Shown: one piece after another, positions 1 to 64,000 of the stretch
Numbering within the stretch: position 1 is the stretch's first letter
How the letters are laid out: every line of letters starts with the position of its first letter
Assembly: GCA_041441355.1 (NCBI GenBank)
Contig: JASDTF010000016.1
Coordinates: 56,899-120,898 of the forward strand
DNA: 64,000 nucleotides
Direction of reading: 5' to 3'
From: Propionivibrio sp.
Lineage (GTDB): Bacteria; Pseudomonadota; Gammaproteobacteria; Burkholderiales; Rhodocyclaceae
Program-made: the position numbers and the translations under genes
Notes under the pieces: generated by a model
What the model saw: the letters and a program-made list of their open reading frames with translations, nothing else
Told to the model about the DNA's origin: nothing
The model's database searches: none

Positions 1-2
1 CC

Positions 3-587
3 AACTTCGACCGCCTGCGTTTCGTCGCCGAGCGCGCCGAGATCGGCGAGCAGCGCGAGGCGGTCTTCGCCGTGACGCTGCCCGAGAAGCCCGGCAGCTA
101 CAAAAAATTCCTCGCTCTGATCGGCGCGCGCAGCATCACCGAATTCAACTACCGTTACAACGAGCGTGCCGAAGCACACGTTTTCGTAGGCGTCCAGGTC
201 GCTTCGCGTGCCGAGTCGCTCAAGCTCGTCGAGCAACTGCGCAAGGGCGGCTACGCGACGCTCGACCTGACCGACGATGAAATGGCCAAGCTGCACGTCC
301 GTCACCTCGTCGGCGGGCACGCGCCTCAAGTCGATCACGAACTCGTCTACCGCTTCGAATTCCCCGAGCGTCCGGGCGCGCTGATGAACTTCCTGAGCCA
401 GATGAGCGCCGGTTGGAACATCAGCCTCTTCCACTATCGCAACCACGGCGCCGACTACGGCCGGGTGCTGGTCGGGATGCAGGTGCCGCCGAACGAGATG
501 AAGCAGTTCCGCGACTTCCTCAAGAATCTCGGGTACGCGCATTGGGACGAGACGGGGAATCCCGCGTACAAGCTCTTCCTCGGCTGA
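3..587 (+). CDS. ilvA: Threonine ammonia-lyase, biosynthetic (C-terminal regulatory ACT-like domains; 5' truncated by window edge)
   Basis: NFDRLRFVAERAE..., VTLPEKPGS, YRFEFPERPGAL and WNISLFHYRNHGADYGRVLVG motifs. Confidence 0.95.
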   Translation, partial: NFDRLRFVAERAEIGEQREAVFAVTLPEKPGSYKKFLALIGARSITEFNYRYNERAEAHVFVGVQVASRAESLKLVEQLRKGGYATLDLTDDEMAKLHVRHLVGGHAPQVDHELVYRFEFPERPGALMNFLSQMSAGWNISLFHYRNHGADYGRVLVGMQVPPNEMKQFRDFLKNLGYAHWDETGNPAYKLFLG

Positions 588-624
588 GCTTGAAGGTGGA
601 AGGGCGTTGCCGCGAGGCGGACGC

Positions 625-700
625 CTTCTTTATATCTCTAATCGATCTATTTAAGTAACAAACCATTCTTTTGTGGAATAAGCTGCCGCGATTAGACTTT
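625..700 (+). promoter_or_regulatory. AT-rich promoter region of the sulfate/cysteine operon; possible CysB (LysR) site
   Basis: Strongly AT-rich tract (ttatatctctaatcgatctatttaagtaacaaaccattcttttgtggaataag) in a GC-rich genome, directly upstream of sbp-cysK; regulator identity inferred from gene content only. Confidence 0.4.
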
Positions 701-738
701 TGTCATCGCGCATTCGCGCCGCCCACAGGAGAATACCC

Positions 739-1734
739 ATGGCTTTCCGTCCTGCGGCCGTTCTGGCCGCTTCGTTCGCACTGCTCGTTGGTGGGCCCGC
801 AGCGGCTCAGGTGTCGCTGCTCAACGTGTCCTACGATCCGACGCGCGAGCTGTACCAGGAAATCAACGCCGCCTTCGTGCGTCAGCACAAGGAGAAGACC
901 GGGCAGACCGTGTCGATCCGCCAGTCGCACGGCGGTTCGGGCAAGCAGGCGCGCTCGATCACCGAAGGGCTGGAGGCCGATGTGGCGACGCTGGCCTTGG
1001 CGCCGGACATCGATGCCCTGGCCGACTACGGGCTGATTCCGGCCAACTGGCAGCAGCGTTTGCCGCACAATGCGGCGCCTTACACCTCGACCATCGTTTT
1101 TTTGGTGCGCAAGGGCAACCCGAAGGCAATCAAGGACTGGAGTGACCTCGCCCGGCCGGGGGTTGCGGTCATTACCCCGAACCCCAAAACCTCGGGCGGC
1201 GCGCGCTGGAACTACCTTGCGGCCTGGGGCTACGCGCTCAAACAGCCGGGCGGCGACGAGGCCAAGGCGCGCGATTTCGTACGTCGGGTGTTTGCCAATG
1301 TGCCGGTGCTCGATACCGGAGCGCGCGGTTCGACGACCACCTTTGTCGAGCGCGGCATCGGCGATGTGCTGATCGCCTGGGAAAACGAAGCTTGGCTGGC
1401 GGTGAAGGAAATCGGGCCGAACAAGGTCGAGATCGTCGTGCCGTCGCTCTCCATCCTCGCCGAACCGAGCGTAACGTTGGTCGACCGCTACGCCGACAAG
1501 CACGGGACGCGCGAAATCGCCCAACGTTACCTTGAATTTCTCTATTCTTCAGAGGGTCAAAAGATCGCCGCCAAGCACTATTACCGGCCGCGTGACGCTA
1601 AAGCCGCCGAAAGCGCCGGCCTGCCCAAGCTGAAACTGTTTACCGTCGATGAGCTGTTCGGCGGCTGGCGCAAGGCGTCGCAGGCGCATTTTGCCGACGG
1701 CGCCAGTTTCGACCAGATTTTCACGCGCCGTTAA
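739..1734 (+). CDS. sbp: Sulfate ABC transporter periplasmic binding protein
   Basis: Signal peptide; [41 protein letters not shown] motifs; AGGAG RBS before ATG 739. Confidence 0.95.
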
Positions 1735-1800
1735 GGCCCGCCCGATTTCCTTATTTCACCCGTGGGCGCTGACCGCCCCAAGCATGCTGGAGGACTTTTC

Positions 1801-2739
1801 ATGACGCTCAAAATCGCCAACAACGTGACCGAACTGATCGGCAATACGCCGCTCGTCAAACTGGGCCGCCTGGCCGCCGGGATCGACGGCACCATCGCCC
1901 TCAAGCTCGAATTCTTCAATCCAGCGCACAGCGTCAAGGACCGCATCGCTGCGGCGATGATCGACGCGGCCCAGGCCGCGGGCAAGATCGGCCCCGACAC
2001 CGTGGTCCTCGAACCGACTTCGGGGAACACCGGCATCGGTCTGGCGATGGTCTGCGCCGCGCGTGGCATCAAGAGTTGTTTCGTGATGCCCGAGACCATG
2101 AGCCGCGAACGCCGTCTGCTGCTCAAGGCCTACGGTGCCGAGTTGGTGCTGACGCCTGGGCCGGAGGGGATGGGCGGCGCCATTGCCAAGGCCAAGGCTC
2201 TGGCCGAATCCGACCCGAAGTACTTCATTCCGCAGCAGTTCGAGAATCCGGCCAACCCGGCGATCCACCGCGCGACGACGGCCGAGGAAGTGTGGCGTGA
2301 CACCGACGGGCAGGTCGACATCTTTGTTGCCGGGATCGGCACCGGCGGTACGATCACCGGCGTCGGCGAAGTGCTCAAGGCGCGTAAACCGGGGGTGCAG
2401 GTGATTGCCGTCGAGCCCGACGCCTCGCCCGTGCTTTCGGGCGGACAAAAGGGGCCGCATCCCATCCAGGGCATCGGCGCGGGCTTTGTCCCGGGGGTGC
2501 TCAACGTCAAAGTCTATGACGAAATCGTGCGTGTGACCGCCGACGACGCCTTCACCACGGCGCGCCGGCTGGCAACCGAGGAAGGCCTGCTGGTCGGCAT
2601 TTCTTCCGGGGCTGCCGTGTGGGCGGCGCTCAAAGTCGCCGCGCGCCCTGAAAACGCCGGTAAACTGACGGTCGTGGTGATTCCCTCGTTCGGCGAACGT
2701 TACCTTTCAACCCAGTTGTACGCCCATTTGGAGGTTTAG
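1801..2739 (+). CDS. cysK: Cysteine synthase A
   Basis: [22 protein letters not shown] (PLP Lys), [19 protein letters not shown]; GGAGG RBS. Confidence 0.95.
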
Positions 2740-2741
2740 AC

Positions 2742-3905
2742 ATGGTGGCTTCGGGCACCGCGTTTGATTTCGAACACGTGCCCGAACGGCGCGGCAGCGA
2801 TTCCGTTAAGTGGAACAAGTACGCCGGGCAGGACGTCCTGCCCTTGTGGATCGCCGACATGGATTTCGCTTCGCCGCCGCCCGTGCTCGCGGCCCTGCAG
2901 GCACGCGTGGCACGCGGAGACTTGGGGTACGCTGAACCCTGGCCGGCGCTGGTCGAGGCCGTGCAGGCCTATTGCCAGCGCCACTATGACTGGCGGGTTG
3001 AGGCCGATTGGCTGGTCTGGTTGCCCGGCCTCGTCTGCGGCATCAACCTCGCCTGTCGCAGCGTCGACGGCGAGGTGCTGACCGCCACCCCCGTCTATCC
3101 GCCCTTCCTTTCTGCACCCGGTTTGTCCGGGCGCGGCTTGGTGCGCGTTTCCCTGCGCGAGGAGGGCGGTCGCTGGTCCTGGGATTTCGCCGCGCTTGAA
3201 GCGGCCGTGACCCCGGCGACTCGCCTGTTGCTGCTCTGTCATCCGCACAACCCGGTCGGGCGGGCCTGGGACGCCGACGAATTGCAAGCGCTGGCCGAAT
3301 TCGCTGCGCGGCATGACCTGGTGGTCTGCTCCGACGAAATTCACTGCGATCTGGTGCTCGATCCCGAGCGCCGCCATGTGCCCTTCGCGCGCCTGGGCGA
3401 AGACGCGACGCGGCGCAGCATTACCCTGATGGCGCCGTCCAAGACGTACAACATCGCCGGCCTGGGCTGTTCGCTGGCGATCATCCCCGATCCGGCGCTG
3501 CGTCGGCGTTACCAGGCGGCGCGGCGCGGCATCGTGCCGGACGTCAATGTGCTCGCGCTCACCGCCTGCGCCTCGGCGCTGCTCGAAGGCGAGGCCTGGC
3601 GGCAGGATCTTCTGGCCGTGCTGCGCGCCAACCGCGACCGGGTCGAAGCCGCGGTGAACGCGATGCCCGGCCTGAGCCTTGGGCACGTCGAGGCGACCTA
3701 CCTGGCCTGGATCGACGCGCGTGGCCTGGGCGTCGACGCTCCGGTCGAGTTTTTCGAAGCCGCCGGGGTCGGCCTTTCGGACGGGCGCGATTTCGGGCTT
3801 CCGGGTTGGGTTCGGCTCAACTTCGGTTGTGCGCCCGCGCTTCTCGACCAGGCCCTGGGCCGCATGCGCGCGGCGTGCCAACAACACCGGCTTGTCATTG
3901 CCTAG
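2742..3905 (+). CDS. patB: MalY/PatB family PLP-dependent C-S lyase (cystathionine beta-lyase)
   Basis: RRGSDSVKW, LPLWIADMDF, LCHPHNPVGR, SDEIHCDL, APSKTYNIAGL, RLNFGC. Confidence 0.9.
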   Translation: MVASGTAFDFEHVPERRGSDSVKWNKYAGQDVLPLWIADMDFASPPPVLAALQARVARGDLGYAEPWPALVEAVQAYCQRHYDWRVEADWLVWLPGLVCGINLACRSVDGEVLTATPVYPPFLSAPGLSGRGLVRVSLREEGGRWSWDFAALEAAVTPATRLLLLCHPHNPVGRAWDADELQALAEFAARHDLVVCSDEIHCDLVLDPERRHVPFARLGEDATRRSITLMAPSKTYNIAGLGCSLAIIPDPALRRRYQAARRGIVPDVNVLALTACASALLEGEAWRQDLLAVLRANRDRVEAAVNAMPGLSLGHVEATYLAWIDARGLGVDAPVEFFEAAGVGLSDGRDFGLPGWVRLNFGCAPALLDQALGRMRAACQQHRLVIA

Positions 3906-3975
3906 GTTTTGCATCTTCAGCGTTCTGCTGTAGTCTGCGCCCTTTAAAGAAAAACAAATACAGCCGGGCGAGGAA

Positions 3976-6900
3976 ATGACAACGTTGGAGGGGGACCGGA
4001 CCGTACGCGATCGCGCGTGGGTCATTCTCTTTTGCGTCGGCGTGGCGGGACTGATCCTGACCTTCTGGCTGGCGCGGTTCACGGCGCAGGCCGCGAACGA
4101 ACGACTGGAACAGCGTTTCGAAATCGCTGCGCGCGAACGCGCGGCGAGCATCGTCGAAGAGTTCCGGATTCCGATCGAGCAGTTGTTCTCGGTCCGTCGC
4201 CTGTTCGACAGTGTCGGCGGGGTCGAGCGCGAGGTGTTCGAGAACTTTTCCGAGCCCATCATGCGTCGCTACGGCGTGCGCGGCATTCGCTGGGCGCCGT
4301 ACATCCAGGCCGACGAGCGGGACGATTTCGAGCGCAATGGCAAGCGCCTCTGGGGGCACGACTTCTCTATTCTGGATCACGACGCAGAAGGGGTGTTCTT
4401 CCGGGCCGGGACGCGTGCGCAATATTTCCCTGTGCTCTACGCCTTGCCGCGGGCCGAAACGCGCAAGAGCATCGGCCTTGACCTGTACGCACACCACGAG
4501 CGTGGCGAGGTGCTGATGCAGGCCATCGAACAGGGGCAGGCGGTGGCCAGCGAAGTCGGGCAGTCGATCGGCGACGGTCTGCATTTCGACGAGATTGTGG
4601 CCATCGCCCTGCCGGTGTATCGCGCCGGGCAGCGTCCCGAGCAGCGCGAAGCGCGTCTGCGCGAGGTGCGCGGAGTCTTGGTCGGGCTGCTCGACATCGG
4701 TGCCCTGTTTGATTCGGCCAACGCCAAAGGCGCCAATCACGGCCTGCGCACCGTGCTCTTCGACCACGCCAGTCCGACGATTCCGATCCGCTCCTGGCAG
4801 GCTGAAGGGAGTGCCGCCGCAGAGTTGCCCTCGGCGGGCGTGCTGACGCACACCCAAAGCTTCGAACTCGCCAATCGCCTGTGGATGGTGCGCATCGTGG
4901 CCGAACCCGCCTGGATTCAGGCCAATAGCACGCGCAGCATGGAGGTCGTGGTTCTGAGCGGCTTTTGCCTGACGGCGTTGATGCTGGTGGGGCTCAACTG
5001 GCTGTTGCGCCGCAGCCGTCGGGTGACGACTCTGGAGACCGAGCTTGAACTCGGCCAAGCGCGCCAGCAGGCGGCGGAAGACTGGGCCAAGAAACTGTCG
5101 CTGGCCGTCGAGCAGAATCCGGCCAGCATCATCATCACCGACATCGACGGCAAGATCGAATTCGCCAACGACACCTTCCTGGCGACCACCGGGTACGCGC
5201 TCGACGAAGTGCTCGGCAAGACGCCGCTGCTGGTGCAGTCGGACGACACGCCGCGCGAGGCCTACGCCGAGCTGTGGCGCGAAATCTCTGCCGGCCGGAT
5301 CTGGCGCGGCGACTTGCAGAACCGGCGCAAGGACGGCGGCCAGTATTGGGAGCGGGTGCTGGTTGCACCGATCAAGGCACCCGACGGCAGCATCGCCAGC
5401 TACATTTGGATCAACGAGGACATCACCGAGCTGCGCGCCCTGTTCGACCAGTTGCGCGACAGCGACAGCCGCTTCCGCGGGGTGTTGGCGACCATGGTCG
5501 AGGGGGTTGCGGTGCTCTCGCCGAAGGGGCACTTCATCTACAGCAACCCCGCCGCCGAGAACGCTTTCGGCTGCCCGGACGGCGGCCTGATCGGGCGACG
5601 CCCCGAAGAATTGCCGGTCGAGCGCCTGCGCGCCGACGGCTCGCTCTGCCCGCCGGGTGAATTCCCCTTGCTGGTGACGCTGCGCGAACAGCGCGAACTG
5701 CGTGACATCACCCAGGGCATCCGCGCCCGCGACGGCAGCGTGCGCTGGCTGCGTGTCAATACCTGCGTGCTGCGCAGCAGCGGCGAGGGCAGTCACCACG
5801 GCGTGGTGCTGACCTTCACCGACGTGACCGAGCGCCAGCACGCTGAAGAACAGTTGCGCCTGGCCTTCGAGGTCATCAACCACACCAGCGAAGGCGTCAT
5901 GGTCAGCGACGCCCAGCACCGCATCCTGTCGATCAACCCGGCACTCGAACGAATGATCGGCCTGCGCAACGCCCAGATCATCGGTCGTCCGTCGGGCGCT
6001 TTCGTGCGCGCCCTTGACGACGCCTCCTTCGCTGCGGTGAACGATGCGCTGGTCAGCGGTCGCCCCTGGCAGGGCGAAGTGCGGTTGAAGAAGAAGACCG
6101 GACGCTCCTTGCACAGCTGGGCGGCGATCGCCGTGGTGCGCGATAACGAGAACCGGATCAAGCACCACATCTCGGTGTTCTCGGACATGACCGAGCGCAA
6201 GGAAGCGCAGGAGCGCATCGAGTTCCTGGCCCACCACGACCCGCTCACCGGCCTGCCCAACCGCCTGCTGCTGCGCGACCGTGTGGCGCAGGCGCTGGCG
6301 CAGGCACTGCGCATGCAAAACCGCGTGGCGTTGATGTTCCTCGACCTCGACCGCTTCAAGACGATCAACGATTCGCTTGGCCACCCGGTCGGCGACGCGC
6401 TGCTCAAGGAAGTCGTCGAGCGCTTGCGGACCTGCGTCCGCGACACCGACACCATCTGCCGCCAGGGTGGCGACGAATTCATCATCCTGCTCAACGACGT
6501 GCGCGACAGCGAAGCCGTCTCGCGCATCGCTGAAAAGATCCACCTGCGCATGACCGAGCCGGTGCTGGTCGGCAAGCATCAGCTCTCGACCTCGTTCTCG
6601 ATCGGCATCGCGCTCGGACCGGATGACGCCAGCGACTTCGACACCCTGTTGCAGAAGGCCGACACGGCGATGTACCACGCCAAGGAGGCGGGGCGGAACA
6701 GCCATCGTTTCTTTACCGAGCAGATGAACCGCCAGGTCGTCGAGCATCTGACGCTGGAGAACAAGCTGCGGCGGGCGCTCGACAACCGCGAGTTCGTCCT
6801 CTACTACCAGCCGCAGATCGACCTCGCCGAAGGGCGCATCGTCGGTGTCGAGGCCCTGATCCGCTGGAACAGCCCCGAAGACGGCCTGGTTTCGCCCGGG

Positions 6901-7539
6901 CGCTTCATTCCTGTTGCCGAGGCTTCGGGCCTGATCGCCCCGATCGGTGCCTGGGTGCTGCGCGAGGCCTGTCGTCAGGCGCGCGCCTGGCAGGATGCCG
7001 GCCTGCCGCCCTTCGTCGTGGCGGTGAACCTTTCGGCGATGCAGTTCAAGCGTCCCGACCTCATCAACACGGTGATCAACGCCCTGGTTCTCGCCGATCT
7101 CGACTCGCAGTGGCTCGAACTCGAACTGACCGAATCGATCCTGATCCAGGATGCGGAGTCGACGGTCGATTCGGTGCGTCGCCTGAAGGCGCTCGGGGTC
7201 AAACTGTCGGTCGACGACTTCGGCACCGGCTACTCAAGCCTTGCCTACCTCAAACGTTTCGCCGTCGACAAGCTCAAGATCGACCAGTCCTTCGTGCGCG
7301 ACCTCGGGCACGATCCGGAGGATTCGGCCATCGTTCGCGCCATCGTCCAGATGGCGCACAGCATGAAACTGACGACGATCGCCGAGGGCGTCGAGACGCA
7401 GGAACTGGCCGACCTGCTGCGCCTCTTCCATTGCGACGAGGCGCAAGGGTTCTGGCTGGCCAAGCCGCTGCCGGCCGACGAACTCGAAGCCTTCGTACGG
7501 GCGCGCATGAAGGTGCCCGGCGACGGCGTTTCGATCTGA
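3976..7539 (+). CDS. Membrane CHASE-PAS(x3)-GGDEF-EAL c-di-GMP signalling protein
   Basis: Two TM segments flanking a CHASE-like periplasmic domain; PAS repeats; HDPLTGLPNR, GGDEF, EAL, DDFGTGYSSL. Confidence 0.92.
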   Translation: MTTLEGDRTVRDRAWVILFCVGVAGLILTFWLARFTAQAANERLEQRFEIAARERAASIVEEFRIPIEQLFSVRRLFDSVGGVEREVFENFSEPIMRRYGVRGIRWAPYIQADERDDFERNGKRLWGHDFSILDHDAEGVFFRAGTRAQYFPVLYALPRAETRKSIGLDLYAHHERGEVLMQAIEQGQAVASEVGQSIGDGLHFDEIVAIALPVYRAGQRPEQREARLREVRGVLVGLLDIGALFDSANAKGANHGLRTVLFDHASPTIPIRSWQAEGSAAAELPSAGVLTHTQSFELANRLWMVRIVAEPAWIQANSTRSMEVVVLSGFCLTALMLVGLNWLLRRSRRVTTLETELELGQARQQAAEDWAKKLSLAVEQNPASIIITDIDGKIEFANDTFLATTGYALDEVLGKTPLLVQSDDTPREAYAELWREISAGRIWRGDLQNRRKDGGQYWERVLVAPIKAPDGSIASYIWINEDITELRALFDQLRDSDSRFRGVLATMVEGVAVLSPKGHFIYSNPAAENAFGCPDGGLIGRRPEELPVERLRADGSLCPPGEFPLLVTLREQRELRDITQGIRARDGSVRWLRVNTCVLRSSGEGSHHGVVLTFTDVTERQHAEEQLRLAFEVINHTSEGVMVSDAQHRILSINPALERMIGLRNAQIIGRPSGAFVRALDDASFAAVNDALVSGRPWQGEVRLKKKTGRSLHSWAAIAVVRDNENRIKHHISVFSDMTERKEAQERIEFLAHHDPLTGLPNRLLLRDRVAQALAQALRMQNRVALMFLDLDRFKTINDSLGHPVGDALLKEVVERLRTCVRDTDTICRQGGDEFIILLNDVRDSEAVSRIAEKIHLRMTEPVLVGKHQLSTSFSIGIALGPDDASDFDTLLQKADTAMYHAKEAGRNSHRFFTEQMNRQVVEHLTLENKLRRALDNREFVLYYQPQIDLAEGRIVGVEALIRWNSPEDGLVSPGRFIPVAEASGLIAPIGAWVLREACRQARAWQDAGLPPFVVAVNLSAMQFKRPDLINTVINALVLADLDSQWLELELTESILIQDAESTVDSVRRLKALGVKLSVDDFGTGYSSLAYLKRFAVDKLKIDQSFVRDLGHDPEDSAIVRAIVQMAHSMKLTTIAEGVETQELADLLRLFHCDEAQGFWLAKPLPADELEAFVRARMKVPGDGVSI

Positions 7540-7714
7540 TCCCGTCGAGGGCGCGCGCGGGGAAACCTGACTGCGCCACAAAGCTCACGACGCGAAGCAA
7601 AATCGGCGAACCCGGGTCGGAGACGTCCATCCGGGGCCATTCGTTACTTCAATGGCGTCCGTTTATTCAGCGCGCGTTACGTGCTGGGCCTTGTCCTCTG
7701 CCGTGCGTGAGCTT

Positions 7715-8323
7715 CTAAGGGCGGAAAACGCCAGCTTCAGTGACCACCGCGTCGAGCGCCACGTCGTGCGCGGCGGGGACGATGCTCTCGACCCGCGCCA
7801 GTTCGAAGCCGATGCCGATCGTCAGCGGGCGCGGCGTGAGCGCGGCGAGGGTGCGGTCGAAGAAACCGCCGCCATAACCCAGGCGGAAGCCGGCGGCGTC
7901 GAAGGCGTTGACCGGGATGAGCAGGGCCTCGGGGCGCACGAACTCGCCTTCGGGCGGGTAGGGAATGCCGTAGCGATCCTCGATCAGCGGCGTGCGGTCG
8001 TCCCAGGCGCGGAAGGCGAGCGGCGTTGCCGGTGCGACGACCACCGGCAGCAGGGCGGCGAAACCCGGCCGGCCCGTGGCGCGCCACTGGGCGAGCAGGG
8101 GGCGCAGGTCGGGCTCGTTCTGGATCGGCCAGCAAAAACCGACGCGTAACCCGGCCAGTTGCGGGAAGGCCGTCGCGAGGTGCTCCTGGATGCGCGCCGA
8201 CCATGCGGCGATCTGTGCCTCCGGCTGCGCGCGGCGCAGGGCGATGAGCCGTTCGCGCAAGGCCCGACGCGTCTCCCGCGCGGGCGAATCAGGGGGCAAT
8301 GCGGGCGGCGCTTGGGCGTCCAT
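7715..8323 (-). CDS. 5-formyltetrahydrofolate cyclo-ligase
   Basis: FCWPIQNEPDL, LIPVNAFDAAGFRLGYGGGFFDRTL, HDVALDAVVTE; start chosen at ATG 8323. Confidence 0.88.
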   Translation of the reverse strand: MDAQAPPALPPDSPARETRRALRERLIALRRAQPEAQIAAWSARIQEHLATAFPQLAGLRVGFCWPIQNEPDLRPLLAQWRATGRPGFAALLPVVVAPATPLAFRAWDDRTPLIEDRYGIPYPPEGEFVRPEALLIPVNAFDAAGFRLGYGGGFFDRTLAALTPRPLTIGIGFELARVESIVPAAHDVALDAVVTEAGVFRP

Positions 8324-8366
8324 GTGGTATGCTGCAAGACAGTATTGGCCTGCCTCCCAGCTTATC

Positions 8367-10316
8367 ATGAAGTCTTTTCTGCGCGCCCGCGTCGCGGCGC
8401 TGTGCCTTGCCATTCCCATGTTCGCCGCCGCGCAGGGGAACGGCACTCCCGATGACCGTTTCCTGGCGGCACGCGATGCCGCGCGCAGCGGCGACCGAGC
8501 CCGGCTCGAACGCCTGGCCGGCGAGTTGCAAGGTCATCCGCTCGAAGCCTACGTCGAGTACTGGCGCCTGCAGCCGGACCTCGCCACCGTCGATCCCAAC
8601 GTCGTCCGCGCTTTCCTGCAGCGTTACGAGCGCACCTACTTGGCGGACAAGCTGCGTAACGACTGGATCAAACAGCTCGGCAAGACGCAGCAGTGGGCCG
8701 AGATCAACGCCGAATATCCACGTCTCGTCCAACCCGAGCCGGAAGTGAACTGCTACGCGCTACAGGCTCGCCGGGCGAACGGCGACGCGAGCGCGCTCGA
8801 CGAGGCGATGCCGCTTTGGCTGACGTTGATCGAGCCGCCCGAAGGCTGCTATCCGGTGCTCGAAGCGCTGATCGTCGCCAAGCGGGTGCTGGCCGACGAC
8901 GTCTGGGCGCGCATCCGCCGCCAGATCGAAGCCAACCGCCCAGCGGCAGCGCGCTTTTCCATGAACTACCTGCCGCCGAGCCAGACGCCCGACGCCAAGA
9001 CGGCGCAGGCGGCGACCGAGTCGTCACTGGCCTGGCTCGCCAAGCTGCCGGCCAACTTCGCGCAGAGTCGCATGCAGCGTGAGCTGGCGGCGATCGCCGT
9101 GGCGCGCGTGGCGCGCAACGACCCGCGCATGGCGGCCGAACAACTCGCCCGTCTCGAAGGCAAGCTGCACGCCGACGCCCGGGCCTGGGCCTGGAGCATC
9201 GTCGGCTGGCAGGCTGCGCAACGTCACCAGCCCGAAGCACTGGATGCCTACCGTCAGGCCGGTGAGGCGCCGCTTTCCGACGAAGTCAGCCAGTGGAAGG
9301 TGCGGGCCGCCTTGCGGGCGCAGGACTGGGGGATGGTGCGCAATGCCATCGAACGCATGCCGCAGGCCTTGTCCAGTCAGCCGACCTGGATCTACTGGCT
9401 GGGCCGCGCGTACCGTGCCGAAGGGCGTGGCGACGAGGCCAACGCCTTGTTCGCGCGCATTGCCGGACAACCCAATTTCTACGGCAACCTGGCCGACGAA
9501 GAACTCGGGCGCGGCATCGTCGTTCCGCAGCGCGCGCCGCAACCGACGCAGGGCGAAGTCGCGCAGATGGCCGCCCGGCCGGAGATCGTCCGTTCGCTTA
9601 CCTTGCTGCGTCTGGGGCTGCGGGTCGAAGGCGTGCGCGAGTGGAACTGGGCGATGCGCGGCCTGAACGACCGCGAGCTGCTGGCCGCCTCGGTGGTCGC
9701 CGAGCGTGCCGGCAACTTCGATCGGGCGATCGCCGCCGCCGACCGGACCAAGGAAGAACACGACTACTCGCTGCGTTACCTGACGCCGTACAGCGAGGAA
9801 GTGCGTCCGGCGGCGCGCCGCCAGTCGCTCGACGACGCCTGGGTCTACGGCCTGATGCGCCAGGAGAGCCGTTTCGTCACCAACGCCAAGTCGAGCGCGG
9901 GGGCCTCCGGGCTGATGCAGCTGATGCCGGCGACGGCCAAATGGGTGGCCAACAAGATCGGTTTGCGCGACTACCACCACGGTCGGGTAAACGACACCGA
10001 GACCAACCTGCTGCTCGGCACCAGCTACATGCGCATGGTGATGGAGAGTCTGGACAACCACCCGGTGCTTGCTTCGGCAGCCTACAACGCCGGCCCTGGA
10101 CGGGCGCGCCGCTGGCGCGCCGAACGGCCGCTCGAAGGCGCGATCTACGCCGAAACGATTCCATTCACCGAAACCCGCGATTACGTGAAGAAGGTGATGA
10201 GCAACGCGGTGTATTACTCGGCGTTGTTCGAAGGGCAGCCGCAGTCGATCAAGACCCGCCTGGGCACGGTCGCGCCGCGCGTGAACGGCGACGCCAAGGC
10301 CGAGGAATTGCCCTAG
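8367..10316 (+). CDS. slt: Soluble lytic murein transglycosylase (Slt70-like)
   Basis: Signal peptide; helical repeats; catalytic RQES, GASGLMQLMP, AAYNAGPGR, ETRDYVKKV. Confidence 0.93.
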   Translation: MKSFLRARVAALCLAIPMFAAAQGNGTPDDRFLAARDAARSGDRARLERLAGELQGHPLEAYVEYWRLQPDLATVDPNVVRAFLQRYERTYLADKLRNDWIKQLGKTQQWAEINAEYPRLVQPEPEVNCYALQARRANGDASALDEAMPLWLTLIEPPEGCYPVLEALIVAKRVLADDVWARIRRQIEANRPAAARFSMNYLPPSQTPDAKTAQAATESSLAWLAKLPANFAQSRMQRELAAIAVARVARNDPRMAAEQLARLEGKLHADARAWAWSIVGWQAAQRHQPEALDAYRQAGEAPLSDEVSQWKVRAALRAQDWGMVRNAIERMPQALSSQPTWIYWLGRAYRAEGRGDEANALFARIAGQPNFYGNLADEELGRGIVVPQRAPQPTQGEVAQMAARPEIVRSLTLLRLGLRVEGVREWNWAMRGLNDRELLAASVVAERAGNFDRAIAAADRTKEEHDYSLRYLTPYSEEVRPAARRQSLDDAWVYGLMRQESRFVTNAKSSAGASGLMQLMPATAKWVANKIGLRDYHHGRVNDTETNLLLGTSYMRMVMESLDNHPVLASAAYNAGPGRARRWRAERPLEGAIYAETIPFTETRDYVKKVMSNAVYYSALFEGQPQSIKTRLGTVAPRVNGDAKAEELP

Positions 10317-10395
10317 AATCCAGTCAGGCGGGGCGTTTTTCGAAACGCCTTCCCTTGCTCTCGCAGCGCGCGTCGCATTTCCAAGGAGGTGTGCC

Positions 10396-11361
10396 ATGGC
10401 GGTTCGCAAGGTTCTCTTGATCGGTGGCAGCGGTTTCGTCGGAGGCTGGGTCGCCAGCCGGCTTTCGGCCGCGGGCGTCCGGGTGACGATCCCGACCCGG
10501 CGGCGGGAAAACCGCAAACGGCTCCTGCTGCTGCCGACCGTGTTCGAAGTGCAGGCCGACGTGGGCGACCCGCAGACGCTGGCCGCTCTGGTCGAGGGTG
10601 TCGATGCGGTGATCAACCTCGTCGGCATCCTGCACGACCGCGACGACCGTGCGCCCTACGGCGCCGCCTTTGCCGCCGCGCATGTCGATCTGCCGCGCCG
10701 GATCGTCGCCGCGATGCGCAGCGCCGGGGTGCGTCGGCTGTTGCACATGAGCGCGCTGGCGGCGGCGAGCGACGCACCTTCGGCCTACCTGCGTTCCAAG
10801 GCCGACGGCGAAGCGGCGGTGCTTGATGCAGCGGGCGAGCTTGACGTCACGGTATTTCGTCCGTCGGTGATCTTCGGCCCCGGCGACGCCTTCCTCAACA
10901 CCTTCGCCGGCCTGTTGCGCCACCTGCCGGTGCTGCCGCTGGTCGGCGGCGAAGCCCGACTGCAGCCGGTGTTCGTCGGCGACGTCGCCGATGCCTTCGT
11001 CGCCGCGCTCGGCGACCGCGACAGCTTCGGGCGCACCTACGAACTAGGCGGCCCGCGCGTTTACACCCTGCGCGAACTGGTGCGCTACGTCGCCGACCTC
11101 GGCGGCCATCCGCGTGTGCTGGTCGACGTTCCCGCCGGCGTGGCCGCGCTGCAGGCGCGTGTGCTCGGCTGGCTGCCCAATCCGCCGCTGTCGCCCGATA
11201 ACCTGCGTTCGCTCACCGTGCCCAACGTCACCGACGGCAGCCGCAATCCCCCCGCCTGGCAACCGCACGCCCTCGAAGCCGTGGCGCCGGGCTACCTCAC
11301 CCCGCTCAAGCTGCACCAGCGCCTCGGCTTCTACCGCGGGCGCGCCGGGCGCAGCACTTAA
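10396..11361 (+). CDS. NDUFA9-like NAD(P)-dependent epimerase/dehydratase (atypical SDR)
   Basis: GGSGFVG Rossmann motif; HMSAL, SAYLRSKADGE, RPSVIFG, QPVFVGDVA. Confidence 0.88.
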   Translation: MAVRKVLLIGGSGFVGGWVASRLSAAGVRVTIPTRRRENRKRLLLLPTVFEVQADVGDPQTLAALVEGVDAVINLVGILHDRDDRAPYGAAFAAAHVDLPRRIVAAMRSAGVRRLLHMSALAAASDAPSAYLRSKADGEAAVLDAAGELDVTVFRPSVIFGPGDAFLNTFAGLLRHLPVLPLVGGEARLQPVFVGDVADAFVAALGDRDSFGRTYELGGPRVYTLRELVRYVADLGGHPRVLVDVPAGVAALQARVLGWLPNPPLSPDNLRSLTVPNVTDGSRNPPAWQPHALEAVAPGYLTPLKLHQRLGFYRGRAGRST

Positions 11362-11385
11362 CCGCACTCAAGGAGATTCCATCCC

Positions 11386-12012
11386 ATGCAACTCGTCATC
11401 GGCGACCATAACTATTCCTCCTGGAGCCTGCGTCCCTGGCTCGCGCTCAAGCAGGCCGGCGTGGCCTTCGAAGAAGTGGGGGTGCGCTTGTATGCCGGCA
11501 ACACGCGCAGCGAGATCCTCAAGCATTCGCCCTCGGGCAAGGTGCCTTGCCTGATCGACGGCGACACCGTGGTCTGGGATTCGCTGGCCATCTGCGAATA
11601 CGTCGCCGAGCAGGTGCCGGCACTGTGGCCGGCCGACCGCGCCCGCCGCGCCGAGGCGCGCGCCGTCAGCGCCGAGATGCATTCGGGCTTCATGGCCCTG
11701 CGCAAGGGCTTTCCGATGGACGTTCGCGCCGCGTTGCCGGATCACCCGCGCGACGCCGAGATCGAGGCCGACGTCGCACGCATCGTCGCCATCTGGGAAG
11801 GCTGCCGGGCGCGCTTTGCCGCCGACGGTCCCTTCCTTTTCGGGGCTTTCTCGATCGCCGATGCGATGTACGCGCCGGTCGTCTGGCGCTTCCATACCTA
11901 CGGCGTCGCCTTGCCGCCGGCCGCGGCAGCCTGGGCCGAGCACCTGCGCGGCCTGCCGGCGATGCAGGAATGGCGCGCTGCAGCGCTGGCCGAACCGGCG
12001 CGCGGCGCCTAG
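11386..12012 (+). CDS. Glutathione S-transferase family protein
   Basis: NYSSWSLRPWL, SPSGKVPCL, WDSLAICEY, FSIADAMYAP. Confidence 0.9.
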   Translation: MQLVIGDHNYSSWSLRPWLALKQAGVAFEEVGVRLYAGNTRSEILKHSPSGKVPCLIDGDTVVWDSLAICEYVAEQVPALWPADRARRAEARAVSAEMHSGFMALRKGFPMDVRAALPDHPRDAEIEADVARIVAIWEGCRARFAADGPFLFGAFSIADAMYAPVVWRFHTYGVALPPAAAAWAEHLRGLPAMQEWRAAALAEPARGA

Positions 12013-12022
12013 CGGAGCGGGC

Positions 12023-13243
12023 ATGCGGATTTACACCGTGGGCGGCGCCGTGCGCGACGCCCTGCTCGGGTTGCCGGTGCAGGACCGCGACTACGTGGTC
12101 GTCGGCGCCACGCCCGAGGCCATGCTGGCGCGCGGTTTCAAACCGGTGGGCAAGGACTTTCCGGTCTTTCTCCACCCCAAGACGCACGCCGAATACGCGC
12201 TGGCGCGCACCGAGCGCAAGTCGGGGCACGGCTATACCGGTTTTACCTTTCATGCGGCGCCCGACGTCACCCTGGAAGAAGACCTCGCGCGTCGCGATCT
12301 GACCATCAACGCCATCGCCCAGGCCGAAGACGGGACGTTGACCGACCCTTACGGCGGCGCTGCCGACATCGCGGCGCGGGTTTTTCGCCACGTCGGTCCG
12401 GCCTTCATCGAAGACCCGGTGCGTATCCTGCGCGTTGCGCGCTTCGCCGCGCGCTTCGCTGATTTCTCGGTGGCGCCCGAGACGCTCGAACTGATGCAGC
12501 GCATGGTGGCCGACGGCGAAGTCGATCATCTGGTGCCCGAACGGGTGTGGCAGGAATTGTCGCGCGGGCTGATGGAAGCGGCGCCTTCGCGCATGCTCGA
12601 AACCCTGCGCGCCTGCGGCGCCCTGCGCGTGCTGCTGCCCGAGGTCGATGCGCTCTTCGGCGTGCCACAGCGGGCCGATTACCATCCCGAAGTCGATACC
12701 GGCGCGCACGTCCTGCTCGCCCTCGATTGCGCGGCGCGGCGCGCAGCGCCGCTGCCGGTGCGCTACGCGGTGCTGCTGCACGATCTGGGCAAGGCGCTGA
12801 CTCCGGCGGACGACTTGCCGCGCCATCCAGGGCACGAGGCACGCGGTCTGGCGCGCGTCGATGCGGTCAGCGCACGCCTGCGCGCCCCGGTCGAATGCCG
12901 CGACGTGGCCCGTCTCACGGCGCGTTACCACGGCGACATCCGGCGGGGGCCGCAACTGCGGGCCGCGACGGTGGTCAAACTGCTCGAAGAGTGCGATGCC
13001 TTGCGCCGTCCCGAGCGCTTTGCTTTGGTCCTTGACGCCTGCGCCTGCGATTTTCACGGGCGGGCGGGTTGGGAAGCGCAGCCTTTGCCGGCGCCGACCC
13101 TGTTTCCCGATGCGCTGGCCGCCGCGCGGGCTGTCGACGCCGGTGCGATTGCCCGCGCCTGCAGTGAGCGCGAGCAGATTCCGGCGCGGGTGCATGCGGC
13201 GCGTGTTGCAGCGGTGCGTGCCGCCCTGGCGCTGACCGAATAA
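12023..13243 (+). CDS. cca: Multifunctional CCA-adding enzyme with HD phosphatase domain
   Basis: MRIYTVGGAVRD, DRDYVVVG, EYALARTERK, DLARRDLTINA, EDPVRILR, LLHDLGK. Confidence 0.95.
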   Translation: MRIYTVGGAVRDALLGLPVQDRDYVVVGATPEAMLARGFKPVGKDFPVFLHPKTHAEYALARTERKSGHGYTGFTFHAAPDVTLEEDLARRDLTINAIAQAEDGTLTDPYGGAADIAARVFRHVGPAFIEDPVRILRVARFAARFADFSVAPETLELMQRMVADGEVDHLVPERVWQELSRGLMEAAPSRMLETLRACGALRVLLPEVDALFGVPQRADYHPEVDTGAHVLLALDCAARRAAPLPVRYAVLLHDLGKALTPADDLPRHPGHEARGLARVDAVSARLRAPVECRDVARLTARYHGDIRRGPQLRAATVVKLLEECDALRRPERFALVLDACACDFHGRAGWEAQPLPAPTLFPDALAAARAVDAGAIARACSEREQIPARVHAARVAAVRAALALTE

Positions 13244-13284
13244 CAAGGGGTTGTAGGTCGGGTTTTTTTGCCGAAGGAGCCGTG

Positions 13285-13902
13285 ATGATTACGCTTTACA
13301 CTTGGGGAACGCCCAATGGGCGCAAGGTCTCGATCATGCTCGAGGAGTGCGCGCTGCCGTACCGCGTCGAAGCGGTCGATATCACCCAGAAGCAGCAGTT
13401 CCGCCCCGAGTTCGTGGCCATCAACCCCAATTCGAAAATCCCGGCCATCGTCGTCGACGAAGGGCCGGACGGGCAGCCGATGGCCCTGTTCGAGTCGGGC
13501 GCCATCCTGATCTACCTGGCCGAGAAAAGCGGACGGTTCCTGCCGGCCGACGCGCGGGCGCGTTATGCGGCCCTCCAGTGGCTGATGTTCCAGATGGGCG
13601 GCGTGGGGCCAATGTTCGGCCAGACGCATCACTTCCTGCGCTACGCGCCCGAGCCAGTGCCTTACGCGATCGAGCGTTACCGCACGGAGACGGCGCGGCT
13701 GTACGGGGTGCTCAATCGCCGTCTGAGCGAAGCCGATTTCCTGGCGGGCGAATACTCGGTGGCCGACATTGCCACCTATCCCTGGGTGGCGCGCCACGAA
13801 TGGCACGACATCAGGCTCGCTGACTACCCTAACGTCGCGCGCTGGTACGCGGCCATCGGCGCGCGTCCGGCTGTGCAGCGCGGGATGGCGGTGCCGGCCT
13901 GA
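13285..13902 (+). CDS. Glutathione S-transferase, YfcG/YghU-like
   Basis: TPNGRKVSIMLEE, NPNSKIPAI, FESGAIL, QWLMFQMGGVGPMFGQ, YSVADIATYPW. Confidence 0.9.
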   Translation: MITLYTWGTPNGRKVSIMLEECALPYRVEAVDITQKQQFRPEFVAINPNSKIPAIVVDEGPDGQPMALFESGAILIYLAEKSGRFLPADARARYAALQWLMFQMGGVGPMFGQTHHFLRYAPEPVPYAIERYRTETARLYGVLNRRLSEADFLAGEYSVADIATYPWVARHEWHDIRLADYPNVARWYAAIGARPAVQRGMAVPA

Positions 13903-14131
13903 AACGCCGGGCGCATTTCAACGTTCATCCGGCGCGGCGAACGAGACCTGAGGAGGCCTTGGCGCCGCTGTTTTTGCCGACGTCGTGTCAGATAAGTCAC
14001 AACGCTTGACGCACGTCGTGCTTACCTTGAGTCGGAGGATGTGCCGACGGTGGCGCCGGCGCGCTTGAAGAAACGGGTGTCGTCGCTCAATACTGAATGC
14101 CGATCAATTTTCACTGCGTCCAGAATGCGGA

Positions 14132-15418
14132 ATGGCTACGACTGAGGATCTGTCCAGAATCGGGGAGACACCCGACGGCCTGCTCGAGCATCTGCTCAAC
14201 GGCGTCGCCTATTGCCGCCTGCTTTATACACAGGGCCGGGCACATGATTTTCTCTACCTCTACACCAATCCGGCCTTCCATGCGCTGACCGGGCTGGGGC
14301 GCGTCACGGGGCGCCGGGTGAGTGAAATCCTGCCCGAATTCAGCGCCACCGATTCGCCTTTCCTGCAGATGTGCGACCGGGTGGCCCGGGGTGGCGCGCC
14401 GGAACCGTTCGAGATGTTCGTCGCCGCCTGGGGGCAGTGGTATTCCGGGCGGGTCTATGGTCCGCAGGCCGGGCATTTCGTTGCCGTTTTCGATGCAACC
14501 ACCGGGCACAAGCGCACCGAGTTCGCCCTTCAGGAAAGCCTGACCCAACTCCGGTTCGTGCTTGAAGGTTCGGAATTGGGCTTCTGGGACTGGGACATTG
14601 CGAACGGTACGGTCGAGCGCAATGCGCAGTGGGCGAACATGCTCGGCTATACGCACGCGGAGTTGCAAACGACGACGCAGCAATGGTCGGACTTCGTTCA
14701 TCCGGAAGACCGGGCGCGCGCCTGGGACTCGATCTTCGCCGTGGTCGAGGGGCGATCGGCAGCGCACAAGCTCGAGTACCGGATGCTGCACAAGGACGGC
14801 GGCGTCCGCTGGATTCTCGACCAGGCCAAGGTGATGCAACGCGACGCGCAGGGACGGGCGACGCGCATGTGCGGCACGCACACCGACATCACCGAGCGCA
14901 AACTGCTCGAGGAAGAATTGACGCGGCAGGCCCGGGTCGACGAACTGACCGGCGTCCACAACCGGCGTTTCTTCATGGCCCGCGCCGAAAGCGAATTGCG
15001 TCGCGCGGTGCGTTACGGCAAACCGCTGTCGTTGCTGATGCTCGATGTCGATCATTTCAAGCAGATCAACGACAGTCACGGGCACAAGGTCGGGGATGCT
15101 GCACTGCAGACCTTGACCGCGACCTGTCAGTCGGCCTTGCGCGACATCGACGTGCTGGGGCGTTTGGGGGGCGAGGAATTCGCCGTGTTGTTGCCTGAGA
15201 CCGACCTCGGGCTGGCGCTCACCGTTGCCGAGCGCCTGCGCGCAGCCGTCGCGCGGGCACCACTGCCGCTCGAGGACGGCGGGTCGGTGCAACTGAGTGC
15301 CTCGTTTGGGGTGGCGTCAATGCTCGGTGCGGACGATAACCTCGATGCTTTGCTCGGACGCGCCGATCGGGCGCTGTACGCGGCCAAGGACAGCGGTCGG
15401 AACGCAGTGCGTTCCTGA
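14132..15418 (+). CDS. PAS-PAS-GGDEF diguanylate cyclase
   Basis: PAS_3-like WSDFVHPED; DELTGVHNRR; RDID I-site; GGEEF. Confidence 0.9.
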   Translation: MATTEDLSRIGETPDGLLEHLLNGVAYCRLLYTQGRAHDFLYLYTNPAFHALTGLGRVTGRRVSEILPEFSATDSPFLQMCDRVARGGAPEPFEMFVAAWGQWYSGRVYGPQAGHFVAVFDATTGHKRTEFALQESLTQLRFVLEGSELGFWDWDIANGTVERNAQWANMLGYTHAELQTTTQQWSDFVHPEDRARAWDSIFAVVEGRSAAHKLEYRMLHKDGGVRWILDQAKVMQRDAQGRATRMCGTHTDITERKLLEEELTRQARVDELTGVHNRRFFMARAESELRRAVRYGKPLSLLMLDVDHFKQINDSHGHKVGDAALQTLTATCQSALRDIDVLGRLGGEEFAVLLPETDLGLALTVAERLRAAVARAPLPLEDGGSVQLSASFGVASMLGADDNLDALLGRADRALYAAKDSGRNAVRS

Positions 15419-15469
15419 TCGGAGGCTAAGGGTGAGTGGTGGCGTGCGCGCGTCGATCGCGCGCGGCGT

Positions 15470-15673
15470 TCAGGCGAAGGTGTTGACGCTGTTGCCGAGG
15501 TGCGGCGGGTTGCTCGCTGCGGCAGGCGCCGGTTCGGGCAGCGCGGCGATCAGCTGTTGCGCGTTCTGCGCCTGAAGGTCGAGCGTTTTGCGCAGCACCG
15601 CGAGGGTGACGGCGTCGCCGGTACGCGCTTGCTGCGCGGCACTGACGCTGGCGGCGACGGAGGCGATGTCCAT
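15470..15673 (-). CDS. YjfB family small protein (putative motility protein)
   Basis: MDIASVA...AVLRKTLDLQAQNAQQLI...PPHLGNSVNTFA pattern; purine-rich RBS. Confidence 0.8.
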   Translation of the reverse strand: MDIASVAASVSAAQQARTGDAVTLAVLRKTLDLQAQNAQQLIAALPEPAPAAASNPPHLGNSVNTFA

Positions 15674-15761
15674 GGAGCTTTCCTTTCCCAAGTCCGCGCA
15701 TGGCAGCGCGGTCAACCTGATTGTAGGCGATTGCAGGCGTCGAGGTCGACCCTGTGCTTTT

Positions 15762-16934
15762 CTACAGGGTCGCGCTGCGGTCGCCCTGGGCGAAGCCGAG
15801 CAAGGTGTCCTCGATGCCCTTGCCGAGCGCCATGACCTTGAACAGTTCGCCCATCTCGCTCGGGCCGAGCAGCTTTTGCGCCGAGGCGGCGAGCGGCAGG
15901 TAGTGCGCGCGGTCCTCGTAGGGCGTGCGTGCCAGCACCTCGGTCAGGCCACAGTTGAGGAGGAAGACGCCTTGCGTCGTGTAGCCGAGGAAGTCGAGCC
16001 CGGCCGCGTGCCCGGCTTCGACGACGGCGGTGAAGTCCACGTGCGCGGTGATGTCCTGCAAGCCCGGCAGGTAGAAGGGATCGGCGTGGGCGCGGTGACG
16101 GTAGTGGCACATCAGGGTGCCTTCGCTGCGTTGCGGATGGTAGAACTCGTGCCGGGGAAAACCGTAGTCGATCAGCAGCAGGGCGCCATGGCCGAGGATG
16201 GGCGCCCAGGCGGCGGTCCAGTCGCCTGCGGCGAGGCCGATCTCGCTCAGGTAGCCGGTGGGCAGTTCGGTTTCGGCGGCGAGCTGCTGCGCGCGTTCGA
16301 GCAGCCGTCCGCTGGCCGGTCGGTCGCGCCAGACGAAACGTTCGCTTTCGACGCTCACCCCGCGCTCGAAGACCGCCTCCGGCGCTTCCTCAGCCCCCCA
16401 GACGACAAGGTGTACCGGCAAGGCGTCGAGCAACTCGTTGGCCAGCACCAGTCCGTCGAAACGCTCGGGCAGGCGGTCGAGCCAGCGGACGCGCGGCACC
16501 AGGTGCGGCGCGCGTTCGGTCAGCGTCGCCTGTTGGCGGGCGCGCAGTTCGCCCGAGAGATCGAGGATGGCGTAGCTCTCGGGCAGCGCCGCGCGTGCTT
16601 CGAGTTCAAGGAGCAGATCGGCAGCGAGCTGGCCCGAGCCGGCGCCAACCTCGACGATGTGCGGCGCGCTGAGGGCCATGATCTGCGCCGTCTGTGCGGC
16701 CAGCGTCTGGGCGAAGAGCGGCGAGAGTTCGGGCGCGGTGACGAAGTCGCCGGCAGCGCCGAACTTGTGTGTGCCGCCGGCGTAGTAGCCGAGGCCGGGG
16801 GTGTACAGCGCGCGTTCCATGAAGCGCGCGAATGACAGCCAGCCGCCGGCAGCGTCGATTTCAGCGGCGATCAGCCGGCACAGTGCAGCGCTGGCAGCCT
16901 GGGCGTCGGGAGAGGGCAGGGGCAGGGCGGTCAT
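15762..16934 (-). CDS. MidA/NDUFAF7-like SAM-dependent methyltransferase
   Basis: FARFMERALYTPGLGYY, GDFVTAPELS, EVGAGSG, ANELLDALP, IDYG, QDITAHVDF. Confidence 0.9.
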   Translation of the reverse strand: MTALPLPSPDAQAASAALCRLIAAEIDAAGGWLSFARFMERALYTPGLGYYAGGTHKFGAAGDFVTAPELSPLFAQTLAAQTAQIMALSAPHIVEVGAGSGQLAADLLLELEARAALPESYAILDLSGELRARQQATLTERAPHLVPRVRWLDRLPERFDGLVLANELLDALPVHLVVWGAEEAPEAVFERGVSVESERFVWRDRPASGRLLERAQQLAAETELPTGYLSEIGLAAGDWTAAWAPILGHGALLLIDYGFPRHEFYHPQRSEGTLMCHYRHRAHADPFYLPGLQDITAHVDFTAVVEAGHAAGLDFLGYTTQGVFLLNCGLTEVLARTPYEDRAHYLPLAASAQKLLGPSEMGELFKVMALGKGIEDTLLGFAQGDRSATL

Positions 16935-17068
16935 GGGGTGGTGAGGCGACAAAAGGGCGATTGTCGCACGGGGAGTGCTAGCCATTTGCCGATCCTGCCG
17001 TTTGGTTTTGCCGGTGCGAAGAATCTATAGTGAAACTGCCGGATCGGCAGAATTGCCGGAAGGAGGCG

Positions 17069-17209
17069 ATGATGGGAAAAGCACATGAATCGAGCAAGGC
17101 GGTAAAAAAAGTCCCGATGATGACGCCCAAGGAAAAGAAAGCCGCGAAACGGGCCAAGAAAAGCCATCGCGGCAATCCACCCTTCCTAGATCTACATCAC
17201 GAGAGTTGA
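17069..17209 (+). CDS. Small basic hypothetical protein, 46 aa (below ORF-track cutoff)
   Basis: AGGAGG RBS then MMGKAHESSKAVKKVPMMTPKEKKAAKRAKKSHRGNPPFLDLHHES*; followed by a terminator. Confidence 0.75.
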   Translation: MMGKAHESSKAVKKVPMMTPKEKKAAKRAKKSHRGNPPFLDLHHES

Positions 17210-17226
17210 GCGTTCCGAACCATGCG

Positions 17227-17262
17227 AAAAGGCCGATGCCGGAATATGGCATCGGCCTTTTT
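17227..17262. terminator. Bidirectional intrinsic terminator
   Basis: aaaa-ggccgatgcc-N7-ggcatcggcc-ttttt between convergent genes. Confidence 0.85.
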
Positions 17263-17295
17263 ATCGGCTCCGCGCCCGGGGTCAGCGTCCTGAAC

Positions 17296-18186
17296 CTAAC
17301 GGGACAGGATCAGTGCCGTGCCGATGACGGTGATCGCAGCGCCGCACCACGCGCCTTTGGCCGGAACGCGACGCAGTCGCAGCCAGAGCAGAGGCAGCAG
17401 CAGGATGGGCGTGACCGAGGACAGAATCGCGACCATGCCCACGTCGCCCCGTTTGAGCGCCAGCAACAGGAGCGTCATGCCGAGCGCCACGCTGACCAGC
17501 CCGCTGAGACCGGTTTGGATCAGCACGGGTAGGGTGGGGCGGCGGACGGGCTGAGCCACCTTGACCCCGAACCACAGCAGGCAGAAGTGGGCGGCGCAGG
17601 CCACGGAAACGCGTATGGCCGACGCTTCGACCGGGTCCATGCCGTCGGCCATGGCGGGTTTGGCGACCAGGGTGCCGAGGGCCTGGCCCAGCGCCGCGAC
17701 GAGGCCCAGCACGATGCCGATGCCAGGATGCCCCTGGTTGGTCTCCCAAGCGTGGTTGTCGGTTTTTCGCTGGCCGAAAAGGATGGCAATCATCACCCCT
17801 GAAATCGTCAGGGCCGCGCCGGCCAGGGCCTGGGCCGACATGCGTTCGCCGAAGACGGCAAAGCCGAGCAGTGCGCTGAAGATGGCGTGGGTGGCGAAAA
17901 GGATGCCTGCGCGCCGCGGCCCGAGCCGGTTCATGGCCGAGAACAAGGCGGTGTCGCCAATGAAGATGCCGATCAGGCCGCTGAGGGCCATCGTGCCGAA
18001 GTGGGTGAACGAGGGCGTCTGAACGCCGTTCAAGACCAGGGTCGTCGCCCACAGCATCGCTGCGACCAGGAGCATGCGCCAGCGCGTGTAGGAAAAAGCC
18101 CCCAGATGACGCGAGGCTTCGACCGACAGCAGGCTGCCGAACGCCCAGCACGCGGCGGCGGCGAGTGCGAAGACGTCGTAGGGCAT
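17296..18186 (-). CDS. DMT/EamA family transporter
   Basis: About 10 TM segments with two EamA-like halves; GIFIGDTALF, AILSSVTP. Confidence 0.85.
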   Translation of the reverse strand: MPYDVFALAAAACWAFGSLLSVEASRHLGAFSYTRWRMLLVAAMLWATTLVLNGVQTPSFTHFGTMALSGLIGIFIGDTALFSAMNRLGPRRAGILFATHAIFSALLGFAVFGERMSAQALAGAALTISGVMIAILFGQRKTDNHAWETNQGHPGIGIVLGLVAALGQALGTLVAKPAMADGMDPVEASAIRVSVACAAHFCLLWFGVKVAQPVRRPTLPVLIQTGLSGLVSVALGMTLLLLALKRGDVGMVAILSSVTPILLLPLLWLRLRRVPAKGAWCGAAITVIGTALILSR

Positions 18187-18208
18187 GGGCAAGGTCTGCG
18201 GTGCCGGG

Positions 18209-18565
18209 TCAGCGCCGTCCGACCGCCCATTTTCCGGCGCCGCCGAGGGCCGAGGCGGCGGCGACAAGGAGCAGGAAAAGGCCGTGCAGATTGCCGAAGA
18301 CGGGCGCCCCGTGCCACCAGCCGGAAACGAGCGGCCAGCCGATGATCAGGGTCAGGCCGAAGCTTGCCAGCGGCATCCACAGCCCGAGCAGCATGAACAC
18401 GCCGCACAGCATTTCGGCCAGATGCAGTCCCCAGTGAACGGCGAGGGCCTGCGTCGTCGGCAGGCGGGCGTGCAGCAAGGGCATCAGTCCGGCCAGGAAG
18501 GCCATGCCGCCGACGGCGAGGCGGAGAAGAAAGAGGGACCAGTCGGTGCGTACTTTGGAAGCCAT
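18209..18565 (-). CDS. DoxX-like small membrane protein
   Basis: 3' part of ORF 18209..19927: LFLLRLAVG, AEMLCGVFMLLGL, GAGKWAVG. Confidence 0.7.
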   Translation of the reverse strand: MASKVRTDWSLFLLRLAVGGMAFLAGLMPLLHARLPTTQALAVHWGLHLAEMLCGVFMLLGLWMPLASFGLTLIIGWPLVSGWWHGAPVFGNLHGLFLLLVAAASALGGAGKWAVGRR

Positions 18566-18627
18566 GGCGCGGTATGTTGTTTGAATTGTTTGGATGCGTG
18601 GGGCGGAGTATAGCCTGTGCCCGGCGC

Positions 18628-19782
18628 TCAGGCTTCCTGCAAATGGCCGCGTCCGGCGTGTTTGGCCGCATAGAGTGCGCGGTCGGCACGGCGACGAAAG
18701 GTGGTCAGGTTGGTGTCGTCGGGGCTGCGGCAGGCGAGGCCGGCGCTGAAATCGAGGGCGAAGCCGAGGTCGGCGCGCGAGCACGCGGCCAGGGCCGCAC
18801 GCAAACGCCGGTCGAAGCTGTGCGCAGCGTCCGGGCGGGCCATCTGGAGCAGGACGCAGAATTCTTCGCCGCCCAGGCGCGCGGCGATGTCGCTCGCGCG
18901 CAACTGCGACTGCAGCAAGCGGCCGAAGAGGCGCAGGGCGCGGTCGCCGGCGTCGTGGCCACGGGTGTCGTTGATCTGCTTGAAGTGGTCGAGGTCGAAG
19001 GTCAGCAGGGCCAGCGGCTGCTCGTAGCGCTGCGCCGAAGCGAACAGGCGTTCGCCCTGGTCGTTCCAGCCCTGGCGGTTGAGGACGCCGGTGAGCGGGT
19101 CGATCAACACCATTTCGCGCAACTGCTGCTCGGCCTCTTCGCGCCAGGCGACGAGGACGGCGACGTTGCTGAGCACCATGGTGACGTTGGCGAGGAGGAA
19201 AAGAAGGGTGTTGATCGGGTGTGGTGTCGTGAAACTCGGGTAGGTGCTGGCAAACAGGGTGATGAAAACCGCGTGCGTGAAGACGAGGGCGGTGATGACC
19301 GCGAAACAGAGGCCGAGGACGTGTCGCCAAGGGCCGACGCGGCGCGTGGGGAAGCGGGTGGCCAGGGTGAGCAGGGCGACCTGTGCGGCGATCAGAACAT
19401 AGGCCCAACTGACCCGGGCAGCGTAGTACTCGAACAGCAGGGCGTAACCGATCGGCGCGACGACGACCAGGCCCAGCAACAGGCGGCGTCCGCGACGGGG
19501 GCCGAGCCAGGCGCCGAGGGCGCGGTAGATCAGCCAGTTGCTGGTGCTGTAGGCGGCCATCGCCAGCGTCGAGAGCAGGAGCCCGGCCCAGGGCGGGACG
19601 TGTTGCTTGGCGAGGATGATGGCGGTCCAGGCAACGGCCTGGACGATCAGCGAACGGCGCGCGTCGCGTGCCGCCGGGCTGAGGCGACGTCCCATGATGA
19701 CGGGCAGCAGCACGGCGAGCACGAGCAGATTGACGACGTTGACGACGAGCAGGGTGTACGGGTCGAGCGGCAGGGCGGGCAC
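18628..19782 (-). CDS. Membrane-bound GGDEF diguanylate cyclase
   Basis: About 7 N-terminal TM helices; DPLTGVLNR, RASD I-site, GGEEF. Confidence 0.88.
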   Translation of the reverse strand: MPALPLDPYTLLVVNVVNLLVLAVLLPVIMGRRLSPAARDARRSLIVQAVAWTAIILAKQHVPPWAGLLLSTLAMAAYSTSNWLIYRALGAWLGPRRGRRLLLGLVVVAPIGYALLFEYYAARVSWAYVLIAAQVALLTLATRFPTRRVGPWRHVLGLCFAVITALVFTHAVFITLFASTYPSFTTPHPINTLLFLLANVTMVLSNVAVLVAWREEAEQQLREMVLIDPLTGVLNRQGWNDQGERLFASAQRYEQPLALLTFDLDHFKQINDTRGHDAGDRALRLFGRLLQSQLRASDIAARLGGEEFCVLLQMARPDAAHSFDRRLRAALAACSRADLGFALDFSAGLACRSPDDTNLTTFRRRADRALYAAKHAGRGHLQEA

Positions 19783-19794
19783 GGGCGGACGTCC

Positions 19795-20685
19795 TCAGTG
19801 CGTCCGGCTCGCGGCGCGCAACTGGCGCGGCGAAAAGCCGGTGACCAGCGCGGTGCCGGTGAGCACGGCGATGCCGCCGGCGAGCGTGTGCCAGCCGATC
19901 GGTTCGCCGAGGAAGAGGGCGCCCCAAAGGATGCCGAAGACCGGGATCAGGTAGGTGACGGTCAGCGCCGGAACGGCACCGAGCTCAGCGATCAAGCGGT
20001 AATACATGAGGATGGCGACGCCGCTGCAGACGATGCCCAGCGCGGCGACTGAGAGCAGCACCGTGGCGTCGGGCAGGGCCGGCGGCAAGGGCGCACCGGC
20101 AGCGAAGGGCAACAGCAGGAGGGTCGCTGCGCTCATGCTGCCGAGCGCGTTGCTGTGGGGCGGCACGTCGTGCAGCGACTTGGCGTAGAGCGAGGCCAGC
20201 GCATAGCAGGCCGAGGCGCCGGCGGCGACCGCGATGGCCAGGCCGCCGCCGGGCGGCAGGGTCAGGGATTCGACGCCGGCGAGCAGGCTCACGCCGGCGA
20301 TGCCCAGCAGCAGGCCGCCCACGGTGCGCGGGGCGAACCCGCTGCGCGTCCAGAGCGCGGAGAAGAGTGCAGCCCACAGCGGCGCGGTGGCGTTGAGCAC
20401 GGCAAGCAGGCCCGCCGATGCGGTTTTGGCGGCGAAGGCGAAGAGGGTGAACGGTACGGCGGCGTTGAGCAGACCGAGGACCAGGAAGTGGCGCGCGTGC
20501 TGCCGCAAGGCGAATGGCTGCCGGGTGATGAGGACCACGCCAGCGAGAAACAGGGCGGCGAGGCCGACGCGCAGGACGACGAGTACGGTCGGCGACAGGA
20601 CTGGCGCCGCCAGGCGCATGAACAGGAAGGAGCCGCCCCAGATGGCCGAAAGGGTAATCAGGCGGAAGGCGTTGGCAAGGCTCAT
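19795..20685 (-). CDS. DMT/EamA family transporter
   Basis: LSAIWGGSFLFMR, AVLNATAPLW, LTVTYLIPVFGILWG. Confidence 0.88.
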   Translation of the reverse strand: MSLANAFRLITLSAIWGGSFLFMRLAAPVLSPTVLVVLRVGLAALFLAGVVLITRQPFALRQHARHFLVLGLLNAAVPFTLFAFAAKTASAGLLAVLNATAPLWAALFSALWTRSGFAPRTVGGLLLGIAGVSLLAGVESLTLPPGGGLAIAVAAGASACYALASLYAKSLHDVPPHSNALGSMSAATLLLLPFAAGAPLPPALPDATVLLSVAALGIVCSGVAILMYYRLIAELGAVPALTVTYLIPVFGILWGALFLGEPIGWHTLAGGIAVLTGTALVTGFSPRQLRAASRTH

Positions 20686-21227
20686 GGTGACGGAGGGCGT
20701 GCGAGATCGAGCACGCTCAGACCGCCGTAGGCGAAGGCAAGTTGCGTCCACTCGTCTACGGGCAGGGCACGCCAGCGGCCGACGAGGGCACGCAACATGC
20801 CGGCATGACTGACGACCGCCGCGTGCGCATGGCCGCCGGCCTCCAGGACATCGGCAAAGGCGTGGGCGCGGATCTGGAGCGCGGCGACCGATTCGCCGCC
20901 GGGCGGCGCGTAGCCAAGCACGTCGGCGGCCCAGGCGTCGATCTCGGGACGGGCGATGGCGTCCCAGCGTTGTCCTTCCCAGGCGCCGAAGTCGATCTCA
21001 CGCAGGCGGTCGTCGAGGCGCAGGTCGGCCTCGAGCGCTTGCGCCAGGGCTTCGGCGAGCCGGCGGGCGCGGCGCAACGGGCTGCTGAAGATGAGCGTTC
21101 CGGGGGGGATCAGCGGGTGCAGCGCCGCGGCGTAAGGGGCCGGGTCGGCGCAGTCGAGGTCGAGGCGACCGTAGCAAATTCCGGCCTCGACGCAGGGCGG
21201 CGGGTGGCGGATCAGGAAAACCTGCAC
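20682..21227 (-). CDS. cobC: Alpha-ribazole phosphatase-like histidine phosphatase
   Basis: LIRH motif, SSPLRRA, LREIDFGAWEG, PPGGES, VVSHAG; GTG start overlapping cobS end; cob context. Confidence 0.8.
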   Translation of the reverse strand: MQVFLIRHPPPCVEAGICYGRLDLDCADPAPYAAALHPLIPPGTLIFSSPLRRARRLAEALAQALEADLRLDDRLREIDFGAWEGQRWDAIARPEIDAWAADVLGYAPPGGESVAALQIRAHAFADVLEAGGHAHAAVVSHAGMLRALVGRWRALPVDEWTQLAFAYGGLSVLDLARPPSP

Positions 21228-21970
21228 AGCAGCCCGGCGTAAAAGGCGACTTCGGCGAATTGTTGCACGGCCCCCAGGCAGTCGCCGGTGTAGCCGCCGA
21301 TGCGGCGCTTGAACATGCGCGCCAGCCATACGGTGGCGAGCGCCGCGAAGGCGACGCCGAGCAGCATCTGCCCGGGCGGCAGAAGCAGCATCGGGACCAG
21401 CGCGGTGAGGGCGGCGAAGACGAGAGCGCCTTTGCTGATGCGGGTGGCGAGCGGTTTGGCCTTGCCTTCGTCGCGCACGTAGTCGAGGGTGTAGAGGAGC
21501 GAGGTCGAGCACAGGCGTGAGAAAGCGTGTCCGGCGATCAACACCACCGGCAACAGCGTGGGCTCGATCTCGATCAGGGCGAAGAACTTGGCGAGCAGGA
21601 TCAGGACCAGGGCGATGGCGCCGAAGCTGCCGATGCGCGAATCCTTCATGATGGTCAGGATCTGCGCCTTCTCCCAGCCGCCGCCGAAACCGTCGACGGT
21701 GTCGCCCCAGCCGTCCTCGTGGAAGGCGCCCGTGACGTACAGGGTGGCGGCCATCGAGGCCAGAATGGCCAGGGTTTTCGGCCAGATGAAGAAAAACAGC
21801 CCGAAGACCAGGGCGCCGAGGCCGCCGACGATCAGCCCGACGGCCGGAAAATAGCGCGCGGAACGTTCGAGGGCCGCGCTGTCGTGGCCGACCCAATCGG
21901 GCACCGGCAGCCGCGTGAAGAAGCGGATGGCGCCGAGGAAGTGTTCGAGTTCAGAGCGGGGCTGGGGCAC
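21212..21970 (-). CDS. cobS: Adenosylcobinamide-GDP ribazoletransferase
   Basis: FFTRLP, TGAFHEDG, IMKDSRIGSFG, RIGGYTGDCLGA. Confidence 0.95.
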   Translation of the reverse strand: MPQPRSELEHFLGAIRFFTRLPVPDWVGHDSAALERSARYFPAVGLIVGGLGALVFGLFFFIWPKTLAILASMAATLYVTGAFHEDGWGDTVDGFGGGWEKAQILTIMKDSRIGSFGAIALVLILLAKFFALIEIEPTLLPVVLIAGHAFSRLCSTSLLYTLDYVRDEGKAKPLATRISKGALVFAALTALVPMLLLPPGQMLLGVAFAALATVWLARMFKRRIGGYTGDCLGAVQQFAEVAFYAGLLCRFS

Positions 21971-22028
21971 GGCGGGGTCCTTGTCGATGGGCGCCGGGCG
22001 CGCGAGCGCGCCCGGGCAGGCGGGAAGC

Positions 22029-23084
22029 TTACAACTTTTCGGCCACGCCGGCCGATTCGAAACTTGCCATCTCGTTGAGGAAGCCCGCCGCAGCCTTGAC
22101 GAGCGGCCAGGCCAATGCAGCGCCGGTGCCTTCGCCGAGGCGCAGGCCGAGGTCGAGCAGCGGGTCGGCGCCGAGCGCGTCGAGTTGGGCGAGGTGGCCC
22201 GGTTCGGCCGAACGGTGGCAGAAAATGCAGTAGTCGACGACTTCCGGCGCGAGGCGCGAGGCCGCGAGCAGGGCCGAAGTGACGATGAAGCCGTCGACCA
22301 GCAGGATCATGCCGCGTTCGGCGGCGCCGAGCATGGCGCCGGCCATGGTGACGATCTCGAAGCCGCCGAATTCGGCCAGCACGCGCTCGGCCGGGGCGTT
22401 TGCAGGCAGCGCGGCGCGCGCCACGGCCTGCGTCAGCAGTTCGCGCTTGCGGGTCAGGCCGGCGTCGTCGAGGCCGGTGCCGCGCCCGATGCAGTCGATG
22501 AGCGGGGTGCCGGTCAGGGCGTGGGTGATGAGCGACGCCGAGGCAGTGTTGCCAATGCCCATTTCGCCGAAGCCGACGACGTTGCAGCCGGCGTCGGCCC
22601 GTTCGTGCGCCAGTGCCTGGCCGCGGGCGAGTGCGGCGGCGCAGGCCTCGGCGCTCATCGCCGGTTCGACGACGTAGTTGGCGGTGCCCGGGCCCTGCTT
22701 GGCGTCGACCAGACCGTCGCGAACGCCGAAATCGTGTGCCACGCCGCAGTCGATGACCTGGATCGAAAGGCCGTTGTGACGGGCGAAGACGTTGATCGCA
22801 GCGCCGCCGGCGAGGAAGTTCTCGACCATCTGCCAGGTGACGTCCTGCGGGAAGGCCGAGACGCCTACCTTGGCCGCGCCATGGTCGCCGGCGAAGACGA
22901 GGATGTGCGGCTGAGTCAGCGTCGGCGTCAGCGTCTGCTGCATGCGCCCCAGGCGCAGGGCGACCTGCTCGAGCTGGCCGAGCGCGCCGAGCGGCTTGGT
23001 CTTGTGGTCGATCTTGCGTTGCAGGGCGGGAACGATGGCCGTGTCCGGCGCGGCGATGGAAAAGTCAGGAAGGTGGGCGGTCAT
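22029..23084 (-). CDS. cobT: Nicotinate-nucleotide:dimethylbenzimidazole phosphoribosyltransferase
   Basis: [40 protein letters not shown]. Confidence 0.95.
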
Positions 23085-23139
23085 GGCGGTGGGCAAAAAG
23101 GAAAATTATACGCCCGGCCTCCCGTGATAATCTTGTGGC

Positions 23140-23688
23140 ATGAAGGAATTGATCGTCGGTGGCGCCCGTTCGGGCAAGAGCACCTTGGCCGAGCGGCGGG
23201 CGCTGGAGAGTGGCCTGCCGGTGACGTACATCGCCACCGCGCAAGCGCTGGACGGCGAAATGACGCGCCGCATCGCGCTGCACCGGGCGCGCCGGCCGGC
23301 GTCCTGGGGCTTGCTCGAGGCGCCGCTGGCGTTGCCGGCGGCGATCCGCGAACACGCCGCGCCCGGGCATTGCCTGCTCGTCGATTGCCTGACGCTGTGG
23401 CTGTCGAACCTGCTCTTCGCGGGCGATGCGGCGCGCCAGGCCGAGGCCGGCGAGGCCGTCGACTGCCCGCTGCTGACGGCGCAGACACAGGCGCTCGTCG
23501 AGACGCTGACGGCGGCGCCCGGGGAGATTTTGCTGGTGTCGAACGAGGTCGGTTGGGGCGTTGTGCCCATGCACCCGGTGTCGCGCCTGTTCGCCGACGA
23601 GCAGGGGCGGCTCAACCAGCGCGTGGCGGCGGTGTGCGAACGGGTGACACTCGTCGCTGCCGGGCAGCCGCTGCGCTTGAAGGCTTGA
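23140..23688 (+). CDS. cobU: Adenosylcobinamide kinase / cobinamide-phosphate guanylyltransferase
   Basis: GGARSGKS P-loop, YIATA, VDCLTLWLSN, SNEVGWG, FADEQGRLNQ. Confidence 0.95.
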   Translation: MKELIVGGARSGKSTLAERRALESGLPVTYIATAQALDGEMTRRIALHRARRPASWGLLEAPLALPAAIREHAAPGHCLLVDCLTLWLSNLLFAGDAARQAEAGEAVDCPLLTAQTQALVETLTAAPGEILLVSNEVGWGVVPMHPVSRLFADEQGRLNQRVAAVCERVTLVAAGQPLRLKA

Positions 23689-23738
23689 AGCGAAGGTCGG
23701 GAACGGAAGGCAGTCCAACGTCTGAACGGAGGTTGAAC

Positions 23739-24191
23739 ATGTATTCACGGATCATGGTGGCCATCGACAGCGATTCCGCGCAGGGGCCGGCATTGGCGGC
23801 GGCGGTGGAATTGGCCCGCATGTGCGGCGCGCGGCTGGCGGTGTGTCATGCGCTCGACGAGACGATTTTTGCGACGCGGACGGCCGAGGTGCTGTTGCCG
23901 GGCAGCGTCGGTCAGGCCGGACGTCAGCTCGCCGACGGTGCGCTGGCCTTCCTCGAGGCCGCAGCCAACGAGGCGCGCGCGGCGGGCATTGACGTCGACG
24001 TGCGACTGGTCCGGTCGGAACGTGCGCACGCCGCCGAGATGATCGCGGCGGCGGCGGCCGAGTGGCGGGCCGATCTGCTGGTGGCTGCGGCGCACAACCG
24101 GCGCGGCATCGAGCGCCTGTTCGTCGGCAGTTTCGCCGAACAACTGGTGCGCAAGGTCGGTGCTTCGCTGTTGCTGGTGCGCGGCACGTGA
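23739..24191 (+). CDS. Universal stress protein
   Basis: MYSRIMVAID start; DLLVAAAHNRRGIERLFVGSFAEQLVR; GGAGG RBS. Confidence 0.85.
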   Translation: MYSRIMVAIDSDSAQGPALAAAVELARMCGARLAVCHALDETIFATRTAEVLLPGSVGQAGRQLADGALAFLEAAANEARAAGIDVDVRLVRSERAHAAEMIAAAAAEWRADLLVAAAHNRRGIERLFVGSFAEQLVRKVGASLLLVRGT

Positions 24192-24233
24192 TGCGAAAGT
24201 CATCTGAAAACTGTTTTTTGATGGAGCAAGGCA

Positions 24234-24276
24234 TTGACGACGAAGGTGTTTTTAGGTAGTTTGAAACGATGTTCCA
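24234..24276 (+). promoter_or_regulatory. Sigma70 promoter with overlapping KdgR-like operator (autoregulation)
   Basis: TTGACG-17-TAGTTT; operator TGAAAC-GAT-GTTCCA at 24262-24276. Confidence 0.7.
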
Positions 24277-24316
24277 TTTTTGTTCGCCGCGGCCTTCGGC
24301 CCGGCGTCCAGTGCCG

Positions 24317-25135
24317 ATGAAGACGACGACGAAAAAGCCTGCCGCCAAGGCGCGCAGCAAGACCCCGGCGGTGCCTCTGGTCAGCGCTGCGGTGCGCGTC
24401 CTGGCCGTTCTCGATCAGCTGTCGCGACAGCGCGCCGTCGGTCTGGAGGATTTGTCGCGTCAGCTCAAGCTGGCCAAGCCCACGGTCTACCGCTTCCTGC
24501 TTACCTTGCAGGAGCTCGGGTATGCGCGGCGCGTCGACGGCGAGCGCTGGGCGATGTCGATGAAGCTGTTCAACATGGGATCGCGTGCCCTTGATCACCT
24601 CGACCTGCATGCCGCGGCACGGCCGGTGGCGGAGGCCCTGGCCGACGAACTCGGCGAGACCGTGCACATGGGCGTGCTCGATGGCGACTCGGCGGTCTAT
24701 GTGCTCAAGATTGAATCGAAGTACACCATCCGCATGTATTCACGCGTCGGCCGGCGCATGCCTTTGTACTGCACGGCGATCGGCAAGGTGCTGCTGGCCT
24801 GGATGACGCCCGAGGAGCGCGACGAGGCGCTGGAAGGCGTGCGTCTGGTGGCGTTCAACGAACGTACGCTGACCACCCGTGCGGCGCTTGAGGCCGAAGT
24901 GGCGCAAGTGCGGACGCTGGGGTACGCGGTCGACAACGAAGAACGCGAGGAAAACGTGCATTGCATCGGCGCGCCGGTGTTCGACTACACCGGTGCGGTG
25001 GTGGCGGCGATTTCGGTGTCCTGGCCGACCTTCCGTTTCACGCCCGGCGAGGAGAGCGAGAAAATCGCCCACACCATGGCCGCGGCGGCGCGCATTTCCG
25101 CCATCCTCGGCTACGAGCCTGCGGCGGCAGGCTGA
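24317..25135 (+). CDS. IclR family transcriptional regulator, KdgR-like
   Basis: N-terminal HTH (LAKPTVYRFLLTL); GETVHMGVLDG, LYCTAIGKVLLA, CIGAPVFD; adjacent to kdu genes. Confidence 0.9.
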   Translation: MKTTTKKPAAKARSKTPAVPLVSAAVRVLAVLDQLSRQRAVGLEDLSRQLKLAKPTVYRFLLTLQELGYARRVDGERWAMSMKLFNMGSRALDHLDLHAAARPVAEALADELGETVHMGVLDGDSAVYVLKIESKYTIRMYSRVGRRMPLYCTAIGKVLLAWMTPEERDEALEGVRLVAFNERTLTTRAALEAEVAQVRTLGYAVDNEEREENVHCIGAPVFDYTGAVVAAISVSWPTFRFTPGEESEKIAHTMAAAARISAILGYEPAAAG

Positions 25136-25169
25136 GCCTCGAGACGCAGCCCCGGCGGCTCAAGACAGG

Positions 25170-25193
25170 CGGCGCCTTTACGGCGCCGTTTTT
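25170..25193 (+). terminator. Intrinsic terminator after the IclR gene
   Basis: cggcgcc-tttac-ggcgccg-ttttt. Confidence 0.7.
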
Positions 25194-25207
25194 CCGTCTT
25201 TGAAGTG

Positions 25208-25261
25208 AAAATGGAACAATGTTCCAAAATACTTGAGCGGTGCCCGGACATGGTGTAGATT
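25208..25261 (+). promoter_or_regulatory. KdgR-like operator and sigma70 promoter of the hexuronate operon
   Basis: Perfect palindrome TGGAAC-AAT-GTTCCA (25212-25226); TTGAGC-17-TAGATT (25233-25261). Confidence 0.72.
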
Positions 25262-25312
25262 GCGTCTGTTGCCGTCGTCGAAGACGGCTTTGTCTTCAGG
25301 ATGGGGTTTGCC

Positions 25313-25666
25313 ATGAGCACTTGCTTCTTCCCCGATGCCGAACTGGCGCTGGAGTGCGTCGAGCCCGGCCTGATCGAGCGCAAGATCCGCGCCTGTGGCG
25401 GTTCGCTGATGATGGTCGAGGTGGTCTTTGCTGCCGGCGGCGTCGGCGCGCTGCACAGTCACCCGCATGAGCAGGTGACCTACTGCCTGTCGGGCGTTTT
25501 CGAATTCACCATTGCCGGCGAGACGCGTCTCGTGCGCGCCGGCGACTCGCTCTACGTTCCCGGCGGCGCCGAACATGGCACCCGCTGCCTGGAGGGCGGG
25601 CACCTGCTCGACGTCTTCACGCCGCAGCGCGAGGACTTTCTCAAGAACACCACGGAGGACGCATGA
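25313..25666 (+). CDS. kdgF: Cupin protein, KdgF-like
   Basis: LMMVEVVF, HSHPHEQVTY, LLDVFTPQREDFL; kdu context. Confidence 0.8.
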   Translation: MSTCFFPDAELALECVEPGLIERKIRACGGSLMMVEVVFAAGGVGALHSHPHEQVTYCLSGVFEFTIAGETRLVRAGDSLYVPGGAEHGTRCLEGGHLLDVFTPQREDFLKNTTEDA

Positions 25667-26499
25667 AACTCGAAACCCGCTACGCGCACCATCCCGAGGA
25701 CGTCAAAGGCTACGACACCGAGGCCCTGCGCCGGCATTTTCTCGTCGAACAGGTCTTCGCCATCGGCGAGATCAATCTGGTCTATAGCCATGTCGACCGC
25801 GTCGTCTTCGGCGGTGCGATGCCCACCGTCGAAGCGCTCGAACTCAAGGGCGGCAAGGCCTTTGGTGGTGACGTCTTCCTCGCCCGGCGCGAACTGGGGG
25901 TGGTGAATGTCGGCCCCGCGGGGCGGGTGACCGTCGACGGCGAGACCTTCCCGTTGGCCTCGGGAGACGGGCTTTATGTCGGCATGGGCGCGCGTTCGGT
26001 GCGTTTCGAAAGTGACGAGGCTTCGCGCCCGGCGCGCTTCTACCTGATGAGCAGCCCGGCGCACGCCAGCTACCCGACGGTGCGCATCACCCGTGCCCAG
26101 GCGAACCCGCGCCGTCTCGGCGCGCCCGAGACCTGCAACGTGCGCACCATCTACCAGTACGTGCATCCGGCCGTGTGCCAGAGCTGCCAGCTGGTGATGG
26201 GCGTCACCGAACTCGAGCCGGGCAGCGTCTGGAACACCTACCCGCCGCACACCCACGAGCGGCGCATGGAAGTTTACTTCTACTTCAACATGGCGCCGGC
26301 GACGCGCGTTTTCCACCTGCACGGGCAGCCGTCGGAGACCCGCCACATCGTCGTTGGCAACGAACAGGCTGTCATTTCGCCCTCGTGGTCGATCCACTCC
26401 GGCGTCGGTTCCGGGGCCTATGCCTTCATCTGGGGCATGGCCGGCGAGAACCAGACCTTCGACGACATGGACACCCTCGGCCCCAACGATTTGCGCTGA
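25663..26499 (+). CDS. kduI: 5-dehydro-4-deoxy-D-glucuronate isomerase
   Basis: YSHVDRVVFGGA, CQLVMGVTEL, WNTYPPHTHERRMEVY, ISPSWSIHSG, WGMAGENQ. Confidence 0.95.
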   Translation: MKLETRYAHHPEDVKGYDTEALRRHFLVEQVFAIGEINLVYSHVDRVVFGGAMPTVEALELKGGKAFGGDVFLARRELGVVNVGPAGRVTVDGETFPLASGDGLYVGMGARSVRFESDEASRPARFYLMSSPAHASYPTVRITRAQANPRRLGAPETCNVRTIYQYVHPAVCQSCQLVMGVTELEPGSVWNTYPPHTHERRMEVYFYFNMAPATRVFHLHGQPSETRHIVVGNEQAVISPSWSIHSGVGSGAYAFIWGMAGENQTFDDMDTLGPNDLR

Positions 26500-26542
26500 A
26501 CCGTCGCGCTCCAACGAACACGCTTATTCAAAAGGAATGACC

Positions 26543-27313
26543 ATGGCAGGAATTCTCGATGCATTCAGGCTCGACGGCAAAATCGCCGTCGTCACCGGTT
26601 CGGAACGCGGTCTCGGTCGCGGCATGGCGGTCGCGCTGGCGCAGGCCGGTGCCGACGTGCTCGGCGTCACCTACGCCGCAGCGGCGCCGGAAACCGCAGC
26701 GGCGATCGCCGCCGCCGGTCGGCGCTACGTGCATGTCCAGGCCGACCTTTCCAGCCTTGAGCCGATGCAGCGCGTCATTGACGCCGCCCTGGCTGCTTAC
26801 GGGCGGATCGACATCCTGGTGAACAACGCCGGCATCATCACCCGCAACGACTCGGTCGATTTCACCGAGAAGGAGTGGGACGACGTCATGAACATCAACA
26901 TCAAGGCTGCCTTTTTCATGTGTCAGGCGGTGGGGCGCCAGTTTATCGCCCAGGGCGGTGGCGGCAAGATCGTGAACATCGCCTCGATGCTCTCCTTCCA
27001 GGGGGGCATCCGCGTGCCATCCTACACCGCCTCGAAGAGCGGCATCAAAGGCATCACCATGCTGCTGGCCAACGAATGGGCCAAGCACGGGATCAACGTG
27101 AACGCCATTGCCCCGGGCTATATGGCGACCGACAACACCACCGCGCTGCGGGCCGACGAAGCGCGCAACGCCGCGATCCTCGACCGTATCCCGGCCGGGC
27201 GCTGGGGCACGCCGGAAGATCTGGGCGGCGCCGTCGTCTTCTTGTCGTCGGCTGCGGCCGACTACATCAACGGCTACACGCTGGCCGTCGACGGCGGCTG
27301 GCTGGCGCGTTAA
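26543..27313 (+). CDS. kduD: 2-dehydro-3-deoxy-D-gluconate 5-dehydrogenase
   Basis: SDR; ILVNNAGII, IASMLSFQGGIRVPSYTASK, NVNAIAPGYMATDNT, RIPAGRWG. Confidence 0.95.
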   Translation: MAGILDAFRLDGKIAVVTGSERGLGRGMAVALAQAGADVLGVTYAAAAPETAAAIAAAGRRYVHVQADLSSLEPMQRVIDAALAAYGRIDILVNNAGIITRNDSVDFTEKEWDDVMNINIKAAFFMCQAVGRQFIAQGGGGKIVNIASMLSFQGGIRVPSYTASKSGIKGITMLLANEWAKHGINVNAIAPGYMATDNTTALRADEARNAAILDRIPAGRWGTPEDLGGAVVFLSSAAADYINGYTLAVDGGWLAR

Positions 27314-27385
27314 GCCGCAGTTTTTTCGCCCGGTGGGCGCCCGGCGCCGCCGGGCGCGATGAATCACGAGGATGGGAGCGAAGCG

Positions 27386-28807
27386 ATGAAACCTTTCATG
27401 AATGCCGATTTCCTGCTGCCCGACGCGAGCTCGCAGCGCCTGTACCACGAGCACGCGGCGCACATGCCGATCATCGACTACCACTGTCACCTGCCGCCGG
27501 CCGACATCGCCGGCGACCACGGTTTCCGCAACCTGGCGCACGCCTGGCTGGCGGGCGACCACTACAAGTGGCGGGCGATGCGTGCCAACGGTGTGCCCGA
27601 GTCCGAGATCACCGGGCATGAGCCCGATTACGCGACCTTCCTCGCGTGGGCGAAAACCGTCCCGGCGCTGATCGGTAACCCGCTCTACCATTGGACGCAC
27701 CTCGAACTGCAGCGTTATTTCGGCATCGACACCGTGCTCTCGGAGAAGACCGCGCCGATGATCTGGGAGGTGTGTAACGCCCAGCTGGCGACGCCCGAGT
27801 TCGGCGCCCGGCGCCTGCTGATGCGCATGAACGTGCGCGCCGTCGGCACCACCGACGATCCGGCCGACACGCTGGAGCATCACCTGGCCTACGCTGCCAA
27901 ACGGCAGCCGGGCGAACCGGTGATGGTGCCGAGCTTCCGTCCCGACAAGGCCATCGCCGTCGACGATCCGCTGGCCTGGCAGGGCTACATCGCCCGCCTT
28001 TCGGCCACCGCCGACGTGGCCATCGACAGCTATGCCAGCCTCATTGCCGCGCTCGACAAGCGGCATGCTTTCTTCCACGAACTCGGTTGCCGCGCTTCGG
28101 ACCACGGCATCGTCGGTCCCTTCGCGCGTTTTGTCGGCGACGCCGAGTTGCAGGCCGCCTTCGCCCGCCTGCAGGCCGGACAGGCGCTCGACGCCGAGGC
28201 GGCGGAAGCCTTCCGCACAGGGGTGATGCTCGAAGTCGGCCGCATGAACGCGCGCCGTGGCTGGGCGATGCAACTGCACCTCGCGGCGATCCGCAACTTG
28301 AACAGCCGCATGTTCGCGCGCCTGGGGCCGGACACCGGTTATGACGCGGCGACTGACGGCGCCATCGCGCCCAAGCTCGCGGCCTTCCTCGACGCGCTCG
28401 AACGCGACGGCCTGCTGCCCAAGACCATCCTCTACTCGCTCAACCCGAACGACATGGAGGTGCTGGCGACGGTGATGGGCTGCTTCCAGGACGGCAGCGT
28501 TCCGGGCAAGCTGCAGCTCGGCTCGGCCTGGTGGTTCAACGATCACATCGACGGCATGCGTCGGCAGATGGTCACCCTGGGCAATATCGGCCTGCTGGCG
28601 CGTTTCGTCGGCATGCTCACCGATTCGCGCAGCTTCCTCTCCTTCCCGCGTCACGAGTACTTCCGCCGCATCCTGTGCGCGCTGGTCGGCGGCTGGATCG
28701 AGGCCGGTGAGGTGCCGGCCGACTTCGAGACCTTCGGCCGGATGATCGAGGACATCTGCTTCAACAACGCCCAGGCTTACTTCGCCATCCCCGGCGTGGA
28801 GCGCTGA
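27386..28807 (+). CDS. uxaC: Glucuronate/galacturonate isomerase
   Basis: PIIDYHCHL, GDHYKWRAMR, GNPLYHWTHLEL, GSAWWFNDH, MLTDSRSFLSFPRHEYFRR. Confidence 0.96.
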   Translation: MKPFMNADFLLPDASSQRLYHEHAAHMPIIDYHCHLPPADIAGDHGFRNLAHAWLAGDHYKWRAMRANGVPESEITGHEPDYATFLAWAKTVPALIGNPLYHWTHLELQRYFGIDTVLSEKTAPMIWEVCNAQLATPEFGARRLLMRMNVRAVGTTDDPADTLEHHLAYAAKRQPGEPVMVPSFRPDKAIAVDDPLAWQGYIARLSATADVAIDSYASLIAALDKRHAFFHELGCRASDHGIVGPFARFVGDAELQAAFARLQAGQALDAEAAEAFRTGVMLEVGRMNARRGWAMQLHLAAIRNLNSRMFARLGPDTGYDAATDGAIAPKLAAFLDALERDGLLPKTILYSLNPNDMEVLATVMGCFQDGSVPGKLQLGSAWWFNDHIDGMRRQMVTLGNIGLLARFVGMLTDSRSFLSFPRHEYFRRILCALVGGWIEAGEVPADFETFGRMIEDICFNNAQAYFAIPGVER

Positions 28808-28872
28808 TCGAGTTTGCAGGCCAGACCACATGCTTACCGCCCGCTACGGCGGGCGGCGCGTAGTCTGCACTT

Positions 28873-28916
28873 GCCGCGTGTCGCCACCCCCTATCGGCGG
28901 CACGCGGCGTTTTTTT
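28873..28916. terminator. Intrinsic terminator between uxaC and blaOXA
   Basis: gccgcgtgtcgcc...ggcggcacgcggc followed by a T-run. Confidence 0.65.
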
Positions 28917-28932
28917 GCCTGGAGATCAGCGT

Positions 28933-29748
28933 TTACGGGGCGGGCAGGGCGCCGAGCTCGCGCAAGGCGGCGCGGACGATGGCTTCGCGTTTGGGCGCAT
29001 CGGCGATGCCGCCGGGCATGTCCAGGTTGAGCGCGAAGAACACCGGTCCTTCGGGACGCTCGACCCAGCCGACCCACCAGCCGACCGATTCACCGTTGCG
29101 GTTGAACCAGCCGGTCTTGGCCCGCAGGATGAAATCGCGGCCTGCCTCGACGACCATCAAATCCTTGACCAGGCGTTGGTGCGCGAGCTCGAACGGCAGG
29201 CGGTTGCGGTACAGGCGCTCGAGAAAGTCGATTTGTTCGTGCGCCGAAACGCGCAGGCTGCCGTCGAGCCAGAAGTCGTCGACGCGCGCACCGATCGTGC
29301 GGTTGCCGTAGTCGAGGTGGGCGAGGGCGGCGCGTTCGGCGGTCTCGCCGATCTTGCGGGCGAGGTCCTGATAGACCCAGACGACCGAATGGCGCATCGC
29401 CGAACGCAAGTCCTGGTCGCGGTTCCAGGCCGGGGCGCCGTGCCGGCGGCCGTCCCAGATGATGCGCGAAAACTCGTCGGCGACGGCGTGCTGTTCGAGC
29501 GCGATGAGGGTGTGCGGAAGCTTGAAGGTCGAGGCCGGCGCGTAGCGCGTCGCCGCGCGTTCGGGGGCGTAGACCTGGCGCGGCGCGTCGGGGCTGCGCT
29601 GATCGAGGATGAGCAGCGTGCCTTGCGCCGACTCGCGGGCAAAGTGCTGGGACCAGTCCGGGCGGACGATTTCGGTCGGAGCGGCCAGACCGAGCAGCGG
29701 CGCGGCGGCGATAAACAGCGCCAGAACGGCTTGGCGGGTAGGGGGCAT
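28933..29748 (-). CDS. blaOXA: Class D beta-lactamase (OXA-2-like)
   Basis: Signal peptide; STFK, SVV, YGN, FWL, KTG motifs in canonical order; HQRLVKDLMVVEAG resembles OXA-2 as I recall it. Confidence 0.92.
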   Translation of the reverse strand: MPPTRQAVLALFIAAAPLLGLAAPTEIVRPDWSQHFARESAQGTLLILDQRSPDAPRQVYAPERAATRYAPASTFKLPHTLIALEQHAVADEFSRIIWDGRRHGAPAWNRDQDLRSAMRHSVVWVYQDLARKIGETAERAALAHLDYGNRTIGARVDDFWLDGSLRVSAHEQIDFLERLYRNRLPFELAHQRLVKDLMVVEAGRDFILRAKTGWFNRNGESVGWWVGWVERPEGPVFFALNLDMPGGIADAPKREAIVRAALRELGALPAP

Positions 29749-29814
29749 AACGGGTGCAGCAGTGACAAAGGCGGAATTATCGCCTGCCGAGGCCCTTAAC
29801 CCAAGCCGAAGCGT

Positions 29815-29842
29815 AAAAAAAGGACACCCCGCGGGGTGTCCT
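29815..29842 (-). terminator. Intrinsic terminator of the DASS gene
   Basis: Perfect 22-bp palindrome aggacaccccgcggggtgtcct followed on the minus strand by a T-run. Confidence 0.8.
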
Positions 29843-29865
29843 GGTGACAAGCTGCACGCCGTTTT

Positions 29866-31341
29866 TTAAAGGTAACCGAGCACCTGCCACCAGACGGCGC
29901 CGACGACGACCATGATCAGGATGTTGATCACGCTCATCACGAAGCCGGCGAACCACCACTCGTTGAGCGTCGTGTAGCCCGAGCCGAAGATGATCGGCGC
30001 AGTGCCCGTCGCGTAGTGGGTCAGCGACATGTTGAGCGAGGACGAGAACGAGAGCAGCAGCCCGAGCAGCAGGGGCGGCGCGCCGAGCGCGACGCCGGCG
30101 GCGAAGAAGGCGGCGAACATCGCGGTGACGTGTGCCGTGGTGCTGGCGAAGAAGTAGTGGGCGTAGAAGTAGACCAGCACCAGCAGCGCCGTCGACGCCA
30201 TCCAGCCAAAGCCCATGCCGCTGATCCCGAGCTCCATGCTCTTCGAGAACCAGCCGATGACCCCGAGCTTGCCGAGGAAGGTTGCCATCATCACCAGCGC
30301 CGCGAACCACATCAGCGTGTCCCAGGCGCTCTTGGCCTTGAGGATGTCCTCCCATTCGAGCACGCCGGTCAGCAGCAGGATGGCCAGGCCGAGGATGGCG
30401 GTGGTCGTCGGATTGACGGCATAGGCCTTGCCGAGCAGCCACTCGGGCACGCCGGCCCACAGGCAGAGCATGCCCAGCAGCACGCCGATGGTGATCTTCT
30501 CGGTCAGCTTCATCGGCCCGAGCTTGCCGAGCTCGGCCTCGGCCATCTCGCGCGCGGCCGGCGTTTCCTTGATCTCGGGCGGGTAGAGGTAGTAGAGGAT
30601 GAGCGGCATGAGCAGCAGCATCACCGCGCAGGGCAGCAGCGCGGCGAGCGCCCACTGGCCCCAGGTGATCTGGATGTTCAGGTTGGTCGCCTTGGCGATC
30701 AGTTCGACGCACAGCGGGTTGGGCGCGGTGGCGGTGATGAACATCGTCGAGGTGATCGGGTTGGCCTGGTAGTTCACCAGCGCCAGATAACGCCCGATGC
30801 GGCCCTGGGTGCCTTTCTCCGGCGCGGAACCGAAGCTGTCGGCGACCGAGCGCATGATCGGGTGGATGATGCCGCCGCCGCGCGCGGTGTTGCTCGGCGT
30901 CACCGGGGCGATGACCAGCTCGGCGGCGACCAGGCCGTAGGCGACCCCCAGCGTGCGTTTACCGAAGAGCTTGATGAAGTAGTAGCCGATGCGGGTGCCG
31001 AGGCCGGTCTTGTTGAGCGAGAGCGAGACCAGGACGGCGATGACGATCAGCCAGATCAGGGAATTGGAAAAGCCGCTCAGCGCGTCATTGAGCGCGTTGG
31101 CCGATTTGCCCGGGCTGGTGACGCCGGTGATGGCGACCAGGGCGATGGCGACGACTGAGATCGAACCGATCGGCATCGCCTTGCCGATGATCGCGGCGAT
31201 GGTCCCGATGAACAGCGCCAGAAGTTGCCAGGCGTTGGGCTTGACGCCCTCGGGCACCGGGATGACGAACCAGATGAGCAGGGTCAGGCCGATCGCAATC
31301 GCGCTCGGCAGTGGTCTGGGCAGAACCAGATTGTGTTGCAT
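29866..31341 (-). CDS. DASS family anion transporter (CitT/TtdT/YbhI-like)
   Basis: AWQLLALF, TGLGTRI, PVTPSNTARGGGI, HYFFASTTAH, LTHYATGTAPI. Confidence 0.9.
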   Translation of the reverse strand: MQHNLVLPRPLPSAIAIGLTLLIWFVIPVPEGVKPNAWQLLALFIGTIAAIIGKAMPIGSISVVAIALVAITGVTSPGKSANALNDALSGFSNSLIWLIVIAVLVSLSLNKTGLGTRIGYYFIKLFGKRTLGVAYGLVAAELVIAPVTPSNTARGGGIIHPIMRSVADSFGSAPEKGTQGRIGRYLALVNYQANPITSTMFITATAPNPLCVELIAKATNLNIQITWGQWALAALLPCAVMLLLMPLILYYLYPPEIKETPAAREMAEAELGKLGPMKLTEKITIGVLLGMLCLWAGVPEWLLGKAYAVNPTTTAILGLAILLLTGVLEWEDILKAKSAWDTLMWFAALVMMATFLGKLGVIGWFSKSMELGISGMGFGWMASTALLVLVYFYAHYFFASTTAHVTAMFAAFFAAGVALGAPPLLLGLLLSFSSSLNMSLTHYATGTAPIIFGSGYTTLNEWWFAGFVMSVINILIMVVVGAVWWQVLGYL

Positions 31342-31679
31342 GAACTCCCTCCAAAAGCGTTGGTACTCCAAATGGAAAAACTGAGCGTGTCGTTCTTTTT
31401 TGGCGTGCAGCTTGAGGAACGTTTCGGCGCTGGTTCAGGCCGGTGCCGGTGTTAACCGGCTCGGCGCAACCCGGGGCGCGTGGGCGCTTATTTTTATGTC
31501 ATGACGAGCGAGAGTGTTGCCGAAAAGCCTCGGCCTGACAATCAATTTCCGGTGTGCGGAGCGCGCGTTCTCAGGCCCTGTTGCGCGGCCTCGACGGGCC
31601 GTCGTGGCGGGCTTTGCGGCGTTTTTCGAAAGGCGGTGAAAAAGCGTTCGTGCCGACATGACGGACGTTTTTTTGCCGC

Positions 31680-31708
31680 TTGAAAAAACAAATTTGCTGC
31701 GTTAAATT
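31680..31708 (+). promoter_or_regulatory. Candidate sigma70 promoter of the octaheme cytochrome operon
   Basis: TTGAAA-17-TAAATT followed by an AT-rich tract up to the RBS. Confidence 0.5.
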
Positions 31709-31768
31709 ATTAGTACGTGCTTATACAATAACTTTCATATGCAGTAACGATCATTGCCGGGAGAGGCC

Positions 31769-33394
31769 ATGAGGCAAGGCGCGTTTCGAGGGGTGAAAGG
31801 GTGGTTGGGGGCCGCGTTCATGGCGGCGTTGCTGTGCGGAGCGTGGAACGTTCTCGCGGCGGACGCGCCCAGGCCGGTCAAGCTGAACACCACGGCCGAC
31901 CATTCCAAGTTCAAGGAACTGCAGCGTGAATTCGCTTCCGGGCCGGAGGTGACGCAGGCCTGCCTCTCCTGCCACACCGAGGCGGCCGGGCAGATCCACC
32001 GCACCAAGCACTGGACCTGGGAGTACAAGAACCCGCAGACCGGGCAGGTGTTGGGCAAGAAGCACGTGCTCAACAATTACTGCATCTCGGTCGAGACCAA
32101 CCTCGGCGCCTGCGCCAGCTGCCACGTCGGCTACGGCTGGAAGGACAACAACTTCGACTTCGCGTCGGAGAAGAACGTCGATTGCCTGGTCTGCCACGAC
32201 ACGACCGGCATCTACAAGAAGCCGGCCGGTTTTGCCGGCAATCCGGTGCTCAAGGACGTCGAAGTACCACCCGGTTCAGGCAACGTGATCAAGGGCATCG
32301 ACATCGCCAAGGTGGTGCAGAAGGTCGGCAAGACCAGCCGCGACACCTGCGGCGCCTGCCACTTCTTCGGCGGCGGCGGCGACGGCGTCAAGCACGGCGA
32401 CCTCGACAGCTCGATGGCGGCGCCCGACCGCGAGCTCGACGTGCACATGGACGCCACCGGCCTTGACTTCACCTGCGCCACCTGTCACAAGACCGCGAGC
32501 CATGATGTGGCTGGCAGCCGCTACACGCCGACGGCAGTGGATACCGGCGGCGCGCACCTGCGCGGCAAGGCCGACAACAGCAATCCGGCCACCTGCGTTT
32601 CGTGCCACGGCCAGGCGCCGCACAAGCGGACGGCGCTGCTCAACACGCACACCGACAAGCTGGCTTGCCAGACCTGCCACATCCCGGCCTTTGCGCGCGG
32701 CGGGGTGCCGACCAAGATGAGTTGGGACTGGTCGACCGCCGGCGAGCGCGACGCGGAGGGCAAGCAGGTCACGCGTAAGGATGCCAAGGGGCATGTGATC
32801 TACGAATCGCGCAAGGGCAGCTTCACGGTTGCCGAGAACGTCAAGCCGGAATACCTCTGGTTCAACGGGCAGGTGAACTACACCCTGGCCGAGGACAAGA
32901 TCGCCGATCCGGAGAAGATCGTGCAGGTCAATTCGATCGGCGGCAGCCCCGGCGACGGCAAGTCGCAGGTCTGGCCGTTCAAGGTCTTCCGCGGCTCCCA
33001 GCCTTACGACAAGGAGCACCGGACGTTGGTCAAGCCGCACGTGGCCGGCAACGACGACACCGCCTACTGGAAGAACCTGGTGTGGGACAAGGCCGTGGCC
33101 ACCGGCATGGCCTCGGCGGGGCTGCCGTTCTCGGGCCAGGTCGGCTTCGTTACGACCGAGATGTTCTGGCCGGTGACGCACATGGTGGCGCCGAAGGAAA
33201 AGTCCGTACGCTGCACCGAATGCCACAGCCGCGACGGACGGCTGGAGGGCGTGCCGGGCCTTTACATTCCCGGGCGCGACCGCAATGCGCTGGTCGATAC
33301 CCTGGGTTGGGCGCTGGCCGGGCTGGCGTTGGTCGGCTCCTTGGGCCATGGGCTGCTGCGCATCGTCGCTCGTCGCCGCGAAACCAAGGAATGA
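31769..33394 (+). CDS. otr: Octaheme c-type cytochrome, tetrathionate reductase (Otr) family, with C-terminal TM anchor
   Basis: Eight CxxCH (CLSCH, CASCH, CLVCH, CGACH, CATCH, CVSCH, CQTCH, CTECH); GKKHVLNNYC motif; signal peptide; hydrophobic C-terminus. Confidence 0.88.
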   Translation: MRQGAFRGVKGWLGAAFMAALLCGAWNVLAADAPRPVKLNTTADHSKFKELQREFASGPEVTQACLSCHTEAAGQIHRTKHWTWEYKNPQTGQVLGKKHVLNNYCISVETNLGACASCHVGYGWKDNNFDFASEKNVDCLVCHDTTGIYKKPAGFAGNPVLKDVEVPPGSGNVIKGIDIAKVVQKVGKTSRDTCGACHFFGGGGDGVKHGDLDSSMAAPDRELDVHMDATGLDFTCATCHKTASHDVAGSRYTPTAVDTGGAHLRGKADNSNPATCVSCHGQAPHKRTALLNTHTDKLACQTCHIPAFARGGVPTKMSWDWSTAGERDAEGKQVTRKDAKGHVIYESRKGSFTVAENVKPEYLWFNGQVNYTLAEDKIADPEKIVQVNSIGGSPGDGKSQVWPFKVFRGSQPYDKEHRTLVKPHVAGNDDTAYWKNLVWDKAVATGMASAGLPFSGQVGFVTTEMFWPVTHMVAPKEKSVRCTECHSRDGRLEGVPGLYIPGRDRNALVDTLGWALAGLALVGSLGHGLLRIVARRRETKE

Positions 33395-33405
33395 GGAGAA
33401 CGGAC

Positions 33406-33999
33406 ATGAGCGAGCGCATCTACATCTTCAAAGGCTTCGAGCGCTTCTGGCACTGGGCGCAGGCGGCGCTGATCATCACCCTGCTGCTCACCGGGTTCGA
33501 GATTCACGGCAGTTATAAGCTGTTCGGCTTCTACAAGGCGCTGGACACCCACACGACGGCGGCGTGGGCGCTGATCGGGCTGTGGGTCTTCGCCATTTTC
33601 TGGCACGTGACCACCGGCGAATGGCGGCACTACATCCCGACCACCGACAAACTGCTGGTCATCGCCCGCTATTACGCCTCCGGCATCTTCCGCGGCGAGC
33701 CGCACCCGTTCAAACCCAGCAGCCTGAACAAGCACAACCCGCTGCAGCGGCTGACCTACCTCGGCATCCTGGTGTGCGTGAGCCCGCTGTTGTGGATCAC
33801 CGGCTGGCTGCTCTACTTCTACGGCAGCTGGAAGGCCTGGGGGCTCGAAACGCTGTCGCTTGAAGCGGTGGCCGTGGCGCACACCGTAGGCGCCTTCCTG
33901 ATGCTGGCCTTCCTCATCTCGCACCTCTATCTTGTAACCACGGGGCGGACGCCGACGGCGCACCTGAAGGCCATGGTCACGGGCTGGGAGGAGCATTGA
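33406..33999 (+). CDS. Cytochrome b/b6 domain membrane subunit (PhsC/FdnI-like quinol-interacting)
   Basis: FERFWHWAQA, TM His residues, KHNPLQRLTY, AHTVGAF...SHLYL. Confidence 0.88.
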   Translation: MSERIYIFKGFERFWHWAQAALIITLLLTGFEIHGSYKLFGFYKALDTHTTAAWALIGLWVFAIFWHVTTGEWRHYIPTTDKLLVIARYYASGIFRGEPHPFKPSSLNKHNPLQRLTYLGILVCVSPLLWITGWLLYFYGSWKAWGLETLSLEAVAVAHTVGAFLMLAFLISHLYLVTTGRTPTAHLKAMVTGWEEH

Positions 34000-34063
34000 A
34001 ACCGCGACACTGAGGCGGCCTTGCCGCTGACGCACCGATCGTTTTTCAACAGGGAGAAGTGAC

Positions 34064-34456
34064 ATGGGGATCAAACAAGTGGTGGTCGGCGCGGTGGCGC
34101 TGGCTGCCCTCGGGGTCGCCGCCCAGGCTACCGCTTACGACGGCGACTGGAAGCGCGGTCGCATTTACTACCGCAGCGTGTGCACCTCGTGCCACGTCGC
34201 CTCGCCGGTCGGCGGAATCAACCCGAGTTCGAAGACCAAGGCTGAGTGGAACGCCTATCTGCAGGCCGACAAGCACGCCAAGGGCAAGGACGCGGTGAGC
34301 CACTACGTCAGCCAGGGCTATCGCAACAGCATCAAGGCGGCGAACAAGGCGGCCGAGAAATTCGCCGATGTGCCCGACAAGGAGCTGGCCGAGGACATCA
34401 AGGCCTTCCTGCTCAAGGGCGCCAAGGACGGCGACGCGCCGGCCAGCTGCAGCTGA
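34064..34456 (+). CDS. Periplasmic monoheme cytochrome c
   Basis: Signal peptide; single CTSCH; ends PASCS. Confidence 0.85.
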   Translation: MGIKQVVVGAVALAALGVAAQATAYDGDWKRGRIYYRSVCTSCHVASPVGGINPSSKTKAEWNAYLQADKHAKGKDAVSHYVSQGYRNSIKAANKAAEKFADVPDKELAEDIKAFLLKGAKDGDAPASCS

Positions 34457-34481
34457 ACGTCCATCCATTCAGGAGACGACC

Positions 34482-35636
34482 ATGAGCCTCAGGCAATCCG
34501 CGGTGCTGGCGCTGCTTGCCGCCAGCCTTCTTTCCTTTGCGCCGGCCCCGGTGCAGGCCGCCGACCCGTCCGCCGCGACTGCGCTTCAGCCGCGCGAGGG
34601 GTGGTACAAGCAGCTCGTCGATTTCGATTTCATGCGCGCCAACGTTGACATCCCACCCAAGCCGGGGGTGCTGATCGTCGATTCGCGGCCGGCGGCGCGG
34701 CAGTACGATCCGGGCCACATTCCCGGGGCGATCAACATTCCCGATACCCAGTTCGACAAGCAGGTCGCCCGCCTTCCGGCCGACAAGAACTCGCTGCTCG
34801 TCTTCTACTGCGGCGGCGTCGATTGCCCGCTCAGCCACAACTCGGCGTTCAAGGCCGAGCAGCTCGGCTACACCAACATCAAGGTCTATCCGCAAGGGAT
34901 GCCCGACTGGGCGGCGCGCGGCGGCCAGGTGGCGGTGTCGGCGGCGTTCATCAAGAAGCTGATCGACGAGAAGGGCGCCTATGCCCTGATCGACGCGCGC
35001 CCGAAGCGGGTGGCCGAGAAAGGCATGATCCCGACCGCGATCAACATTTCCGACACCGAGTTCGACAAGCAGACCGACAAGCTGCCGACCGACAAGGCGA
35101 CGCCGCTGATCTACTACTGTGGTGGTTTGGAATGCGTGCTTTCCGACAAATCGGCGGCCAAGGCCAAGGCGCTCGGGTACAGCAACGTCCTGACCTACCC
35201 CGAGGGCTATCCGGAATGGGAAAAGCTGCACGGCGCAGCGCCGGCGGTGGTCGCATCTGCAGGCAGTGCGCCGGCACCCGCAGTGGCGAGCCCGAGCCTG
35301 ATCGCGGGCAAGGAAAAAGGGTCGGTGACCGTGGCCTCGTTCGAGCAGGTCTGGAAAACGGCGCCGGCGAACCTCGTCCTCGTCGACGTCCGCGACGCCA
35401 AGGAGTACGCCGCGGGGACGATCAAGGGCGCGCAAAATCTGCCGATCAATGACCTCGAAAAACAGGTCGGCACGCTGCCGACGAACAAGCCGGTGGTCTT
35501 CTTCTGCAGCACCGGCGCCCGCGCCGGCGAAGCCTACGACACCGTCAAGCTGCTGCGCGGCGAGGTTCAGGCTTACTTCCTCGATGCCGGCATCAAGTTT
35601 TCTGGCGACGGCGCTTACACGATGACGCAAAAGTAA
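34482..35636 (+). CDS. Secreted triple-domain rhodanese/sulfurtransferase
   Basis: Signal peptide; three repeats (VDSRP..GHIPGAINI; IDARP..GMIPTAINI; VDVRD..GTIKGAQNL) with loops YCGGVDC, YCGGLEC, FCSTGAR. Confidence 0.88.
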   Translation: MSLRQSAVLALLAASLLSFAPAPVQAADPSAATALQPREGWYKQLVDFDFMRANVDIPPKPGVLIVDSRPAARQYDPGHIPGAINIPDTQFDKQVARLPADKNSLLVFYCGGVDCPLSHNSAFKAEQLGYTNIKVYPQGMPDWAARGGQVAVSAAFIKKLIDEKGAYALIDARPKRVAEKGMIPTAINISDTEFDKQTDKLPTDKATPLIYYCGGLECVLSDKSAAKAKALGYSNVLTYPEGYPEWEKLHGAAPAVVASAGSAPAPAVASPSLIAGKEKGSVTVASFEQVWKTAPANLVLVDVRDAKEYAAGTIKGAQNLPINDLEKQVGTLPTNKPVVFFCSTGARAGEAYDTVKLLRGEVQAYFLDAGIKFSGDGAYTMTQK

Positions 35637-35653
35637 GCGCCGTCATTCCCCTC

Positions 35654-35682
35654 AAACGGTCGCGCGTGCGGCCGTTTTTTTT
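35654..35682 (+). terminator. Intrinsic terminator of the otr operon
   Basis: aaacggtcgc-gcgt-gcggccgttt followed by a T-run. Confidence 0.75.
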
Positions 35683-35857
35683 ATAGTTCGAGGTGGGCCC
35701 GGGCGCGCGCGAGCAGTTCCTTGCAGCAGCGACAGGTGACGCAGGGGATGAGCAGCGGCAGGCAACCGATCAATCCGGCGAGCAGCACGGGCGCCAGGGT
35801 GATGGCGCGCAGCAGGCGTTCAGCACGGGACAGACGCAAGGTGCGGTTCATGATCAT
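35681..35857 (-). CDS. 58-aa Cys-rich membrane peptide, weakly DUF2892/YgaP-TM-like
   Basis: AGGAG RBS; ERLLR...LLAGLIGCLPL...CVTCRCC; lies directly downstream of a sigma54-like promoter. Confidence 0.6.
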   Translation of the reverse strand: MIMNRTLRLSRAERLLRAITLAPVLLAGLIGCLPLLIPCVTCRCCKELLARARAHLEL

Positions 35858-35891
35858 GATGCTCTCCTGTCGGCAGGGATGGTGTACCACG

Positions 35892-35907
35892 ATCAATTTG
35901 CGTGCCA
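35892..35907 (-). promoter_or_regulatory. Sigma54 -24/-12 promoter (variant -12)
   Basis: Minus strand TGGCACGCAAATTGAT vs consensus TGGCAC-N5-TTGC. Confidence 0.65.
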
Positions 35908-35972
35908 TGTGCCGCCAGCCCTTGCAGGGTGGGCAACACGGCTGAAGGCGGGCGTTGGTGGCTGGCGCTGTG

Positions 35973-36031
35973 CTGTCAAAACCGGCAGAAAATCGCACGT
36001 GTGCGGGCTATAGTGCTGTCAGAGATGTCAG
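35973..36031. promoter_or_regulatory. Two candidate enhancer (UAS) sites for the sigma54 activator
   Basis: CTGTC-N6-GGCAG (35973-35988) and CTGTC-N6-GTCAG (36016-36031), both preceded by GTG, 43 bp apart; the second abuts a TATAGT -10 (36009-36014) of the activator gene. Confidence 0.55.
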
Positions 36032-36043
36032 CGCGAGGCCGCC

Positions 36044-37405
36044 ATGGACTATCCTGCAGCATCGCTTTCCGAACTGGTGTCCTTCCTCGACAGCCAGGAC
36101 GAGCCGAGCATCGTGATGGATGCGGACTACCGCATCCTTGCCGCAAATCGGGCGTATACCGCGGCGTTCGGGCGGATGGGGGCGGTGACCGGGCGCCACT
36201 GCTACGAAGTCTCGCACCGCTTTGCCGCGCCCTGCGACCAGGCCGGCGAGCCTTGCCCCCTGAACATGAGTCGGCAGAGCGGCCAGGCGCAGCGTGTGCT
36301 GCACCTGCACCACACGCCCACGGGCGAAGAACACGTCGATGTGCAGACGACGCCGATCCGCGATCGGCACGGGCGTCTCGCGTATTTCGTCGAGACGATG
36401 CACGTCGTCCGCCAGGCGTCGAGCCGGCCCGCGGCCGAGGGGCTGGTCGGGCGCTCGCCCCGCTTCCAGAGCATGCTGGCCCTGGCGCTGCGCGTGGCCC
36501 CGACCTCGGCCAACGTGTTGCTGCGCGGCGAAACCGGCACTGGCAAAGAACTGCTGGCGCGGCTGATCCACGAGGCCGGGCGGGCGGCGCGTGGCCCCTT
36601 CGTGGTCGTCGACTGCTCGGGGCTGAGCGAAACCCTGTTCGAGAGCGAGTTGTTCGGCTACGAGAAAGGCGCGTTCACCGGCGCCCAGCACCGCAAGACC
36701 GGCCTCGTCGAGGCGGCCAACGGCGGCACGCTCTTCCTCGACGAAGTCGGCGACATCCCCGGTAGCCTGCAGGTCAAGCTGCTGCGCCTGCTGGAGAACG
36801 GCACCTTCCGCCGGGTCGGCGGCGTTGAGGTGCTGCGCAGCACCTTCCGCCTGATCTGCGCCACTCACCGCGACCTTGAAGGCATGGTCGGTGCCGAGCG
36901 TTTCCGGCGCGACCTCTACCACCGCATCAACACCTTCCCGATCCTCGTGCCGGCGTTGGCCGAGCGCGGCGAGGACATCCCCCTGCTGGCCGCCTCCTTC
37001 CTCAAGCGGGTGGCCGGCGAACGCAGCCTGCGCCTGTCGCCCGACGCCGTGGCGGCGCTGCAGGCGCGGCCCTGGTCGGGCAACATCCGCGAACTGCGCA
37101 ACCTGATCGAGCGCGCCACCGTCCTGGCCGACGGCGACACCCTTGAAGCCGCGCATTTCGACATGGACGCGGTGACGGGCGCAAGGTCACCCGAAGCGAG
37201 GCCGACGACGAGCGAATTTCATGTCGGCGAGATGCTGCCGCTGGCCGAAGTCGAACGCCGTTACCTCGCCTGGGCGATGGCACAGCCGGGCGGGCGCGAG
37301 GCGCTGGCCCGATGCCTGGGGCTGGGCGAGCGCACCTTGTACCGCAAGCTGGCCGCGTTGAAGGCCGGAGGCTTGGGCGGGGCGAGCGCCGCCGGACAGG
37401 GCTGA
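36044..37405 (+). CDS. fisR: Sigma54-dependent activator (PAS-AAA+-Fis HTH), FisR-like polysulfide sensor
   Basis: [40 protein letters not shown]; Cys at residues 53, 64 and 71, the positions I recall for Cupriavidus FisR. Confidence 0.85.
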
Positions 37406-37535
37406 CGCGCACGGGCGCGGAACTCTTGCCGGTTCTCGCACACTAACAAACATTAGAGATTTATAATATTCTTGTTTTAACCCCGGGGTGCTGCCGCGGA
37501 CTGACGCCGCCCGCCCCATGTTCTGGAGATTCCCG

Positions 37536-37967
37536 GTGCTGATCGACTGGACCCATTTCACCCCCGGCGCCGCCTTGCTCGGCGGCGTCCTGATCGGCCT
37601 CGCGGCTGCGGCGTTGATCCTCGTCAACGGGCGCATCGCCGGCATCAGCGGCATCGTCGGCGGGCTTTTCCGGCCGCAGCGCGGCGAGGTCGGCTGGCGG
37701 CTGGCCTTCGTCGGCGGCTTGCTCGCGGCGCCGTTGCTGTATGGCCTGTGGGCGCCGCTGCCCGCGGCGCGCATTGAAGCTGGGCCTTTGCTCATCGTCC
37801 TGGCCGGCTTGCTGGTCGGCGTTGGCACCCGTTACGGCGCCGGTTGTACCAGCGGGCACGGGGTGTGCGGCCTGTCGCGCCTGTCGCCGCGCTCGCTGGT
37901 GGCGACGCTGGTGTTCATGGTGGCGGGCTTTGCCACCGTTTTCTTTGTCCGCCATCTGTTCGCCTGA
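37536..37967 (+). CDS. YeeE/YedE family sulfur transporter subunit (PmpA/B-like)
   Basis: [34 protein letters not shown]; GTG start after GGAGA. Confidence 0.88.
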
Positions 37968-37974
37968 GGTGTGC

Positions 37975-38406
37975 ATGAACATCCGTTTGAATACCTTTTT
38001 CGCTTTTCTCGTCGGCCTGCTGTTCGGCCTGGGCTTGATCGTCTCGGGCATGAGCGACCCCGCCAAGGTGCTCGGTTTCCTCGACCTGGCCGGCGCCTGG
38101 GACCCGTCACTGGCGCTGGTCATGGGCGGGGCGATCGGGGTTGGCTTCGTTGCCTTCACCCTGGCCGGGCGGCGCCAACGCTCGCTGCTCGGCTTGCCGA
38201 TGCAATTGCCGACGGCGCGCCAGATCGACCGCCGACTGGTGCTCGGCAGCCTCGTGTTCGGCGTCGGCTGGGGGCTGGCCGGGATCTGCCCTGGGCCGGC
38301 GCTGGTGTTGTTCGGCGCCGGAGCGCCCGAAGGCGCGTTGTTTGTCGCCGCGATGCTGGTCGGCATGGGCGCGTTCGAAATCCTCGAGCGGCGCCGGGTG
38401 CACTAA
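37975..38406 (+). CDS. YeeE/YedE family sulfur transporter subunit (PmpA/B-like)
   Basis: [38 protein letters not shown]. Confidence 0.88.
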
Positions 38407-38436
38407 GATCAAGCGTAAGCGAACAGGGAGAACGCG

Positions 38437-39318
38437 ATGAACGTACAGACTCCTCAGGTTGAAGGCTTCTACGATCCCGCAACGTCGACGCTCAGCTACC
38501 TGCTGCTCGACCGCGCCAGCGGCGCGGCGGCGCTGATCGACAGCGTCCTCGACTACGATCCGAAGTCCGGGCGCACCCGCACCACCTCGGCCGACCGCCT
38601 GCTGGCGCGCGTCGCCGAACTCGGGGCGCGGGTCGAATGGATTTTGGAAACGCACGTGCATGCCGATCACCTCTCGGCGGCGGCTTACCTTAAAGAGAAG
38701 CTCGGAGCGAAGGTGGCCATCGGCGAGCGCATCGGTGCGGTGCAGCAGGTGTTCAGGCAGCTGTTCAACGCCGAGCCGGAATTCGCCACTGACGGCCGCC
38801 AGTTCGACCGCCTGCTCGCTGATGGCGAAACGCTGAGCCTGGGCAGCCTTGAAATCGAAGCCTGGCAGACGCCCGGGCACACCCCGGCCTGCCTGACGTA
38901 TGTGGTGCGCGGTGGTGGCGAAACGCAGGCCTTCGTCGGCGACACGCTGTTCATGCCCGACTATGGCACGGCGCGCTGCGACTTCCCGGGCGGCGACGCG
39001 GCGACGCTCTACCGCTCGATCCGGCGCATCCTCAGCCTGCCCGAGGCGACGACGCTCTATATGTGCCACGACTACCGGCCGTCCGGGCGTGACGTCGCTT
39101 ACGTGAGCACGGTCGGCGCGCAGCGCGCGGCCAACGTGCACATCCACGACGGGGTGGATGAAGCCGCGTTCGTGGCAATGCGCCAGGCGCGCGATGCGCA
39201 GCTCGAAGCGCCGGTGCTGCTCCTGCCCTCGGTGCAGGTGAACATGCGCGGCGGCGAGCTGCCGCCGGCGGAAGCCAACGGCACGCGCTACCTGAAGATT
39301 CCGCTCAACGCGCTTTGA
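38437..39318 (+). CDS. pdo: Persulfide dioxygenase (MBL fold, Blh/PDO type)
   Basis: SVLDYDPKSG, ETHVHADHLSA, TPGHTPAC, GDTLFMPDYGTARCDFPGG, CHDY, YLKIPLN. Confidence 0.88.
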   Translation: MNVQTPQVEGFYDPATSTLSYLLLDRASGAAALIDSVLDYDPKSGRTRTTSADRLLARVAELGARVEWILETHVHADHLSAAAYLKEKLGAKVAIGERIGAVQQVFRQLFNAEPEFATDGRQFDRLLADGETLSLGSLEIEAWQTPGHTPACLTYVVRGGGETQAFVGDTLFMPDYGTARCDFPGGDAATLYRSIRRILSLPEATTLYMCHDYRPSGRDVAYVSTVGAQRAANVHIHDGVDEAAFVAMRQARDAQLEAPVLLLPSVQVNMRGGELPPAEANGTRYLKIPLNAL

Positions 39319-39349
39319 TTCCGCCGCCCATGCCGCGGCGGCGAGAGTT

Positions 39350-40837
<1,488 letters not shown>

Positions 40838-40878
40838 ATTCGGCGTAGAATCCGCAATTCGTTGTGCCCGATTTTCTC

Positions 40879-41841
40879 ATGCCTGCCGAATTTTCTCCCG
40901 TCGCTTTCGCCGCCTCGCTCCCCGCTTCGTTCTGGCTGCCGCTCGCCGCGCTGGCCGCGGTTGCGCTCGACCGCCTGCTCGGCGAGCCAGCGCGCTGGCA
41001 CCCGCTGGTCGGTTTTGGCGCTTTGGCGAGCCGCTTCGAAGCCGCGCTCAACCGTGGCAGCGAGGCCCGTCGGCGGGTGATGGGTGTGCTTGCCTGGGTG
41101 CTGGTCGTGCTGCCCTTCGTGGCGCTGGCCGGCGCGCTCAAGCCCGTCGGCCTCGCCGGCTGGGCGCTCGACGTCGTCCTCCTCTACCTCGCGCTGGGCG
41201 GACGCAGCCTGGCCGAACACGCCGAGCGCGTCGGCGCCGATCTGGCGTGCGGCGACCTGAATGCCGCGCGCGAGCATGTGGGCTGGATCGTCTCGCGCGA
41301 CACCTCCACGCTCGATGAGTCCGGGGTGGCCAAAGCCTGCGTCGAATCGACGCTGGAGAACGGCAACGACGCCGTCTTCGGCGCGCTGTTCTGGTTCATG
41401 CTCTTCGGCGGCGCGGGCGCGGTGCTCTTTCGCCTCGCCAACACGCTCGACGCGATGTGGGGCTACCGCAATGCGCGCTTCAACGCCTTTGGCTGGGCGG
41501 CGGCACGCATCGACGACGTACTCAATTACCTGCCGGCGCGGCTTACCGCGCTGGCCTACGCGCTGTGCGGCGAAACGCGGCGCGCGCTGGCCTGCTGGAA
41601 GCAGCAGGCGCCGCACTGGGAAAGCCCCAACGCCGGGCCGGTGATGGCTGCCGGCGCGGGCAGCCTGGGCCTCGTCCTCGGCGGTGCGGCGATCTATCAC
41701 GGCCGGCTCGAAGAACGCCCGCCGCTGGGCGACGGCGTGCCCGCGCGCGGCGCCGACATTGGTCGCGCGGTGCGTCTCTTGCGCCGCGCCACGGCCCTCT
41801 GGCTGGCGGCCTTCATCATCGGAGGATGGCTCAGTGCTTGA
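40879..41841 (+). CDS. cbiB: Adenosylcobinamide-phosphate synthase
   Basis: [49 protein letters not shown]. Confidence 0.95.
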
Positions 41842-42850
41842 ACACGGCGGACGCCTGCGCCGCGCCGCGGCCGAACATCAAATCCCGCTTGCCGACTGGC
41901 TGGACCTGTCGACCGGCATCAACCCGGCCGGCTACCCCGTGCCGCCCATCGACCCGGCGTGCTGGAACCGCCTGCCCGAAGACGACGACGGCCTGGAAGC
42001 CGCCGCCGCCGCCTACTACGGCAATCCGCGCTTGCTGGTGCTGCCTGGCTCGCAGGCCGGCATCCAGGGTTTGCCGGCCTTTTTGCCGCGCGGCGTGGTG
42101 GCCTGTGTGGCGCCGCTCTACGAGGAGCATCCGCAGGCCTGGGCGCGCGCCGGGCACAAGCTGCGCCGTCTACCTTCGCTCGCCCGCGCGCTGGCGGCGG
42201 CGACGCCCAATGTGCTGCTCTGCAACCCCAATAACCCGACCGCGACGGCGCTCGACCGCGAGACGCTGCTCGCCGCCGCCGAAACGCTGCGCCGGCGCGG
42301 CGGTGTGCTGATCGTCGACGAAGCCTTCGCCGACCCCGAGCCCGAGCGCAGCGTCGTCGACCTCGCCGGCAGCGACGCGGCGCCCAACCTCATTGTGCTG
42401 CGCTCGCTGGGCAAGTTCTTCGGCCTTGCCGGCGCGCGCGTCGGCTTCCTCTTTGCCGGCGAAGCCCTGCGCCAGAACCTGCGCGAAGCGCTCGGCCCCT
42501 GGCCGGTGGCGCACCCCTCGCGCGCCGTGGCGCGCGTAGCGCTCGCCGACTTCGCCTGGCAGGCGGCGGCGCGTGCGGCCTTGGCCGAGGCCTCGCAACG
42601 CTTGGCCGACCTCCTCGCCCCGCTGGGCAAGCCCGATGCCGTGACCCGCACGCCGCTCTTTTGCACCTTGCGCGTGGAGGGGGTGGATGCCCCGGAAACC
42701 CTGGCCGCGCTCGACGCGCACTTTGCCCGGCGCGCCATTCTCATCCGCCGTTTCGACGAACACAGCCTGCTGCGCTTTGGCCTGCCGCCCGACGCGGCCG
42801 GCTGGGAGCGCCTCTCGGCGGGCGTTGCAGCCTGGCTGGAGGGCGCATGA
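41834..42850 (+). CDS. cobD: Threonine-phosphate decarboxylase
   Basis: EHGG start, [37 protein letters not shown]. Confidence 0.92.
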
Positions 42851-43737
42851 ATAAAGGCTTCCAGGCCGGTGTCTGCCTCGCCCTCGCGCTGGCGGCGGCG
42901 AACCTGCGCGCCGAAATCCAGGTGGTCGACGACGCCGGGCGCAGCGTGCGCCTCGCGCGCCCGGCGCAGCGCATCGTCACCCTCGCGCCGCACATGGCCG
43001 AAACGCTCTACGCCGCCGGCGCGGGCGAGCGCCTCGTCGGCACCGTCGAATTCAGCGACTACCCGCCGGAGGCGCAGAACGTGCGCCGCGTGGGCGGTTA
43101 CTCGCGCGTGGACCTCGAAGCCGTCGCCGCCTTGAAGCCCGACCTCGTGATCGGCTGGCAGAGCGGCAACGCGCCGGCGACGCTGGACGCGCTGCGCGCG
43201 CTGGGGCTGACGGTGTACGTCTCGCAGCCCGACCGCATCGAAGACGTGGCGCGCGAGATCGAGCGCTTTGGCCAACTGGCCGGGACGGAAAAAATCGCCC
43301 AGCCCAAGGCCGCCGAACTGCGCCGCCGCCAGGCTGCGCTGCGACGCGAATACGCTGGCCGGCCGACGGTGCGCGTCTTCTACCAGATCTGGAAACAGCC
43401 GCTCGCCACCATCGGCGGCAAGCAGATCATCTCCAGCGCGATCCGCCTCTGCGGCGGCGAGAACGTGTTTGCCGCGCTCGAAACCCTGGCGCCGACGGTG
43501 AGCGTCGAGGCCGTCATCGCTGCCAACCCCGAGGCCATCGTTGCCAGCGGCATGGACGCCGCGCGCCCCGAATGGCTGGACGACTGGAAGCGTTGGCCGA
43601 CGATCGCCGCCGTGGCGCGCGGCAACCTCTTCTTCGTCCCGCCCGAACTCATCCAGCGCCACACCCCGCGCCTCCTCGACGGCACCGAAATCCTCTGCCG
43701 CCAGCTTGAAAGCGCGCGCGAGCGGCGGCCCAAGTAA
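42847..43737 (+). CDS. btuF: Cobalamin-binding periplasmic protein
   Basis: Signal peptide; RIVTLAPHMAETLYA, SDYPPEA, ALKPDLV; cob context. Confidence 0.85.
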   Translation: MNKGFQAGVCLALALAAANLRAEIQVVDDAGRSVRLARPAQRIVTLAPHMAETLYAAGAGERLVGTVEFSDYPPEAQNVRRVGGYSRVDLEAVAALKPDLVIGWQSGNAPATLDALRALGLTVYVSQPDRIEDVAREIERFGQLAGTEKIAQPKAAELRRRQAALRREYAGRPTVRVFYQIWKQPLATIGGKQIISSAIRLCGGENVFAALETLAPTVSVEAVIAANPEAIVASGMDAARPEWLDDWKRWPTIAAVARGNLFFVPPELIQRHTPRLLDGTEILCRQLESARERRPK

Positions 43738-43897
43738 TTCCATTTCCAAATCCTCCGTGCCTTTGTCGACTTCGCCTTGCCGTGCTATTCGCACTGTCTG
43801 CGGCTCGTCTTCGTGGCACGAATGATTTAGAAATGGAATAAGACCGCCCGCTCGCCCGCGCCGGCACAGGCAAGGCCTTGTTTCATCATCGTTAGGA

Positions 43898-43926
43898 TGG
43901 ACGCGGCGCGGCAAACCCGTTAGACT
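43898..43926 (+). promoter_or_regulatory. Sigma70 promoter of the tRNA locus
   Basis: TGGACG-17-TAGACT, 13 nt upstream of the tRNA. Confidence 0.6.
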
Positions 43927-43939
43927 TCGTCCCCTCTGC

Positions 43940-44016
43940 GCGCCCGTAGCTCAGTTGGATAGAGTACTGCCCTCCGAAGGCAGGGGTCGGACGTTCGAAT
44001 CGTCTCGGGCGCGCCA
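43940..44016 (+). tRNA. tRNA-Arg(CCG)
   Basis: 77 nt; acceptor GCGCCCG/CGGGCGC; anticodon stem CTGCC/GGCAG with loop CTCCGAA; TTCGAAT T-loop; encoded CCA. Confidence 0.97.
43995..44016 (+). repeat. attL core, 22-bp direct repeat (tRNA 3' end)
   Basis: tcgaatcgtctcgggcgcgcca, identical to 50122-50143. Confidence 0.93.
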
Positions 44017-44120
44017 AAGACTGTCTAAGGGGCTGATTCCGCAAGGGTTAGCCCTTTTTCATGCACTTACAGATGCCGTGCTGCTACACAGAGCTGTTAC
44101 ACAGCCGATAGAATCTTGGC

Positions 44121-45701
44121 ATGGACAAGGGCATGAAAGATCAAACGGGCCTCGTAAGGCGAGGTTCCATCTACTACTACCGGCAGCGCATTCCCACTGA
44201 CTTATTGCCCCACTTCGACAAAGCAGAAGTCTGGCGTTCTCTACGTACGTCGAACAAGACGGAAGCCAAGCAGCGTGCCAAGCTAGAGGCGCTGAAGTGG
44301 GAACAGGAATTCCACCAGAAGAGAAGTCTGCGGGAAACCTCCGAGGTTACGCAGATAAGCGCAGACGAGCTTGAGCGCCTTACCGCAATCTACTATGCGG
44401 AGCAGCTTGAGGGCGACGAGTACATTCGAGCTACTGGACGCCTCTCAGGCGGAGTGTTCGAGTCGTACGGGAAGGCCCTGGAGAAGTTCGACAACGAAGA
44501 CGGACGGCGGGTTGCTCAAGGAGTGACGGGCGAGCGGGACCAGGAAATGGACGCTTTCCTACAAGGCTACGGTATCCGGTTAGCGTCGGCGCCAGAACAA
44601 TACATGCTTACGGCGTATGCCTTTGCGAAGGTTCGGAAGCGTGTAGGGGAGGCTGTGCTAGCTCGGCAAAGAGGTCAGGTGGTTGATACGCCTATTCCTC
44701 CTGCATTTGCACTGCGTGTCGTTTCTGGCAGCAATGAAGGTGACAGCCTTGAAGCGTTGCTGAACTATTGGAAAACGCAGGGAGAGAAGGCACACCGGAC
44801 GCTGCTGGAAGCGAGTACCGCTGTACGGCTTTTCTCGGAATCGTTGCAAGGCATCCCTGCGTCCAGAATCACCAAAGTTCATGTGGTCGCCTTCAAGGAC
44901 AAACTGCTGGCCGAGGGCAAGGCGCCTGCGACCGTGTTAAAGCAAGTCGGGCTTCTCAAGGCGATATTCGAGACAGCCGCAGCGAACGGGAAGCTGTCCG
45001 GCAATCCGGCTCAGGGAGTGAAGGTTCCTCGCCCAAAGATTGAGCAGAAAAAGCGTGTCTCGTTCTCTGCGACAGACCTTTCCGCAATCTTCAATTCTCC
45101 GGTATTCACTCAAGGGGCAAGGCCGCTCGGAGGACGCGGAGAGGCCGCCTACTGGATTCCTCTGCTCGGCCTCTGGTCGGGTGCCCGCCTTGAGGAAATC
45201 GGGCAGTTACTCACAACAAATGTGGAGGAAGAGGACGGTATTCATTTTCTGCGCATTACCCATGACGCAGAAGCTGGGCAGACCGTGAAGACAGCAACAT
45301 CACGGCGTCGCGTTCCGCTCCATCCTGAGCTGATTCGTTTGGGCTTCTTGGACTACGTTCGCAACTTGGAGAGAGAAGGGACCGCGCGCCTATTCCCGTT
45401 GTTGGTCTCGGGGGCTTCCCGCCAATTGACGGCAAGCTGGTCTCAGTGGTGGGGGCGCTATCTCCGTAAGGAGGTCAAAATCACCGACAGCCGCAAGGTG
45501 TTCCACTCTTTCCGTCACGGCTTCAAAGATGCCTGCCGAGATAGTGACATTCCGAAAGAGTTGAACGACCGCCTGACAGGGCACGGCGGCGGCGGCGTTG
45601 GAGATAGTTATGGTGCCGATGATTACCCGCTCCGTCCGTTGGCTGATGCAATGAACAAGTTGCGGTATCGCGGTCTGGATTTGGCCCACCTTGCGATGTA
45701 G
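44121..45701 (+). CDS. Tyrosine integrase with DUF6538-like N-terminus
   Basis: RRGSIYYYRQRIP; catalytic R (GARLEEI), K, HSFRH, GH, Y; start may be 44133. Confidence 0.92.
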   Translation: MDKGMKDQTGLVRRGSIYYYRQRIPTDLLPHFDKAEVWRSLRTSNKTEAKQRAKLEALKWEQEFHQKRSLRETSEVTQISADELERLTAIYYAEQLEGDEYIRATGRLSGGVFESYGKALEKFDNEDGRRVAQGVTGERDQEMDAFLQGYGIRLASAPEQYMLTAYAFAKVRKRVGEAVLARQRGQVVDTPIPPAFALRVVSGSNEGDSLEALLNYWKTQGEKAHRTLLEASTAVRLFSESLQGIPASRITKVHVVAFKDKLLAEGKAPATVLKQVGLLKAIFETAAANGKLSGNPAQGVKVPRPKIEQKKRVSFSATDLSAIFNSPVFTQGARPLGGRGEAAYWIPLLGLWSGARLEEIGQLLTTNVEEEDGIHFLRITHDAEAGQTVKTATSRRRVPLHPELIRLGFLDYVRNLEREGTARLFPLLVSGASRQLTASWSQWWGRYLRKEVKITDSRKVFHSFRHGFKDACRDSDIPKELNDRLTGHGGGGVGDSYGADDYPLRPLADAMNKLRYRGLDLAHLAM

Positions 45702-45883
45702 GAGGCGGCGGGGCGTACGTGCCAGCATGTTGTGCGTAAAAACAGGGGATCACCGTTGAACGTGGAATCCCCTGCCAGAAGCTTCGGGGTATGAAATTTC
45801 ACCCCCGTAGAAGTGCAGACTGAAGAGGTCTGACGACCCCTCCAGTTCTCTTTAGATGCCCGTGCTGGGGCGGATGTGGAGGT

Positions 45884-46717
45884 TCAGAACTCCGGTTCCT
45901 CTTCTTCTAGGCCAAGGTCGGAGACATCGACCACGCCATGCCAGTACTCCGCAAAGAAGCTCGGCAGGCTCCTGTCGTAATGCTCCAGTGCTCGTGCCAG
46001 AACTTCGGGCATGCCGTGTCGTTGGAAGCGATGCCCTAGGAGCTGCATGAGTTTGCCTGCAAGCTGCTTCGCTTCCTCCTCCATCGCGGCATCCCAATCC
46101 TTGTTCTCGTCCATTTCCTTGCCGTCTGCTTCGCTCCTTGCTCGCGGCCAAGAAATTTCCGTCAGGTCCCGTTCAGGCTCCTTCTGGAGCAGCGTCCGTT
46201 TGGTGGCTCGCATGGTAAAGACTTGCCGCTCCGAGACGGTCGATGCAAGGGCGATGGCCTTGGCGCTGGCCTCTCCTTTTGTAGTCAAGACGACCAACTC
46301 CCATGCCGCTTGTGCTTGCTCGCGCTTCGTCATTTGGAGTTTTGTAGGTGCGTTGGACTGGACCGACCTGAGCATGGCGCTGACGACCGTGCCGCGATGG
46401 ACCTGAACCGGCACAGGGTCCTTCTTGGGCCATCTGCCGACTTCGTAAGCATCCAGACGGTGGTGACCGTCGATGCAATACCAGCCATCCCCGCCCCACC
46501 AGACGAGCAGCGCTTCTAGCGCCTGCCCATCTTTGACCTTCCGTGCCATCTCGTGAATGTGCGTCCGGCTCGCATATTCCGCTGGTCGTCGGAATTGGTA
46601 CAACTCCGGGATCCGCTTGATGTCGCCGAGAAGGAGGCTCTTCGGGTCCTCGGGAGGGGGCTGCGTACCACTCTTGACCTTCCGTTCAAGCGCCTGTCGT
46701 GCTTCTGGTCTGCTCAT
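45884..46717 (-). CDS. ParB/Srx-like N-terminal domain protein
   Basis: LEALLVWW..WYCIDGHHRLDAY motif; acidic tail; GGAGA RBS. Confidence 0.7.
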   Translation of the reverse strand: MSRPEARQALERKVKSGTQPPPEDPKSLLLGDIKRIPELYQFRRPAEYASRTHIHEMARKVKDGQALEALLVWWGGDGWYCIDGHHRLDAYEVGRWPKKDPVPVQVHRGTVVSAMLRSVQSNAPTKLQMTKREQAQAAWELVVLTTKGEASAKAIALASTVSERQVFTMRATKRTLLQKEPERDLTEISWPRARSEADGKEMDENKDWDAAMEEEAKQLAGKLMQLLGHRFQRHGMPEVLARALEHYDRSLPSFFAEYWHGVVDVSDLGLEEEEPEF

Positions 46718-46904
46718 TGCGTTCTCCACGTTCTACATTCATTCGTTGATGCTCGGCCAGGATGATGGCAAGCGTTTGGTTGTTGTTCAGCCGGACCCCC
46801 TGTGCCCTTTCGCGGGAACGTTGGAAGTCCTTGAGGTAATCGAAGGATGCGACCGAGAAAGCCACTTGCCGGAAGACAAGTGCTGCGGGCTTGTGCGCCG
46901 TCAT
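46686..46904 (-). CDS. 72-aa hypothetical protein, possible ribbon-helix-helix
   Basis: beta (FRQVAFS)-helix-helix pattern; overlaps the ParB-like start. Confidence 0.55.
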   Translation of the reverse strand: MTAHKPAALVFRQVAFSVASFDYLKDFQRSRERAQGVRLNNNQTLAIILAEHQRMNVERGERNEQTRSTTGA

Positions 46905-46908
46905 GGGC

Positions 46909-47235
46909 TTACTCTTCCCAGGGCGCTGCGCTGGCGTTGGGGCCGGAGGTTGGCGACTCCCCGCGAACGGTCTTGGGTATTGCCTCCTGCTCGTCAAAGA
47001 GGGCGAGGAATTCAGCGTTCGGCTTAGTCTTCTTGTTGAGCGTGTTGCGGGCATAGGCGAACTCCCAGGCAATCGGCTCATACGTACCGTTCTTTACGGC
47101 ATGGTGGTAGCGTCCAAGGGCTTTCTTCAAAGCCTGACTCGGCGCACCACCAGGGGACAGCGCCCATGAATTGAGGGCGTCGATAATCTCCTTCAGGTCA
47201 CCCGAACGGGTTGCGAGGTTGGTTGCGTACTTCAC
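46909..47235 (-). CDS. 108-aa hypothetical protein
   Basis: GTG start with GGAGA RBS; ends 4 nt before the next ORF in an apparent operon. Confidence 0.6.
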   Translation of the reverse strand: MKYATNLATRSGDLKEIIDALNSWALSPGGAPSQALKKALGRYHHAVKNGTYEPIAWEFAYARNTLNKKTKPNAEFLALFDEQEAIPKTVRGESPTSGPNASAAPWEE

Positions 47236-47374
47236 GTCTGTTTCTCCATTGGTTGGGTTAGGGGGCGCACAAAGATCACGCTCCAGTCGGAAGGAGCGTT
47301 TTCTCTATGCGATAGCTAGGTTTTATCGCCAAAACCCGCCTCAAACCCTTGCCAATCAAGGCTTTCAGAGCGAC

Positions 47375-47397
47375 AAAAAGGGCCGCCGAAGCGACCC
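47375..47397 (-). terminator. Intrinsic terminator of the 336-aa cargo gene
   Basis: Minus strand gggtcgc-ttcg-gcggccc-ttttt. Confidence 0.75.
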
Positions 47398-47454
47398 GCG
47401 TTTGATCTGCAGAAGCAGCTTCAAATCCTTCGCAGCATTGTCATCCAAACATTT

Positions 47455-48462
47455 CTACGAAAAATTAGAGGTACTGTGCTCTGCTGCAGGAGTCCAGATT
47501 GCTCCCTCTGGAATCGAATCCAAAATCCCTGTTTCTTCGTTCAGGCGCTCAAAGAACAATGTGGTTTGATGCTCTCTTTTCCTTCCATGAAGAACACTCA
47601 CAGCGAGTTGTGTATCAGGATTGAAGAACCCTACCGAGGCGTTTTTGGAGATAAATAAGATTGCTCGCTCCGTGGCGTGCTGTTGAGCATAAACCTCCTC
47701 TGCGTAGTCAAGCTCTCTCCGAATGGTGATGGCTCGTTCGACTGCCAGAACAGATGAACCATCCATCGAAATGCCAAATCCTGGGGTCAAAAACATCTTC
47801 CCAGCGAGCGTGATAGGCACAGACACTCCACTTCTGCGTAGAGCAATGTAATCCGCAGCCGAATGCTGTTTCCCAGGCAGAATCCCTTTGAGTTCAAACC
47901 TGTCGATGGTTTCAGGCCAATTGCGATAGAGCGTCTCAAGAAGTTCGATCTTGCCCCATAGATCCCCGAATCCCCTCCCGTGCGGGACCACATCGATTAG
48001 GTAAGCTGCGTCATCAGTAAGGCGCGCTATCAAGACTCGACGGGAGCGCATAACCCGCCCACCTTTGCCTTCCAAGTCTGCGCCAAGATGAAAATGCAGG
48101 AGACCCCAGTCAGCAAAGAAGATGTCGTGGTTCGCCCACTTTCGTTTTCTATCGTTGTTACTACGCCTTCGAATTGAGGCTGTCGTATCGCCAAGAAAAG
48201 ACAGAAGAGAACCGCCCCTCGCCATTGCGGAACAGAGCTGCCGAATGCCGCTTAGTTCATAAGGCGACAGAATGCGCTCATGCGTAAGGACGTCAGAGAA
48301 ATAAATGCGCCTGGTTCTTCTGGACGGAATCCTACCAAGCCACTCAATGACATCAATGAGCCGCAACTCTGGTTTTGGGGGTAGGGGCGATTGCGTTTTC
48401 TCATAGACATCTGCAAGGAGAATCGGCAAGTCTCTACACCAAATCAGAGCATCATCCTTCAT
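47455..48462 (-). CDS. Hypothetical cargo protein, 335 aa, with DWGLLHFHLG motif (possibly YafO/RelE-like RNase)
   Basis: Low-GC long ORF with RBS and its own terminator; HFHL...SRRVLIAR...AYLIDVVPHG pattern. Confidence 0.7.
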   Translation of the reverse strand: MKDDALIWCRDLPILLADVYEKTQSPLPPKPELRLIDVIEWLGRIPSRRTRRIYFSDVLTHERILSPYELSGIRQLCSAMARGGSLLSFLGDTTASIRRRSNNDRKRKWANHDIFFADWGLLHFHLGADLEGKGGRVMRSRRVLIARLTDDAAYLIDVVPHGRGFGDLWGKIELLETLYRNWPETIDRFELKGILPGKQHSAADYIALRRSGVSVPITLAGKMFLTPGFGISMDGSSVLAVERAITIRRELDYAEEVYAQQHATERAILFISKNASVGFFNPDTQLAVSVLHGRKREHQTTLFFERLNEETGILDSIPEGAIWTPAAEHSTSNFS

Positions 48463-48511
48463 CTCAGAGCGCTCCTCAGAAGGGGGCAAAGTCAAGGAAA
48501 ATGCCGTCAAG

Positions 48512-48540
48512 TTGTCGTGAACAGGATTGTCGAATACTAT
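48512..48540 (+). promoter_or_regulatory. Sigma70 promoter of the cargo membrane gene
   Basis: TTGTCG-17-TACTAT, 29 nt before ATG 48570. Confidence 0.65.
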
Positions 48541-48569
48541 GCTTTCAGAATGTGACTGTAGAGGCTTCT

Positions 48570-48974
48570 ATGGAAACAATCCTGGCCAACCTTGCAGACC
48601 CTTCGTGGTGGTTTAGTAGCTTTTTCCCCGCTGTGGTCATCATTTTGCTCCCACGGTTATTTAGGCCGCTGTGGGCGCGCACAAAAATATTCCTAAGAAC
48701 TCGCCGCGCAAAAGAACTCAGCAAAATTAAAAGACTCCGCTGGGACGATATGCAAATTACTTACGAGATGCAGAAGGCTGCCGCCTTGCTTGTCATCTTT
48801 ATTCTGTCCATCGTCCTGGCCCTTGTGTCGCTCCTCTTAAGCCCCGTCACCAAATCGACGCTGCATGTCATTATCGTAAGCATTCCGATTCTGTGGTCAG
48901 AACTGGCTTGGTTGTCACGTGACAAGCTCGTGAAGGAAGTGATTCTGTACCGTAAAAAACTGAATCGACCGTAA
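48570..48974 (+). CDS. Hypothetical 134-aa membrane protein (about 3 TM)
   Basis: GAGG RBS; hydrophobic segments separated by a basic linker (RTRRAKELSKIKRLR); low GC. Confidence 0.72.
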   Translation: METILANLADPSWWFSSFFPAVVIILLPRLFRPLWARTKIFLRTRRAKELSKIKRLRWDDMQITYEMQKAAALLVIFILSIVLALVSLLLSPVTKSTLHVIIVSIPILWSELAWLSRDKLVKEVILYRKKLNRP

Positions 48975-48984
48975 AAACAGGGAA

Positions 48985-49551
48985 TCAGGCAGACGCCTTC
49001 AGATACTGATACAGGGTCTCCCGGCTGATACCGTACTCCTTGGCGAGGGCCGCCTTGTTGCTCTTGGGCTCCCCTGCCTTGGCCTTCAGTTCCTCCACCT
49101 GGGCCGCTGTAAGGGCCTTCTTGCGTCCCTTATAGACGCCCTTGGCCTTGGCGATGGCGATGCCCTCCCGCTGCCGCTCACGGATCAAGGACCGCTCAAA
49201 CTCAGCCACCGCTCCCAGCATCGTCAGTAGCAGGTGCGACATGGGCGAGTCATCCCCGGTGAAGGTCAACCCTTCCTTGTGGAAGCGAACCACGACGCCC
49301 CTTCCGGTCAGCCCCTTGACGATGCCCCGGAGGTCATCAACGTTACGGGCGAGACGGTCCATCGAATGAACGTGGAAGGTGTCCCCCTCCCGGAGGTAGT
49401 CCAAGGCGGTCTGTAGTTCGGGGCGGGCGACATCCTTCCCGCTGGCCTTGTCGGTGAAGGTCTTATCGAGAGGGACGCCTTCAAGCTGCCTGTCGGTGTT
49501 CTGGTCCAGTGTCGAGACACGGACGTAGCCAATGTGCTTGCCTTTGCTCAT
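48985..49551 (-). CDS. tnpR: Serine recombinase/resolvase, Tn21/Tn501 TnpR-like
   Basis: GYVRVSTLDQN, DKASGKD, HSMDRLARN, AEFERSLIRERQREGI, C-terminal HTH. Confidence 0.93.
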   Translation of the reverse strand: MSKGKHIGYVRVSTLDQNTDRQLEGVPLDKTFTDKASGKDVARPELQTALDYLREGDTFHVHSMDRLARNVDDLRGIVKGLTGRGVVVRFHKEGLTFTGDDSPMSHLLLTMLGAVAEFERSLIRERQREGIAIAKAKGVYKGRKKALTAAQVEELKAKAGEPKSNKAALAKEYGISRETLYQYLKASA

Positions 49552-49572
49552 GGAGGTCTTCCCTGGTTGAAG

Positions 49573-49692
49573 TGTCAGGAAAGACTCTAAGACGTACAAT
49601 GGCTTGTGTCAAGAAAATCCAAAATGGACCCTATCCCTACGCACCTGAAGGGGCCTGGCTGACGTCAGGCTGGCCTACACCCCACACTGACG
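49573..49692 (-). promoter_or_regulatory. Three-subsite res site (Tn21-like)
   Basis: Site I CGTCAG-N18-CTGACG (49663-49692); minus-strand GGATAGGGTCCATTTTGGATTTTCTTGACA and GTCTTAGAGTCTTTCCTGACA resemble Tn21 sites II/III as recalled. Confidence 0.8.
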
Positions 49693-50121
49693 ACGGCACC
49701 AGGACACAAGGAAGAAGGCTGTTTGTGGTCGTGACCCGTGATGCCTCGGGCGTTCCACTCAGCTTAAGAAGGGGCCCGGCCCGTAAGGTGATGGGCACAA
49801 GATGGGAGGTGACTTACCCCATACGGGGGGAGTTCTCAGGAGCGAGAATATCGTATGCCCTCTCGGATTTTCCCAGCAAAACATTCTGCCCTTGCTTGTC
49901 GGTTGAGGACACGTTTGGAGGGCGTAACGCTCTGGGGCGTTCGGCTGGCGAGAGCAGAAGAGCCTCCGATAGAACTGTAGTCGAGGTATTTTTCGCTTCT
50001 AGGTGATTATTGTGAGAGAATGCGCACCCTGCGGTGCAGGATAGCACCACAAACCTGTTACACAGCTGTTTTGACTGGCCGTCGTAAGTGCTTCAAAGAC
50101 AAGAGATTTATCTCTGGTTCC

Positions 50122-50143
50122 TCGAATCGTCTCGGGCGCGCCA
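50122..50143 (+). repeat. attR core, 22-bp direct repeat
   Basis: tcgaatcgtctcgggcgcgcca, identical to 43995-44016. Confidence 0.93.
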
Positions 50144-50192
50144 GTTCAAAATCGAGAGCCGGCCGACAGGTTGGTTTTTGTTTTTTGGCAGC

Positions 50193-50269
50193 GCGCCCGT
50201 AGCTCAGTTGGATAGAGTACTTGGCTACGAACCAAGGGGTCGGGCGTTCGAATCGCTCCGGGCGCGCCA
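50193..50269 (+). tRNA. tRNA-Arg(ACG)
   Basis: 77 nt; anticodon stem CTTGG/CCAAG with loop CTACGAA; encoded CCA. Confidence 0.97.
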
Positions 50270-50276
50270 AGAATTG

Positions 50277-50310
50277 AATGGGCTAGGTGATCATCACCTA
50301 GCCCATTTTT
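50277..50310. terminator. Bidirectional intrinsic terminator
   Basis: aatgggctaggtgat-c-atcacctagcccatt followed by a T-run. Confidence 0.88.
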
Positions 50311-50352
50311 ATTTTGCGCAAACCCGTGCCGGTGCGGGATGATTTGTTTTGG

Positions 50353-52026
50353 CTAATGCGCAATCTGGAACCGTCCGACGTCATCTCGCAAGCGGATTGC
50401 CAGGTGATCGAGTTGAGTGGCGGTGTCGGCCACCGTTTCCATGGAGTGGTTGTTGCCGTCGATCATCTGCGCGATGGTTTCGACGCGCCCTGCAATGTCC
50501 TGGCTGGCGACGGCTTGCTCTCTGAGTGCGCGGGAGACATCGTCCACGATCGCGACCACCTGCGTTGCGCCTCCGAGGATGGCCTCGATGGAGGCGCCAG
50601 TTTTTTCTGCAATGGCCATGCCTGCTTTCACTTGCTCGACCGACAAGGTCATTTGCGAAGCCATGGCTTGAGCGCCTTGCTGCATGGATGTAATCATGGT
50701 GGCGATCTCTTGGGCCGAGGTGCCGGTTTTCTCCGCTAGTTTTCGAACTTCATCGGCAACCACCGCAAAGCCGCGGCCTTGTTCTCCGGCGCGGGCGGCT
50801 TCAATGGCCGCATTTAGGGCCAGCAGATTGGTCTGGTCGGCCACTTCCTTGATCACGGCAGTGACATTGGAGACTTGGTCCGAAGCCTTTTGAAGCGCCT
50901 CGGCCGATTGTGCAGCGGTTTCTATGGATCGGGCGATGAGGCCGATGTCATGGACCATGGCGTGGATCTGTTCAGAGCCTTTTTGGGCTGCTTGGCCCGA
51001 TTCGCTCGAAATGCGTTGCGCTTCGGCGGACAAGTCCGAGACGTGCGTGATGCTCGTCGACATTTCTTCCAGTGCTGCTGCCATCGAGGCGGTGGACTCC
51101 GACTGTTCTTCGGAGCCTTTGAGAACCTGGGCAGAAATCGCGTTGAGCCCGTTGGATGCGTTTCCAAGATCCACGGACTGTGCTTGAAGGTCGCGCAGCA
51201 TTCTGGAAAGTTCGGAGACCATCGTCACCGTTGCACGCTGCAGGCGTGCCAGTTCATCCTTGCGGGATGTGTCGACTTGGATGCGCACGGTGAGATCGCC
51301 AGCAGAAACTTTTTCCATGGTGCTGACCGTTTCATTCAAAGGAGAGACGATCGATTTTCCGAGGGCGAGACCGAAAAGCACCAAGGAGACGACAGCAGCA
51401 AAGAAAACCGAAATGGCTGCCGTCTGCGCAAAACTGGCGGCATTGAGCGCGAAATCCACACTCTTTTTTGCTTCCCTTGTATTTAATTCGATGATGGCTT
51501 GAAGGCTTTCGCCAAGTTCGCGAGTGATTGCGCGACGTGTTTCCACCATTTTTTGGTGCTCATTGGCCGCATTGCGCAAGGACTCGTCGCTTAGATTGTC
51601 GATCGTGGATTTGTGGATGGTGAGTACTTTTTTCTCCAGTTCAAACCAGTTGTTCCATGTCCCGTGAAATTTATTCCAAGCGGCCTGTTCTTCTGCATCC
51701 GCAGGCAAGGCTTGGTATTGTTTGATCGCGTTTTCCGCGCGTTTGATCGCATCCAGCTTGCGGGTGTAGGCAATTTCGATCTCTGCCTTTTTCTTTTCCA
51801 AGGAAGGGAGGCGATCCGCAGCGGTAAAGGTGTAGAGGTTGCGAGACAGGTCAGTGATGGCTTCTTTGATGACCAGAAGGTAATTGACCGATGGCATCCG
51901 ATTGTGCCCGATGTCGGCAATCGCGGCGTTATTCTTGGCGAGGCCAATGACGCCGACCCCACCCACAATCAGAATTGCCAAGCAACTGACAGCAATCAGA
52001 AGAAGTAATTTTTTTTGAATTGTCAT
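50353..52026 (-). CDS. Methyl-accepting chemotaxis protein (4HB sensor-HAMP-MCP)
   Basis: Two TM segments; [35 protein letters not shown]. Confidence 0.95.
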
Positions 52027-52596
52027 TGCTGCTCCCGCGGCGGTTTGATTGATACGGATTCCTGCGTGCACGACTTTGATTCAGGGCTTGAAAAACAGTC
52101 GATGGAACGTTCTTTCAGATTGATCTGAGACGACTCCCGGGTTACAAACTGTCCAAAACAATCGAGGGGAGGTGATGGCGCGCAGGTCGCCACGGAAAGC
52201 ATGACGGCCGGCACGGGCCAGGCTTTGCGGCGCCTTTTCTGATGCCGCGTCCTCCGTAACCAAATCTAAGTCCACAATTTTGGTGTGGGCAATAATTGTT
52301 TTACGGTTACCAAGCCCTTGGAACGACAAATGTCTTTCAGCCAACGACGGGGCAATTTTCCGGAGCCAAGCGCTTGTGTTTCGACAAGGGTCCGGGGGCA
52401 CGAAGGCGCCCGCTCCGGGCTATGACCTTCGTTTGATTTGTGAATGGGTTTTTTTGTGGTAAAAACGCAGCGCCCAGTAGGGGCATGCTGCGTTTTCGTG
52501 CCCGGCGACCGTTGTCGCGGGGCGCCTGATCCCGGCATCCGGACTGCATTTCAGTACTCCCGCAGCTTCTCCCGCCGCACTTTCGAGCCGTTGTTC

Positions 52597-53670
52597 ATGA
52601 GCGCTTTTTTAACGCCCCCCTGGTTTCCGCGAGCCAAAAAAATCTTCTGGTTGTCCGTCGTTTTTGGCGTCGTGGCCTGGTCGCTCTGGCTCTTGTACTT
52701 GAAGTTGTGCGCTGAAGTTGCGAGCGACCCGGCCGCGCGCGCGCTGCTGGTCTCGGGCGGGTTCTGGGTCAGCCTCAAGGTCATTGCCGAATCGATCGGC
52801 AGCAGCATCTGCAACGTTTCCAAGGCGAGCTATATGCTGGCCGCAGCGTCGGCGCTGCTGGCCTACGCGGCGTTGGCGTGGTACGACCGCATTGCGCTGA
52901 TCCACCTCAATCGCCAGGACGAGATTTCCTGGCCTTTCGTGGCCTCGTGCTCGTTCGTGACCTATGCGCTGGGGCACAACATCGGGGCCTCGGTGCTGTC
53001 GGGCGGGCTGGTGCGCCTGCGGGCCTACGGCTCCTGCGGGCTCAGCGCGGCAGAAGTCGCCATCCTCGTCGCCTTGTGTTCATTCACCTTTGCCTACGGC
53101 ACCGTGCTGTTGACGGGTTTTGTCCTGTTCGTCGAGCCGGAGATCGTCCAGCCCTTGGCCACGCTCATCCCGCGGCTCGACCTGCCCGCGGGGGTGGTTC
53201 AGGCGGTGGGGGCGACGATGCTGGGGCTGTGCGCGCTTTACGTGCTTGGCTCGTGGCGCCACTTCAAGCCGCTGCATTTCCGCTCGGTGCATATCGTCTA
53301 TCCGCGTCTGCCCGTGGTGGTTCGGCAGCTGATCGCCGCGCCGCTGGAGCTGATCGCCGCGGCGGGCATCATTTACTTCGTGCTGCCGGAGACGGGGAAC
53401 CCCGGTTTCCTGGTGGTCCTCGGCGCCTTCATGCTCTCGTTCTCGGCGGGTTTGCTGTCGCAGACCCCGGGCGGGATCGGCGTCATGGAAGCCGTCTTCC
53501 TGGCGCTTTTGCCTTCGGTGCCCCCATCCGACACCGTCGCCGCGCTCCTCATCTGGCGCCTGATGTACCTCATGATTCCCTTGGCCCTGTCGGTGCCGCT
53601 CATCGTGGCCTTCGAACGCCTCCAGCTGCGCGACGGCGGCAAGAAGCTGGCGGCCTCGCCCGCGAACTGA
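52597..53670 (+). CDS. Lysylphosphatidylglycerol synthase TM-domain/flippase-like protein (YbhN/UPF0104)
   Basis: YALGHNIGASVLSGGLVRLRAY, SQTPGGIGVMEA, AALLIWRLMY. Confidence 0.82.
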   Translation: MSAFLTPPWFPRAKKIFWLSVVFGVVAWSLWLLYLKLCAEVASDPAARALLVSGGFWVSLKVIAESIGSSICNVSKASYMLAAASALLAYAALAWYDRIALIHLNRQDEISWPFVASCSFVTYALGHNIGASVLSGGLVRLRAYGSCGLSAAEVAILVALCSFTFAYGTVLLTGFVLFVEPEIVQPLATLIPRLDLPAGVVQAVGATMLGLCALYVLGSWRHFKPLHFRSVHIVYPRLPVVVRQLIAAPLELIAAAGIIYFVLPETGNPGFLVVLGAFMLSFSAGLLSQTPGGIGVMEAVFLALLPSVPPSDTVAALLIWRLMYLMIPLALSVPLIVAFERLQLRDGGKKLAASPAN

Positions 53671-53829
53671 CGAACCGGGCGTTGGCCTGCGGTGCGCGTC
53701 GAACCGGCACGCAAGGCGCTTCGCCGGTGCCGCTGTAGCACGCCTCCGAGGCCGATTGCAGGCGTTCTGCGGGCTGCGCAGGGCGCGCATCCGATAGAAT
53801 GTGAGGCTCCCGCTCACAAGGAATGAAAC

Positions 53830-55515
53830 ATGATTTCGAAAATCGTCAAAAGCGACCTGGAAATCGCGCAAGGCGCCGTACTCCCTCACATCAACGACAT
53901 CGCCCGCGGTCTGGGCGTCGATCCCGAAGTGCTCGAGCACTACGGCAAATACAAGGCCAAGCTGCCGCTCGATCTGATCGACCCGGCCAAGGTGGAAAAA
54001 GCCAAGCTGGTGCTGGTGACGGCGATTACGCCGACGCCGCCGGGCGAGGGCAAGACCACGGTATCGGTGGGCCTCACCGATGGCCTCAACCGCATCGGCA
54101 AGAAGACCACGGTGGTGCTGCGCGAACCGTCGCTCGGGCCGGTGTTCGGCATCAAGGGCGGGGCCACGGGCGGCGGCCATTCGCAGGTGGTGCCGATGGA
54201 AGACATCAACCTGCATTTCACGGGCGACTTCGCGGCGATCGAGAAAGCCAACAACCTGCTGGCGGCGCTGATCGACAACAACGTCTACTACCCGAAGGGG
54301 AACCTGGGCATCGACCCGCGCACGGTGAAGTGGAAGCGGGTGCTGGACATGAACGACCGCTCGCTGCGCAGCATCATCACCGGCCTCGGCGGCCGCCCGG
54401 GCGGGACGCCGCGCGAGGCGGGCTTCAACATCACGGCGGCGTCCGAGATCATGGCCATCCTGTGCCTGGCCGAGTCCTTCGCCGACCTGAAGACCAAGCT
54501 CGGCAACATCTACGTCGGCGACACCTACGACAATGCACCGGTCTACTGCCGCGACCTCAACGCGCAGGGCGCCATGGCCGCGTTGCTCAAGGATGCGATC
54601 AAGCCCAATCTGGTGCAGACGCTGGAGGGCAACCCGGCGATCATCCACGGCGGTCCCTTCGCCAACATCGCGCAGGGCACCAATTCGATCCTGGCGACCA
54701 AGCTGGGCCTCTCGCTCTCGGATTACGTGGTCACCGAGGCGGGCTTCGGCGCCGACCTGGGGGCGGAGAAGTTCCTCAACATCAAGTGCGGCTATTCGGG
54801 CCTCAGCCCTTCGGCGGTGGTCATCGTGGCCACCGTGCGGGCGCTCAAGTACCACGGCGGGCACGACCCGAAGGCGCTGACCACGCCCGATCTGGCGGCG
54901 CTCAAGGCGGGCTTCGTCAATCTGGAAAAACACCTCGAGAACATCGCCCACTTCGGCCTGCCGGCGGTGGTGGCGATCAACCGCTTCGCCAGCGACAGCG
55001 AGGAAGAACTGGACTACCTGAAGACGGCGTGCGCAGCCCTCGGCGCGCGCACCGCGCTTTCCGACGGTTGGGCGCGGGGCGGCGCGGGGATGACCGATCT
55101 GGCGCAGGCGGTGGTGGAGACGGCGGAAGGGTTCAGCGGTCGCTACCGGCCGCTCTACGACTGGAACAGCGACATCAAGAGCAAGGTGGAAACCGTGGCG
55201 CGCAAGATCTACGGGGCCGGCTCGGTGAGCTTCCAGGCCAAGGCGCTGGCCGACATCAAGCACATCGAAAGCCTGGGCCTCGCCCATCTGCCGGTGTGCA
55301 TCGCCAAGACGCAGAAGTCCTTCACCAACAACGAGGCGCTGGTCGGGCGCCCGAGCGGCTTCGATTTCTCGGTGCGCGAATTCGAAATCGCCGCCGGGGC
55401 GGGCTTCCTGGTGCCGATCGCCGGGGCGATGATGCGCCTGCCGGGCCTGCCGGCCTCGCCCGCGGCGCTGAACATCGACATCGACGAACGCGGGGTGATC
55501 AGCGGCCTTTCGTGA
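53830..55515 (+). CDS. fhs: Formate--tetrahydrofolate ligase
   Basis: TPTPPGEGKTT, REPSLGP, INLHFTGD, HGGPFANIA, TEAGFGADLGAEKF, MMRLPGL. Confidence 0.96.
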   Translation: MISKIVKSDLEIAQGAVLPHINDIARGLGVDPEVLEHYGKYKAKLPLDLIDPAKVEKAKLVLVTAITPTPPGEGKTTVSVGLTDGLNRIGKKTTVVLREPSLGPVFGIKGGATGGGHSQVVPMEDINLHFTGDFAAIEKANNLLAALIDNNVYYPKGNLGIDPRTVKWKRVLDMNDRSLRSIITGLGGRPGGTPREAGFNITAASEIMAILCLAESFADLKTKLGNIYVGDTYDNAPVYCRDLNAQGAMAALLKDAIKPNLVQTLEGNPAIIHGGPFANIAQGTNSILATKLGLSLSDYVVTEAGFGADLGAEKFLNIKCGYSGLSPSAVVIVATVRALKYHGGHDPKALTTPDLAALKAGFVNLEKHLENIAHFGLPAVVAINRFASDSEEELDYLKTACAALGARTALSDGWARGGAGMTDLAQAVVETAEGFSGRYRPLYDWNSDIKSKVETVARKIYGAGSVSFQAKALADIKHIESLGLAHLPVCIAKTQKSFTNNEALVGRPSGFDFSVREFEIAAGAGFLVPIAGAMMRLPGLPASPAALNIDIDERGVISGLS

Positions 55516-55581
55516 TTCGAGCGCAAGCCGCGGAGTGCGGCGCGCTGGCGTGGGCGGGCATCATCGGGGCATACTCTCCCG

Positions 55582-56736
55582 ATGAGGCCTGAGCCCATGA
55601 CCCCCACGAAGACGAAGGAAACGCGGCCCGACGACCGCGACGAGGCCCGCTGGCAGGCCGTGCGGACGCGCGATGCCAAAGCCGACGGCAGCTTCTGGTA
55701 CGGCGTGCGCAGCACCGGAGTGTATTGCCGCCCGTCCTGCCCGTCGCGGCCGGCGCGGCGCGAGAACGTGAGCTTCTGGTCCAGCCCCGCCGAGGCCGAG
55801 GCGGCAGGATTCCGGCCGTGCAAGCGCTGCCGCCCAGAGGCCGGTGCAGCGGCCCCGCACGCGGCGGCCATCGAGCGCACCTGCCGCGCCATCGAGGCCG
55901 CCGAAGCTGCCGGGGCCGACGCAGCGCCGCCGTCGCTGGACGCGCTGGCGCAGATCGCCGGGCTGAGCCCTTACCACTTCCATCGCGTGTTCAAGGCCCT
56001 GACCGGGCTGACGCCGCGCCAGTACGCGGCGGCGCGGCGGGCCGCGCGAGTGCGGGAAGAGCTGCGGCCCGGACGCAGCGTCACGGCGGCGTACTACGAG
56101 GCGGGTTTCAACTCCTCCGGCCGTTTCTACGAACACGCCGGAGATTTGCTCGGCATGCCGCCGCGCCGCTACCGCGACGGCGGCGCGGGCGAGACCATCC
56201 GCTTCGGCGTCGGCCAATGCCGGCTCGGCGCCCTTCTCGTTGCCGCCACCGAACGCGGCGTCTGCTGCATCGACCTCGGCGACGACCCGCAAGCGCTGGT
56301 GCACGGCTTGCAGGATCGCTTTCCCAGGGCGGAGCTGGTCGGCGGCGATGCGCAGTTCGAGGGCTGGATGGCCGCGGTGGTCGGGCTCGTGGAAGCGCCC
56401 GCCGGTACGGGCAGAGACGGCGGGCTGCCGCTCGACGTGCGCGGCACGGCCTTCCAGCGGCGCGTCTGGCAGGCGTTAAGCGAAATTCCGCTCGGTTCGA
56501 CCGCAAGCTACACCGAGGTGGCCGCGCGCATCGGCGCGCCCAGCGCGGCGCGGGCGGTGGCGCGCGCCTGCGCCGACAACCGGCTGGCGGTGGCGATTCC
56601 GTGCCATCGGGTGGTGCGCCAGGATGGCGGCCTCTCCGGCTACCGCTGGGGCGTGGCGCGCAAGGCGGCGCTGCTGGCGCACGAGGCGGAAGCGGTGGGC
56701 GCGGTGGATGCGGCCACTTGGCGAGGGCGCGAATGA
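55582..56736 (+). CDS. ada: Bifunctional Ada regulator / O6-methylguanine-DNA methyltransferase
   Basis: Zn site CRPSC...FRPCKRC; AraC HTH; PCHRV active site; start 55582 or 55597. Confidence 0.94.
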   Translation: MRPEPMTPTKTKETRPDDRDEARWQAVRTRDAKADGSFWYGVRSTGVYCRPSCPSRPARRENVSFWSSPAEAEAAGFRPCKRCRPEAGAAAPHAAAIERTCRAIEAAEAAGADAAPPSLDALAQIAGLSPYHFHRVFKALTGLTPRQYAAARRAARVREELRPGRSVTAAYYEAGFNSSGRFYEHAGDLLGMPPRRYRDGGAGETIRFGVGQCRLGALLVAATERGVCCIDLGDDPQALVHGLQDRFPRAELVGGDAQFEGWMAAVVGLVEAPAGTGRDGGLPLDVRGTAFQRRVWQALSEIPLGSTASYTEVAARIGAPSAARAVARACADNRLAVAIPCHRVVRQDGGLSGYRWGVARKAALLAHEAEAVGAVDAATWRGRE

Positions 56737-57953
56737 GGGCGGTGGCCGAACCTTTCCTTCGTTTGGCGGCGTCCAACCTGGCGGCGCAGTCGGCCCAGCA
56801 GATCGGACTGGCGGCGGCGCCGCTGGTGGCGGTGCTGGCCCTGGGCAGCGACGTGGCCGGCACCGGGCTGCTGCAGGTGGCGCAGACCTTGCCCTTCCTC
56901 TTGTTCGCGGTGCCTTTGGGCGTGCTCGCCGACCGTACCGCGCGCCGCCGCCTGATGGCGGCGGGCGAACTGCTGCGGGCCGTGGCCTTCCTCGCCATCG
57001 TGGCGCTGGCGGCGGCGGGAAAGCTGGATTTGCTCGGCTTGGCGCTGCTGGCCTTTGTCGGTACCGTCGGCGCGGTGGCCTACAGCGTGGCCACGCCGGC
57101 CTTGATCCCCGCGCTGGTGCCGCACACGCGGCTGGCGCGCGCCAACAGCCAGATCGAACTGGTGCGCAGCCTGGCGCTGACGGGCGGGCCGGCCCTGGCC
57201 GGCCTGCTGGTCGGGCTGACCGGCGTCGGCGTCGCCTTCACCCTGGCCGCCGGCCTGTCGGTGCTTGCCGCCGCAGCCCTGATCGGCCTGCCCGAAGGGC
57301 CGGTGCGGCTGGGCGCGCGCCGCGCGTTCGCCACCGAGTTGTGCGAGGGCGCGGTCTTCGCGTTCAAGCAGCCCTTGCTGCGGCCGATGCTGGTCACCTC
57401 GATGCTCTTCAACATCGCTTACGTGGCCTTGCAGACGGCCTACGTGCCTTATGCGGTGCGGCAGCTGGGCCTGAGCGGCGGCGGCATCGGCCTGACCCTC
57501 GCCGCGTATGGCGTAGGCATGGTGACCTTCGCGGTGGCGATGCCCTTCATCATCCGGCGCTGGCGGGCCGGCGCGCAGCTGGTCATCGGCCCCTATGGTG
57601 CGCTCGTCGCCAGCGCCGCGATGCTGGCGACGCTGTACTGGCCGTCGGCGTGGCTGGCCGGCCTGTGCTTCTTCATCCTCGGCACCGGGTCGGTGTCCTG
57701 GAGCGTGACGGCCACCACCCTGCGTCAGGCGGTGACGCCGCCGTCGCTGCTGGGGCGGGTGTCGTCGCTGAACACGCTGGCCACCTACGGGGCGCGCCCG
57801 CTGGGCGCCGCGCTGGCCGCCGCGGTCGGCTTGCTGGGCGGCGAGGTGGCCTGCCTGGCCTTCTCGGCCTTGTGCTTCGCGGTCCAGGCGGTCTATCTCG
57901 CCGTTTCTCCCGTCCCCCGCTTGTCCCGCCTGCCCGAACCGACGGAGCGTTGA
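56733..57953 (+). CDS. MFS transporter (DHA3/macrolide-efflux-like)
   Basis: About 12 TM; GVLADRTARRRLM motif A; LRQAVTPPSLLGRVSS; ATGA overlap with ada. Confidence 0.85.
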   Translation: MRAVAEPFLRLAASNLAAQSAQQIGLAAAPLVAVLALGSDVAGTGLLQVAQTLPFLLFAVPLGVLADRTARRRLMAAGELLRAVAFLAIVALAAAGKLDLLGLALLAFVGTVGAVAYSVATPALIPALVPHTRLARANSQIELVRSLALTGGPALAGLLVGLTGVGVAFTLAAGLSVLAAAALIGLPEGPVRLGARRAFATELCEGAVFAFKQPLLRPMLVTSMLFNIAYVALQTAYVPYAVRQLGLSGGGIGLTLAAYGVGMVTFAVAMPFIIRRWRAGAQLVIGPYGALVASAAMLATLYWPSAWLAGLCFFILGTGSVSWSVTATTLRQAVTPPSLLGRVSSLNTLATYGARPLGAALAAAVGLLGGEVACLAFSALCFAVQAVYLAVSPVPRLSRLPEPTER

Positions 57954-58012
57954 ACCGGGGGGGCGGGAGGGTGGGGCTTGAGCCATAAAGGGCGTCGCGG
58001 CAAGCGCAGGGC

Positions 58013-59185
58013 TTATTCCTCCGCCGGCGGCCGGCGGCTCGCCAGCTGCATGCCGATGTACAGCATCAGCATGTCGTCGATCGAGTCGAGGTTCATGCCG
58101 GTGATCTCGCCGATCTTGCGCAGCCGGTAGTCGAGCGAGTTGCGGTGAATGTGCAGCGCCTTGGCGGTCAGGGTCGGGTGGCCGTTGTTGGCGAACCAGA
58201 CGGCGAGCGTCTTGATGAGGACCCCGGACTTGGGATCGCTGCTGGCCAGCCGTTCGAGCGGCTTGAGAAAGCGTTCGTGCTTCCAGCCGAGGTCGAGGTC
58301 GGCGAGCAGGACGGGCAGGGGGTATTCGTAGAACGAGGCGCACGGCTGCTTGGCGCCACGGCTGCAGGCGACCGACAGCGTGGTCTTCGCCGACTGGTAG
58401 GACGCCGAGGCGCCGTCGAGCCCGGGCAGGCCGATGCCGGCGGTCAGCGTGTACTCGAGTTCGATGCTGTGGCTGACCACCCGGTCGAGTTCCTTGAGCC
58501 GCTTCTGCGCCCGCTGCAGGCATTCGGCCTGGGTGCCGCTGGCGTCGAAGGGTTCGAGCAGGGCCAGTTCGCGCGGGGAGATGACGGCGGTGAGGAGGTT
58601 GCTCCAGCGGCCGATCAGCTCGTTCTGGGCGCGTTGCAGGTTGAGCAGCAGGTGATCCGGTTCGGCGCGCGGGGCGTCGATGTGCAGCAGGGTCACCGAG
58701 CGCGCCTGGGTGAGGTCGACGCCCAGCCGGGCGGCCCAGGCCGACATGCTTTCGGCGGAGACACCGGTGCGCTTGAGCAACTGGAAGACGAACTCTTCGC
58801 GGTAGCGGCGTTCGCGCTGCAGTTCGCCGGTCAGCAGCGCCTGTTCGATCATCATTTCGGCGGTGATGCGCACGAGTTCGCCGAACTGGCGTGTTTCCTC
58901 CGGCGCGCCGGTGATGCCGATCACGCCGCAGATTTCGCCTCGGCCGTAGAGCGGCAGGTTGATGCCCGCCTTGGCGCCCGGAAGGCTGGACGCAGCCGCA
59001 GTGTCGATCTCCACCGCCTGCTGCCGGGTGAGCACCATCTGGGCGCCGGAATGCAGGTCGCCGATCCGCTGCGGCGTGCCGCTGGCGATGATGATGCCTT
59101 TGGCATCCATCACGTTGACGTTGAACGGCAGCACTTTCATCGAACGTTCGACGATTTTCTGCGCGAGTTGTGGGGCGATCATCAT
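58013..59185 (-). CDS. cdaR: CdaR/SdaR sugar-diacid regulator
   Basis: LAQKIVERSM, NVNVMDAKGIIIASG, GINLPL, HIHRNSLDYRLRKI. Confidence 0.92.
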   Translation of the reverse strand: MMIAPQLAQKIVERSMKVLPFNVNVMDAKGIIIASGTPQRIGDLHSGAQMVLTRQQAVEIDTAAASSLPGAKAGINLPLYGRGEICGVIGITGAPEETRQFGELVRITAEMMIEQALLTGELQRERRYREEFVFQLLKRTGVSAESMSAWAARLGVDLTQARSVTLLHIDAPRAEPDHLLLNLQRAQNELIGRWSNLLTAVISPRELALLEPFDASGTQAECLQRAQKRLKELDRVVSHSIELEYTLTAGIGLPGLDGASASYQSAKTTLSVACSRGAKQPCASFYEYPLPVLLADLDLGWKHERFLKPLERLASSDPKSGVLIKTLAVWFANNGHPTLTAKALHIHRNSLDYRLRKIGEITGMNLDSIDDMLMLYIGMQLASRRPPAEE

Positions 59186-59230
59186 GGCAGGCTTCTCCGC
59201 AGGGAAACGCGATCTGGAATCGGCAGTGTA

Positions 59231-59285
59231 GTGCACATGCCAGTCTGATTGGTTTTTTTATGCTAAAAATTCTTACATGTGCACA
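59231..59285. promoter_or_regulatory. Candidate CdaR-binding repeats
   Basis: GTGCACA at 59231-59237 and 59279-59285 in the divergent intergenic region. Confidence 0.45.
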
Positions 59286-59369
59286 ATGACCGGATTTTTT
59301 GCTCCTCCTACGATGGCGCCGCTTCACAAATAAGTATTACGAGCACCATTCGTTAACCCAGGAGATCGC

Positions 59370-60704
59370 ATGTCTATTGCAGCAGAAAGCACCCTGACTT
59401 CGGCAAGAGGGGCCGAACAGCAACAGGTCTTGGAGGGCGCATACCGGAAGGTCACCATCCACCTCATTCCTTTTATCTTCGTTTGCTACCTGTTCAACTA
59501 CCTTGACCGGGTGAATGTCGGCTTCGCCAAGCTCCAGATGCTGGATGCGCTCAAATGGAGCGAGACCATCTACGGTCTGGGGGCCGGGATTTTCTTTGTC
59601 GGCTACGTGTTGAGCGGCGTGCCGAGCAACCTGCTGCTGCACAAGCTGGGCGCCCGCAAGGTCATCGGCACGCTGATGGTGGCCTGGGGAACGGCCTCGG
59701 CGCTGCTGATGTTCGTGAAAACGCCGGAGCAGTTCTACATTCTGCGCTTCATCACGGGGGTGTTCGAAGCCGGTTTCTTCCCGGGCATCGTGCTGTACTT
59801 CACGAGCTGGTTCCCGGCGTCGCGTCGCGGCCGCATCATGGGCCTGTTCATGTCGGCGATCCCGATCTCGGGCGTGCTCGGGAGTCCGCTCTCCGGCTGG
59901 ATGATGGAAGCCTTCGCCGGACACGGCGGCATGGCCGGCTGGCAGTGGATGTTCCTGCTCCAGGGCGTGCCGACGGTACTGCTCGGTTTCCTGGTCTATG
60001 TCCTGCTCAATGACGGCATCGCCCAGGCCAAGTGGCTGAGCGGTGAGGAGAAGGCCCTGCTCAGCGCGGAACTGGCCAAGGACGAGCAGCAGCGCAAACA
60101 GACGGCGCAGACCGCGGACACCTTTGCCAGCGTCCTGAAGAACAAGAGCGTGTGGCTGCTCGGACTCATCTACTTCTGCATCCAGATGGGCGTGTATGCC
60201 ATCAACTTCTGGCTGCCCACCATCGTCAAGGGCCTCGGCTTCCAGACGCCGGCCATGGTCGGCTGGGTCAGCGCCATTCCCTACTTCTGCGCCAGCCTCT
60301 TCATGATCTGGATCGGCCGTTCCGGCGATGCGCGCAAGGAGCGTCGCTGGCATCTGAGCGGTCCGCTGCTGATGGGGCTGTGCGGGCTGATGCTGGCCAC
60401 CCAGGCCGGCGGCAACGTGATGATCGCCATGATCGGACTCTCGCTCGCCACCATGGGCGCGCTGGCCGGCCTGCCGATGTTCTGGCCGTTGCCCACCGCC
60501 TTCCTGAGCAGTGCCGCGGCGGCAGGCGGCCTGGCGCTGATCAACTCGCTCGGCCAGATCGCCGGCTTCGTCAGCCCCTTCCTGGTCGGCTGGATCAAGG
60601 ACGCCACGGGCGGTACGACGGTCGCCCTCTATCTGCTCTCCGGTATCCTTTTCGTCGGCGCCATGCTGGTGCTGCGCATGCCGGCCAAGGTGGTCAATCG
60701 CTGA
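59370..60704 (+). CDS. MFS anion:cation symporter (TtuB/GudP-like; glycerate or aldarate uptake)
   Basis: YLDRVNVGFA, GLGAGIFF, EAGFFPG, WQWMFLLQG, INSLGQIAGF. Confidence 0.9.
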   Translation: MSIAAESTLTSARGAEQQQVLEGAYRKVTIHLIPFIFVCYLFNYLDRVNVGFAKLQMLDALKWSETIYGLGAGIFFVGYVLSGVPSNLLLHKLGARKVIGTLMVAWGTASALLMFVKTPEQFYILRFITGVFEAGFFPGIVLYFTSWFPASRRGRIMGLFMSAIPISGVLGSPLSGWMMEAFAGHGGMAGWQWMFLLQGVPTVLLGFLVYVLLNDGIAQAKWLSGEEKALLSAELAKDEQQRKQTAQTADTFASVLKNKSVWLLGLIYFCIQMGVYAINFWLPTIVKGLGFQTPAMVGWVSAIPYFCASLFMIWIGRSGDARKERRWHLSGPLLMGLCGLMLATQAGGNVMIAMIGLSLATMGALAGLPMFWPLPTAFLSSAAAAGGLALINSLGQIAGFVSPFLVGWIKDATGGTTVALYLLSGILFVGAMLVLRMPAKVVNR

Positions 60705-60773
60705 TCGTTCGGTCGCTGGCGTGGCGCTCCGCCGCGTCAGCGACCGGCAACGTATTCCTTAAAGGTTTTAGCA

Positions 60774-62057
60774 ATGAACGAAACAATTTCGCCGCGCGCT
60801 TTGTTGCAAGAGATGTTCGCTACCGCCATCGAGGCTGCGCAACCCAACCGCTGCATTCCCGACCATCTGCCCGCCAAACCTAAGGGCAAGCTGATCGTCA
60901 TCGGCGCGGGCAAAGCCTCCGCCGCCATGGCGCGGGCGGTCGAACAGCATTGGGAAGGCGAGCTTGGCGGCCTGGTGGTGACCCGCTACGGTTACAAGGT
61001 GCCCTGTGAGCGCATCGAGATCGTCGAGGCGGCGCATCCCGTTCCCGACGACGCCGGCCTCCAGGCCGCGCAACGCATCCTGGACCTCGTCGGCGGCCTG
61101 TCCGCGAACGACACCGTCCTGTGCCTGATTTCCGGCGGCGGCTCGGCGCTGCTGCCCCTACCGCTCGCCGGCATCACGCTGGAAGACAAACAGGCGGTCA
61201 GCCGCGCCCTGCTCAAGTCGGGGGCGACGATCAGCGAGATGAACTGCGTTCGTCGCCACCTGTCGGCCATCAAGGGCGGGCGCCTCGCGGCGGCCTGCCA
61301 TCCGGCGAAGGTGGTGACCCTGCTGATTTCCGATGTGCCCGGCGACAACCCGTGCGACATCGCCTCCGGGCCGACGGTCGGCGATCCGACGAGCTGCGCC
61401 GATGCGCTGGCCATCGTCCGTCGCTACGCCATCGACCTGCCGGCCAAGGTGCGCGAAGTGCTCGAGAGCGGCGCCGGTGAGTCGATCAAGCCGGACGATC
61501 CCCGTCTGCAGAACACCGAAACGCACATCATCGCTGCGCCCCAGATGGCGCTCGAAGCAGCGGCCAAAGTGGCGCGCAACGCCGGCCTCGACGCCTATGT
61601 GCTGAGCGACAGCATCGAAGGCGAAGCGCGCGACGTAGGCAAGGTGCTCGCCGCGCTGGCGCGCCAGGTGGCGCAGCATGGCGCGCCGTTCAAAACCCCG
61701 TGCGTGCTGATCTCCGGCGGTGAGACGACGGTTACCGTGCAGGGCACGGGCCGCGGCGGACGCAACGTGGAATTCCTGCTCTCGCTCGGCGTGGCCTTGA
61801 ACGGCGAGCCGGGTGTGTATGCCCTGGCGGGCGACACCGACGGGGTCGACGGCCAGGAAGAAACGGCGGGGGGCTTCCTCGCGCCGGACAGTCTGGCGCG
61901 CGCCTGGGAACTCGGCGTGCGTCCCAAGGATCGCCTGGACGACAACGATGGGCACGGTTTCTTCAGTGCCCTGGGCGATTCGGTCGTGACCGGCCCGACG
62001 CTGACCAACGTCAATGATTTCCGGGCCATTTTGATTACCGGTGCGGCGCAGGCCTGA
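60774..62057 (+). CDS. Glycerate 2-kinase (TtuD/MOFRL family)
   Basis: IGAGKAS, EAAHPVPD, LISGGGSAL, SGGETTV, GGRN, TDGVDG, TGPTLTNVND. Confidence 0.92.
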   Translation: MNETISPRALLQEMFATAIEAAQPNRCIPDHLPAKPKGKLIVIGAGKASAAMARAVEQHWEGELGGLVVTRYGYKVPCERIEIVEAAHPVPDDAGLQAAQRILDLVGGLSANDTVLCLISGGGSALLPLPLAGITLEDKQAVSRALLKSGATISEMNCVRRHLSAIKGGRLAAACHPAKVVTLLISDVPGDNPCDIASGPTVGDPTSCADALAIVRRYAIDLPAKVREVLESGAGESIKPDDPRLQNTETHIIAAPQMALEAAAKVARNAGLDAYVLSDSIEGEARDVGKVLAALARQVAQHGAPFKTPCVLISGGETTVTVQGTGRGGRNVEFLLSLGVALNGEPGVYALAGDTDGVDGQEETAGGFLAPDSLARAWELGVRPKDRLDDNDGHGFFSALGDSVVTGPTLTNVNDFRAILITGAAQA

Positions 62058-62090
62058 GGCCTTCGCGCGGCGCCAAACGCGAAAGAGAAA

Positions 62091-63509
62091 ATGAACAGAA
62101 AACGTAATGCCAAGATCGTGGCCACGCTCGGCCCGGCCAGCAACACCAAGGAAACCATCCAGGCGCTGTTCGAAGCCGGAGCCGACGTCTTCCGCCTCAA
62201 CTTCAGCCACGGCTCGCACGCCGATCACCAGCGCAACTACGAGATCATCCGCGAGATCGAGAGCGAACTCGGGCGCCCGATCGGCATCCTGATGGACCTG
62301 CAAGGCCCGAAGCTCCGCCTCGGCACCTTCGCCGACGGCCCGGTGACGCTGAAGGAAGGCGACAGCTTCCGCCTCGACCTCGACCTGGCGACCCCGGGCG
62401 ACGCCCGCCGCGCGCCGTTGCCGCACCGCGAGATCTTCGCGGCGCTGGAAGTGGGCACCGACCTCCTGATCGACGACGGCAAGGTGCGCCTGTGCGTCGA
62501 GTCCTGCGGCCCGGACTTTGCCGAGACGCGCGTCGTCGCCGGCGGTGCCGTCTCCAATCGCAAGGGCGTGAACGTGCCGAGCGTGGTGCTGCCGCTTTCG
62601 GCGCTGACCGAGAAGGACCACGCCGACCTGCGCTTCGGCCTTGAGCTGGGTGTCGATTGGGTGGCGTTGTCCTTCGTCCAGCGTGCCGAAGACGTGGTCG
62701 AGATCAAGGGCATCGTCAACGGGCGGGCCGGGATCGTCGCCAAGCTGGAGAAGCCGACGGCGATCGACAGCCTGGAGCGTATCGTCGAGGAAACCGATGC
62801 GGTGATGGTGGCGCGCGGCGACCTGGGCGTGGAAATGCCGCCCGAGCAGGTGCCGGCGATCCAGAAGCGCATCGTGCGCGCCTGCCGCAAGGCCGGCAAG
62901 CCGGTGATCGTGGCCACCCAGATGCTCGAGTCGATGATCTCGGCCGCGGTGCCGACGCGCGCCGAGGCCTCCGACGTGGCGACCGCGATCTACGACGGCG
63001 CCGACGCGGTGATGCTCTCGGCCGAATCGGCCTCGGGCCGCTATCCGCTCGAAGCGGTGCAGATGATGAGCAAGATCATCGCCCAGACCGAAACCGACCC
63101 GCATTACCGCGAGGCGCTTGAGACCACGCGCACGCCGTCGCGCCCGGACGCTGCCGACGCCATCGGCGCGGCGATGCGCAGCGCCGTCGAGACGCTGCCG
63201 GTGGCCGCCTCGGTGGCCTACACGACCTCCGGCTACTCGGCCCTGCGCATGGCGCGCGAACGGCCGCAGTCGCCGATCATCGGCATGACCCCGGAAGTGA
63301 CCACGGCGCGCCGTCTGGCGCTGGCCTGGAGCGTCTATCCGGTGCGCTGTCCGGAGGTTGCCGACGTGCGCGACATGAGCGACATGGCCTGCCGCGCGGC
63401 CAAGGACAAGGGCTTCGGTGGTGCCGGCGAGTACATCGCCATCGTCGCCGGGATGCCTTTCGGCACGCCGGGAACGACCAATCTGCTGCGTCTGGCGCAG
63501 CTCAAGTAG
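62091..63509 (+). CDS. pyk: Pyruvate kinase
   Basis: KIVATLGPAS, RLNFSHG, DLQGPK, AKLEK, MVARGDLGVE, ATQMLESM, MLSAES. Confidence 0.96.
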   Translation: MNRKRNAKIVATLGPASNTKETIQALFEAGADVFRLNFSHGSHADHQRNYEIIREIESELGRPIGILMDLQGPKLRLGTFADGPVTLKEGDSFRLDLDLATPGDARRAPLPHREIFAALEVGTDLLIDDGKVRLCVESCGPDFAETRVVAGGAVSNRKGVNVPSVVLPLSALTEKDHADLRFGLELGVDWVALSFVQRAEDVVEIKGIVNGRAGIVAKLEKPTAIDSLERIVEETDAVMVARGDLGVEMPPEQVPAIQKRIVRACRKAGKPVIVATQMLESMISAAVPTRAEASDVATAIYDGADAVMLSAESASGRYPLEAVQMMSKIIAQTETDPHYREALETTRTPSRPDAADAIGAAMRSAVETLPVAASVAYTTSGYSALRMARERPQSPIIGMTPEVTTARRLALAWSVYPVRCPEVADVRDMSDMACRAAKDKGFGGAGEYIAIVAGMPFGTPGTTNLLRLAQLK

Positions 63510-63594
63510 TTCCGGTCGCCCGGGCCTTGTCGGGCTCGGGCGCCGTGTTGCACCGTCCGTTGTCGTTTCCTCCAGCGCTGACGGGCGTTTTTTT

Positions 63595-63631
63595 AGGGCA
63601 GGCGCCGACCGGCGTCCTGCCCTTGTTTTTT
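63595..63631 (+). terminator. Intrinsic terminator after pyk
   Basis: agggcaggcgcc-gacc-ggcgtcctgccct followed by a T-run. Confidence 0.75.
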
Positions 63632-63797
63632 GGCGGGTACGGACCGCCGGCGGTCGCCTAGGGCAGAAGACGCAGGATTCCGGCGCAAAGCGAACTACAA
63701 TCGTTTGTAGTTGAGGTCGAAAGGCACGGGGTCGAACGAAGCGGCTTGCTGCGTGGTCCGCCGTTTCCTCTGCTTCCTCCGCGTGCAAGGACAGCCA

Positions 63798-64000
63798 ATG
63801 AGGACTTCGGAGCGTGGTCGTTTTCTGACGGAATGGGGGCTGCTCGTCGCCGGGTTGCTGCTCGGCAGCCTGCTCATCGGCGGCGCCCAATACCGGGAAT
63901 ACGCCGACATCGACCGGCGCGAGCGCGAGCACCTGTCCACCCAGGCAGGGATCATCAACAAGAACGTCAGCCGTTCGTTGCTGGTCGTGGAGCGAGCCCT
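63798..64000 (+). CDS. N-terminus of a membrane sensor/signalling protein (3' truncated)
   Basis: MRTSERGRFLTEWGLLVAGLLLGSLLIGGAQY...: TM helix followed by a Cache-like helix; open to the window end. Confidence 0.6.
   Translation, partial: MRTSERGRFLTEWGLLVAGLLLGSLLIGGAQYREYADIDRREREHLSTQAGIINKNVSRSLLVVERA

Follow-up and report, generated by a model that had tools for sequence, protein, structure and literature searches.

Shewanella oneidensis Otr (1SP3), an octaheme cytochrome of the TIGR04315 family, has eight CxxCH motifs and a GK..NNxC motif that includes the heme ligand Lys56 and Cys64. The enzyme is a soluble protein that presumably receives its electrons via CymA and periplasmic cytochromes (PMC12949373). 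[quoted passage not shown] The natural job of the Otr enzymes has been a question since 2004.

Several other systems share elements with the locus considered here. In FdnGHI, HyaABC and PhsABC, a four-helix diheme cytochrome b with four conserved His accompanies a periplasmic redox subunit that is anchored through a single TM helix at its C-terminus. MccA-D/SirA-D use an octaheme cytochrome c on an inorganic sulfur compound, with quinol electrons arriving via dedicated membrane subunits. TsdA/TsdB and SoxXA/SoxYZ, which deal with thiosulfate or tetrathionate, involve a c-type heme protein that depends on a Cys for His/Cys heme catalysis, and a sulfur carrier whose Cys sits on a C-terminal arm. 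Finally, YeeE-family channels (YeeE/TsuA-TsuB, SoxT) are encoded with periplasmic thiol proteins proposed to present sulfur, and the YeeE-like SoxT proteins have been proposed to import carrier-bound sulfur with such help (PMC11582611).

Here, we analyze a 64,000-nucleotide stretch of Propionivibrio DNA (the window), in which positions 31769–35636 of the + strand hold four tightly spaced genes with a strong terminator at the end. Unlike soluble Shewanella Otr, the octaheme subunit OtrA has a C-terminal extension of roughly 45 residues, with a TM helix that contains a near-invariant His; moreover, the operon has its own cytochrome b gene 11 nt downstream, as well as two sulfur-handling partners that have no described counterpart in Shewanella. 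Where PhsABC-like molybdoenzyme subunits lie downstream of BOGUAY_2386, we find a Cys-tailed cytochrome c and a triple rhodanese. The octaheme partner takes the place of the Fe-S subunit and molybdenum or Ni-Fe catalytic subunit of FdnGHI, HyaABC and PhsABC; a further difference is the near-invariant His that the OtrA anchor helix has of its own. Mcc/Sir systems rely on an NrfD-like heme-free subunit, an Fe-S protein and a heme-copper active site, in contrast to the diheme cytochrome b, predicted Lys-ligated heme and lack of an Fe-S protein in this operon. Heme and Cys tail are combined in one 105-residue protein here, unlike in TsdA/TsdB or SoxXA/SoxYZ, to which no sequence or fold kinship of the cytochrome c was detected. 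In place of DsbA- or SoxS-type thioredoxins, the YeeE-family channel of related loci has this heme protein and the triple rhodanese as its periplasmic partners, and the window itself holds only a split yeeE/yedE pair, within a FisR-PDO module. Like the initial annotation, which knew of no earlier study of the four-component system, we found no account of it in the literature searched. The operon offers a testable handle on what Otr enzymes do naturally.

Results

The four genes, all on the + strand, are otrA (31769–33394, 541 aa), otrB (33406–33999, 197 aa), cytc (34064–34456, 130 aa) and rhd3 (34482–35636, 384 aa), separated by gaps of 11, 64 and 25 nt. An intrinsic terminator (35654–35687, + strand) starts 17 nt past the rhd3 stop codon; its 10-bp stem (35654–35677), with six GC pairs and a 4-nt loop, is followed by a T-run (TTTTTTTT). 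No molybdoenzyme is present in the unit, and none of the four genes has an in-frame TGA. These observations bear out the description of a tightly spaced, molybdenum-independent unit with one terminator in the initial annotation, but its one candidate promoter gains no support. The candidate sigma70-type site (31680–31708, + strand; TTGAAA-17-TAAATT) is a weak 9/12 match, and one such site was found where 0.6 would be expected by chance, so the match is no evidence of a promoter. No sigma54 box was found upstream of the operon. Just downstream of the candidate promoter lies a partly conserved palindrome-like element, ATTAGT-N4-GCTTAT, which is seen again in relatives, for example as ATTAGTGCATACTAAT in locus L020.

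OtrA is clearly of the Otr family, scoring 630 bits in a profile search against TIGR04315 (cut-off 375), 242 bits against PF11783 and 393 bits against 1SP3. It begins with a signal-like sequence and contains the eight CxxCH motifs, the GKK..NNYC motif and the C-terminal TM helix that had been noticed at the outset, and the helix is conserved in relatives. Alignment with 1SP3 places the active-site motif GKKHVLNNYC (32054–32083, + strand) at residues 96–105, where K97 corresponds to the heme ligand Lys56 and C105 to Cys64; across 122 Otr sequences, G96, K97, N102 and C105 never vary. The C-terminal extension (33257–33367, + strand), which is absent from soluble Otr, comprises a G-x-Y-x-P-G-R-D linker, a TM helix with His527, and a basic cytoplasmic tail. 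Y499, P501 and the anchor-helix residue H527 are kept in 120–121 of the 122 sequences. Hydrophobic C-terminal tails are likewise seen in 28 of 30 Otr sequences from a class-wide sample, which was made up of loci from different families of the class.

OtrB is a diheme cytochrome b of the FdnI/HyaC/PhsC type, with four TM helices and a score of 93.6 bits against PF01292. Its best NCBIfam match is PhsC, although at 125 bits it falls under the equivalog cut-off of 204. H16, H49, H159 and H173 are invariant among 114 sequences, which is the number of His expected for two b hemes. In the class-wide sample, cytb lies directly 3′ of otr in 29 of the 30 loci, and in one locus (L134) the two are naturally fused in frame (Otr-TM-linker-cytb, 764 aa), which fixes the same topology as in FdnGHI, HyaABC and PhsABC. 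The idea that Otr is tethered beside a quinone-type cytochrome b is supported. The otr-cytb pair is the general core, and the four-gene form is an elaboration of this much wider pair that is specific to one clade; soluble Shewanella Otr is the exception to the pairing.

The third gene encodes a secreted monoheme cytochrome c of a small family without annotation. A single CTSCH is present, and no NCBIfam profile matches; the score against PF13442 (22.5 bits) is under the cut-off of 27. A fold comparison of the AF2 model (pLDDT 84.6) with the PDB gave no hit under E 0.9. Within the family no Met is conserved, His71 is invariant, and so is the penultimate residue, Cys129, in a tail of the form AKDGDxPAxC-x. 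The lack of a conserved Met, the invariant penultimate Cys and the linkage to YeeE led us to reject the notion of an ordinary electron carrier. Cys129 may serve as a heme ligand or a sulfur carrier. Among 61 relatives, cytc is confined to genomes that also have rhd3. A distant homolog lies between soxZ and yeeE (L138), and in another genome (G016) cytc, YeeE and rhd3 occur together with HdrABC-like, TusA and DsrE genes, without Otr.

In rhd3, PF00581 is matched in three stretches (157 bits). The loops of domains 1 and 2 follow the pattern C-x-G-x-x-C (C110/C115 and C213/C218), and that of domain 3 is the canonical CxxGxR (C342). All 52 orthologs have C110, C115 and C342, and 51 of them have C213 and C218. 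The nearest NCBIfam entry is the rhodanese part of the selenoprotein TsoB, in which the motif is UxxxxU (PMC13188914). By eye, both cytc and rhd3 begin with signal-like sequences, in agreement with the earlier description of two secreted partners.

The initial annotation had proposed a neighborhood survey of Otr-family loci. Among the 51 species-level loci with enough flank to judge, all four genes occur together in 40, in several gene orders and mostly in Betaproteobacteria. This co-occurrence is far above chance: on the Otr tree, the four-gene trait requires 7 changes, as compared with 37.9 in shuffles, and none of 500 shuffles gave a value as low. One Otr clade of 78 entries (SH-aLRT 94) contains 73 of the 74 entries with cytc or rhd3, so that, in essence, the four genes mark a single clade of the tree. 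The same clade takes in Alphaproteobacteria (Magnetospirillum), which implies that the whole cluster travels together. Of 80 related loci, 33 include a full-length gene of the YeeE family, which lies between cytc and rhd3 where examined. Many carriers (Sulfuritalea, Sulfurisoma, Sulfuricellaceae) are sulfur oxidizers.

The operon in the window is adjoined by a FisR-yeeE/yedE-pdo module. A FisR-like sigma54 activator with PAS, AAA+ and HTH domains (36044–37405, + strand; PF00158 at 214 bits, PF08448, PF02954) has Cys53, Cys64 and Cys71, as read from its translation; a Cys53–Cys64 tetrasulfide is described for FisR of C. pinatubonensis, as cited in PMC9495516. The split YeeE/YedE-type transporter (37488–38406, + strand), 1.9 kb downstream of the operon, consists of half-size genes at 37488–37967 and about 38011–38406. 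The first half scores 25 bits against PF04143, under the cut-off of 27, and 24 bits against TsuA; the second scores 201 bits against PF20398 (DUF6691). Next comes an MBL-fold protein of the persulfide dioxygenase type (38437–39318, + strand), whose match to NF040641 (Blh; 378 bits, under the cut-off of 625) spans profile positions 140–423, the dioxygenase portion. An operon of the yeeE-yedE-pdo2 type is known (PMC7315123). No full-length YeeE was detected elsewhere in the genome, in a search run without a positive control. MenA and MqnA/D were not found in the genome either, so a ubiquinone pool is presumed, with ubiquinol as the likely donor.

Discussion

We propose that the products of the operon are a membrane-bound Otr complex, coupled to quinone, and a periplasmic sulfur relay that works with it. 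OtrA would supply the eight c hemes, with Lys as ligand of the catalytic heme and an invariant Cys close by, and its C-terminal helix would dock on OtrB in the manner of FdnGHI or [NiFe]-hydrogenase. Electrons would then pass between the ubiquinone pool and the c hemes by way of the two membrane-spanning b hemes. The Met-free cytochrome c, with its penultimate Cys, and the triple rhodanese, in which two domains have CxxxxC loops and the third is catalytic, would bind and relay sulfur species made or consumed by Otr; in many relatives, the YeeE-type channel encoded between them would bring sulfur into the cytoplasm. A link to sulfur is well supported by the rhodanese, the frequent YeeE inserts, and the SoxZ or Hdr/TusA contexts of the cytc family. 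In lucinid symbionts, otr has been reported beside divergent soxYZ (PMC11237559).

Our best guess, offered tentatively, is that the complex carries out ubiquinol-driven reduction of tetrathionate or polythionates and feeds the relay. The substrate would be tetrathionate, other polythionates, or protein Cys-S-thiosulfonate derived from them, and the product thiosulfate or sulfane sulfur, which Cys proteins would then capture. The tetrathionate/thiosulfate couple lies at about +198 mV, and ubiquinol is able to reduce tetrathionate; reduction of tetrathionate or polythionates by ubiquinol is thus feasible. Ubiquinol-driven reduction of polysulfide or thiosulfate, in contrast, is thermodynamically unlikely. 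The quinol-to-polythionate/polysulfide pathway of the initial annotation, in which respiration and the reductive direction are inferences, therefore keeps its polythionate half, while its polysulfide half, with ubiquinone presumed, becomes unlikely; to call it complete was too strong, since the operon in the window lacks the full-length YeeE that about half of its relatives have. The reductive reading draws on the likely donor, on the resemblance of OtrB to quinol-oxidizing PhsC, on the activity of Otr in vitro and on otr induction. Tetrathionate reduction by Shewanella Otr in vitro is reported, as cited in PMC12949373, BOGUAY_2386 reduces tetrathionate at 93 µmol/min/mg (PMC6449678), and in sediment microcosms tetrathionate brought about a 36-fold induction of otr (bioRxiv 10.1101/2020.10.01.322446). 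Counting against it are the missing full-length YeeE, the many sulfur-oxidizing hosts, the energetics considered below, and the absence of a tetrathionate phenotype upon otr deletion in Shewanella MR-1 and ANA-3, where sulfite was suggested as the substrate (PMC12949373).

In cytochromes b of the FdnI/HyaC type, the quinone site is usually on the cytoplasmic side. Quinol oxidation there dissipates membrane potential, whereas substrate oxidation conserves it, so the energetics favor an oxidative role. OtrA-cytb might oxidize periplasmic sulfide, carrier-bound sulfane sulfur or sulfite, pass the electrons to ubiquinone, and conserve energy through the transmembrane diheme cytochrome b, like Fdh-N or hydrogenase; the Cys tail of cytc and the rhodanese would hold substrate or product, and YeeE would import sulfur for PDO or Hdr-like oxidation. 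We consider such a role somewhat unlikely. It would suit the FdnI- and HyaC-like four-His layout, the abundance of sulfur-oxidizing hosts, the PDO and FisR genes that adjoin the operon, and the Hdr-like, TusA, DsrE and SoxZ contexts of cytc, and it would parallel the SoxT model, in which sulfur bound to periplasmic carriers enters the cell to be oxidized (PMC11582611). However, the characterized Otr enzymes are reductases with very low thiosulfate oxidase activity (PMC12949373), and the cytochrome b is most similar to quinol-oxidizing PhsC. A Lys-ligated catalytic heme is typical of reductive, NrfA-type catalysis, ubiquinone cannot be reduced by oxidation of thiosulfate to tetrathionate, and SoxB is absent from the window's genome.

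A quinol-linked reductase for nitrite, hydroxylamine or NO, acting in detoxification or ammonification with the sulfur proteins unrelated or loosely coupled, strikes us as improbable. Nitrite and hydroxylamine reduction are reported to dominate the activity of Otr in vitro (PMC12949373), BOGUAY_2386 also reduces nitrite (PMC6449678), the heme core resembles those of NrfA and HAO, most hosts are denitrifiers or facultative anaerobes, and the wider otr-cytb core lacks sulfur neighbors in the class-wide loci. Yet neither the 80 close loci nor the 30 class-wide ones show a recurrent nitrogen-cycle gene beside the cluster, and in the four-gene clade otr is co-inherited with the rhodanese, the Cys-tailed cytochrome c and YeeE; the invariant Cys beside the catalytic Lys also argues against this function.

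Equally hard to credit is a sulfite reductase, in which Otr would make sulfide from sulfite, as proposed for Shewanella sp. ANA-3, with membrane potential assisting cytoplasmic-side ubiquinol oxidation, as in PhsABC, and with the rhodanese and cytc handling a sulfide or sulfane product. Otr shares its heme arrangement with MccA/SirA but lacks the MccA copper site, and an ANA-3 ttr otr double mutant built up extra sulfite (PMC12949373). The PhsC-like cytochrome b and the adjoining sulfane-sensing FisR and PDO would fit. Electron transfer from ubiquinol to sulfite is strongly uphill, however, even with membrane potential included; no measured sulfite reductase activity was found for any Otr in the literature searched, and thiosulfate or sulfane sulfur matches the rhodanese and YeeE better than sulfite does. 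Selenium or tellurium oxyanion handling, in which the complex would reduce selenite and selenium would be trafficked by the rhodanese and by proteins like YedE, is very improbable: the full-length YeeE of relatives scores 105 bits to the YedE/FdhT selenium proteins versus 103 to TsuA, the CxxxxC rhodanese domains recall TsoB, and selenoprotein annotations exist for some members of TIGR04315 (PMC13188914), but the YedE/FdhT, TsuA and TsoB scores are all far under family cut-offs, no selD, selA or SECIS context was seen for these TGA-free genes, and the neighbors (FisR, PDO, SoxZ, Hdr, TusA) are sulfur-specific.

Finally, a gene for a Cys-rich, single-TM peptide of 56 aa (35681–35907, − strand), which has no Pfam match, is convergent with the operon. 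Homologs with 55–64% identity are found in L018, L019, L024, L025 and L027, and the peptide gene has a sigma54-type box, TGGCACGCAAATTGA, at 35893–35907 with one mismatch.

An octaheme protein and its cytochrome b partner

The 541-residue product of otr (31769–33394, plus strand) matches TIGR04315, the NCBIfam model of the Otr family, over the whole profile (positions 1–440) in a profile search (630.1 bits, cut-off 375), and matches PF11783 at 242 bits. Residues 51–493 align to Shewanella oneidensis Otr (PDB 1SP3) at 393 bits. The initial annotation described an Otr with eight CxxCH motifs, a GKK..NNYC motif and a C-terminal transmembrane (TM) helix, and we find all of these features present and conserved among homologues. 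Eight CxxCH motifs are likewise seen in 123 of the 125 homologues collected. The segment GKKHVLNNYC (residues 96–105) aligns to Lys56–Cys64 of 1SP3, with K97 corresponding to K56 and C105 to C64, and 122 homologues all share four of its residues, G96, K97, N102 and C105. Lys56 is reportedly a heme ligand in the 2004 structure, and alignment marks K97 as the putative distal Lys ligand of the catalytic heme. Past the last heme motif, a conserved G-x-Y-x-P-G-R-D linker leads into a hydrophobic helix and then a basic tail; Y499, P501 and helix residue His527 are kept in 120–121 of 122 sequences. Every sequence criterion assigns the octaheme protein to the Otr family, solubility being the one exception. 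Shewanella Otr is described as soluble and has no anchor, whereas the window protein carries a conserved C-terminal TM helix. Otr was reportedly crystallized in 2004, and mechanistic work on it all rests on the soluble Shewanella enzyme. In the literature, Otr is regarded as soluble (PMC12949373).

The second gene, cytb (33406–33999, plus strand), encodes a 197-residue cytochrome b of family PF01292 (93.6 bits, gathering score 30.1). H16, H49, H159 and H173 are invariant across 114 sequences, the pattern that would be expected for two transmembrane b hemes, and a crude hydropathy scan resolves three of the four expected TM segments. The best NCBIfam match is the PhsC equivalog NF011582, at 125.4 bits and below the cut-off of 204. 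Because the score falls short of this cut-off, and neither phsA nor phsB lies within the window, the protein is best called PhsC-like, not PhsC.

Pairing of the two genes extends well beyond the close relatives of the window. Of 401 genomes sampled across the class, 26 encode an Otr above cut-off, and 30 loci were fetched. In 29 of these, cytb directly follows otr, and 28 of the 30 Otr sequences end in a hydrophobic helix. One locus, L135, encodes a short soluble-type Otr end like that of 1SP3 and is without cytb on its 4.4-kb contig; in another, L108, the Otr tail is only weakly hydrophobic. The sole other recurrent neighbor of otr-cytb in this set is a DUF302 gene (PF03625), found in 7 of the 30 loci; these are L115 (7664–8209) and six more, outside the Otr clade whose loci carry cytc and/or rhd3. 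At L134 (G363:C6, minus strand), Otr, the TM helix, an 18-residue basic linker and cytochrome b are joined in a natural in-frame fusion of 764 residues. This fusion fixes the topology, with the C terminus of the helix and the N terminus of cytochrome b both cytoplasmic, and is, at the level of sequence, classic fusion evidence for a physical Otr–cytochrome b complex. A triple rhodanese gene (48% identity) lies immediately upstream of the fusion, and the Cys-tail cytochrome c is absent there. In FdnH/FdnI and HyaA/HyaC, a tail-anchored periplasmic subunit is seated on a PF01292 cytochrome b. The layout of Otr and cytb, known here from genes alone, is like theirs. Judging from these sequences, Otr in nature would usually be anchored by its tail, as a subunit of a complex with cytochrome b.

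Co-occurrence of the four genes

The operon continues with cytc (34064–34456, plus strand), for a 130-residue monoheme cytochrome c, and rhd3 (34482–35636, plus strand), for a 384-residue triple rhodanese. A gene-neighborhood survey, proposed in the initial annotation, shows that the four genes do co-occur elsewhere. Species representatives in GTDB contain 565 loci encoding a relative of the window Otr, and we surveyed the best 80 of these 565, almost all of which are from Betaproteobacteria. Within these 80, 51 loci have at least 5 kb downstream and at least 2.5 kb upstream, and 40 of the 51 carry all four genes. Three others lack the rhodanese only, seven have otr-cytb only, and one has neither. 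The order otr-cytb-cytc-rhd3 is tight in 15 loci and contains an insert in 17; Azonexus and Aromatoleum have cytc-rhd3-otr-cytb, and a few loci show other arrangements. That the genes stay together across such varied orders argues that co-location is under selection and does not merely reflect inherited synteny.

A maximum-likelihood tree of Otr points the same way. One clade of 78 sequences (SH-aLRT 94) holds 73 of the 74 with cytc or rhd3 nearby, and this label changes only 7 times on the tree versus 37.9 times in shuffles, none of 500 shuffles being as low. With Magnetospirillum (Alphaproteobacteria) and a genome of Acidiferrobacterales both in this clade, the cluster has moved as a unit. 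Among 61 relatives, cytc is detected solely in genomes that also bear the triple rhodanese. In short, a large clade of Betaproteobacteria inherits Otr with dedicated sulfur-handling partners; it is frequent in lake sediments, groundwater and wastewater, and has among its members Sulfuritalea, Rhodoferax, Azonexus, Aromatoleum and relatives of Propionivibrio/Accumulibacter. Based on sequence, conservation and gene neighborhood, which are the foundation of this analysis throughout, it is quite probable that the octaheme protein (OtrA) and cytochrome b form a complex and that this complex is functionally linked to sulfur trafficking.

One public record deserves comment. L025 (JARKPR010000047.1), labelled ‘Selenomonadales bacterium’, encodes an Otr identical to that of L024, a contig of a Propionivibrio MAG, and in tblastn matches to the proteins of the window its otr cluster equals that of L024. 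The record appears to be misbinned or mislabelled.

The triple rhodanese and the Cys-tail cytochrome c

Otr, cytc and the rhodanese have signal-like N termini, which, like some motif readings, were judged by eye. Rhd3 contains three PF00581 domains (156.8 bits). Domains 1 and 2 have C-x-G-x-x-C loops, and the canonical C-x-x-G-x-R loop is found in domain 3 only. C110, C115 and C342 are invariant in 52 of 52 orthologues, and C213 and C218 in 51 of 52. The nearest NCBIfam model is that of selenoprotein TsoB (NF045694), matched in its rhodanese part only (120.5 bits versus a cut-off of 805). TsoB is a rhodanese/DsbD-fusion with a DsbD-like membrane domain and a UxxxxU motif (PMC13188914), whereas Rhd3 is without the membrane domain and has Cys in place of Sec. 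On its sequence, Rhd3 is a rhodanese, unusual for its two CxxxxC domains. YnjE-type triple rhodaneses were considered as relatives and set aside, as they are not among the PDB sequence matches.

The cytochrome c has one CTSCH motif, an invariant His71 and an invariant penultimate Cys129, the last in an AKDG(D/E)xPAxC-x tail. The mature protein has no conserved Met and so falls outside the class I cytochromes c (His/Met). It scores 22.5 bits against PF13442, below the cut-off of 27, has no NCBIfam match in a profile search, and fits no curated family. Its AF2 model is confident, with a pLDDT of 84.6, and the best fold match in the PDB (E 0.93, TM 0.31) is not significant. This Cys-tail family is small and distinctive: 1.84 billion proteins yield 168 representatives of it at 50% identity, and at 90% identity it counts 1478 clusters. 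The penultimate Cys is kept in all 15 full-length distant members fetched. Three contigs with distant homologues were fetched, all of less than 1 kb, and L138 alone is informative as to context. On this ENA metagenome contig of 903 bp, a distant cytc (47% identity) lies between soxZ (PF08770, 71 bits) and the start of yeeE. At L139, a YeeE-like start downstream of a distant cytc is a by-eye reading only.

A possible pluggable sulfur module

YeeE genes recur in relatives. The inserts examined between cytc and rhd3 (1.3–2.7 kb) encode a full-length membrane protein of the YeeE/YedE family, and in some loci a pair of half-size YeeE genes as well. Of the best 80 of 565 Otr loci, 33 carry the full-length gene family, and the L034 insert matches PF04143 at 151 bits (cut-off 27). 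As this insert scores under the equivalog cut-offs of both TsuA and YedE, it represents a distinct subfamily. In another genome of the same genus (L098; G016:C7:8000-27000), cytc, full-length YeeE and the triple rhodanese are found in one cluster, along with HdrA/B/C-like, GltD/HdrA-like, TusA and DsrE genes and an ArsR-like regulator. Otr was detected neither in this cluster nor in the rest of G016, which is 87% complete. With contexts as varied as these (soxZ in L138; Hdr-like, TusA and DsrE genes without Otr in G016), cytc-YeeE-Rhd3 looks like a pluggable module for periplasm-to-cytoplasm sulfur transfer, and one able to serve different redox partners, Otr-cytb among them. In lucinid symbionts, otr lies beside divergent soxYZ (PMC11237559), and in the SoxT model carrier-bound sulfur is presented by periplasmic thiol proteins to a YeeE-like channel (PMC11582611). 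Some clusters also encode, after the rhodanese or YeeE gene, a secreted protein of 140 aa with two conserved Cys (L100:2218–2640 and L098:5050–5472, both on the minus strand, and 8 of the best 80 of 565 Otr loci, for example L042:3996–4424). We dropped a DsrE-like label for this protein, which matches nothing in Pfam or NCBIfam.

A broader proposal, rather doubtful in its joint form, is that cytc founds a class of sulfur-carrier hemoproteins and that ‘OtrAB’ is the ancestral and prevalent form of Otr. The Cys on the D-x-D-x-P-x-x-C tail would either ligate the heme (His/Cys, as in TsdA and SoxA) or swing like the SoxY arm; cytc would ferry sulfur, as thiosulfonate or sulfane sulfur, between a YeeE channel and a redox enzyme of the periplasm (Otr in this case), so that electron transfer and the hand-over of sulfur are coupled. 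OtrAB, composed of the octaheme subunit and a diheme cytochrome b, with the anchor-helix His near the quinone site, would work as a quinone-coupled, electrogenic sulfur oxidoreductase, leaving the soluble enzyme of Shewanella as a derived outlier. If true, this proposal would explain two decades of missing Otr phenotypes.

Substrate and direction of electron flow

We tentatively favor reduction of tetrathionate or other polythionates by the Otr complex, while placing its likelihood somewhat short of even. Tetrathionate is reportedly reduced in vitro by Shewanella Otr (cited in PMC12949373), and by BOGUAY_2386 at 93 umol/min/mg (PMC6449678); published activity values are limited to these two enzymes. 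An acidobacterial otr is induced 36-fold by tetrathionate (bioRxiv 10.1101/2020.10.01.322446). Also in favor, the window cytb is nearest to the quinol-oxidizing PhsC. Thiosulfate, as the product of tetrathionate, counts for this reading too, being what YeeE/TsuA proteins import. Neither MenA nor MqnA/D was found, with positive controls included, in the source genome, a 3.2-Mb Propionivibrio-like Rhodocyclaceae assembly that is 94% complete, so the electron donor is presumably ubiquinol. The tetrathionate couple lies at about +198 mV; with ubiquinol as donor, tetrathionate reduction is allowed, and reduction of polysulfide or thiosulfate is thermodynamically unlikely. The initial annotation had envisaged a quinol-to-polythionate/polysulfide pathway. 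Its polythionate part survives, being allowed by ubiquinol, while polysulfide, like thiosulfate respiration, is set aside in a genome that shows no menaquinone pathway.

It is also conceivable, if unlikely, that the complex oxidizes sulfur compounds. The quinone site of FdnI-type cytochromes b is normally on the cytoplasmic side. With this geometry, membrane potential would be wasted by quinol oxidation and conserved if a low-potential sulfur donor were oxidized, which counts against the reductive reading, as does the fact that many carriers of the four genes are sulfur oxidizers. SoxB was not found in the source genome, nor was a full-length YeeE, the latter in a search of that genome without a positive control. 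Further points against tetrathionate reduction come from Shewanella, where otr mutants show no tetrathionate phenotype, as a 2026 study again found, and where in-vitro activity is mostly with nitrite and hydroxylamine, sulfite being proposed instead but only as a suggestion (PMC12949373). Set beside the sulfur-handling partners of Otr, the nitrogen oxides that these activities indicate are improbable substrates, and we regard sulfite reduction as equally so. A selenium-based reading is very improbable indeed.

In keeping with the earlier view that the four-component system is uncharacterized, full-text literature searches found no description of the four-gene operon, nor any of a tail-anchored Otr–cytochrome b complex or of the Cys-tail cytochrome c family. 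The locus narrows the candidate substrates and names cultivable, genetically tractable hosts, in which the long-open physiological role of Otr becomes directly testable. Cultivable carriers of all four genes include Aromatoleum tolulyticum ATCC 51758, A. diolicum 22Lin, Azonexus sp. IMCC34839, Sulfurisoma sediminicola BSN1, Magnetospirillum sp. UT-4 and Rhodoferax sp. U2-2l, while Zoogloea ramigera has the two-gene form. It also points to an uncharacterized heme-plus-Cys-tail protein family tied to YeeE-mediated sulfur import, a process itself poorly understood. If confirmed, the Otr system would give the sulfur intermediates of freshwater and engineered systems (tetrathionate, thiosulfate and sulfane sulfur) a further cycling route, one linked to quinone and independent of molybdenum.

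Operon signals, regulation and neighboring genes

The four genes lie on the same strand with intergenic gaps of 11, 64 and 25 nt, as expected of the tightly spaced operon first annotated. Its single terminator is likewise borne out, by a 10-bp GC-rich hairpin and T-run at 35654–35677, 17 nt past the last stop codon. The candidate promoter does not hold up: the sigma70-like site at 31680–31708 matches at 9 of 12 positions, and one such site found versus 0.6 expected is at chance level. In an Rfam search, no family matched in or around the operon, the single hit being sub-threshold and unrelated. A partly conserved, palindrome-like element occurs near the putative -10 region at 31690–31745 and upstream of otr in L019, L020, L022 and L024; in L020, it reads ATTAGT-N4-ACTAAT. 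This element may be an operator for some regulator.

On the 3′ side of the operon, the window encodes a FisR-type sigma54 activator, a split yeeE/yedE pair and a persulfide dioxygenase. The activator (36044–37405, plus strand) has PF00158 (214 bits), PAS and HTH_8 domains, and its translation places Cys at positions 53, 64 and 71. By domains and Cys positions it is a putative FisR, likened by cited description to that of C. pinatubonensis; a Cys53–Cys64 tetrasulfide in FisR is cited in PMC9495516. Action of the adjacent FisR on otr via sigma54 was considered and rejected, as there is no TGGCAC-N5-TTGC-like box upstream of otr in the window and its closest relatives. The sole good sigma54-type box near the activator in the window, TGGCACGCAAATTGA (1 mismatch), faces a small gene (35681–35907, minus strand) that is convergent with the otr operon and encodes a Cys-rich, single-TM peptide of 56 aa. 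This peptide has no Pfam match; five close relatives encode it at 55–64% identity, in the interval from rhd3 to fisR. Plausible sigma54 boxes, such as TGGCACGAGCCATGC and TGGCATGTACCTTGC, are found about 96–114 nt upstream of otr in L032, L044, L047, L060 and L081, which are Comamonadaceae- or Sphaerotilaceae-type clusters. L047 has a gene for a sigma54 activator upstream, on the other strand, and regulation of otr may therefore differ between lineages. The window also encodes, at 28933–29850 (minus strand), a chromosomal class D (OXA-type) beta-lactamase (NF012161, 274 bits versus a cut-off of 250), nearest to the OXA-46 and OXA-2 families yet below their family cut-offs.

Follow-up and report, generated by a model that had tools for sequence, protein, structure and literature searches.

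The octaheme cytochrome Otr, the structure of which was reportedly solved in 2004, has to our knowledge no established physiological substrate or partners. SoxY, the carrier of thiosulfate oxidation, has a C-terminal GGCGG arm, and in SoxA the ligand Cys is the site of the sulfur adduct. In Shewanella oneidensis, the gene beside otr (SO_4144) is, as we take it, SO_4142. Its product is listed as a periplasmic monoheme cytochrome c of unknown role and is co-regulated with otr in the transcriptome (PMC5789149, PMC5955497); in TsdA, a His/Cys-ligated heme of class I type serves thiosulfate/tetrathionate chemistry (PMC6879331). In the literature searched, no paper addressed the heme ligation of SO_4142, and the conserved C-terminal Cys signature described here had not been reported.

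The DNA analyzed (hereafter the window) is a stretch of 64,000 nucleotides from a Propionivibrio sp. genome. It carries a small monoheme cytochrome c gene as the third member of a tight four-gene unit (Otr, cytochrome b, cytochrome c, rhodanese), with the following elements:

31680..31708, plus strand: sigma-70-like promoter candidate from a consensus scan (9/12 matches; a consensus match only)
31769..33394, plus strand: Otr-family octaheme cytochrome c with a C-terminal membrane anchor (TIGR04315, 630 bits against a cut-off of 375; PF11783)
33406..33999, plus strand: PhsC-like cytochrome b, the quinol-side partner, of the PhsC/Ni-hydrogenase b561 type (PF01292, 93.6 bits)
34064..34456, plus strand: monoheme cytochrome c gene, an intact 130-codon ORF with a 130-aa secreted product
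34482..35636, plus strand: secreted triple-rhodanese protein (PF00581 in three stretches, 156.8 bits)
35654..35677, plus strand: intrinsic terminator-like hairpin at the operon end (10-bp stem, then a T-run)

The translation of the Otr gene (31769-33394) contains eight CxxCH motifs and a hydrophobic C-terminus, and the cytochrome b (33406-33999) also matches the thiosulfate reductase cytochrome b model NF011582, with 127 bits, under the cut-off. The third domain of the rhodanese (34482-35636) has the canonical CSTGARA active-site loop; an NCBIfam match of this protein to “TsoB” was discarded, as the name belongs to an unrelated selenoprotein nomenclature.

Within the cytochrome gene, which is preceded by a GGAG-type ribosome-binding site, the features that matter below are these:

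34064..34135, plus strand: Sec-type signal peptide, residues 1-24, from sequence reading
34181..34195, plus strand: heme c attachment motif CTSCH (C40, C43, H44), invariant in 99/99 homologues
34274..34276, plus strand: His71, candidate distal ligand or distal-pocket residue (97/99 in the 99-member alignment)
34421..34453, plus strand: C-terminal signature A120-K-D122-G-D124-A-P126-A-S-C129-S, conserved in the 99-member alignment
34448..34450, plus strand: TGC codon of Cys129, the penultimate residue, invariant in the family

Cleavage of the signal peptide is predicted either after AQA22, from the sequence, or after ATA24, from the family conservation of A22 (118/121 homologues) and A24 (120/121). 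CTSCH is the sole CxxCH of the 130-aa protein, its translation has no Met beyond Met1, and the only His outside the motif are His71 and His80; the C-terminus reads ...GAKDGDAPASCS (given also as ...LLKGAKDGDAPASCS), with Cys129 in the penultimate position. The mature product is a periplasmic, divergent class-I-type monoheme cytochrome c of ~106 residues.

A sequence search (E<=1e-3) found homologues in 1478 clusters at 90% identity, a profile search found 2023 clusters, and at the 50% identity level there are 107 representatives; where a source is named, it is a MAG of Burkholderiales, Rhodoferax, Propionivibrio, Rhodocyclaceae or Sulfurimicrobium. With >1400 homologues at E<=1e-3 and 2023 by profile, nearly all of them 128-135 aa long, the ORF at 34064-34456 is not a chance one. 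Conservation was read from a close set (n=121) and from a diverse set (n=99, thinned to <85% identity and reaching down to ~27% identity to the query). Among the 99 diverse members, G32, C40, C43, H44, P54, W62, D122 and C129 are invariant, and T58, H71, F115, A120, D124 and P126 nearly so; of these, we take G32, P54, W62 and F115 to be residues of the class I cytochrome fold. The tail stands out in the same alignment: D122 is kept in 99/99, P126 in 97/99, A120 in 96/99 and D124 in 90/99, a 15-residue spacing separates F115 and C129 in 98/99, and positions 125, 127, 128 and 130 vary freely. On this alignment, the A-x-D-x-D-x-P-x-x-C ending is the family's own signature and the C-terminal Cys its only family-specific invariant.

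These data bear directly on an earlier note on this DNA, made from the sequence alone. Its description of the mature protein (one CTSCH, no Met, two other His and a tail ending in Cys) is borne out by the translation, and the conservation of the C-terminal Cys, the check that it had proposed, proved complete: Cys129 is present in 121/121 close homologues and, down to ~27% identity, in 99/99 diverse ones. “Met-free” applies to the window protein and does not extend to the family, in which Met occurs at position 47 in 17/121 close homologues and likewise at position 59 in 17/121; no conserved Met or Lys column exists among the 99 diverse members. Similarly, the window protein does have two other His, of which only His71 is a family trait (121/121 close and 97/99 diverse members), His80 being variable (Q, K or H).

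Two members, P0226 and P0228 (the latter within the 99-member alignment, the former outside it), have no nearby His at 71 and carry a Cys near that position instead; both still keep Cys129. The Met-ligand loop of ordinary class I cytochromes is absent from the short forms of the family that are described below. A few members have 2-4 residues beyond the Cys (..CGK, ..CGG, ..CSQQ, ..CDPDP), so that a free C-terminal carboxylate next to it is not essential. A search for heme-free homologues that keep the tail gave 22 candidates, all of them faulty metagenome calls (truncated, frameshifted or chimeric) and no real variants; a search for members with selenocysteine (TGA) in place of the terminal Cys found none.

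An AF2 model of residues 26-130, made with 99 sequences, is all-helical and class-I-like (pLDDT 91.5, pTM 0.84), with helices at residues 29-44 and 105-118. Residues 116-125 reach a pLDDT of 92 and the last five (126-130, PASCS) only 56; in the model the acidic part of the C-terminal extension (AKDGDA) is docked and the terminal stub is left unplaced. The “flexible tail” of the earlier description is accordingly apt for the last ~5 residues (pLDDT 56) and not for A120-P126, which is conserved and predicted to be docked. Sequence and profile searches of the PDB returned generic heme-motif matches only (profile E ~2e-4 for c6 and mitochondrial cytochrome c) and no sequence relative; an ESM Atlas search returned only the cytochrome's own kind, and the Pfam scores stay under the gathering thresholds (PF13442, 22.5 bits against 27; PF00034, 16.2 bits against 21.3). 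Foldseek, run with both models, gave no match at E<=0.001 and a TM of only 0.3-0.4 to c4, c6, PsbV and PsbV2. With VIA-align, class I cytochromes overall gave Z 4-6, the best of them (Z 6.0 and 5.6) being class-I domains from the diheme DHC cytochromes, and there was a weak resemblance to SoxXA (Z 4.4) and TsdA (Z 3.4).

The window protein thus has in common with class I cytochromes c (c6, c553, c4 domains and the DHC N-terminal domain) the N- and C-terminal helices, the CxxCH, the Pro and the Trp, and differs from them in lacking the Met ligand and in having an added C-terminal Cys extension. Unlike TsdA and SoxA, to which no sequence relationship was detected, it is a monoheme protein with a single CxxCH, and its Cys lies beyond the C-terminal helix and not in the distal loop. 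Like SoxY, it is small and secreted and has a conserved Cys at its very C-terminus, but the fold is unrelated (no PF13501 match at E<=1; an all-helical AF2 model), a heme is present, and the tail is acidic, Pro-anchored and short where that of SoxY is Gly-rich. Membership in TsdA, SoxA or SoxY was rejected, as sequence homology to TsdA and SoxA, a diheme arrangement like that of TsdA and the Ig-like PF13501 fold of SoxY were looked for and found absent.

The closest described relative is to be sought beside otr. The short forms of the family in genomes G340 and G313 share with the window protein the CxxCH, the P, the W, His71 and a DSDxPxxC-G ending, and they match it with profile E-values of 2.7e-17 and 3.5e-16 and BLASTP E-values of 3.7e-9 and 4.5e-12, respectively. 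The G340 Otr matches the S. oneidensis OTR (PDB 1SP3) with 685 bits and is roughly 70% identical to it by eye. The short form is almost certainly the SO_4142 type, an orthology that is drawn from synteny and not from the SO_4142 sequence. In comparison with this type, the window protein is longer (130 aa against ~108 aa, with an extra ~25-residue helical insert) and its gene lies between those of cytochrome b and rhodanese, with no porin. The 130-aa cytochrome belongs to an uncharacterized family that goes with Otr-type octaheme cytochromes and is probably that of SO_4142.

Both proteins were searched for in 401 genomes sampled evenly across the phylum. Otr was present in 45/401 genomes and the cytochrome family in only 5/401, and in 5/5 of the sampled genomes that carry the family it adjoins Otr; the adjacency is seen in the window, in G319, G349, G340 and G313, and also in the metagenomic loci L111-L113; several metagenomic representatives of the family lie on contigs that are too short to show their neighbors. 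Members of the long form (128-137 aa) stand in the order Otr-(cytochrome b)-cytochrome c-(YeeE/Sulf_transp permease)-rhodanese, as found in the window, G349, G319, L111/L112 and L113; the short contig of L068 shows the cytochrome c-YeeE-like portion alone. The permease, of the YeeE/YedE type, lies between cytochrome and rhodanese in the relatives and is absent from the window operon. The Sulf_transp permease genes are:

L032, 6974-8215, minus strand: Sulf_transp permease
L111, 6417-7652: Sulf_transp permease
L113, 6479-7729: Sulf_transp permease
L068, 634-1176: Sulf_transp permease

The short form (~105 aa) is followed by a DUF3373 outer-membrane barrel and then, where the sequence extends, by Otr; the full order is seen in G340 and G313, and for P0205 and P0223 the contig stops at the porin or shortly beyond it. 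The cytochrome-barrel loci are:

L034, 6402-8114: short-form cytochrome and DUF3373 barrel
L035, 6070-7796: short-form cytochrome and DUF3373 barrel
L037, 442-1566: short-form cytochrome and DUF3373 barrel
L069, 745-2448: short-form cytochrome and DUF3373 barrel

The L035 barrel gene is broken into two ORFs, possibly by a frameshift. Otr and cytochrome b are paired in 26/30 sampled Otr loci (the Shewanella-type otr loci have no cytochrome b); this pair is the common core, and the monoheme cytochrome is an accessory to it.

We screened the co-directional neighbors within +-6 kb around 40 further Otr loci (a crude ORF screen) and found three unrelated types of secreted protein that also end in Cys: SoxY, an ankyrin-repeat protein and a DUF302 protein. 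The SoxY (..GPGGCG) is followed by SoxZ and comes directly after a 732-aa ORF in which Otr and cytochrome b are fused, two rhodanese genes preceding; it occupies, in G198, the slot that the monoheme cytochrome fills in the window. Here, the Sox-type carrier pair is wired to Otr and not to SoxAX/B/CD. The secreted ankyrin-repeat protein, with an ..EAGGRC-x tail, is encoded immediately upstream of Otr-cytochrome b in Magnetococcales-like genomes, at six loci from two genera (L096, L102, L106, L108, L109, L110), and has five relatives in Magnetococcales MAGs (P0329-P0333); the ..AGGRC-x tail is missing from the generic ankyrin proteins compared. At three of these loci (L106, L108, L110), a conserved protein of 119-129 aa without a signal peptide is encoded between the ankyrin gene and Otr. 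The DUF302 protein is membrane-anchored, with a poly-Gly tail and a terminal Cys (..GGGGGGC; ..TGGGAGGGGGGC), and lies upstream of a second Otr-cytochrome b pair in G319, a genome that also carries the cytochrome-containing Otr operon. The two single loci are:

L084 (G198:C50:10362-23675), 4434-8769, minus strand: Otr::cytochrome b, SoxY and SoxZ
L073 (G319:C1:1047496-1060872), 7622-8188, minus strand: DUF302 protein upstream of the second Otr-cytochrome b pair

For comparison, the background frequency of a Cys among the last two residues is 2.7% of long ORFs in the window's genome. About 32/45 surveyed Otr loci show no Cys-terminated partner in the crude ORF screen, and such a partner is therefore not obligatory for Otr. 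The statistics come from a small sample of related, non-independent genomes (the ankyrin clade amounts to only two genera, the SoxY and DUF302 cases to one locus each) and are suggestive only; the most telling point is the occurrence of a bona fide SoxYZ carrier beside Otr.

We propose that Cys129 is a reactive, sulfur-handling thiol that serves the Otr module, a reading that leaves the heme ligation open and to which we give about an even chance. Cys129 would be an exposed, reactive thiol kept near the protein body; exposure of this end is suggested because the flanking positions 127, 128 and 130 vary and the last five residues have a pLDDT of 56. It would take up a persulfide from the neighboring rhodanese, or a thiosulfonate formed with tetrathionate or thiosulfate, and the loaded Cys129 would then present the sulfur species to the quinol-linked Otr/cytochrome b reductase (in relatives, also to the YeeE-type permease), while the cytochrome's own heme would supply or relay electrons. 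The cytochrome would thereby be a heme-bearing functional analog of the SoxY carrier. In one redox state, Cys129 may in addition coordinate the heme iron, His71 being the other candidate for the sixth ligand.

Besides the invariance of Cys129 (set against the lack of any conserved Met), the fixed tail motif and the recurring gene order, two links from the neighborhoods speak for this proposal: the SoxY/SoxZ pair in the same operon slot favors a sulfur-carrying Cys, and the presence of heme-free, Cys-ended partners in equivalent slots suggests that the Cys has a role independent of ligating a heme of its own protein. The earlier note had likewise read the cytochrome as a candidate for sulfur chemistry, and its neighbors agree with this (Otr, a PhsC-like cytochrome b, a rhodanese and, in relatives, YeeE-type permeases); the protein is no relative of TsdA, SoxA or SoxY. 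Its image of a sulfane-carrying arm gains from the SoxY/SoxZ pair in the same slot elsewhere and loses from the tail itself, which is a short stub of fixed length and not a long arm: it has 3 residues past Pro126, unlike the Gly-rich arm of SoxY. Further, the fixed distance of Cys129 from the fold, together with the near-invariant His71, would also fit a structural heme ligand.

A bolder version of the same proposal is that Otr enzymes act in vivo not on free tetrathionate or nitrite, but on sulfur that small periplasmic partners carry as adducts on their C-terminal Cys, so that the cytochrome would be the carrier of both the substrate (on Cys129) and the electron (on the heme) and would form a new class of “redox-active sulfur carrier”, convergent with SoxY. 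This we offer tentatively, with more doubt than confidence.

The strongest alternative makes Cys129 the sixth iron ligand of a low-potential His44/Cys129 heme. This heme would be either a catalytic centre like those of TsdA and SoxA, with the ligand Cys as the acceptor of the sulfur adduct, or a ligand-switch redox centre in which His71 takes over from the Cys on reduction. It has the sequence on its side in several ways, as Cys129 is, besides His44, the only invariant ligand-capable residue (99/99), is retained by the two members without His71, and keeps a fixed 15-residue spacing from F115 that suits a structural contact, while the canonical Met-loop offers no conserved ligand and is missing from the short forms. 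Given the fixed spacing, the swaps from His to Cys at position 71 and the fact that no other ligand is invariant, His/Cys ligation, or a redox-linked His71/Cys129 switch, stays in play. Sulfur chemistry by His/Cys hemes has a precedent in TsdA (PMC6879331). Set against this, the last five residues have no confident AF2 placement (pLDDT 56), the residues next to the Cys are polar and differ among members, His71 persists in 97/99 and presumably lies about where class-I distal-side residues sit, and the heme-free, Cys-ended proteins that share the operon slot indicate that the Cys has a role for which it needs no heme of its own. We regard His44/Cys129 ligation as possible, if on balance doubtful. 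The thiol and ligand readings are not mutually exclusive, since in TsdA and SoxA the ligand Cys is the very site of the sulfur adduct.

Should the heme instead be bis-His ligated (His44/His71), the cytochrome would be a shuttle of electrons from the membrane to Otr, with the Cys engaged in an intermolecular disulfide (to a dimer mate or a partner) or otherwise structural. His71 is near-invariant, VIA-align places the fold closest to class-I domains from diheme DHC cytochromes (Z 6.0, 5.6), and such a shuttle would be useful in the Shewanella-type loci that lack cytochrome b; however, it would be unneeded in the window, whose Otr is anchored in the membrane and comes with a cytochrome b, and most Otr-cytochrome b pairs do without this protein. 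An invariant, unpaired Cys in the oxidizing periplasm and a conserved seven-position motif would be unusual for a plain shuttle, and the pattern of Cys-terminated partners would be left unexplained. We therefore consider this unlikely. A porin-cytochrome conduit with DUF3373, which would serve extracellular electron transfer and have nothing to do with sulfur, is suggested by the barrel that follows the short-form members (and precedes Otr where the sequence extends), but is highly improbable, as one heme cannot span a membrane and, in the window operon and its relatives, the place of a porin is taken by rhodanese and YeeE-type genes.

Should the Cys also serve as a ligand of the heme, no smaller His/Cys c-type cytochrome would be known, and the protein would offer a simple model of TsdA/SoxA chemistry. 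A conserved partner with a single, likely reactive Cys offers an experimental handle on the role of Otr in vivo. The family is abundant in environmental genomes of the Burkholderiales/Rhodocyclales type (>2000 sequence clusters), so that its role would bear on thiosulfate/tetrathionate turnover in sediments, aquifers and wastewater.

Neighbors other than Otr also occur. A metagenomic contig (P0145; ENA ERZ21818090/93; L001) encodes a 137-aa family member, with 35% identity and the tail ..DSDTPATCN, followed by a molybdopterin oxidoreductase gene with a Molybdop_Fe4S4 domain, and the Cys-tail cytochrome may thus also partner molybdoenzymes; one further family member adjoins the gene of a DUF4136 protein instead of Otr.

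Several other genes were observed near otr. The otr of G319 has a DsrC-like gene upstream (L032, 12295-12666). Another recurrent accessory, encoded upstream of Otr in four loci, is a CxxCH-containing lipoprotein that is Tll0287-like (PF11845):

L089, 7504-8097: PF11845 lipoprotein
L093, 4141-4752: PF11845 lipoprotein
L094, 2469-3098: PF11845 lipoprotein
L095, 7511-8083: PF11845 lipoprotein

In the window, no sigma-54 promoter was found upstream of otr, the pattern occurring at chance level across the window; a gene for a sigma-54 (FisR-like) activator lies downstream of the four-gene operon. Divergent from the operon is a divalent-anion:Na+ symporter gene (Na_sulph_symp, 29866-31371, minus strand), which is adjoined by a class D beta-lactamase-like gene of the transpeptidase fold (28933-29850, minus strand).

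Follow-up and report, generated by a model that had tools for sequence, protein, structure and literature searches.

The stretch of Propionivibrio sp. DNA analysed here (64,000 nt, further referred to as the window) contains a recurring unit, in which the gene of a FisR-family sigma54 activator is divergent from the gene of a small Cys-rich membrane peptide, with two palindromes and a sigma54-type promoter in the common intergenic region. This unit is new, but it is a variant of the known FisR circuit. Its regulatory logic is well supported, and it is probable that it operates as a self-contained sensor-output unit with the peptide as the product. Two palindromes, the sigma54 box and the peptide gene accompanied fisR in every orthologous locus examined, i.e., in 10 out of 54 genomes of the genus and in several metagenome contigs, all belonging to Propionivibrio/Accumulibacter-type bacteria.

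Results

The FisR-family activator

The activator gene (positions 36044–37405, plus strand) encodes a protein of 453 aa, in which the domain search recognized PAS_4 (residues 15–124), Sigma54_activat (134–300), AAA_lid_14 (307–382) and HTH_8 (400–438), that is, a PAS-like sensor, an AAA+ module and a DNA-binding domain in the order expected for FisR. Cysteines 53, 64 and 71, counted in the translation, were all in place, so that the three sensor cysteines seen in an earlier note on this DNA, made from the sequence alone, were confirmed. The protein shared 53% identity over its full length, and 50% in the sensor domain, with a homolog encoded on the megaplasmid of Cupriavidus metallidurans CH34; the latter is an unannotated protein, while the experimentally studied FisR is that of C. 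pinatubonensis JMP134. The three cysteines aligned with those of the CH34 protein and of 18 other homologs, and the motif CYxVSH..PCDQxGExCP was kept in 20 out of 20 aligned homologs, including the pdo-adjacent ones. The activator is, by its sequence, a member of the FisR family, and its homology to the Cupriavidus protein suggests that it senses polysulfide. In the JMP134 FisR, according to the account given in PMC9495516, a tetrasulfide is formed between C53 and C64 (Li et al. 2017, Mol Microbiol 105:373; also cited in PMC7315123). The gene of the cognate sigma factor, rpoN, was found in the Propionivibrio genome.

The sigma54 promoter and the paired palindromes

Pattern search placed a sigma54-type promoter, TGGCACGCAAATTGAT, at 35892–35907 on the minus strand (box TGGCACGCAAATTGA at 35893–35907), exactly where the earlier note had seen a TGGCAC-N5-TTGA box. 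It has the consensus -24 element and the right spacing, while its -12 element reads TTGA instead of the canonical TTGC; the transcription start of the peptide gene is predicted at approximately 35881. Upstream of it are two 16-bp palindromes, identified by pattern search and alignment as putative upstream activator sites: the proximal CTGTCAAAACCGGCAG at 35973–35988 and the distal CTGTCAGAGATGTCAG at 36016–36031, the latter 13 nt 5' of the fisR ATG. Their spacing of 43 bp was as previously reported, but the previously given distance to the small ORF was wrong: the palindromes are located approximately 120–170 bp before its ATG, with centres approximately 75 and 118 bp upstream of the GG of the -24 element.

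Taken by themselves, the motifs in the window were only weakly above chance. The promoter pattern had a single match in the 64 kb (1 found against 0.28 expected, with at least one match in 24 of 100 shuffles), and the palindrome pattern had three (against 0.68 expected, three being reached in 3 of 100 shuffles). They rise above chance because of their conservation in orthologous loci, where both the promoter and the palindromes keep their position and orientation. The box [TG]GGCA[CT]G-N4-TTGA[TG] was present 34–40 nt upstream of the peptide ATG in all eight tabulated loci, and its columns were invariant in an alignment of 11 loci. The invariant intergenic columns of this alignment belonged mostly to the two palindromes and the sigma54 box, with the remainder in a TATAGT-like block beside the distal palindrome. 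Other loci of the genus have the box as well, the version in one genome (G350) being TGGTACG and TTGAA. The TTGA deviation at -12 was kept in every ortholog and also in the pdo promoter of CH34, TGGCACGGGTTTTGAG, which likewise reads TGGCACG-N4-TTGA. The promoter of the peptide gene is predicted to be sigma54-dependent.

At the level of the whole genome (3.2 Mb) the paired palindromes and an intergenic TTGA-type box coincided at one site only: the palindrome pair was unique, and the single further intergenic TTGA-type box had no palindromes nearby. The view of the earlier note that the small Cys-rich ORF is the only recognizable sigma54 target of this FisR is supported. In the upstream regions searched there was neither a conserved sigma54 box directed toward fisR nor a sigma54 box ahead of the downstream gene yeeE. 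Another candidate, TGGCGTGCAGCTTGAG at 31401–31416 upstream of otr, was a weak single-genome match missing in the relatives and was rejected.

A putative sigma70 -10 element of fisR, TATAGT (TATATT in the relatives), lies between the palindromes at 36009–36014 on the plus strand, within the block AATATAGCA of alignment A3. Since the palindromes flank this element and reach to within 13 nt of the fisR start codon, FisR probably represses its own gene.

The peptide gene

The peptide gene (35681–35857, minus strand; MIMNRTLRLSRAERLLRAITLAPVLLAGLIGCLPLLIPCVTCRCCKELLARARAHLEL), taken from the ORF list and supported by homologs, encodes 58 aa, or 56 aa if translation begins at the second in-frame ATG. 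A Shine-Dalgarno sequence, GGAGAG (35862–35867, minus strand), stands 4 nt 5' of the ATG, and most orthologous loci have an AGGAG-type site at this position. The product has one hydrophobic helix and the motif CVTCRCC with four clustered cysteines, C39, C42, C44 and C45, and its stop codon directly abuts a hairpin at 35654–35677, at the end of the convergent rhodanese gene. This hairpin is a terminator common to both genes, with a T-tract on the plus side only; in the relatives the peptide gene has its own terminator. All these elements, from the ribosome-binding site to the terminator, had been located correctly before.

Homologs of the small ORF, on whose conservation the earlier interpretation hinged, were found, with the family core LAPVLLAxLIGxxPLLIPC[VI]xCRCCK. 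Of the 26 codons of this core, 22 varied at the third position and 7 at the second; pN/pS was 0.31, with values of 0.70 and 0.85 for the two tails. These data support the ORF as a real and conserved gene under purifying selection. They also bear on a different interpretation, namely that the ORF is incidental, the true product being a sigma54-dependent small RNA, or that it acts as a leader peptide with Cys codons for attenuation. Four Cys codons within seven are reminiscent of leader peptides, a hairpin follows the ORF in the 3' UTR of three relatives, and in a genome of the same family (G117, locus L051) the FisR-type promoter is followed by a 13-codon ORF only, so that such a promoter is not always backed by a peptide. 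Nevertheless, this interpretation is extremely improbable in view of the protein-coding pattern of variation, the Shine-Dalgarno sequence and reading frame kept in every orthologous locus in which the ORF was read, the lack of a same-strand downstream gene (except for locus L043), and the absence of Rfam matches in the region 31000–39500. The leader-peptide and antisense versions of it were rejected, first because transcription in the relatives stops at the peptide gene's own terminator, ahead of the convergent gene, and second because what is conserved in the ORF is a hydrophobic helix, a feature not required in a leader peptide.

The AF2 model of the peptide consisted of helices throughout, at low confidence (mean pLDDT 64). 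The positive-inside rule would place the Cys-cluster end in the cytoplasm in most orthologs, while the topology is ambiguous in the sub-lineage of the present genome because both tails of the peptide are rich in Arg.

The peptide family is real but tiny. A profile search against 1.84 billion representative proteins resulted in seven clusters at 50% identity and in no distant annotated relatives; two additional weak matches were long unrelated proteins. Eight family members had no match to any Pfam model even at E<=10, and the NCBIfam search with the peptide was likewise negative; therefore, the weak likeness to DUF2892/YgaP, suggested earlier, is unsupported. The two have in common their small size, a location in the membrane and a sulfur-related context, but a sequence relationship was not detectable. 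Moreover, DUF2892 is a two-helix hairpin, in contrast to the single hydrophobic segment of the peptide.

A cluster of four to five cysteines located at a membrane interface is a typical feature of peptides that handle metals. The CxxCxCC motif might, accordingly, bind a thiophilic metal (Cu, Zn, Cd, Hg) or a Fe-S cluster and make the peptide a membrane metal buffer during sulfide stress, which is known to alter copper handling in Acinetobacter baumannii (PMC7315123). We regard this as very improbable, since the conserved neighbourhood has no metal resistance or transport genes and the signal of the regulator family is sulfane sulfur rather than metal.

Co-inheritance of regulator and peptide

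In the genus, 10 out of 10 FisR orthologs were divergent from the peptide gene, which supports the conclusion that this gene is inseparable from the FisR orthogroup. Such strict one-to-one co-inheritance, with divergent genes and one common control region, as well as the lack of another target of this promoter type in the genome by motif search, would also fit a peptide that acts back on FisR, with a thiol cluster that strips sulfane sulfur from the activated sensor domain, or binds this domain, to reset or damp the response by a logic similar to that of PspA acting on PspF. There is, however, no precedent for this with FisR, and if FisR controlled nothing but its own modulator, the circuit would lack a physiological effector, unless the motif search missed other FisR sites. 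Such a function appears improbable.

The sulfur-gene neighbourhood

Convergent with the peptide gene is an operon encoding Otr, cytochrome b, cytochrome c and a triple rhodanese (31754–35636, plus strand). This operon adjoins the fisR-peptide pair in 12 of 13 informative loci, and in locus L043 it is inverted with the adjacency retained. The exception is genome G010, where the pair is surrounded by trxC, a gene for a CoA-disulfide reductase-rhodanese fusion and cydAB (convergent), while otr is located on another contig. A link of the peptide to the Otr/cytochrome b complex had been considered in the earlier note, and the evidence for it consists of this strong conservation of the gene neighbourhood.

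The peptide might then serve a respiratory complex of the membrane conditionally, as a small subunit or as a modulator, being made only when cytoplasmic sulfane sulfur rises, with the adjacent Otr-cytochrome b quinol:sulfur-compound oxidoreductase as the prime candidate, in a way comparable to CydX and CydP with cytochrome bd. Consistent with this, otr was present in 11 of 11 genomes of the genus with the FisR-peptide pair (adjacent in 10 of them), the adjacency has outlasted the operon inversion in L043, and, in other members of the order, FisR paralogs control operons whose first gene encodes the single-helix CydP, a proposed cytochrome bd subunit (PMC9104464). On the other hand, the peptide gene was never clearly within the otr operon: it was convergent everywhere except for one locus, in which a terminator-like hairpin and a sigma70-like promoter stood between them. 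Furthermore, G010 retained the pair with otr on a separate contig, another genome (G348) has otr without FisR, and the peptide has no sequence similarity to CydP. Altogether, such a role in a respiratory complex seems rather unlikely.

On the other side of fisR, the plus strand continues with yeeE-like (37518–37967) and yedE/DUF6691-like (37977–38406) halves and a persulfide dioxygenase gene, pdo (38437–39318), a block spanning 37518–39318 with no sigma54 box. The pdo gene, situated approximately 1 kb downstream of fisR, has 70% identity to the FisR-linked pdo of Cupriavidus and had been overlooked by the earlier reader. With yeeE-yedE-pdo directly downstream of fisR, pdo is not lost, and the explanation of the small ORF as a relic of a lost pdo-sqr operon has to be abandoned. 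For the same reason the description of the circuit as rewired needs to be qualified: the sigma54 promoter indeed appears to drive the peptide gene, but pdo remains in the locus, without a sigma54 box. Ahead of yeeE-yedE-pdo, the putative -10 element is overlapped by an AT-rich palindrome of 16 bp, and the palindrome ATTAG-N6-CTAAT is located upstream of otr as well as of yeeE. Elsewhere in the genome, the gene of a YgaV/BigR-like ArsR regulator is followed by a membrane rhodanese gene; the palindrome ATTAG-N6-CTAAT was not found upstream of the regulator's own gene (contig C29), and the regulator is therefore not tied to this operator. A Cupriavidus-type sqr was not found in the 94%-complete genome, the sole match in the search being a type II NADH dehydrogenase.

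Comparison with known FisR systems

Similar to the FisR of Cupriavidus, the Propionivibrio protein is a three-domain sigma54 activator with Cys53, Cys64 and Cys71. In CH34 the fisR homolog is divergent from an MBL-fold pdo and a gene for a 430-aa flavoprotein of SQR size, and the two loci have in common a divergent TGGCACG-N4-TTGA promoter with CTGCCA/TGGCAG-type half-sites upstream. However, the Cupriavidus promoter leads to pdo-sqr, whereas in Propionivibrio it leads only to the 58-aa peptide gene and a terminator, with pdo placed downstream of fisR behind yeeE/yedE. In the dual persulfide sensing of A. baumannii, FisR controls pdo1-sqr-tauE and BigR controls yeeE-yedE-pdo2 (PMC7315123); the Propionivibrio yeeE-yedE-pdo block has the gene order of this BigR operon and stands beside a FisR activator. 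The FisR of A. baumannii is devoid of the sensor cysteines, and its targets are enzymes (PMC7315123), while the Propionivibrio protein keeps them and has the peptide as its predicted target.

The FisR-paralog/cydP-cydAB units of Burkholderiales and Pseudoalteromonas are organized likewise, with a FisR-family activator divergent from a sigma54 promoter and a first gene encoding a single-helix membrane protein of 50–85 aa. In contrast to the peptide, CydP has no Cys cluster, and the two share neither a motif nor sequence similarity. Furthermore, the one locus in which genes beyond cydP were visible has cydAB there, while the peptide gene stands alone, without a same-strand cydAB.

Discussion

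We propose that FisR binds the two 16-bp palindromes of the type N-TG(Y)CA-N4-(Y)G(K)CA-N, which are separated by approximately four helical turns between fisR and the peptide gene. Bridging of the sensor cysteines by polysulfide or persulfide, the sulfane sulfur of the cytoplasm, would cause FisR to remodel sigma54-RNA polymerase at TGGCACG-N4-TTGAT. The output would be a short monocistronic mRNA with a leader of approximately 24 nt, coding for a peptide of 56–58 aa whose single hydrophobic helix carries CxxCRCC at its end, presumably facing the cytoplasm. As a membrane-anchored thiol cluster, the peptide may capture, buffer or hand on sulfane sulfur at the membrane's inner face, with the Otr-cytochrome b-rhodanese system and, in this genome, also YeeE/YedE-PDO as possible partners in sulfur handling.

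Handling of sulfane sulfur at the membrane thus seems to us the most likely role of the peptide. A more specific proposal, made tentatively, is that the CxxCRCC peptides form an unrecognized class of effectors, in which a FisR-induced, membrane-embedded thiol cluster captures lipophilic sulfane sulfur (S8, polysulfanes) from the inner membrane and either feeds it to cytoplasmic acceptors (such as the PDO pathway) or switches the neighbouring Otr-cytochrome b complex of sulfur respiration. If this were true, a dedicated sigma54 sensor would have a micro-protein, and not an enzyme, as its output.

In the literature surveyed, the FisR, CstR, SqrR and BigR circuits activate enzymes and transporters, such as SQR, PDO, rhodanese, TauE and YeeE, while here the only conserved adjacent sigma54 target predicted for a FisR ortholog is a membrane peptide of 55–60 aa with a cysteine cluster. 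Since the only recognizable promoter of this FisR faces a conserved peptide rather than sulfide-detoxifying enzymes, the peptide becomes a candidate for a new component of sulfur handling in bacteria. The comparison also points to a turnover of regulator-target connections within one order, where the targets connected to the FisR family are pdo(-sqr), cydP, an MBL-fold gene or the peptide gene. The hosts are Propionivibrio/Accumulibacter-type bacteria of wastewater communities, in which exposure to sulfide is of practical relevance. If functional, the peptide would add a micro-protein effector to the biology of sulfane sulfur and make the Otr-type octaheme systems beside it, which are poorly understood, accessible to genetics.

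Organization of the locus and identity of the activator

The genome carrying the window (C16, 56899–120898; genome of 3.2 Mb in 43 contigs, 65% G+C) contains single copies of fisR, pdo, the yeeE/yedE pair and otr. Plus-strand genes for otr (31754–33394), cytochrome b (33400–33999), cytochrome c (34064–34456) and a triple rhodanese (34479–35636) are followed by a hairpin terminator (35654–35677), the 58-aa ORF on the minus strand (35681–35857), a 186-bp control region (35858–36043) and the 453-aa activator gene on the plus strand (36044–37405). The latter precedes, on the same strand, genes for two half-size YeeE/YedE-type membrane proteins (37518–37967 and 37977–38406) and a 293-aa MBL-fold protein (38437–39318), for which the dioxygenase part of the Blh model (NCBIfam) gave 378 bits; cobQ (39350–40837, minus strand) comes next and is convergent. 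This yeeE-yedE-pdo block 3' of fisR had been overlooked in the earlier note.

The activator consists of PAS_4, Sigma54_activat, AAA_lid_14 and HTH_8 domains, and counting along the translation confirmed the cysteines at positions 53, 64 and 71. The comparison protein was a homolog on the megaplasmid of C. metallidurans CH34 (50% identity in the sensor domain by tblastn against plasmid records, 53% over the full length), an unannotated protein used as the yardstick, while the experimentally studied FisR is that of C. pinatubonensis JMP134. The CH34 homolog likewise carries C53, C64 and C71, and the signature CYxVSH..PCDQxGExCP is retained in all 20 aligned homologs. Homolog identity, sensor cysteines and signature together place the activator, by sequence, in the FisR family. 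The defining function of FisR, pdo-sqr activation, has no counterpart at the promoter in the window: the CH34 homolog is divergent from an MBL-fold pdo (70% identical to that of the window), followed by a flavoprotein with the size of an SQR (430 aa) and then a transporter, whereas FisR of the window is divergent from the peptide gene. The CH34 pdo promoter, TGGCACGGGTTTTGAG, has the same non-canonical TTGA at -12 as the box in the window, with CTGCCA/TGGCAG half-sites in the upstream DNA. In C. pinatubonensis FisR, according to PMC9495516 (citing Li et al., 2017), sulfane sulfur leads to a Cys53-Cys64 tetrasulfide.

The control region

The elements proposed in the earlier note were all found again: the putative promoter box TGGCACGCAAATTGA (35893–35907, minus strand), two CTGTC-N6-GNCAG sites (35973–35988 and 36016–36031) and, in the ORF, GGAGAG 4 nt 5' of the ATG, a single hydrophobic stretch and CVTCRCC. 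Within the window, one match to the promoter pattern against 0.28 expected and three matches to the palindrome pattern against 0.68 expected are not compelling, and the case depends on comparison across genomes. The box [TG]GGCA[CT]G-N4-TTGA[TG] is located 34–40 nt 5' of the ATG in 8/8 tabulated loci, and the palindromes are spaced by 41 bp where a stricter scan detected both (43 bp in the window). An alignment of 11 loci has invariant columns in the distal palindrome, the adjoining TATAGT/TATATT block, the proximal palindrome and GGCA.G....TTGA, with essentially none elsewhere. Read toward fisR, the TATAGT block looks like a sigma70 -10 element of this gene; because it sits between both palindromes, autorepression is suggested. 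No conserved sigma54 box directed at fisR was found. An IHF-like ATCAG-N4-TTG separates the palindromes from the promoter in many relatives.

From family knowledge and the conserved anatomy it follows that sulfane sulfur would bridge the sensor cysteines and enhancer-bound FisR would remodel the sigma54-polymerase, a short monocistronic mRNA being produced from the peptide promoter.

The Cys-rich peptide

For the small ORF, six-frame searches gave intact homologs in five other genomes of the genus and, later, four more. Among 5.8 billion proteins, ten family members were recovered by a word-based search, all without a name. Profile searching, carried out exhaustively on 1.84 billion representatives, yielded seven family clusters; the two further, weaker matches were long unrelated proteins. 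Nine loci were found across 185,579 species genomes, mostly titled as Propionivibrio, Candidatus Accumulibacter or Rhodocyclaceae MAGs, with two under other, probably mislabelled, MAG names; nearly all genomes with the FisR-peptide unit are metagenome-assembled. The resemblance to DUF2892 did not hold up, since no Pfam or NCBIfam model matched any member tested, even at E ≤ 10.

The core LAPVLLAxLIGxxPLLIPC[VI]xCRCCK is conserved between two variable tails: over eight loci pN/pS was 0.31 in the core against 0.70 and 0.85 in the tails, and the third position varied in 22 of the 26 core codons, the second in seven. A low-confidence AlphaFold2 model had three helical segments. Since most orthologs combine an uncharged N-tail with a basic C-tail, their Cys cluster would lie on the cytoplasmic side of the membrane; in the sub-lineage of the window's genome both tails are basic. 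The favoured role is that of a membrane-anchored acceptor or buffer of sulfane sulfur; a metal-binding peptide is one of the rival readings.

Three relatives (L029 8160–8250, L030 9315–9400 and L032 9410–9500) share a conserved 3' UTR behind the peptide gene, some 100 nt long. It contains a GC hairpin, GACGCGCGGACGAATCACTTCGCACCGCGC, and a terminator in which the loop, CCCCATCTC, is conserved too. No such segment exists in the window, where the peptide stop codon abuts the shared terminator.

Neighbourhood in relatives

All FisR orthologs of the genus whose sensor-domain identity is 69% or higher (10/54 genomes) are divergent from a peptide gene, and a feedback partner of FisR is another rival reading of the peptide; in an eleventh genome fisR is cut by the contig end. 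An otr-cytochrome b-(cytochrome c)-rhodanese operon, usually convergent, adjoins the pair in 12/13 loci with adequate flank, and otr is present in 11/11 FisR-peptide genomes. In a further rival reading, the peptide would be a subunit that joins the Otr-cytochrome b complex conditionally. At one locus (L043) the otr operon is inverted and the peptide gene is directed at otr, but the DNA between them holds a terminator-like hairpin followed by what resembles a sigma70 promoter; in genome G010 otr is on a separate contig and the pair is flanked by trxC, a SLAC1-type channel, a CoA-disulfide reductase-rhodanese fusion and cydAB; about four genomes have otr without the pair. The association of FisR-peptide with sulfur respiration is strong, not obligatory. 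The yeeE-yedE-pdo block follows fisR solely in the window and two metagenome contigs, cobQ or different genes being directly behind fisR at the other loci.

Candidate FisR targets in the genome

The paired core palindromes occur nowhere else in this genome, which has rpoN. Only two of its seven TTGA-type boxes are intergenic, one at the peptide gene and the other in an unrelated AT-rich region without palindromes, and no sigma54 box was found 5' of yeeE. By paired palindromes plus box, the peptide gene is the only visible FisR target, as the earlier note had supposed. A sequence resembling the FisR-type promoter with one mismatch, TGGCGTGCAGCTTGAG (31401–31416, 350 nt 5' of otr), is probably due to chance, being absent in relatives and having no palindromes near. 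No Cupriavidus-type sqr was found in the 94%-complete assembly, the sole weak match being a type II NADH dehydrogenase (C37:68819–70108); the genome appears to have a persulfide dioxygenase without a Cupriavidus-type SQR partner.

A second palindrome

A 16-bp AT-rich palindrome, ATTAG-N6-CTAAT, lies just 5' of otr (31709–31724, ATTAGTACGTGCTTAT) and of yeeE (37452–37467, ATTAGAGATTTATAAT). In relaxed form the pattern matches only four times genome-wide, and an AhpD/CMD-family gene lies behind one of the remaining sites; locations outside the window are C43:10263–10278 in this genome and about 16000–16035 in L033. It also precedes otr operons in relatives, and G010 has a 34-bp perfect palindrome ahead of trxC-SLAC1-CoADR/rhodanese-cydAB. 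The geometry matches the SqrR site ATTC-N8-GAAT (PMC9774250). These sites suggest that a second regulon, not of the sigma54 type, unites otr and yeeE-yedE-pdo. Outside the window (C29:40304–41100), an ArsR-family regulator has one Cys in an 'EACVQEI' helix and another at the C-terminus, a BigR/SqrR/YgaV-like arrangement. A gene for a membrane-anchored rhodanese comes after it, resembling the order in E. coli ygaVP; the ATTAG-N6-CTAAT motif is absent upstream of the regulator's own gene.

Turnover of targets in the wider family

Sensor-domain homologs were present in 58 of the 301 genomes of the order, and different genes stand behind the divergent sigma54 promoter at different loci: pdo (L076, L077; also divergent, with no box detected by the scan, at L061 and L067), a response regulator (L053), a CcoG-like gene (L052), a 217-aa MBL-fold gene (G008) or a CydP-like single-helix protein (L054–L058, L063, L075, L079, L101 and a Pseudoalteromonas plasmid, where cydAB comes next; the coordinates L040 4677–6311 belong to this group). 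In a genome of the same family, locus L051 (G117:C3:131473–134868) has palindromes, a TGGCATGGTAATTGAT box and a FisR ortholog whose sensor domain shows 69% identity, and nothing behind the promoter beyond a 13-codon ORF ahead of a convergent gene; this output may have decayed or be RNA-only. The CydP-type loci point to sulfane-sulfur-responsive control of cytochrome bd by FisR-family paralogs, of which no description was found in the literature searched. Judged from this variety of genes behind the promoters, the peptide output represents one branch within a family marked by target turnover.

Follow-up and report, generated by a model that had tools for sequence, protein, structure and literature searches.

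The locus at positions 43940-50143 of the window, by which we mean the whole 64-kb stretch of a Propionivibrio sp. contig that was analysed, raises the question of what an integrative element of only 6.1 kb can be when the functions that define familiar mobile elements are missing from it. We put the probability at about 0.55 that it is an intact, integrase-driven excisable island, in which res and its resolvase resolve circles or multimers, a ParB-like protein acts at a dyad, and transfer is helped from outside. On this reading the element would belong to a known kind, the helper-dependent integrative islands. Its family is an unnamed and widespread one of small (~5-10 kb) tRNA-integrating islands that combine an integrase with a resolvase of transposon type, an orphan ParB-like protein and swapped anti-phage cargo. 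To an earlier, sequence-only reading of this DNA we add the PD-T4-7-like cargo, the Tn21-type res, the mapped integrase arm sites and a candidate ParB site. The boundaries, attachment arms and integrase are laid out as follows.

43940-44016, plus strand: tRNA-Arg(CCG), the integration target, whose final 22 nt are the attL core (ARAGORN; Rfam tRNA 62.8 bits)
43995-44016, plus strand: attL core, the left copy of an exact 22-bp direct repeat
44029-44060, plus strand: element-supplied hairpin and T-run straight 3' of the rebuilt tRNA
44063-44070, plus strand: GCACTTAC, left half of an inverted pair whose other half is at 50084-50091 in the right arm
44081-44104, plus strand: the arm-type integrase sites CTGCTACACAG and CTGTTACACAG, arranged in tandem and adjoining the upstream side of the int -10 box
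44121-45701, plus strand: tyrosine integrase whose N-terminal domain is DUF6538; 526 aa if started at 44121, 522 aa if started at 44133 (the call in metagenome copies)
49820-50121, plus strand: attP right arm, containing the next four blocks
49823-49832: G-rich block
near 49985-49995: AT-rich block
50055-50065: arm-type site CTGTTACACAG
50084-50091: GTAAGTGC
50122-50143, plus strand: attR core, the right copy of the 22-bp repeat

The att duplication that had been read from the T-loop onward was found again: TCGAATCGTCTCGGGCGCGCCA starts in the T-loop of the ARAGORN-predicted tRNA-Arg(CCG), recurs exactly at a spacing of 6127 bp, and occurs at just these two sites across the 3.2-Mb assembly (chance expectation for an exact 22-mer pair within 8.5 kb, ~2e-6). 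By its sequence, the core restores the 3' end of the tRNA-Arg. GC content is 0.55 within the element vs 0.70 in the flanks. The hairpin and T-run behind the rebuilt tRNA, also present in two relatives (L085 and L083), stand in for the native tRNA terminator, which has been displaced to 50153-50185 (terminator-like site scored at 50153-50180).

The integrase matches PF20172 (DUF6538) at 1e-20 and the phrog_1 integrase at 1e-29, and its catalytic residues (R356-K390-H462-R465-H488-Y497) are all present and invariant in an alignment with 24 relatives, in agreement with the earlier description of an intact DUF6538-type enzyme. Arm-type sites of the form CTGYTACACAG are repeated on both sides of the 22-bp core; the motif occurs three times in total in the 64-kb window, every time within the att arms. 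The tandem pair, next to the int -10 box (TAGAAT, 44109-44114), lies at the matching position in L082, L083 and L085, relatives with integrases 53-60% identical to this one. These sites match the DUF6538 domain, the presumed arm-binding part of the integrase. The order of the right-arm blocks is also kept in the same three relatives despite their different cargo. The inverted pair formed by GCACTTAC and 50084-50091, present in L085 with a length of 10 bp, is a candidate attP accessory-protein site. No recombination directionality factor (RDF) was recognised in the element. Between the integrase and the right arm lie a ParB-like operon and a resolvase module.

45735-45752, minus strand: 18-bp junction motif, on this strand the 3' half and T-run of the parB-operon terminator
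45786-45806, unstranded: dyad GGGGTA-TGAAATTTCA-CCCCC, 83 nt past the parB stop
45884-46717, minus strand: orphan ParB-like protein, 277 aa, in which a ParB/Srx N-domain (motif DGHHR) precedes a helix-turn-helix region
46686-46904, minus strand: 72-aa protein, its stop region overlapping the parB start
46909-47235, minus strand: 108-aa protein (orf108), first gene of the parB operon
48985-49551, minus strand: small serine recombinase, 188 aa (PF00239, 7e-35)
49552-49692, minus strand: res region and resolvase promoter

The serine recombinase is 65% identical to a Tn21-family TnpR (pAKD16) and sits behind a three-part Tn21-type res. The 140 bp upstream of its gene can be aligned in successive blocks to the res region of the pAKD16 tnpR and to those of four relatives (L102, L106, L022 and L019). 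Site I (CGTCAG-N18-CTGACG, 49663-49692) and the proximal block, which overlaps the promoter as in the Tn21 subgroup of the Tn3 family, are both included (TTGACA-17-TAGAGT, 49612-49584 in a promoter scan). This collinearity, together with the PF00239 match, bears out the resolvase and res reported from the letters. Unlike Tn21-subgroup transposons, the island has neither a TnpA transposase nor 38-bp terminal repeats, and its resolvase module lies inside an integrase-bounded island. With one res on each chromosome, the resolvase can have as substrates only multimers, tandem copies and a second element.

The ParB-like protein has no Pfam match as a single-sequence query, but its family profile recovers ParB chains in the PDB at 9e-6, and its AF2 model (pLDDT 86.7) has ParB, Noc and KorB as Foldseek matches; the operon is thus ParB-like, as had been proposed. 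Its predicted ParB/Srx and helix-turn-helix regions align with the structures of these CTP-dependent DNA clamps, and a palindrome adjoins its gene, as parS sites often do. It differs from clamp-forming ParBs in having DGHHR in place of the GERRxR CTP-binding motif, in a C-terminal part unlike known dimerisation domains, and in lacking a ParA partner among the element's ORFs (Pfam, NCBIfam, PHROGs and PADLOC scans). Its small partner, encoded in the same transcript, is reminiscent of the KorA-KorB pair. This 72-aa protein is kept alongside ParB in seven elements and has a two-helix fold, for which ribbon-helix-helix is our unconfirmed guess; the 108-aa protein is lineage-specific, with just three clusters at 90% identity. 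All four genes are under purifying selection (dN/dS 0.07-0.25: resolvase 0.07, parB 0.09 against L102, orf108 0.17, 72-aa gene 0.25). A dyad of the TGCAATTGCA / TGAAATTTCA type stands behind the parB stop in most relatives, regardless of the side on which the integrase lies, with a mean perfect arm of 4.1 nt over 72 distinct loci vs 1.65 nt in coding controls. We consider the dyad a candidate binding site, parS-like or operator, for the ParB-like protein. The remaining features belong to cargo slot 1, flanked by the resolvase gene and the parB operon.

47380-47397, minus strand: terminator-like hairpin 3' of cargo gene 1, at the inner edge of the slot
47455-48462, minus strand: cargo gene 1, PD-T4-7-like anti-phage protein, 335 aa in the metagenome copies' call (ORF open to 48510)
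48570-48974, plus strand: cargo gene 2, membrane protein of 134 aa, whose hydrophobic spans lie near residues 12-30, 64-97 and 96-115
48970-48987, minus strand: second junction-motif copy (17/18), which overlaps the stop codon of the resolvase gene, at the outer edge of the slot

Both cargo genes noticed earlier were recovered. Cargo gene 1 matches both PADLOC PD-T4-7 models (PDLC04066 at 7e-37, the other at 3e-20) and is a predicted PD-T4-7-like anti-phage gene. The E. coli PD-T4-7 is a toxin-antitoxin-like abortive-infection system (Vassallo et al. 2022, PMC9519451), from which the island gene differs in its host, its mobile context and the adjacent membrane protein gene. Two metagenome contigs share the backbone. 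One (L105) is 96% identical at the nucleotide level over 43988-47425 and then diverges. In the other (L102), identity is 90% over 45733-47402 and 48973-49681; its cargo is different and its integrase 27% identical. The similarity to L102 starts at the first junction motif and resumes at the second, and the inner slot edge is where both contigs part from the element (47402 and 47425). Such relatives, with the same backbone and variable cargo, had been proposed as the thing to search for, and finding them speaks against a decayed remnant. Other relatives carry other defence genes, a PDC-S35 TIR gene in L085 and PDC-S31 in L106, directly outside res.

The family extends well beyond these contigs. 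Att-delimited relatives are numerous and span 4.9-10 kb; those delimited in tRNA genes include L082 (6.4 kb), L083 (6.6 kb), L085 (8.6 kb), L106 (8.3 kb) and L056, which at 4.9 kb is essentially just integrase, parB and recombinase. A tRNA-derived repeat delimits elements of <=10 kb at 16 loci, and 12 of these have a small serine recombinase. Among 81 ParB-like loci, many of them on short contigs, the recombinase is present at 38 and an integrase at 33; the usual arrangement is serine recombinase, ~0.8 kb, parB, integrase. The element itself is found in >20 metagenome contigs at 99.7-100% identity with every gene intact. All near-identical copies occupy one chromosomal locus and so do not show recent movement from site to site or from host to host.

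Scans of all ORFs with Pfam, NCBIfam, PHROGs and PADLOC found no relaxase, primase, Rep, capsid or transposase, as the sequence-only reading had stated. The tested marks of canonical IMEs, of PICI/PICMI-type satellites and of prophages are likewise missing, in line with its view that the element is not typical of any of these. No origin features or DnaA boxes were found in the element. Under the reading that we prefer, the integrase would excise the island as a 6.1-kb circle that could reinsert at tRNA-Arg cores, and the resolvase would reduce dimers, tandem arrays or incoming concatemers to monomers at res. The ParB-like protein and its 72-aa partner would bind the dyad, and the former would either keep the non-replicating circle in the cell or silence island genes in the manner of KorB. 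A partition role on such a circle is not obviously useful, because ParA, Rep, origin features and DnaA boxes are lacking. By aborting phage infection, the cargo would repay the host for carrying the island. Since genes for transfer and replication are missing from the island, its movement between cells would be helper-dependent or passive, by way of a conjugative element, a transducing phage or transformation. We infer the extrachromosomal stage and the helper dependence from anatomy alone. It counts against this reading that neither an excised circle nor an empty site was observed: the fetched contigs are all non-circular, and congeners, which lack synteny downstream of the tRNA, gave no clean empty site.

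A possible but rather unlikely alternative is a relaxase-less integrative mobilizable element of the iOriT or MGI type, in which an oriT-like non-coding sequence would be nicked and moved by the relaxase and pore of a co-resident conjugative element after excision. Such relaxase-less MGIs, "iOriT" IMEs or "hitcher" islands are documented (PMC5704250, PMC11389934), and they resemble the island in small size, in a tyrosine integrase without relaxase or mating-pore genes, in site-specific integration with short direct repeats at a gene's 3' end and, presumably, in helper dependence. A few IMEs are noted to have a ParB homologue that may help to keep the excised form; a backbone of orphan ParB-like protein and Tn21-type resolvase with res is not described for such islands in these two sources. 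The ~190 bp that separate res from the conserved att arm (49693-49880) are without explanation and could be counted in favour of this alternative. Against it, the island has no recognisable oriT or oriT mimic, none of its non-coding DNA recurs elsewhere in the assembly, and the MGI marks (a mobI-like gene, an RDF) were not found in it. A VirB4-type ATPase is missing from the assembly, which is 94% complete, though bins often lose plasmids and ICEs.

We regard a PICMI-like minimal phage satellite as distinctly improbable. Here a helper phage would trigger excision, a concatemer would be packaged, and the resolvase would restore circular monomers before integration, independently of recA. PICMIs are minimal phage satellites of Vibrionaceae that are packaged as concatemers and protect their host (PMC10803314). 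The island shares their ~6 kb, very few genes, integrase, host-protecting cargo and lack of capsid genes. In relatives the cargo slot holds genes of the Bro-N and KilA-N types, which are characteristic of phage-related regulators, and DUF6538 integrases are found also among IMG/VR proviruses. However, PICMIs encode replication proteins and integrate next to fis, whereas the island has no replication gene (primase and Rep are missing, as is AlpA), targets tRNA-Arg, and has a resolvase and a ParB-like protein instead. A concatemer would be impossible without replication. The viral collection supplies just 1 of the 81 ParB-like loci, and 50,697 phage records held no homologue of the ParB-like protein.

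The breakpoints of L102 could instead suggest that recombinase, res and ParB-like operon are a portable module, complete in itself and descended from a transposon or plasmid, that rides in integrase islands and serves regulation or cargo shuffling rather than circle maintenance. The module stands in L102 next to an unrelated integrase, with similarity lost at the parB terminator (45733) and within res site I (~49681); KorB, a ParB-type repressor, is among the fold matches, and the L085 and L106 defence genes adjoin res. We nevertheless hold this to be very improbable: there is no transposase or terminal inverted repeat, and the ParB-like family had no homologue in 72,556 plasmids. Moreover, the outer half of site I in L102 has no recognisable resolvase half-site, so its breakpoint may stem from another event.

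The least credible reading, an immobile relic of a larger ICE, plasmid or prophage that is now a stationary part of the chromosome and houses a defence gene, could draw on excision not having been seen, on the single locus of the 99.9%-identical copies and on a variant (L195) that is an internal deletion of the element, but it has against it a compact backbone intact in many independent 4.9-10 kb elements at different tRNAs, the selection on the backbone genes, exact att cores with conserved arm sites, and the exchange of cargo and integrase modules among close relatives.

For the excisable island, one further tRNA gene is of interest.

50193-50269, plus strand: tRNA-Arg(ACG), a neighbour whose 3' end is identical to the core at 19 of 22 positions

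This 3' end is a likely secondary att site for the element, and tRNA-Arg(ACG) is the primary target of the relatives L082 and L083. In the population variant L200, the right arm of the element meets the tRNA-Arg(ACG) core in a precise junction, which slippage between the two similar cores could also produce.

We find the island in tRNA-Arg(CCG) to be an intact integrative element of a conserved family, a conclusion far more secure than the roles proposed below for its ParB-like protein and its res site. The 22-mer TCGAATCGTCTCGGGCGCGCCA forms the final 22 nt of tRNA-Arg(CCG), and an exact second copy lies at 50122-50143, 6127 bp downstream; the 3.2-Mb assembly holds no further occurrence. The direct repeat duplicates the 3' end of the tRNA and leaves the tRNA itself intact, as in tRNA-integrating islands, and G+C content is 55% between the two copies versus 70% in the flanks. 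Directly 3' of the rebuilt tRNA the island supplies a hairpin and a T-run, and the native tRNA terminator now lies past attR.

Features of the island and its borders (window coordinates; strand where assigned)
43940-44016, tRNA-Arg(CCG), intact, the integration target (ARAGORN)
43995-44016, attL core
45786-45806, candidate dyad for the ParB-like protein, 3' of the parB stop codon
47455-48462 (-), cargo gene 1, PD-T4-7-like, 335 aa
48570-48974 (+), cargo gene 2, membrane protein, 134 aa
48985-49551 (-), resolvase gene
49552-49692 (-), res region
50122-50143, attR core
50193-50269, tRNA-Arg(ACG), the neighbouring tRNA (ARAGORN)

The sequence-only reading had described an exact att duplication in this tRNA, an intact DUF6538-type integrase, a ParB-like operon, a resolvase plus res and two cargo genes, and each of these is borne out by the evidence that follows. 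The integrase (522/526 aa) has an N-terminal DUF6538 domain and matches the phrog_1 integrase at 1e-29; its six catalytic residues (R356, K390, H462, R465, H488 and Y497) are invariant among 24 relatives. A literature search on DUF6538 found no paper. The 64-kb window has three copies of the motif CTG(C/T)TACACAG: two in tandem 65-88 bp inside attL, directly before the int promoter, and the third 57-67 bp inside attR. Three related elements (L082, L083 and L085), whose integrases are 53-60% identical, carry the motif at matching positions and share with the island a common series of blocks in the 300 bp adjoining attR, despite differing cargo. The copies correspond to the arm-type sites that a complex attP should have, and the att sites of the island look functional.

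The second site-specific system is a serine recombinase of 188 aa, 65% identical at the protein level to TnpR of a Tn21-family transposon on pAKD16. Its gene, which resembles tnpR of Tn21/Tn3-family transposons, is the sole part of the island with matches among 72,556 plasmids, and when whole-island DNA was compared with plasmids and phages nothing beyond this gene matched. In the Tn21 subgroup, res is located upstream of tnpR. The 140 bp upstream of the island resolvase gene align block by block with the region upstream of pAKD16 tnpR, yielding a res of three subsites. Because both the TnpR identity and the homology of the upstream region agree, the pair is correctly named resolvase and res, and its type is Tn21-like. 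Relatives with 57-91% identical recombinases preserve these blocks.

Blocks of res, from alignment with the region upstream of pAKD16 tnpR
Distal block, CGTCAG-N18-CTGACG, 49663-49692
Middle block, between the distal and proximal blocks
Proximal block, overlapping a TTGACA-17-TAGAGT promoter

The third system is encoded by an operon on the strand opposite int, which specifies proteins of 108 aa (orf108), 72 aa and 277 aa. Pfam has no match to the 277-aa protein. A profile of 36 relatives finds PDB ParB chains at 9e-6 and sulfiredoxins at 3e-5, and the AF2 model (mean pLDDT 86.7) aligns over 150-230 columns with ParB, Noc and KorB, spanning the N-terminal domain and the helix-turn-helix region. 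The protein thus combines an N-terminal ParB/Srx domain with a DNA-binding domain. It differs from the ParB of ParABS systems in that its nucleotide-binding motif reads DGHHR instead of GERRxR, and no ParA-like ORF occurs in the island or in the elements of its relatives. The family comprises 842 clusters at 50% identity in metagenomes (E <= 1e-30), with none in the plasmid and phage collections searched, and would represent a new context for ParB-type proteins; it is rare in species-representative genomes (one weak match in 400).

Most relatives have a dyad, of the type TGCAATTGCA, directly 3' of the parB stop codon. The bases vary by lineage with the symmetry kept (TGAAATTTCA in the window at 45792-45801; TTCAATTTGAA and GTCCACAATGGAC elsewhere), and the dyad accompanies parB irrespective of the side on which the integrase lies. 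We regard it as the candidate binding site of the ParB-like protein. The 72-aa protein is kept together with ParB in seven elements. Its AF2 model has an extended N-terminal segment and two helices, and for the guess of a ribbon-helix-helix protein this model gave no Foldseek match below E = 3. Pfam at E up to 10 returned no useful match for the 72-aa, 108-aa and cargo proteins, and the homologues of orf108 form only three clusters, too few for a fold prediction. At L111, which belongs to a more distant clade, the interval between recombinase and parB encodes one 221-aa protein (1791-2456), Cys/His-rich at its N-terminus, in place of orf108 and the 72-aa protein.

The 335-aa cargo protein matches both PADLOC models for PD-T4-7 (PDLC04066 at 7e-37 and PDLC04065 at 3e-20), a system described by its discoverers as toxin-antitoxin-like and acting by abortive infection (PMC9519451). 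The adjoining gene encodes the small membrane protein of 134 aa. The cargo slot extends over 47403/47426-48972, from the resolvase stop to the terminator before orf108, because similarity to the related loci L105 and L102 breaks there. Between res and attR there is a second slot, unoccupied in the window, where two relatives have candidate defence genes: L085 one for a TIR protein that matches PDC-S35, and L106 one for a PDC-S31 protein.

A decayed remnant should have no relatives with the same backbone, and we found such relatives, with different cargo. L105, a metagenome contig of 5.9 kb, matches the window at 96% identity over a stretch that begins at the att core, takes in int, parB and orf108, and reaches 47425; past this point it carries different genes. 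L102 is 90% identical over 45733-47402 (the parB operon) and 48973-49681 (the resolvase and most of res); between these stretches it has other genes, including a Bro-N protein, and its integrase is merely 27% identical. Between window and L102, dN/dS is 0.09 for parB, 0.25 for the 72-aa gene, 0.17 for orf108 and 0.07 for the resolvase gene. From this recurrence of the backbone we infer that the island is not a remnant.

Related elements bounded by tRNA-derived repeats (locus, length, target)
L082, 6.4 kb, tRNA-Arg(ACG)-type core
L083, 6.6 kb, tRNA-Arg(ACG)
L085, 8.6 kb, tRNA-Arg-type core
L106, 8.3 kb, another tRNA
L056, 4.9 kb, tRNA-Glu; essentially int, a parB-like gene and a recombinase only

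Elements of <=10 kb delimited by a tRNA-derived repeat beside a DUF6538 integrase were seen at 16 loci, 12 of which have a small serine recombinase. The ParB-like protein led to 81 loci, many on short contigs; of these, 38 show a recombinase upstream on the same strand and 33 show an integrase. The arrangement that recurs is recombinase, small genes spanning about 0.8 kb, parB, then an integrase in convergent orientation. Directly past attR of the 6.6-kb element in L083, a gene for a 537-aa large serine recombinase (16391-18004) is probably the start of a further tandem element.

Module boundaries in the window (45735-45752 and 48970-48987), and in L102, L106, L107, L110 and L127, are marked by a motif of 18-30 bp with CCCCTGTTTTT at its end. 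The copy that follows parB forms the 3' half of a terminator, and the one at the stop codon of the resolvase gene is partial and lacks the other half of the hairpin. Similarity between window and L102 begins exactly at both copies. We rejected the motif as a family-wide recombination site, since it is confined to close relatives and consists for the most part of the 3' half of the terminator after parB. At the far end, window/L102 similarity stops (window ~49681; L102 ~5336) no more than ~5 bp from the middle of res site I; in L102 the outer half of that site has no recognisable resolvase half-site. This breakpoint could reflect res-mediated exchange or an insertion at res.

Population variants were found through the exact resolvase protein, which occurs on >20 metagenome contigs where the element is 99.7-100% identical with all genes intact; metagenomes with the element include ERR7764183, ERR12379733 and ERZ15186112. 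In L200 (ERR12379733), the left core is of CCG type, whereas the right arm runs at 6134-6155, by a precise junction, into the tRNA-Arg(ACG) core; missing are 104 bp (window 50144-50247), which include the 5' part of tRNA-Arg(ACG). This junction is consistent with recombination by the integrase between attR and the adjacent ACG core; the two cores are similar, and slippage between them could yield the same product. In contigs L201 (1-1560) and L202 (1-1090), the DNA left of the element consists of a further integrase gene (398 aa, Phage_integrase) and just the final 52 nt of the tRNA, which indicates a tandem array with a second island at tRNA-Arg(CCG). A further copy, L195 (ERZ28614148), has an internal deletion of 45511-46664 that removes the 3' end of int and most of parB. 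All these copies share one chromosomal locus and therefore give no evidence of movement between sites. No circular contig is present among all fetched loci.

In its class the island is best likened to helper-dependent islands such as the relaxase-less IMEs or 'hitchers' (PMC5704250, PMC11389934), although the combination of integrase, ParB-like protein and Tn21-type res is not described in these reviews. Its features are those of a tRNA-integrating integrase island, combined with a Tn21-type res/resolvase module and a ParB-fold protein. Scans of its ORFs with Pfam, NCBIfam, PHROGs and PADLOC found no relaxase, primase, Rep, capsid, terminase or transposase, in agreement with the sequence-only reading, whose conclusion that this is not a typical IME, PICI or prophage also stands. 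Canonical IMEs (iMOB) have a relaxase, for which no ORF gave a family match in Pfam, NCBIfam or PHROGs. Phage satellites (PICI, P4-like, PLE, PICMI) differ in their own replication function (primase/Rep) and AlpA-type phage-responsive regulator, neither of which was found here, and prophages in their structural, lysis and terminase genes, of which no gene or relic was detected: matches in PHROGs are limited to integrase, ParB-like and invertase/resolvase families. The island shares the res/resolvase module with Tn3-family transposons but has no TnpA (DDE transposase) among its ORFs and no long terminal inverted repeats. The island contains no DnaA boxes, and its Rfam matches are limited to the two tRNAs.

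Of the mechanism, the sequence establishes how the three site-specific systems are built and that they are conserved. We propose, with a probability of about 0.55 for the scheme as a whole, that the N-terminal domain of the integrase binds the CTGYTACACAG arm sites and that a 6.1-kb circle would be excised and reinserted in tRNA-Arg cores. Given two copies per molecule, as in dimers, tandem arrays or incoming concatemers, the resolvase would act at res and restore monomers. The ParB-like protein and its small partner would bind the dyad, by which the non-replicating circle might be retained or the island genes silenced in the manner of KorB. The cargo would protect the host by aborting phage infection, and transfer would require a helper or a passive route.

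Among rival readings, conjugative mobilisation through an unrecognised oriT we consider unlikely. No segment of the non-coding DNA of the island is repeated elsewhere in the assembly, which also encodes no VirB4-type ATPase. A satellite life style like that of PICMIs, with the resolvase converting packaged concatemers to monomers, is distinctly improbable: the island has no replication gene, and the ParB-like family is nearly absent from viral collections, IMG/VR being the source of one of the 81 ParB-like loci. That the resolvase and ParB form a portable module with a regulatory or shuffling role we judge very improbable. An immobile relic is the least credible reading, given the recurring intact backbone.

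Beyond the excised-and-reinserted circle proposed here, we offer as a tentative and rather doubtful idea that the family is a distinct class of non-replicating 'integrative mini-plasmids', which exchange arcs at att and res and use a ParB-like clamp for maintenance or regulation. Integrase/att and the Tn21-type resolvase/res would split the circle into two swappable arcs, at whose ends co-resident elements could exchange integrase modules and defence cargo. The orphan ParB-like clamp, loaded at the dyad, would be the sole maintenance or regulatory function, and such swaps would have left the window/L102 breakpoints at the parB terminator and a few bases from the middle of res site I. Many defence, resistance and virulence islands have an integrase and nothing else to account for their persistence or movement. 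Here a compact, well-delimited case of seven genes comes with a surrounding family and three separately testable site-specific functions (integrase/att, resolvase/res and ParB-like protein/dyad). The family could reveal the least equipment of a hitch-hiking island and how such islands exchange anti-phage genes.

The chromosomal locus itself is variable. The pair btuF-tRNA-Arg(CCG) is conserved in congeners (30 relatives checked), and the DNA downstream is unrelated to the right flank of the window; no clean attB was found among the 30 because the DNA 3' of the tRNA lacks synteny with the window. Contigs retrieved by exact protein matches to the flanking MCP and BtuF break at the tRNA or at a repeat, and so reveal no empty site. 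A short repeat between btuF and tRNA-Arg(CCG) (43734-43844), at which metagenome contigs break, is present many times in genomes of the genus and several times in this assembly. As the downstream DNA differs among five congeners (L096-L100) and from the window, tRNA-Arg(CCG) is a variable hotspot. After tRNA-Arg(ACG), the MCP (chemoreceptor) gene at 50300-52600 has a G+C content of 0.55, compared with 0.69-0.70 around it. No direct repeat of the tRNA-Arg(ACG) end was found to delimit a second island around this gene, which may be an older acquisition at the same hotspot.
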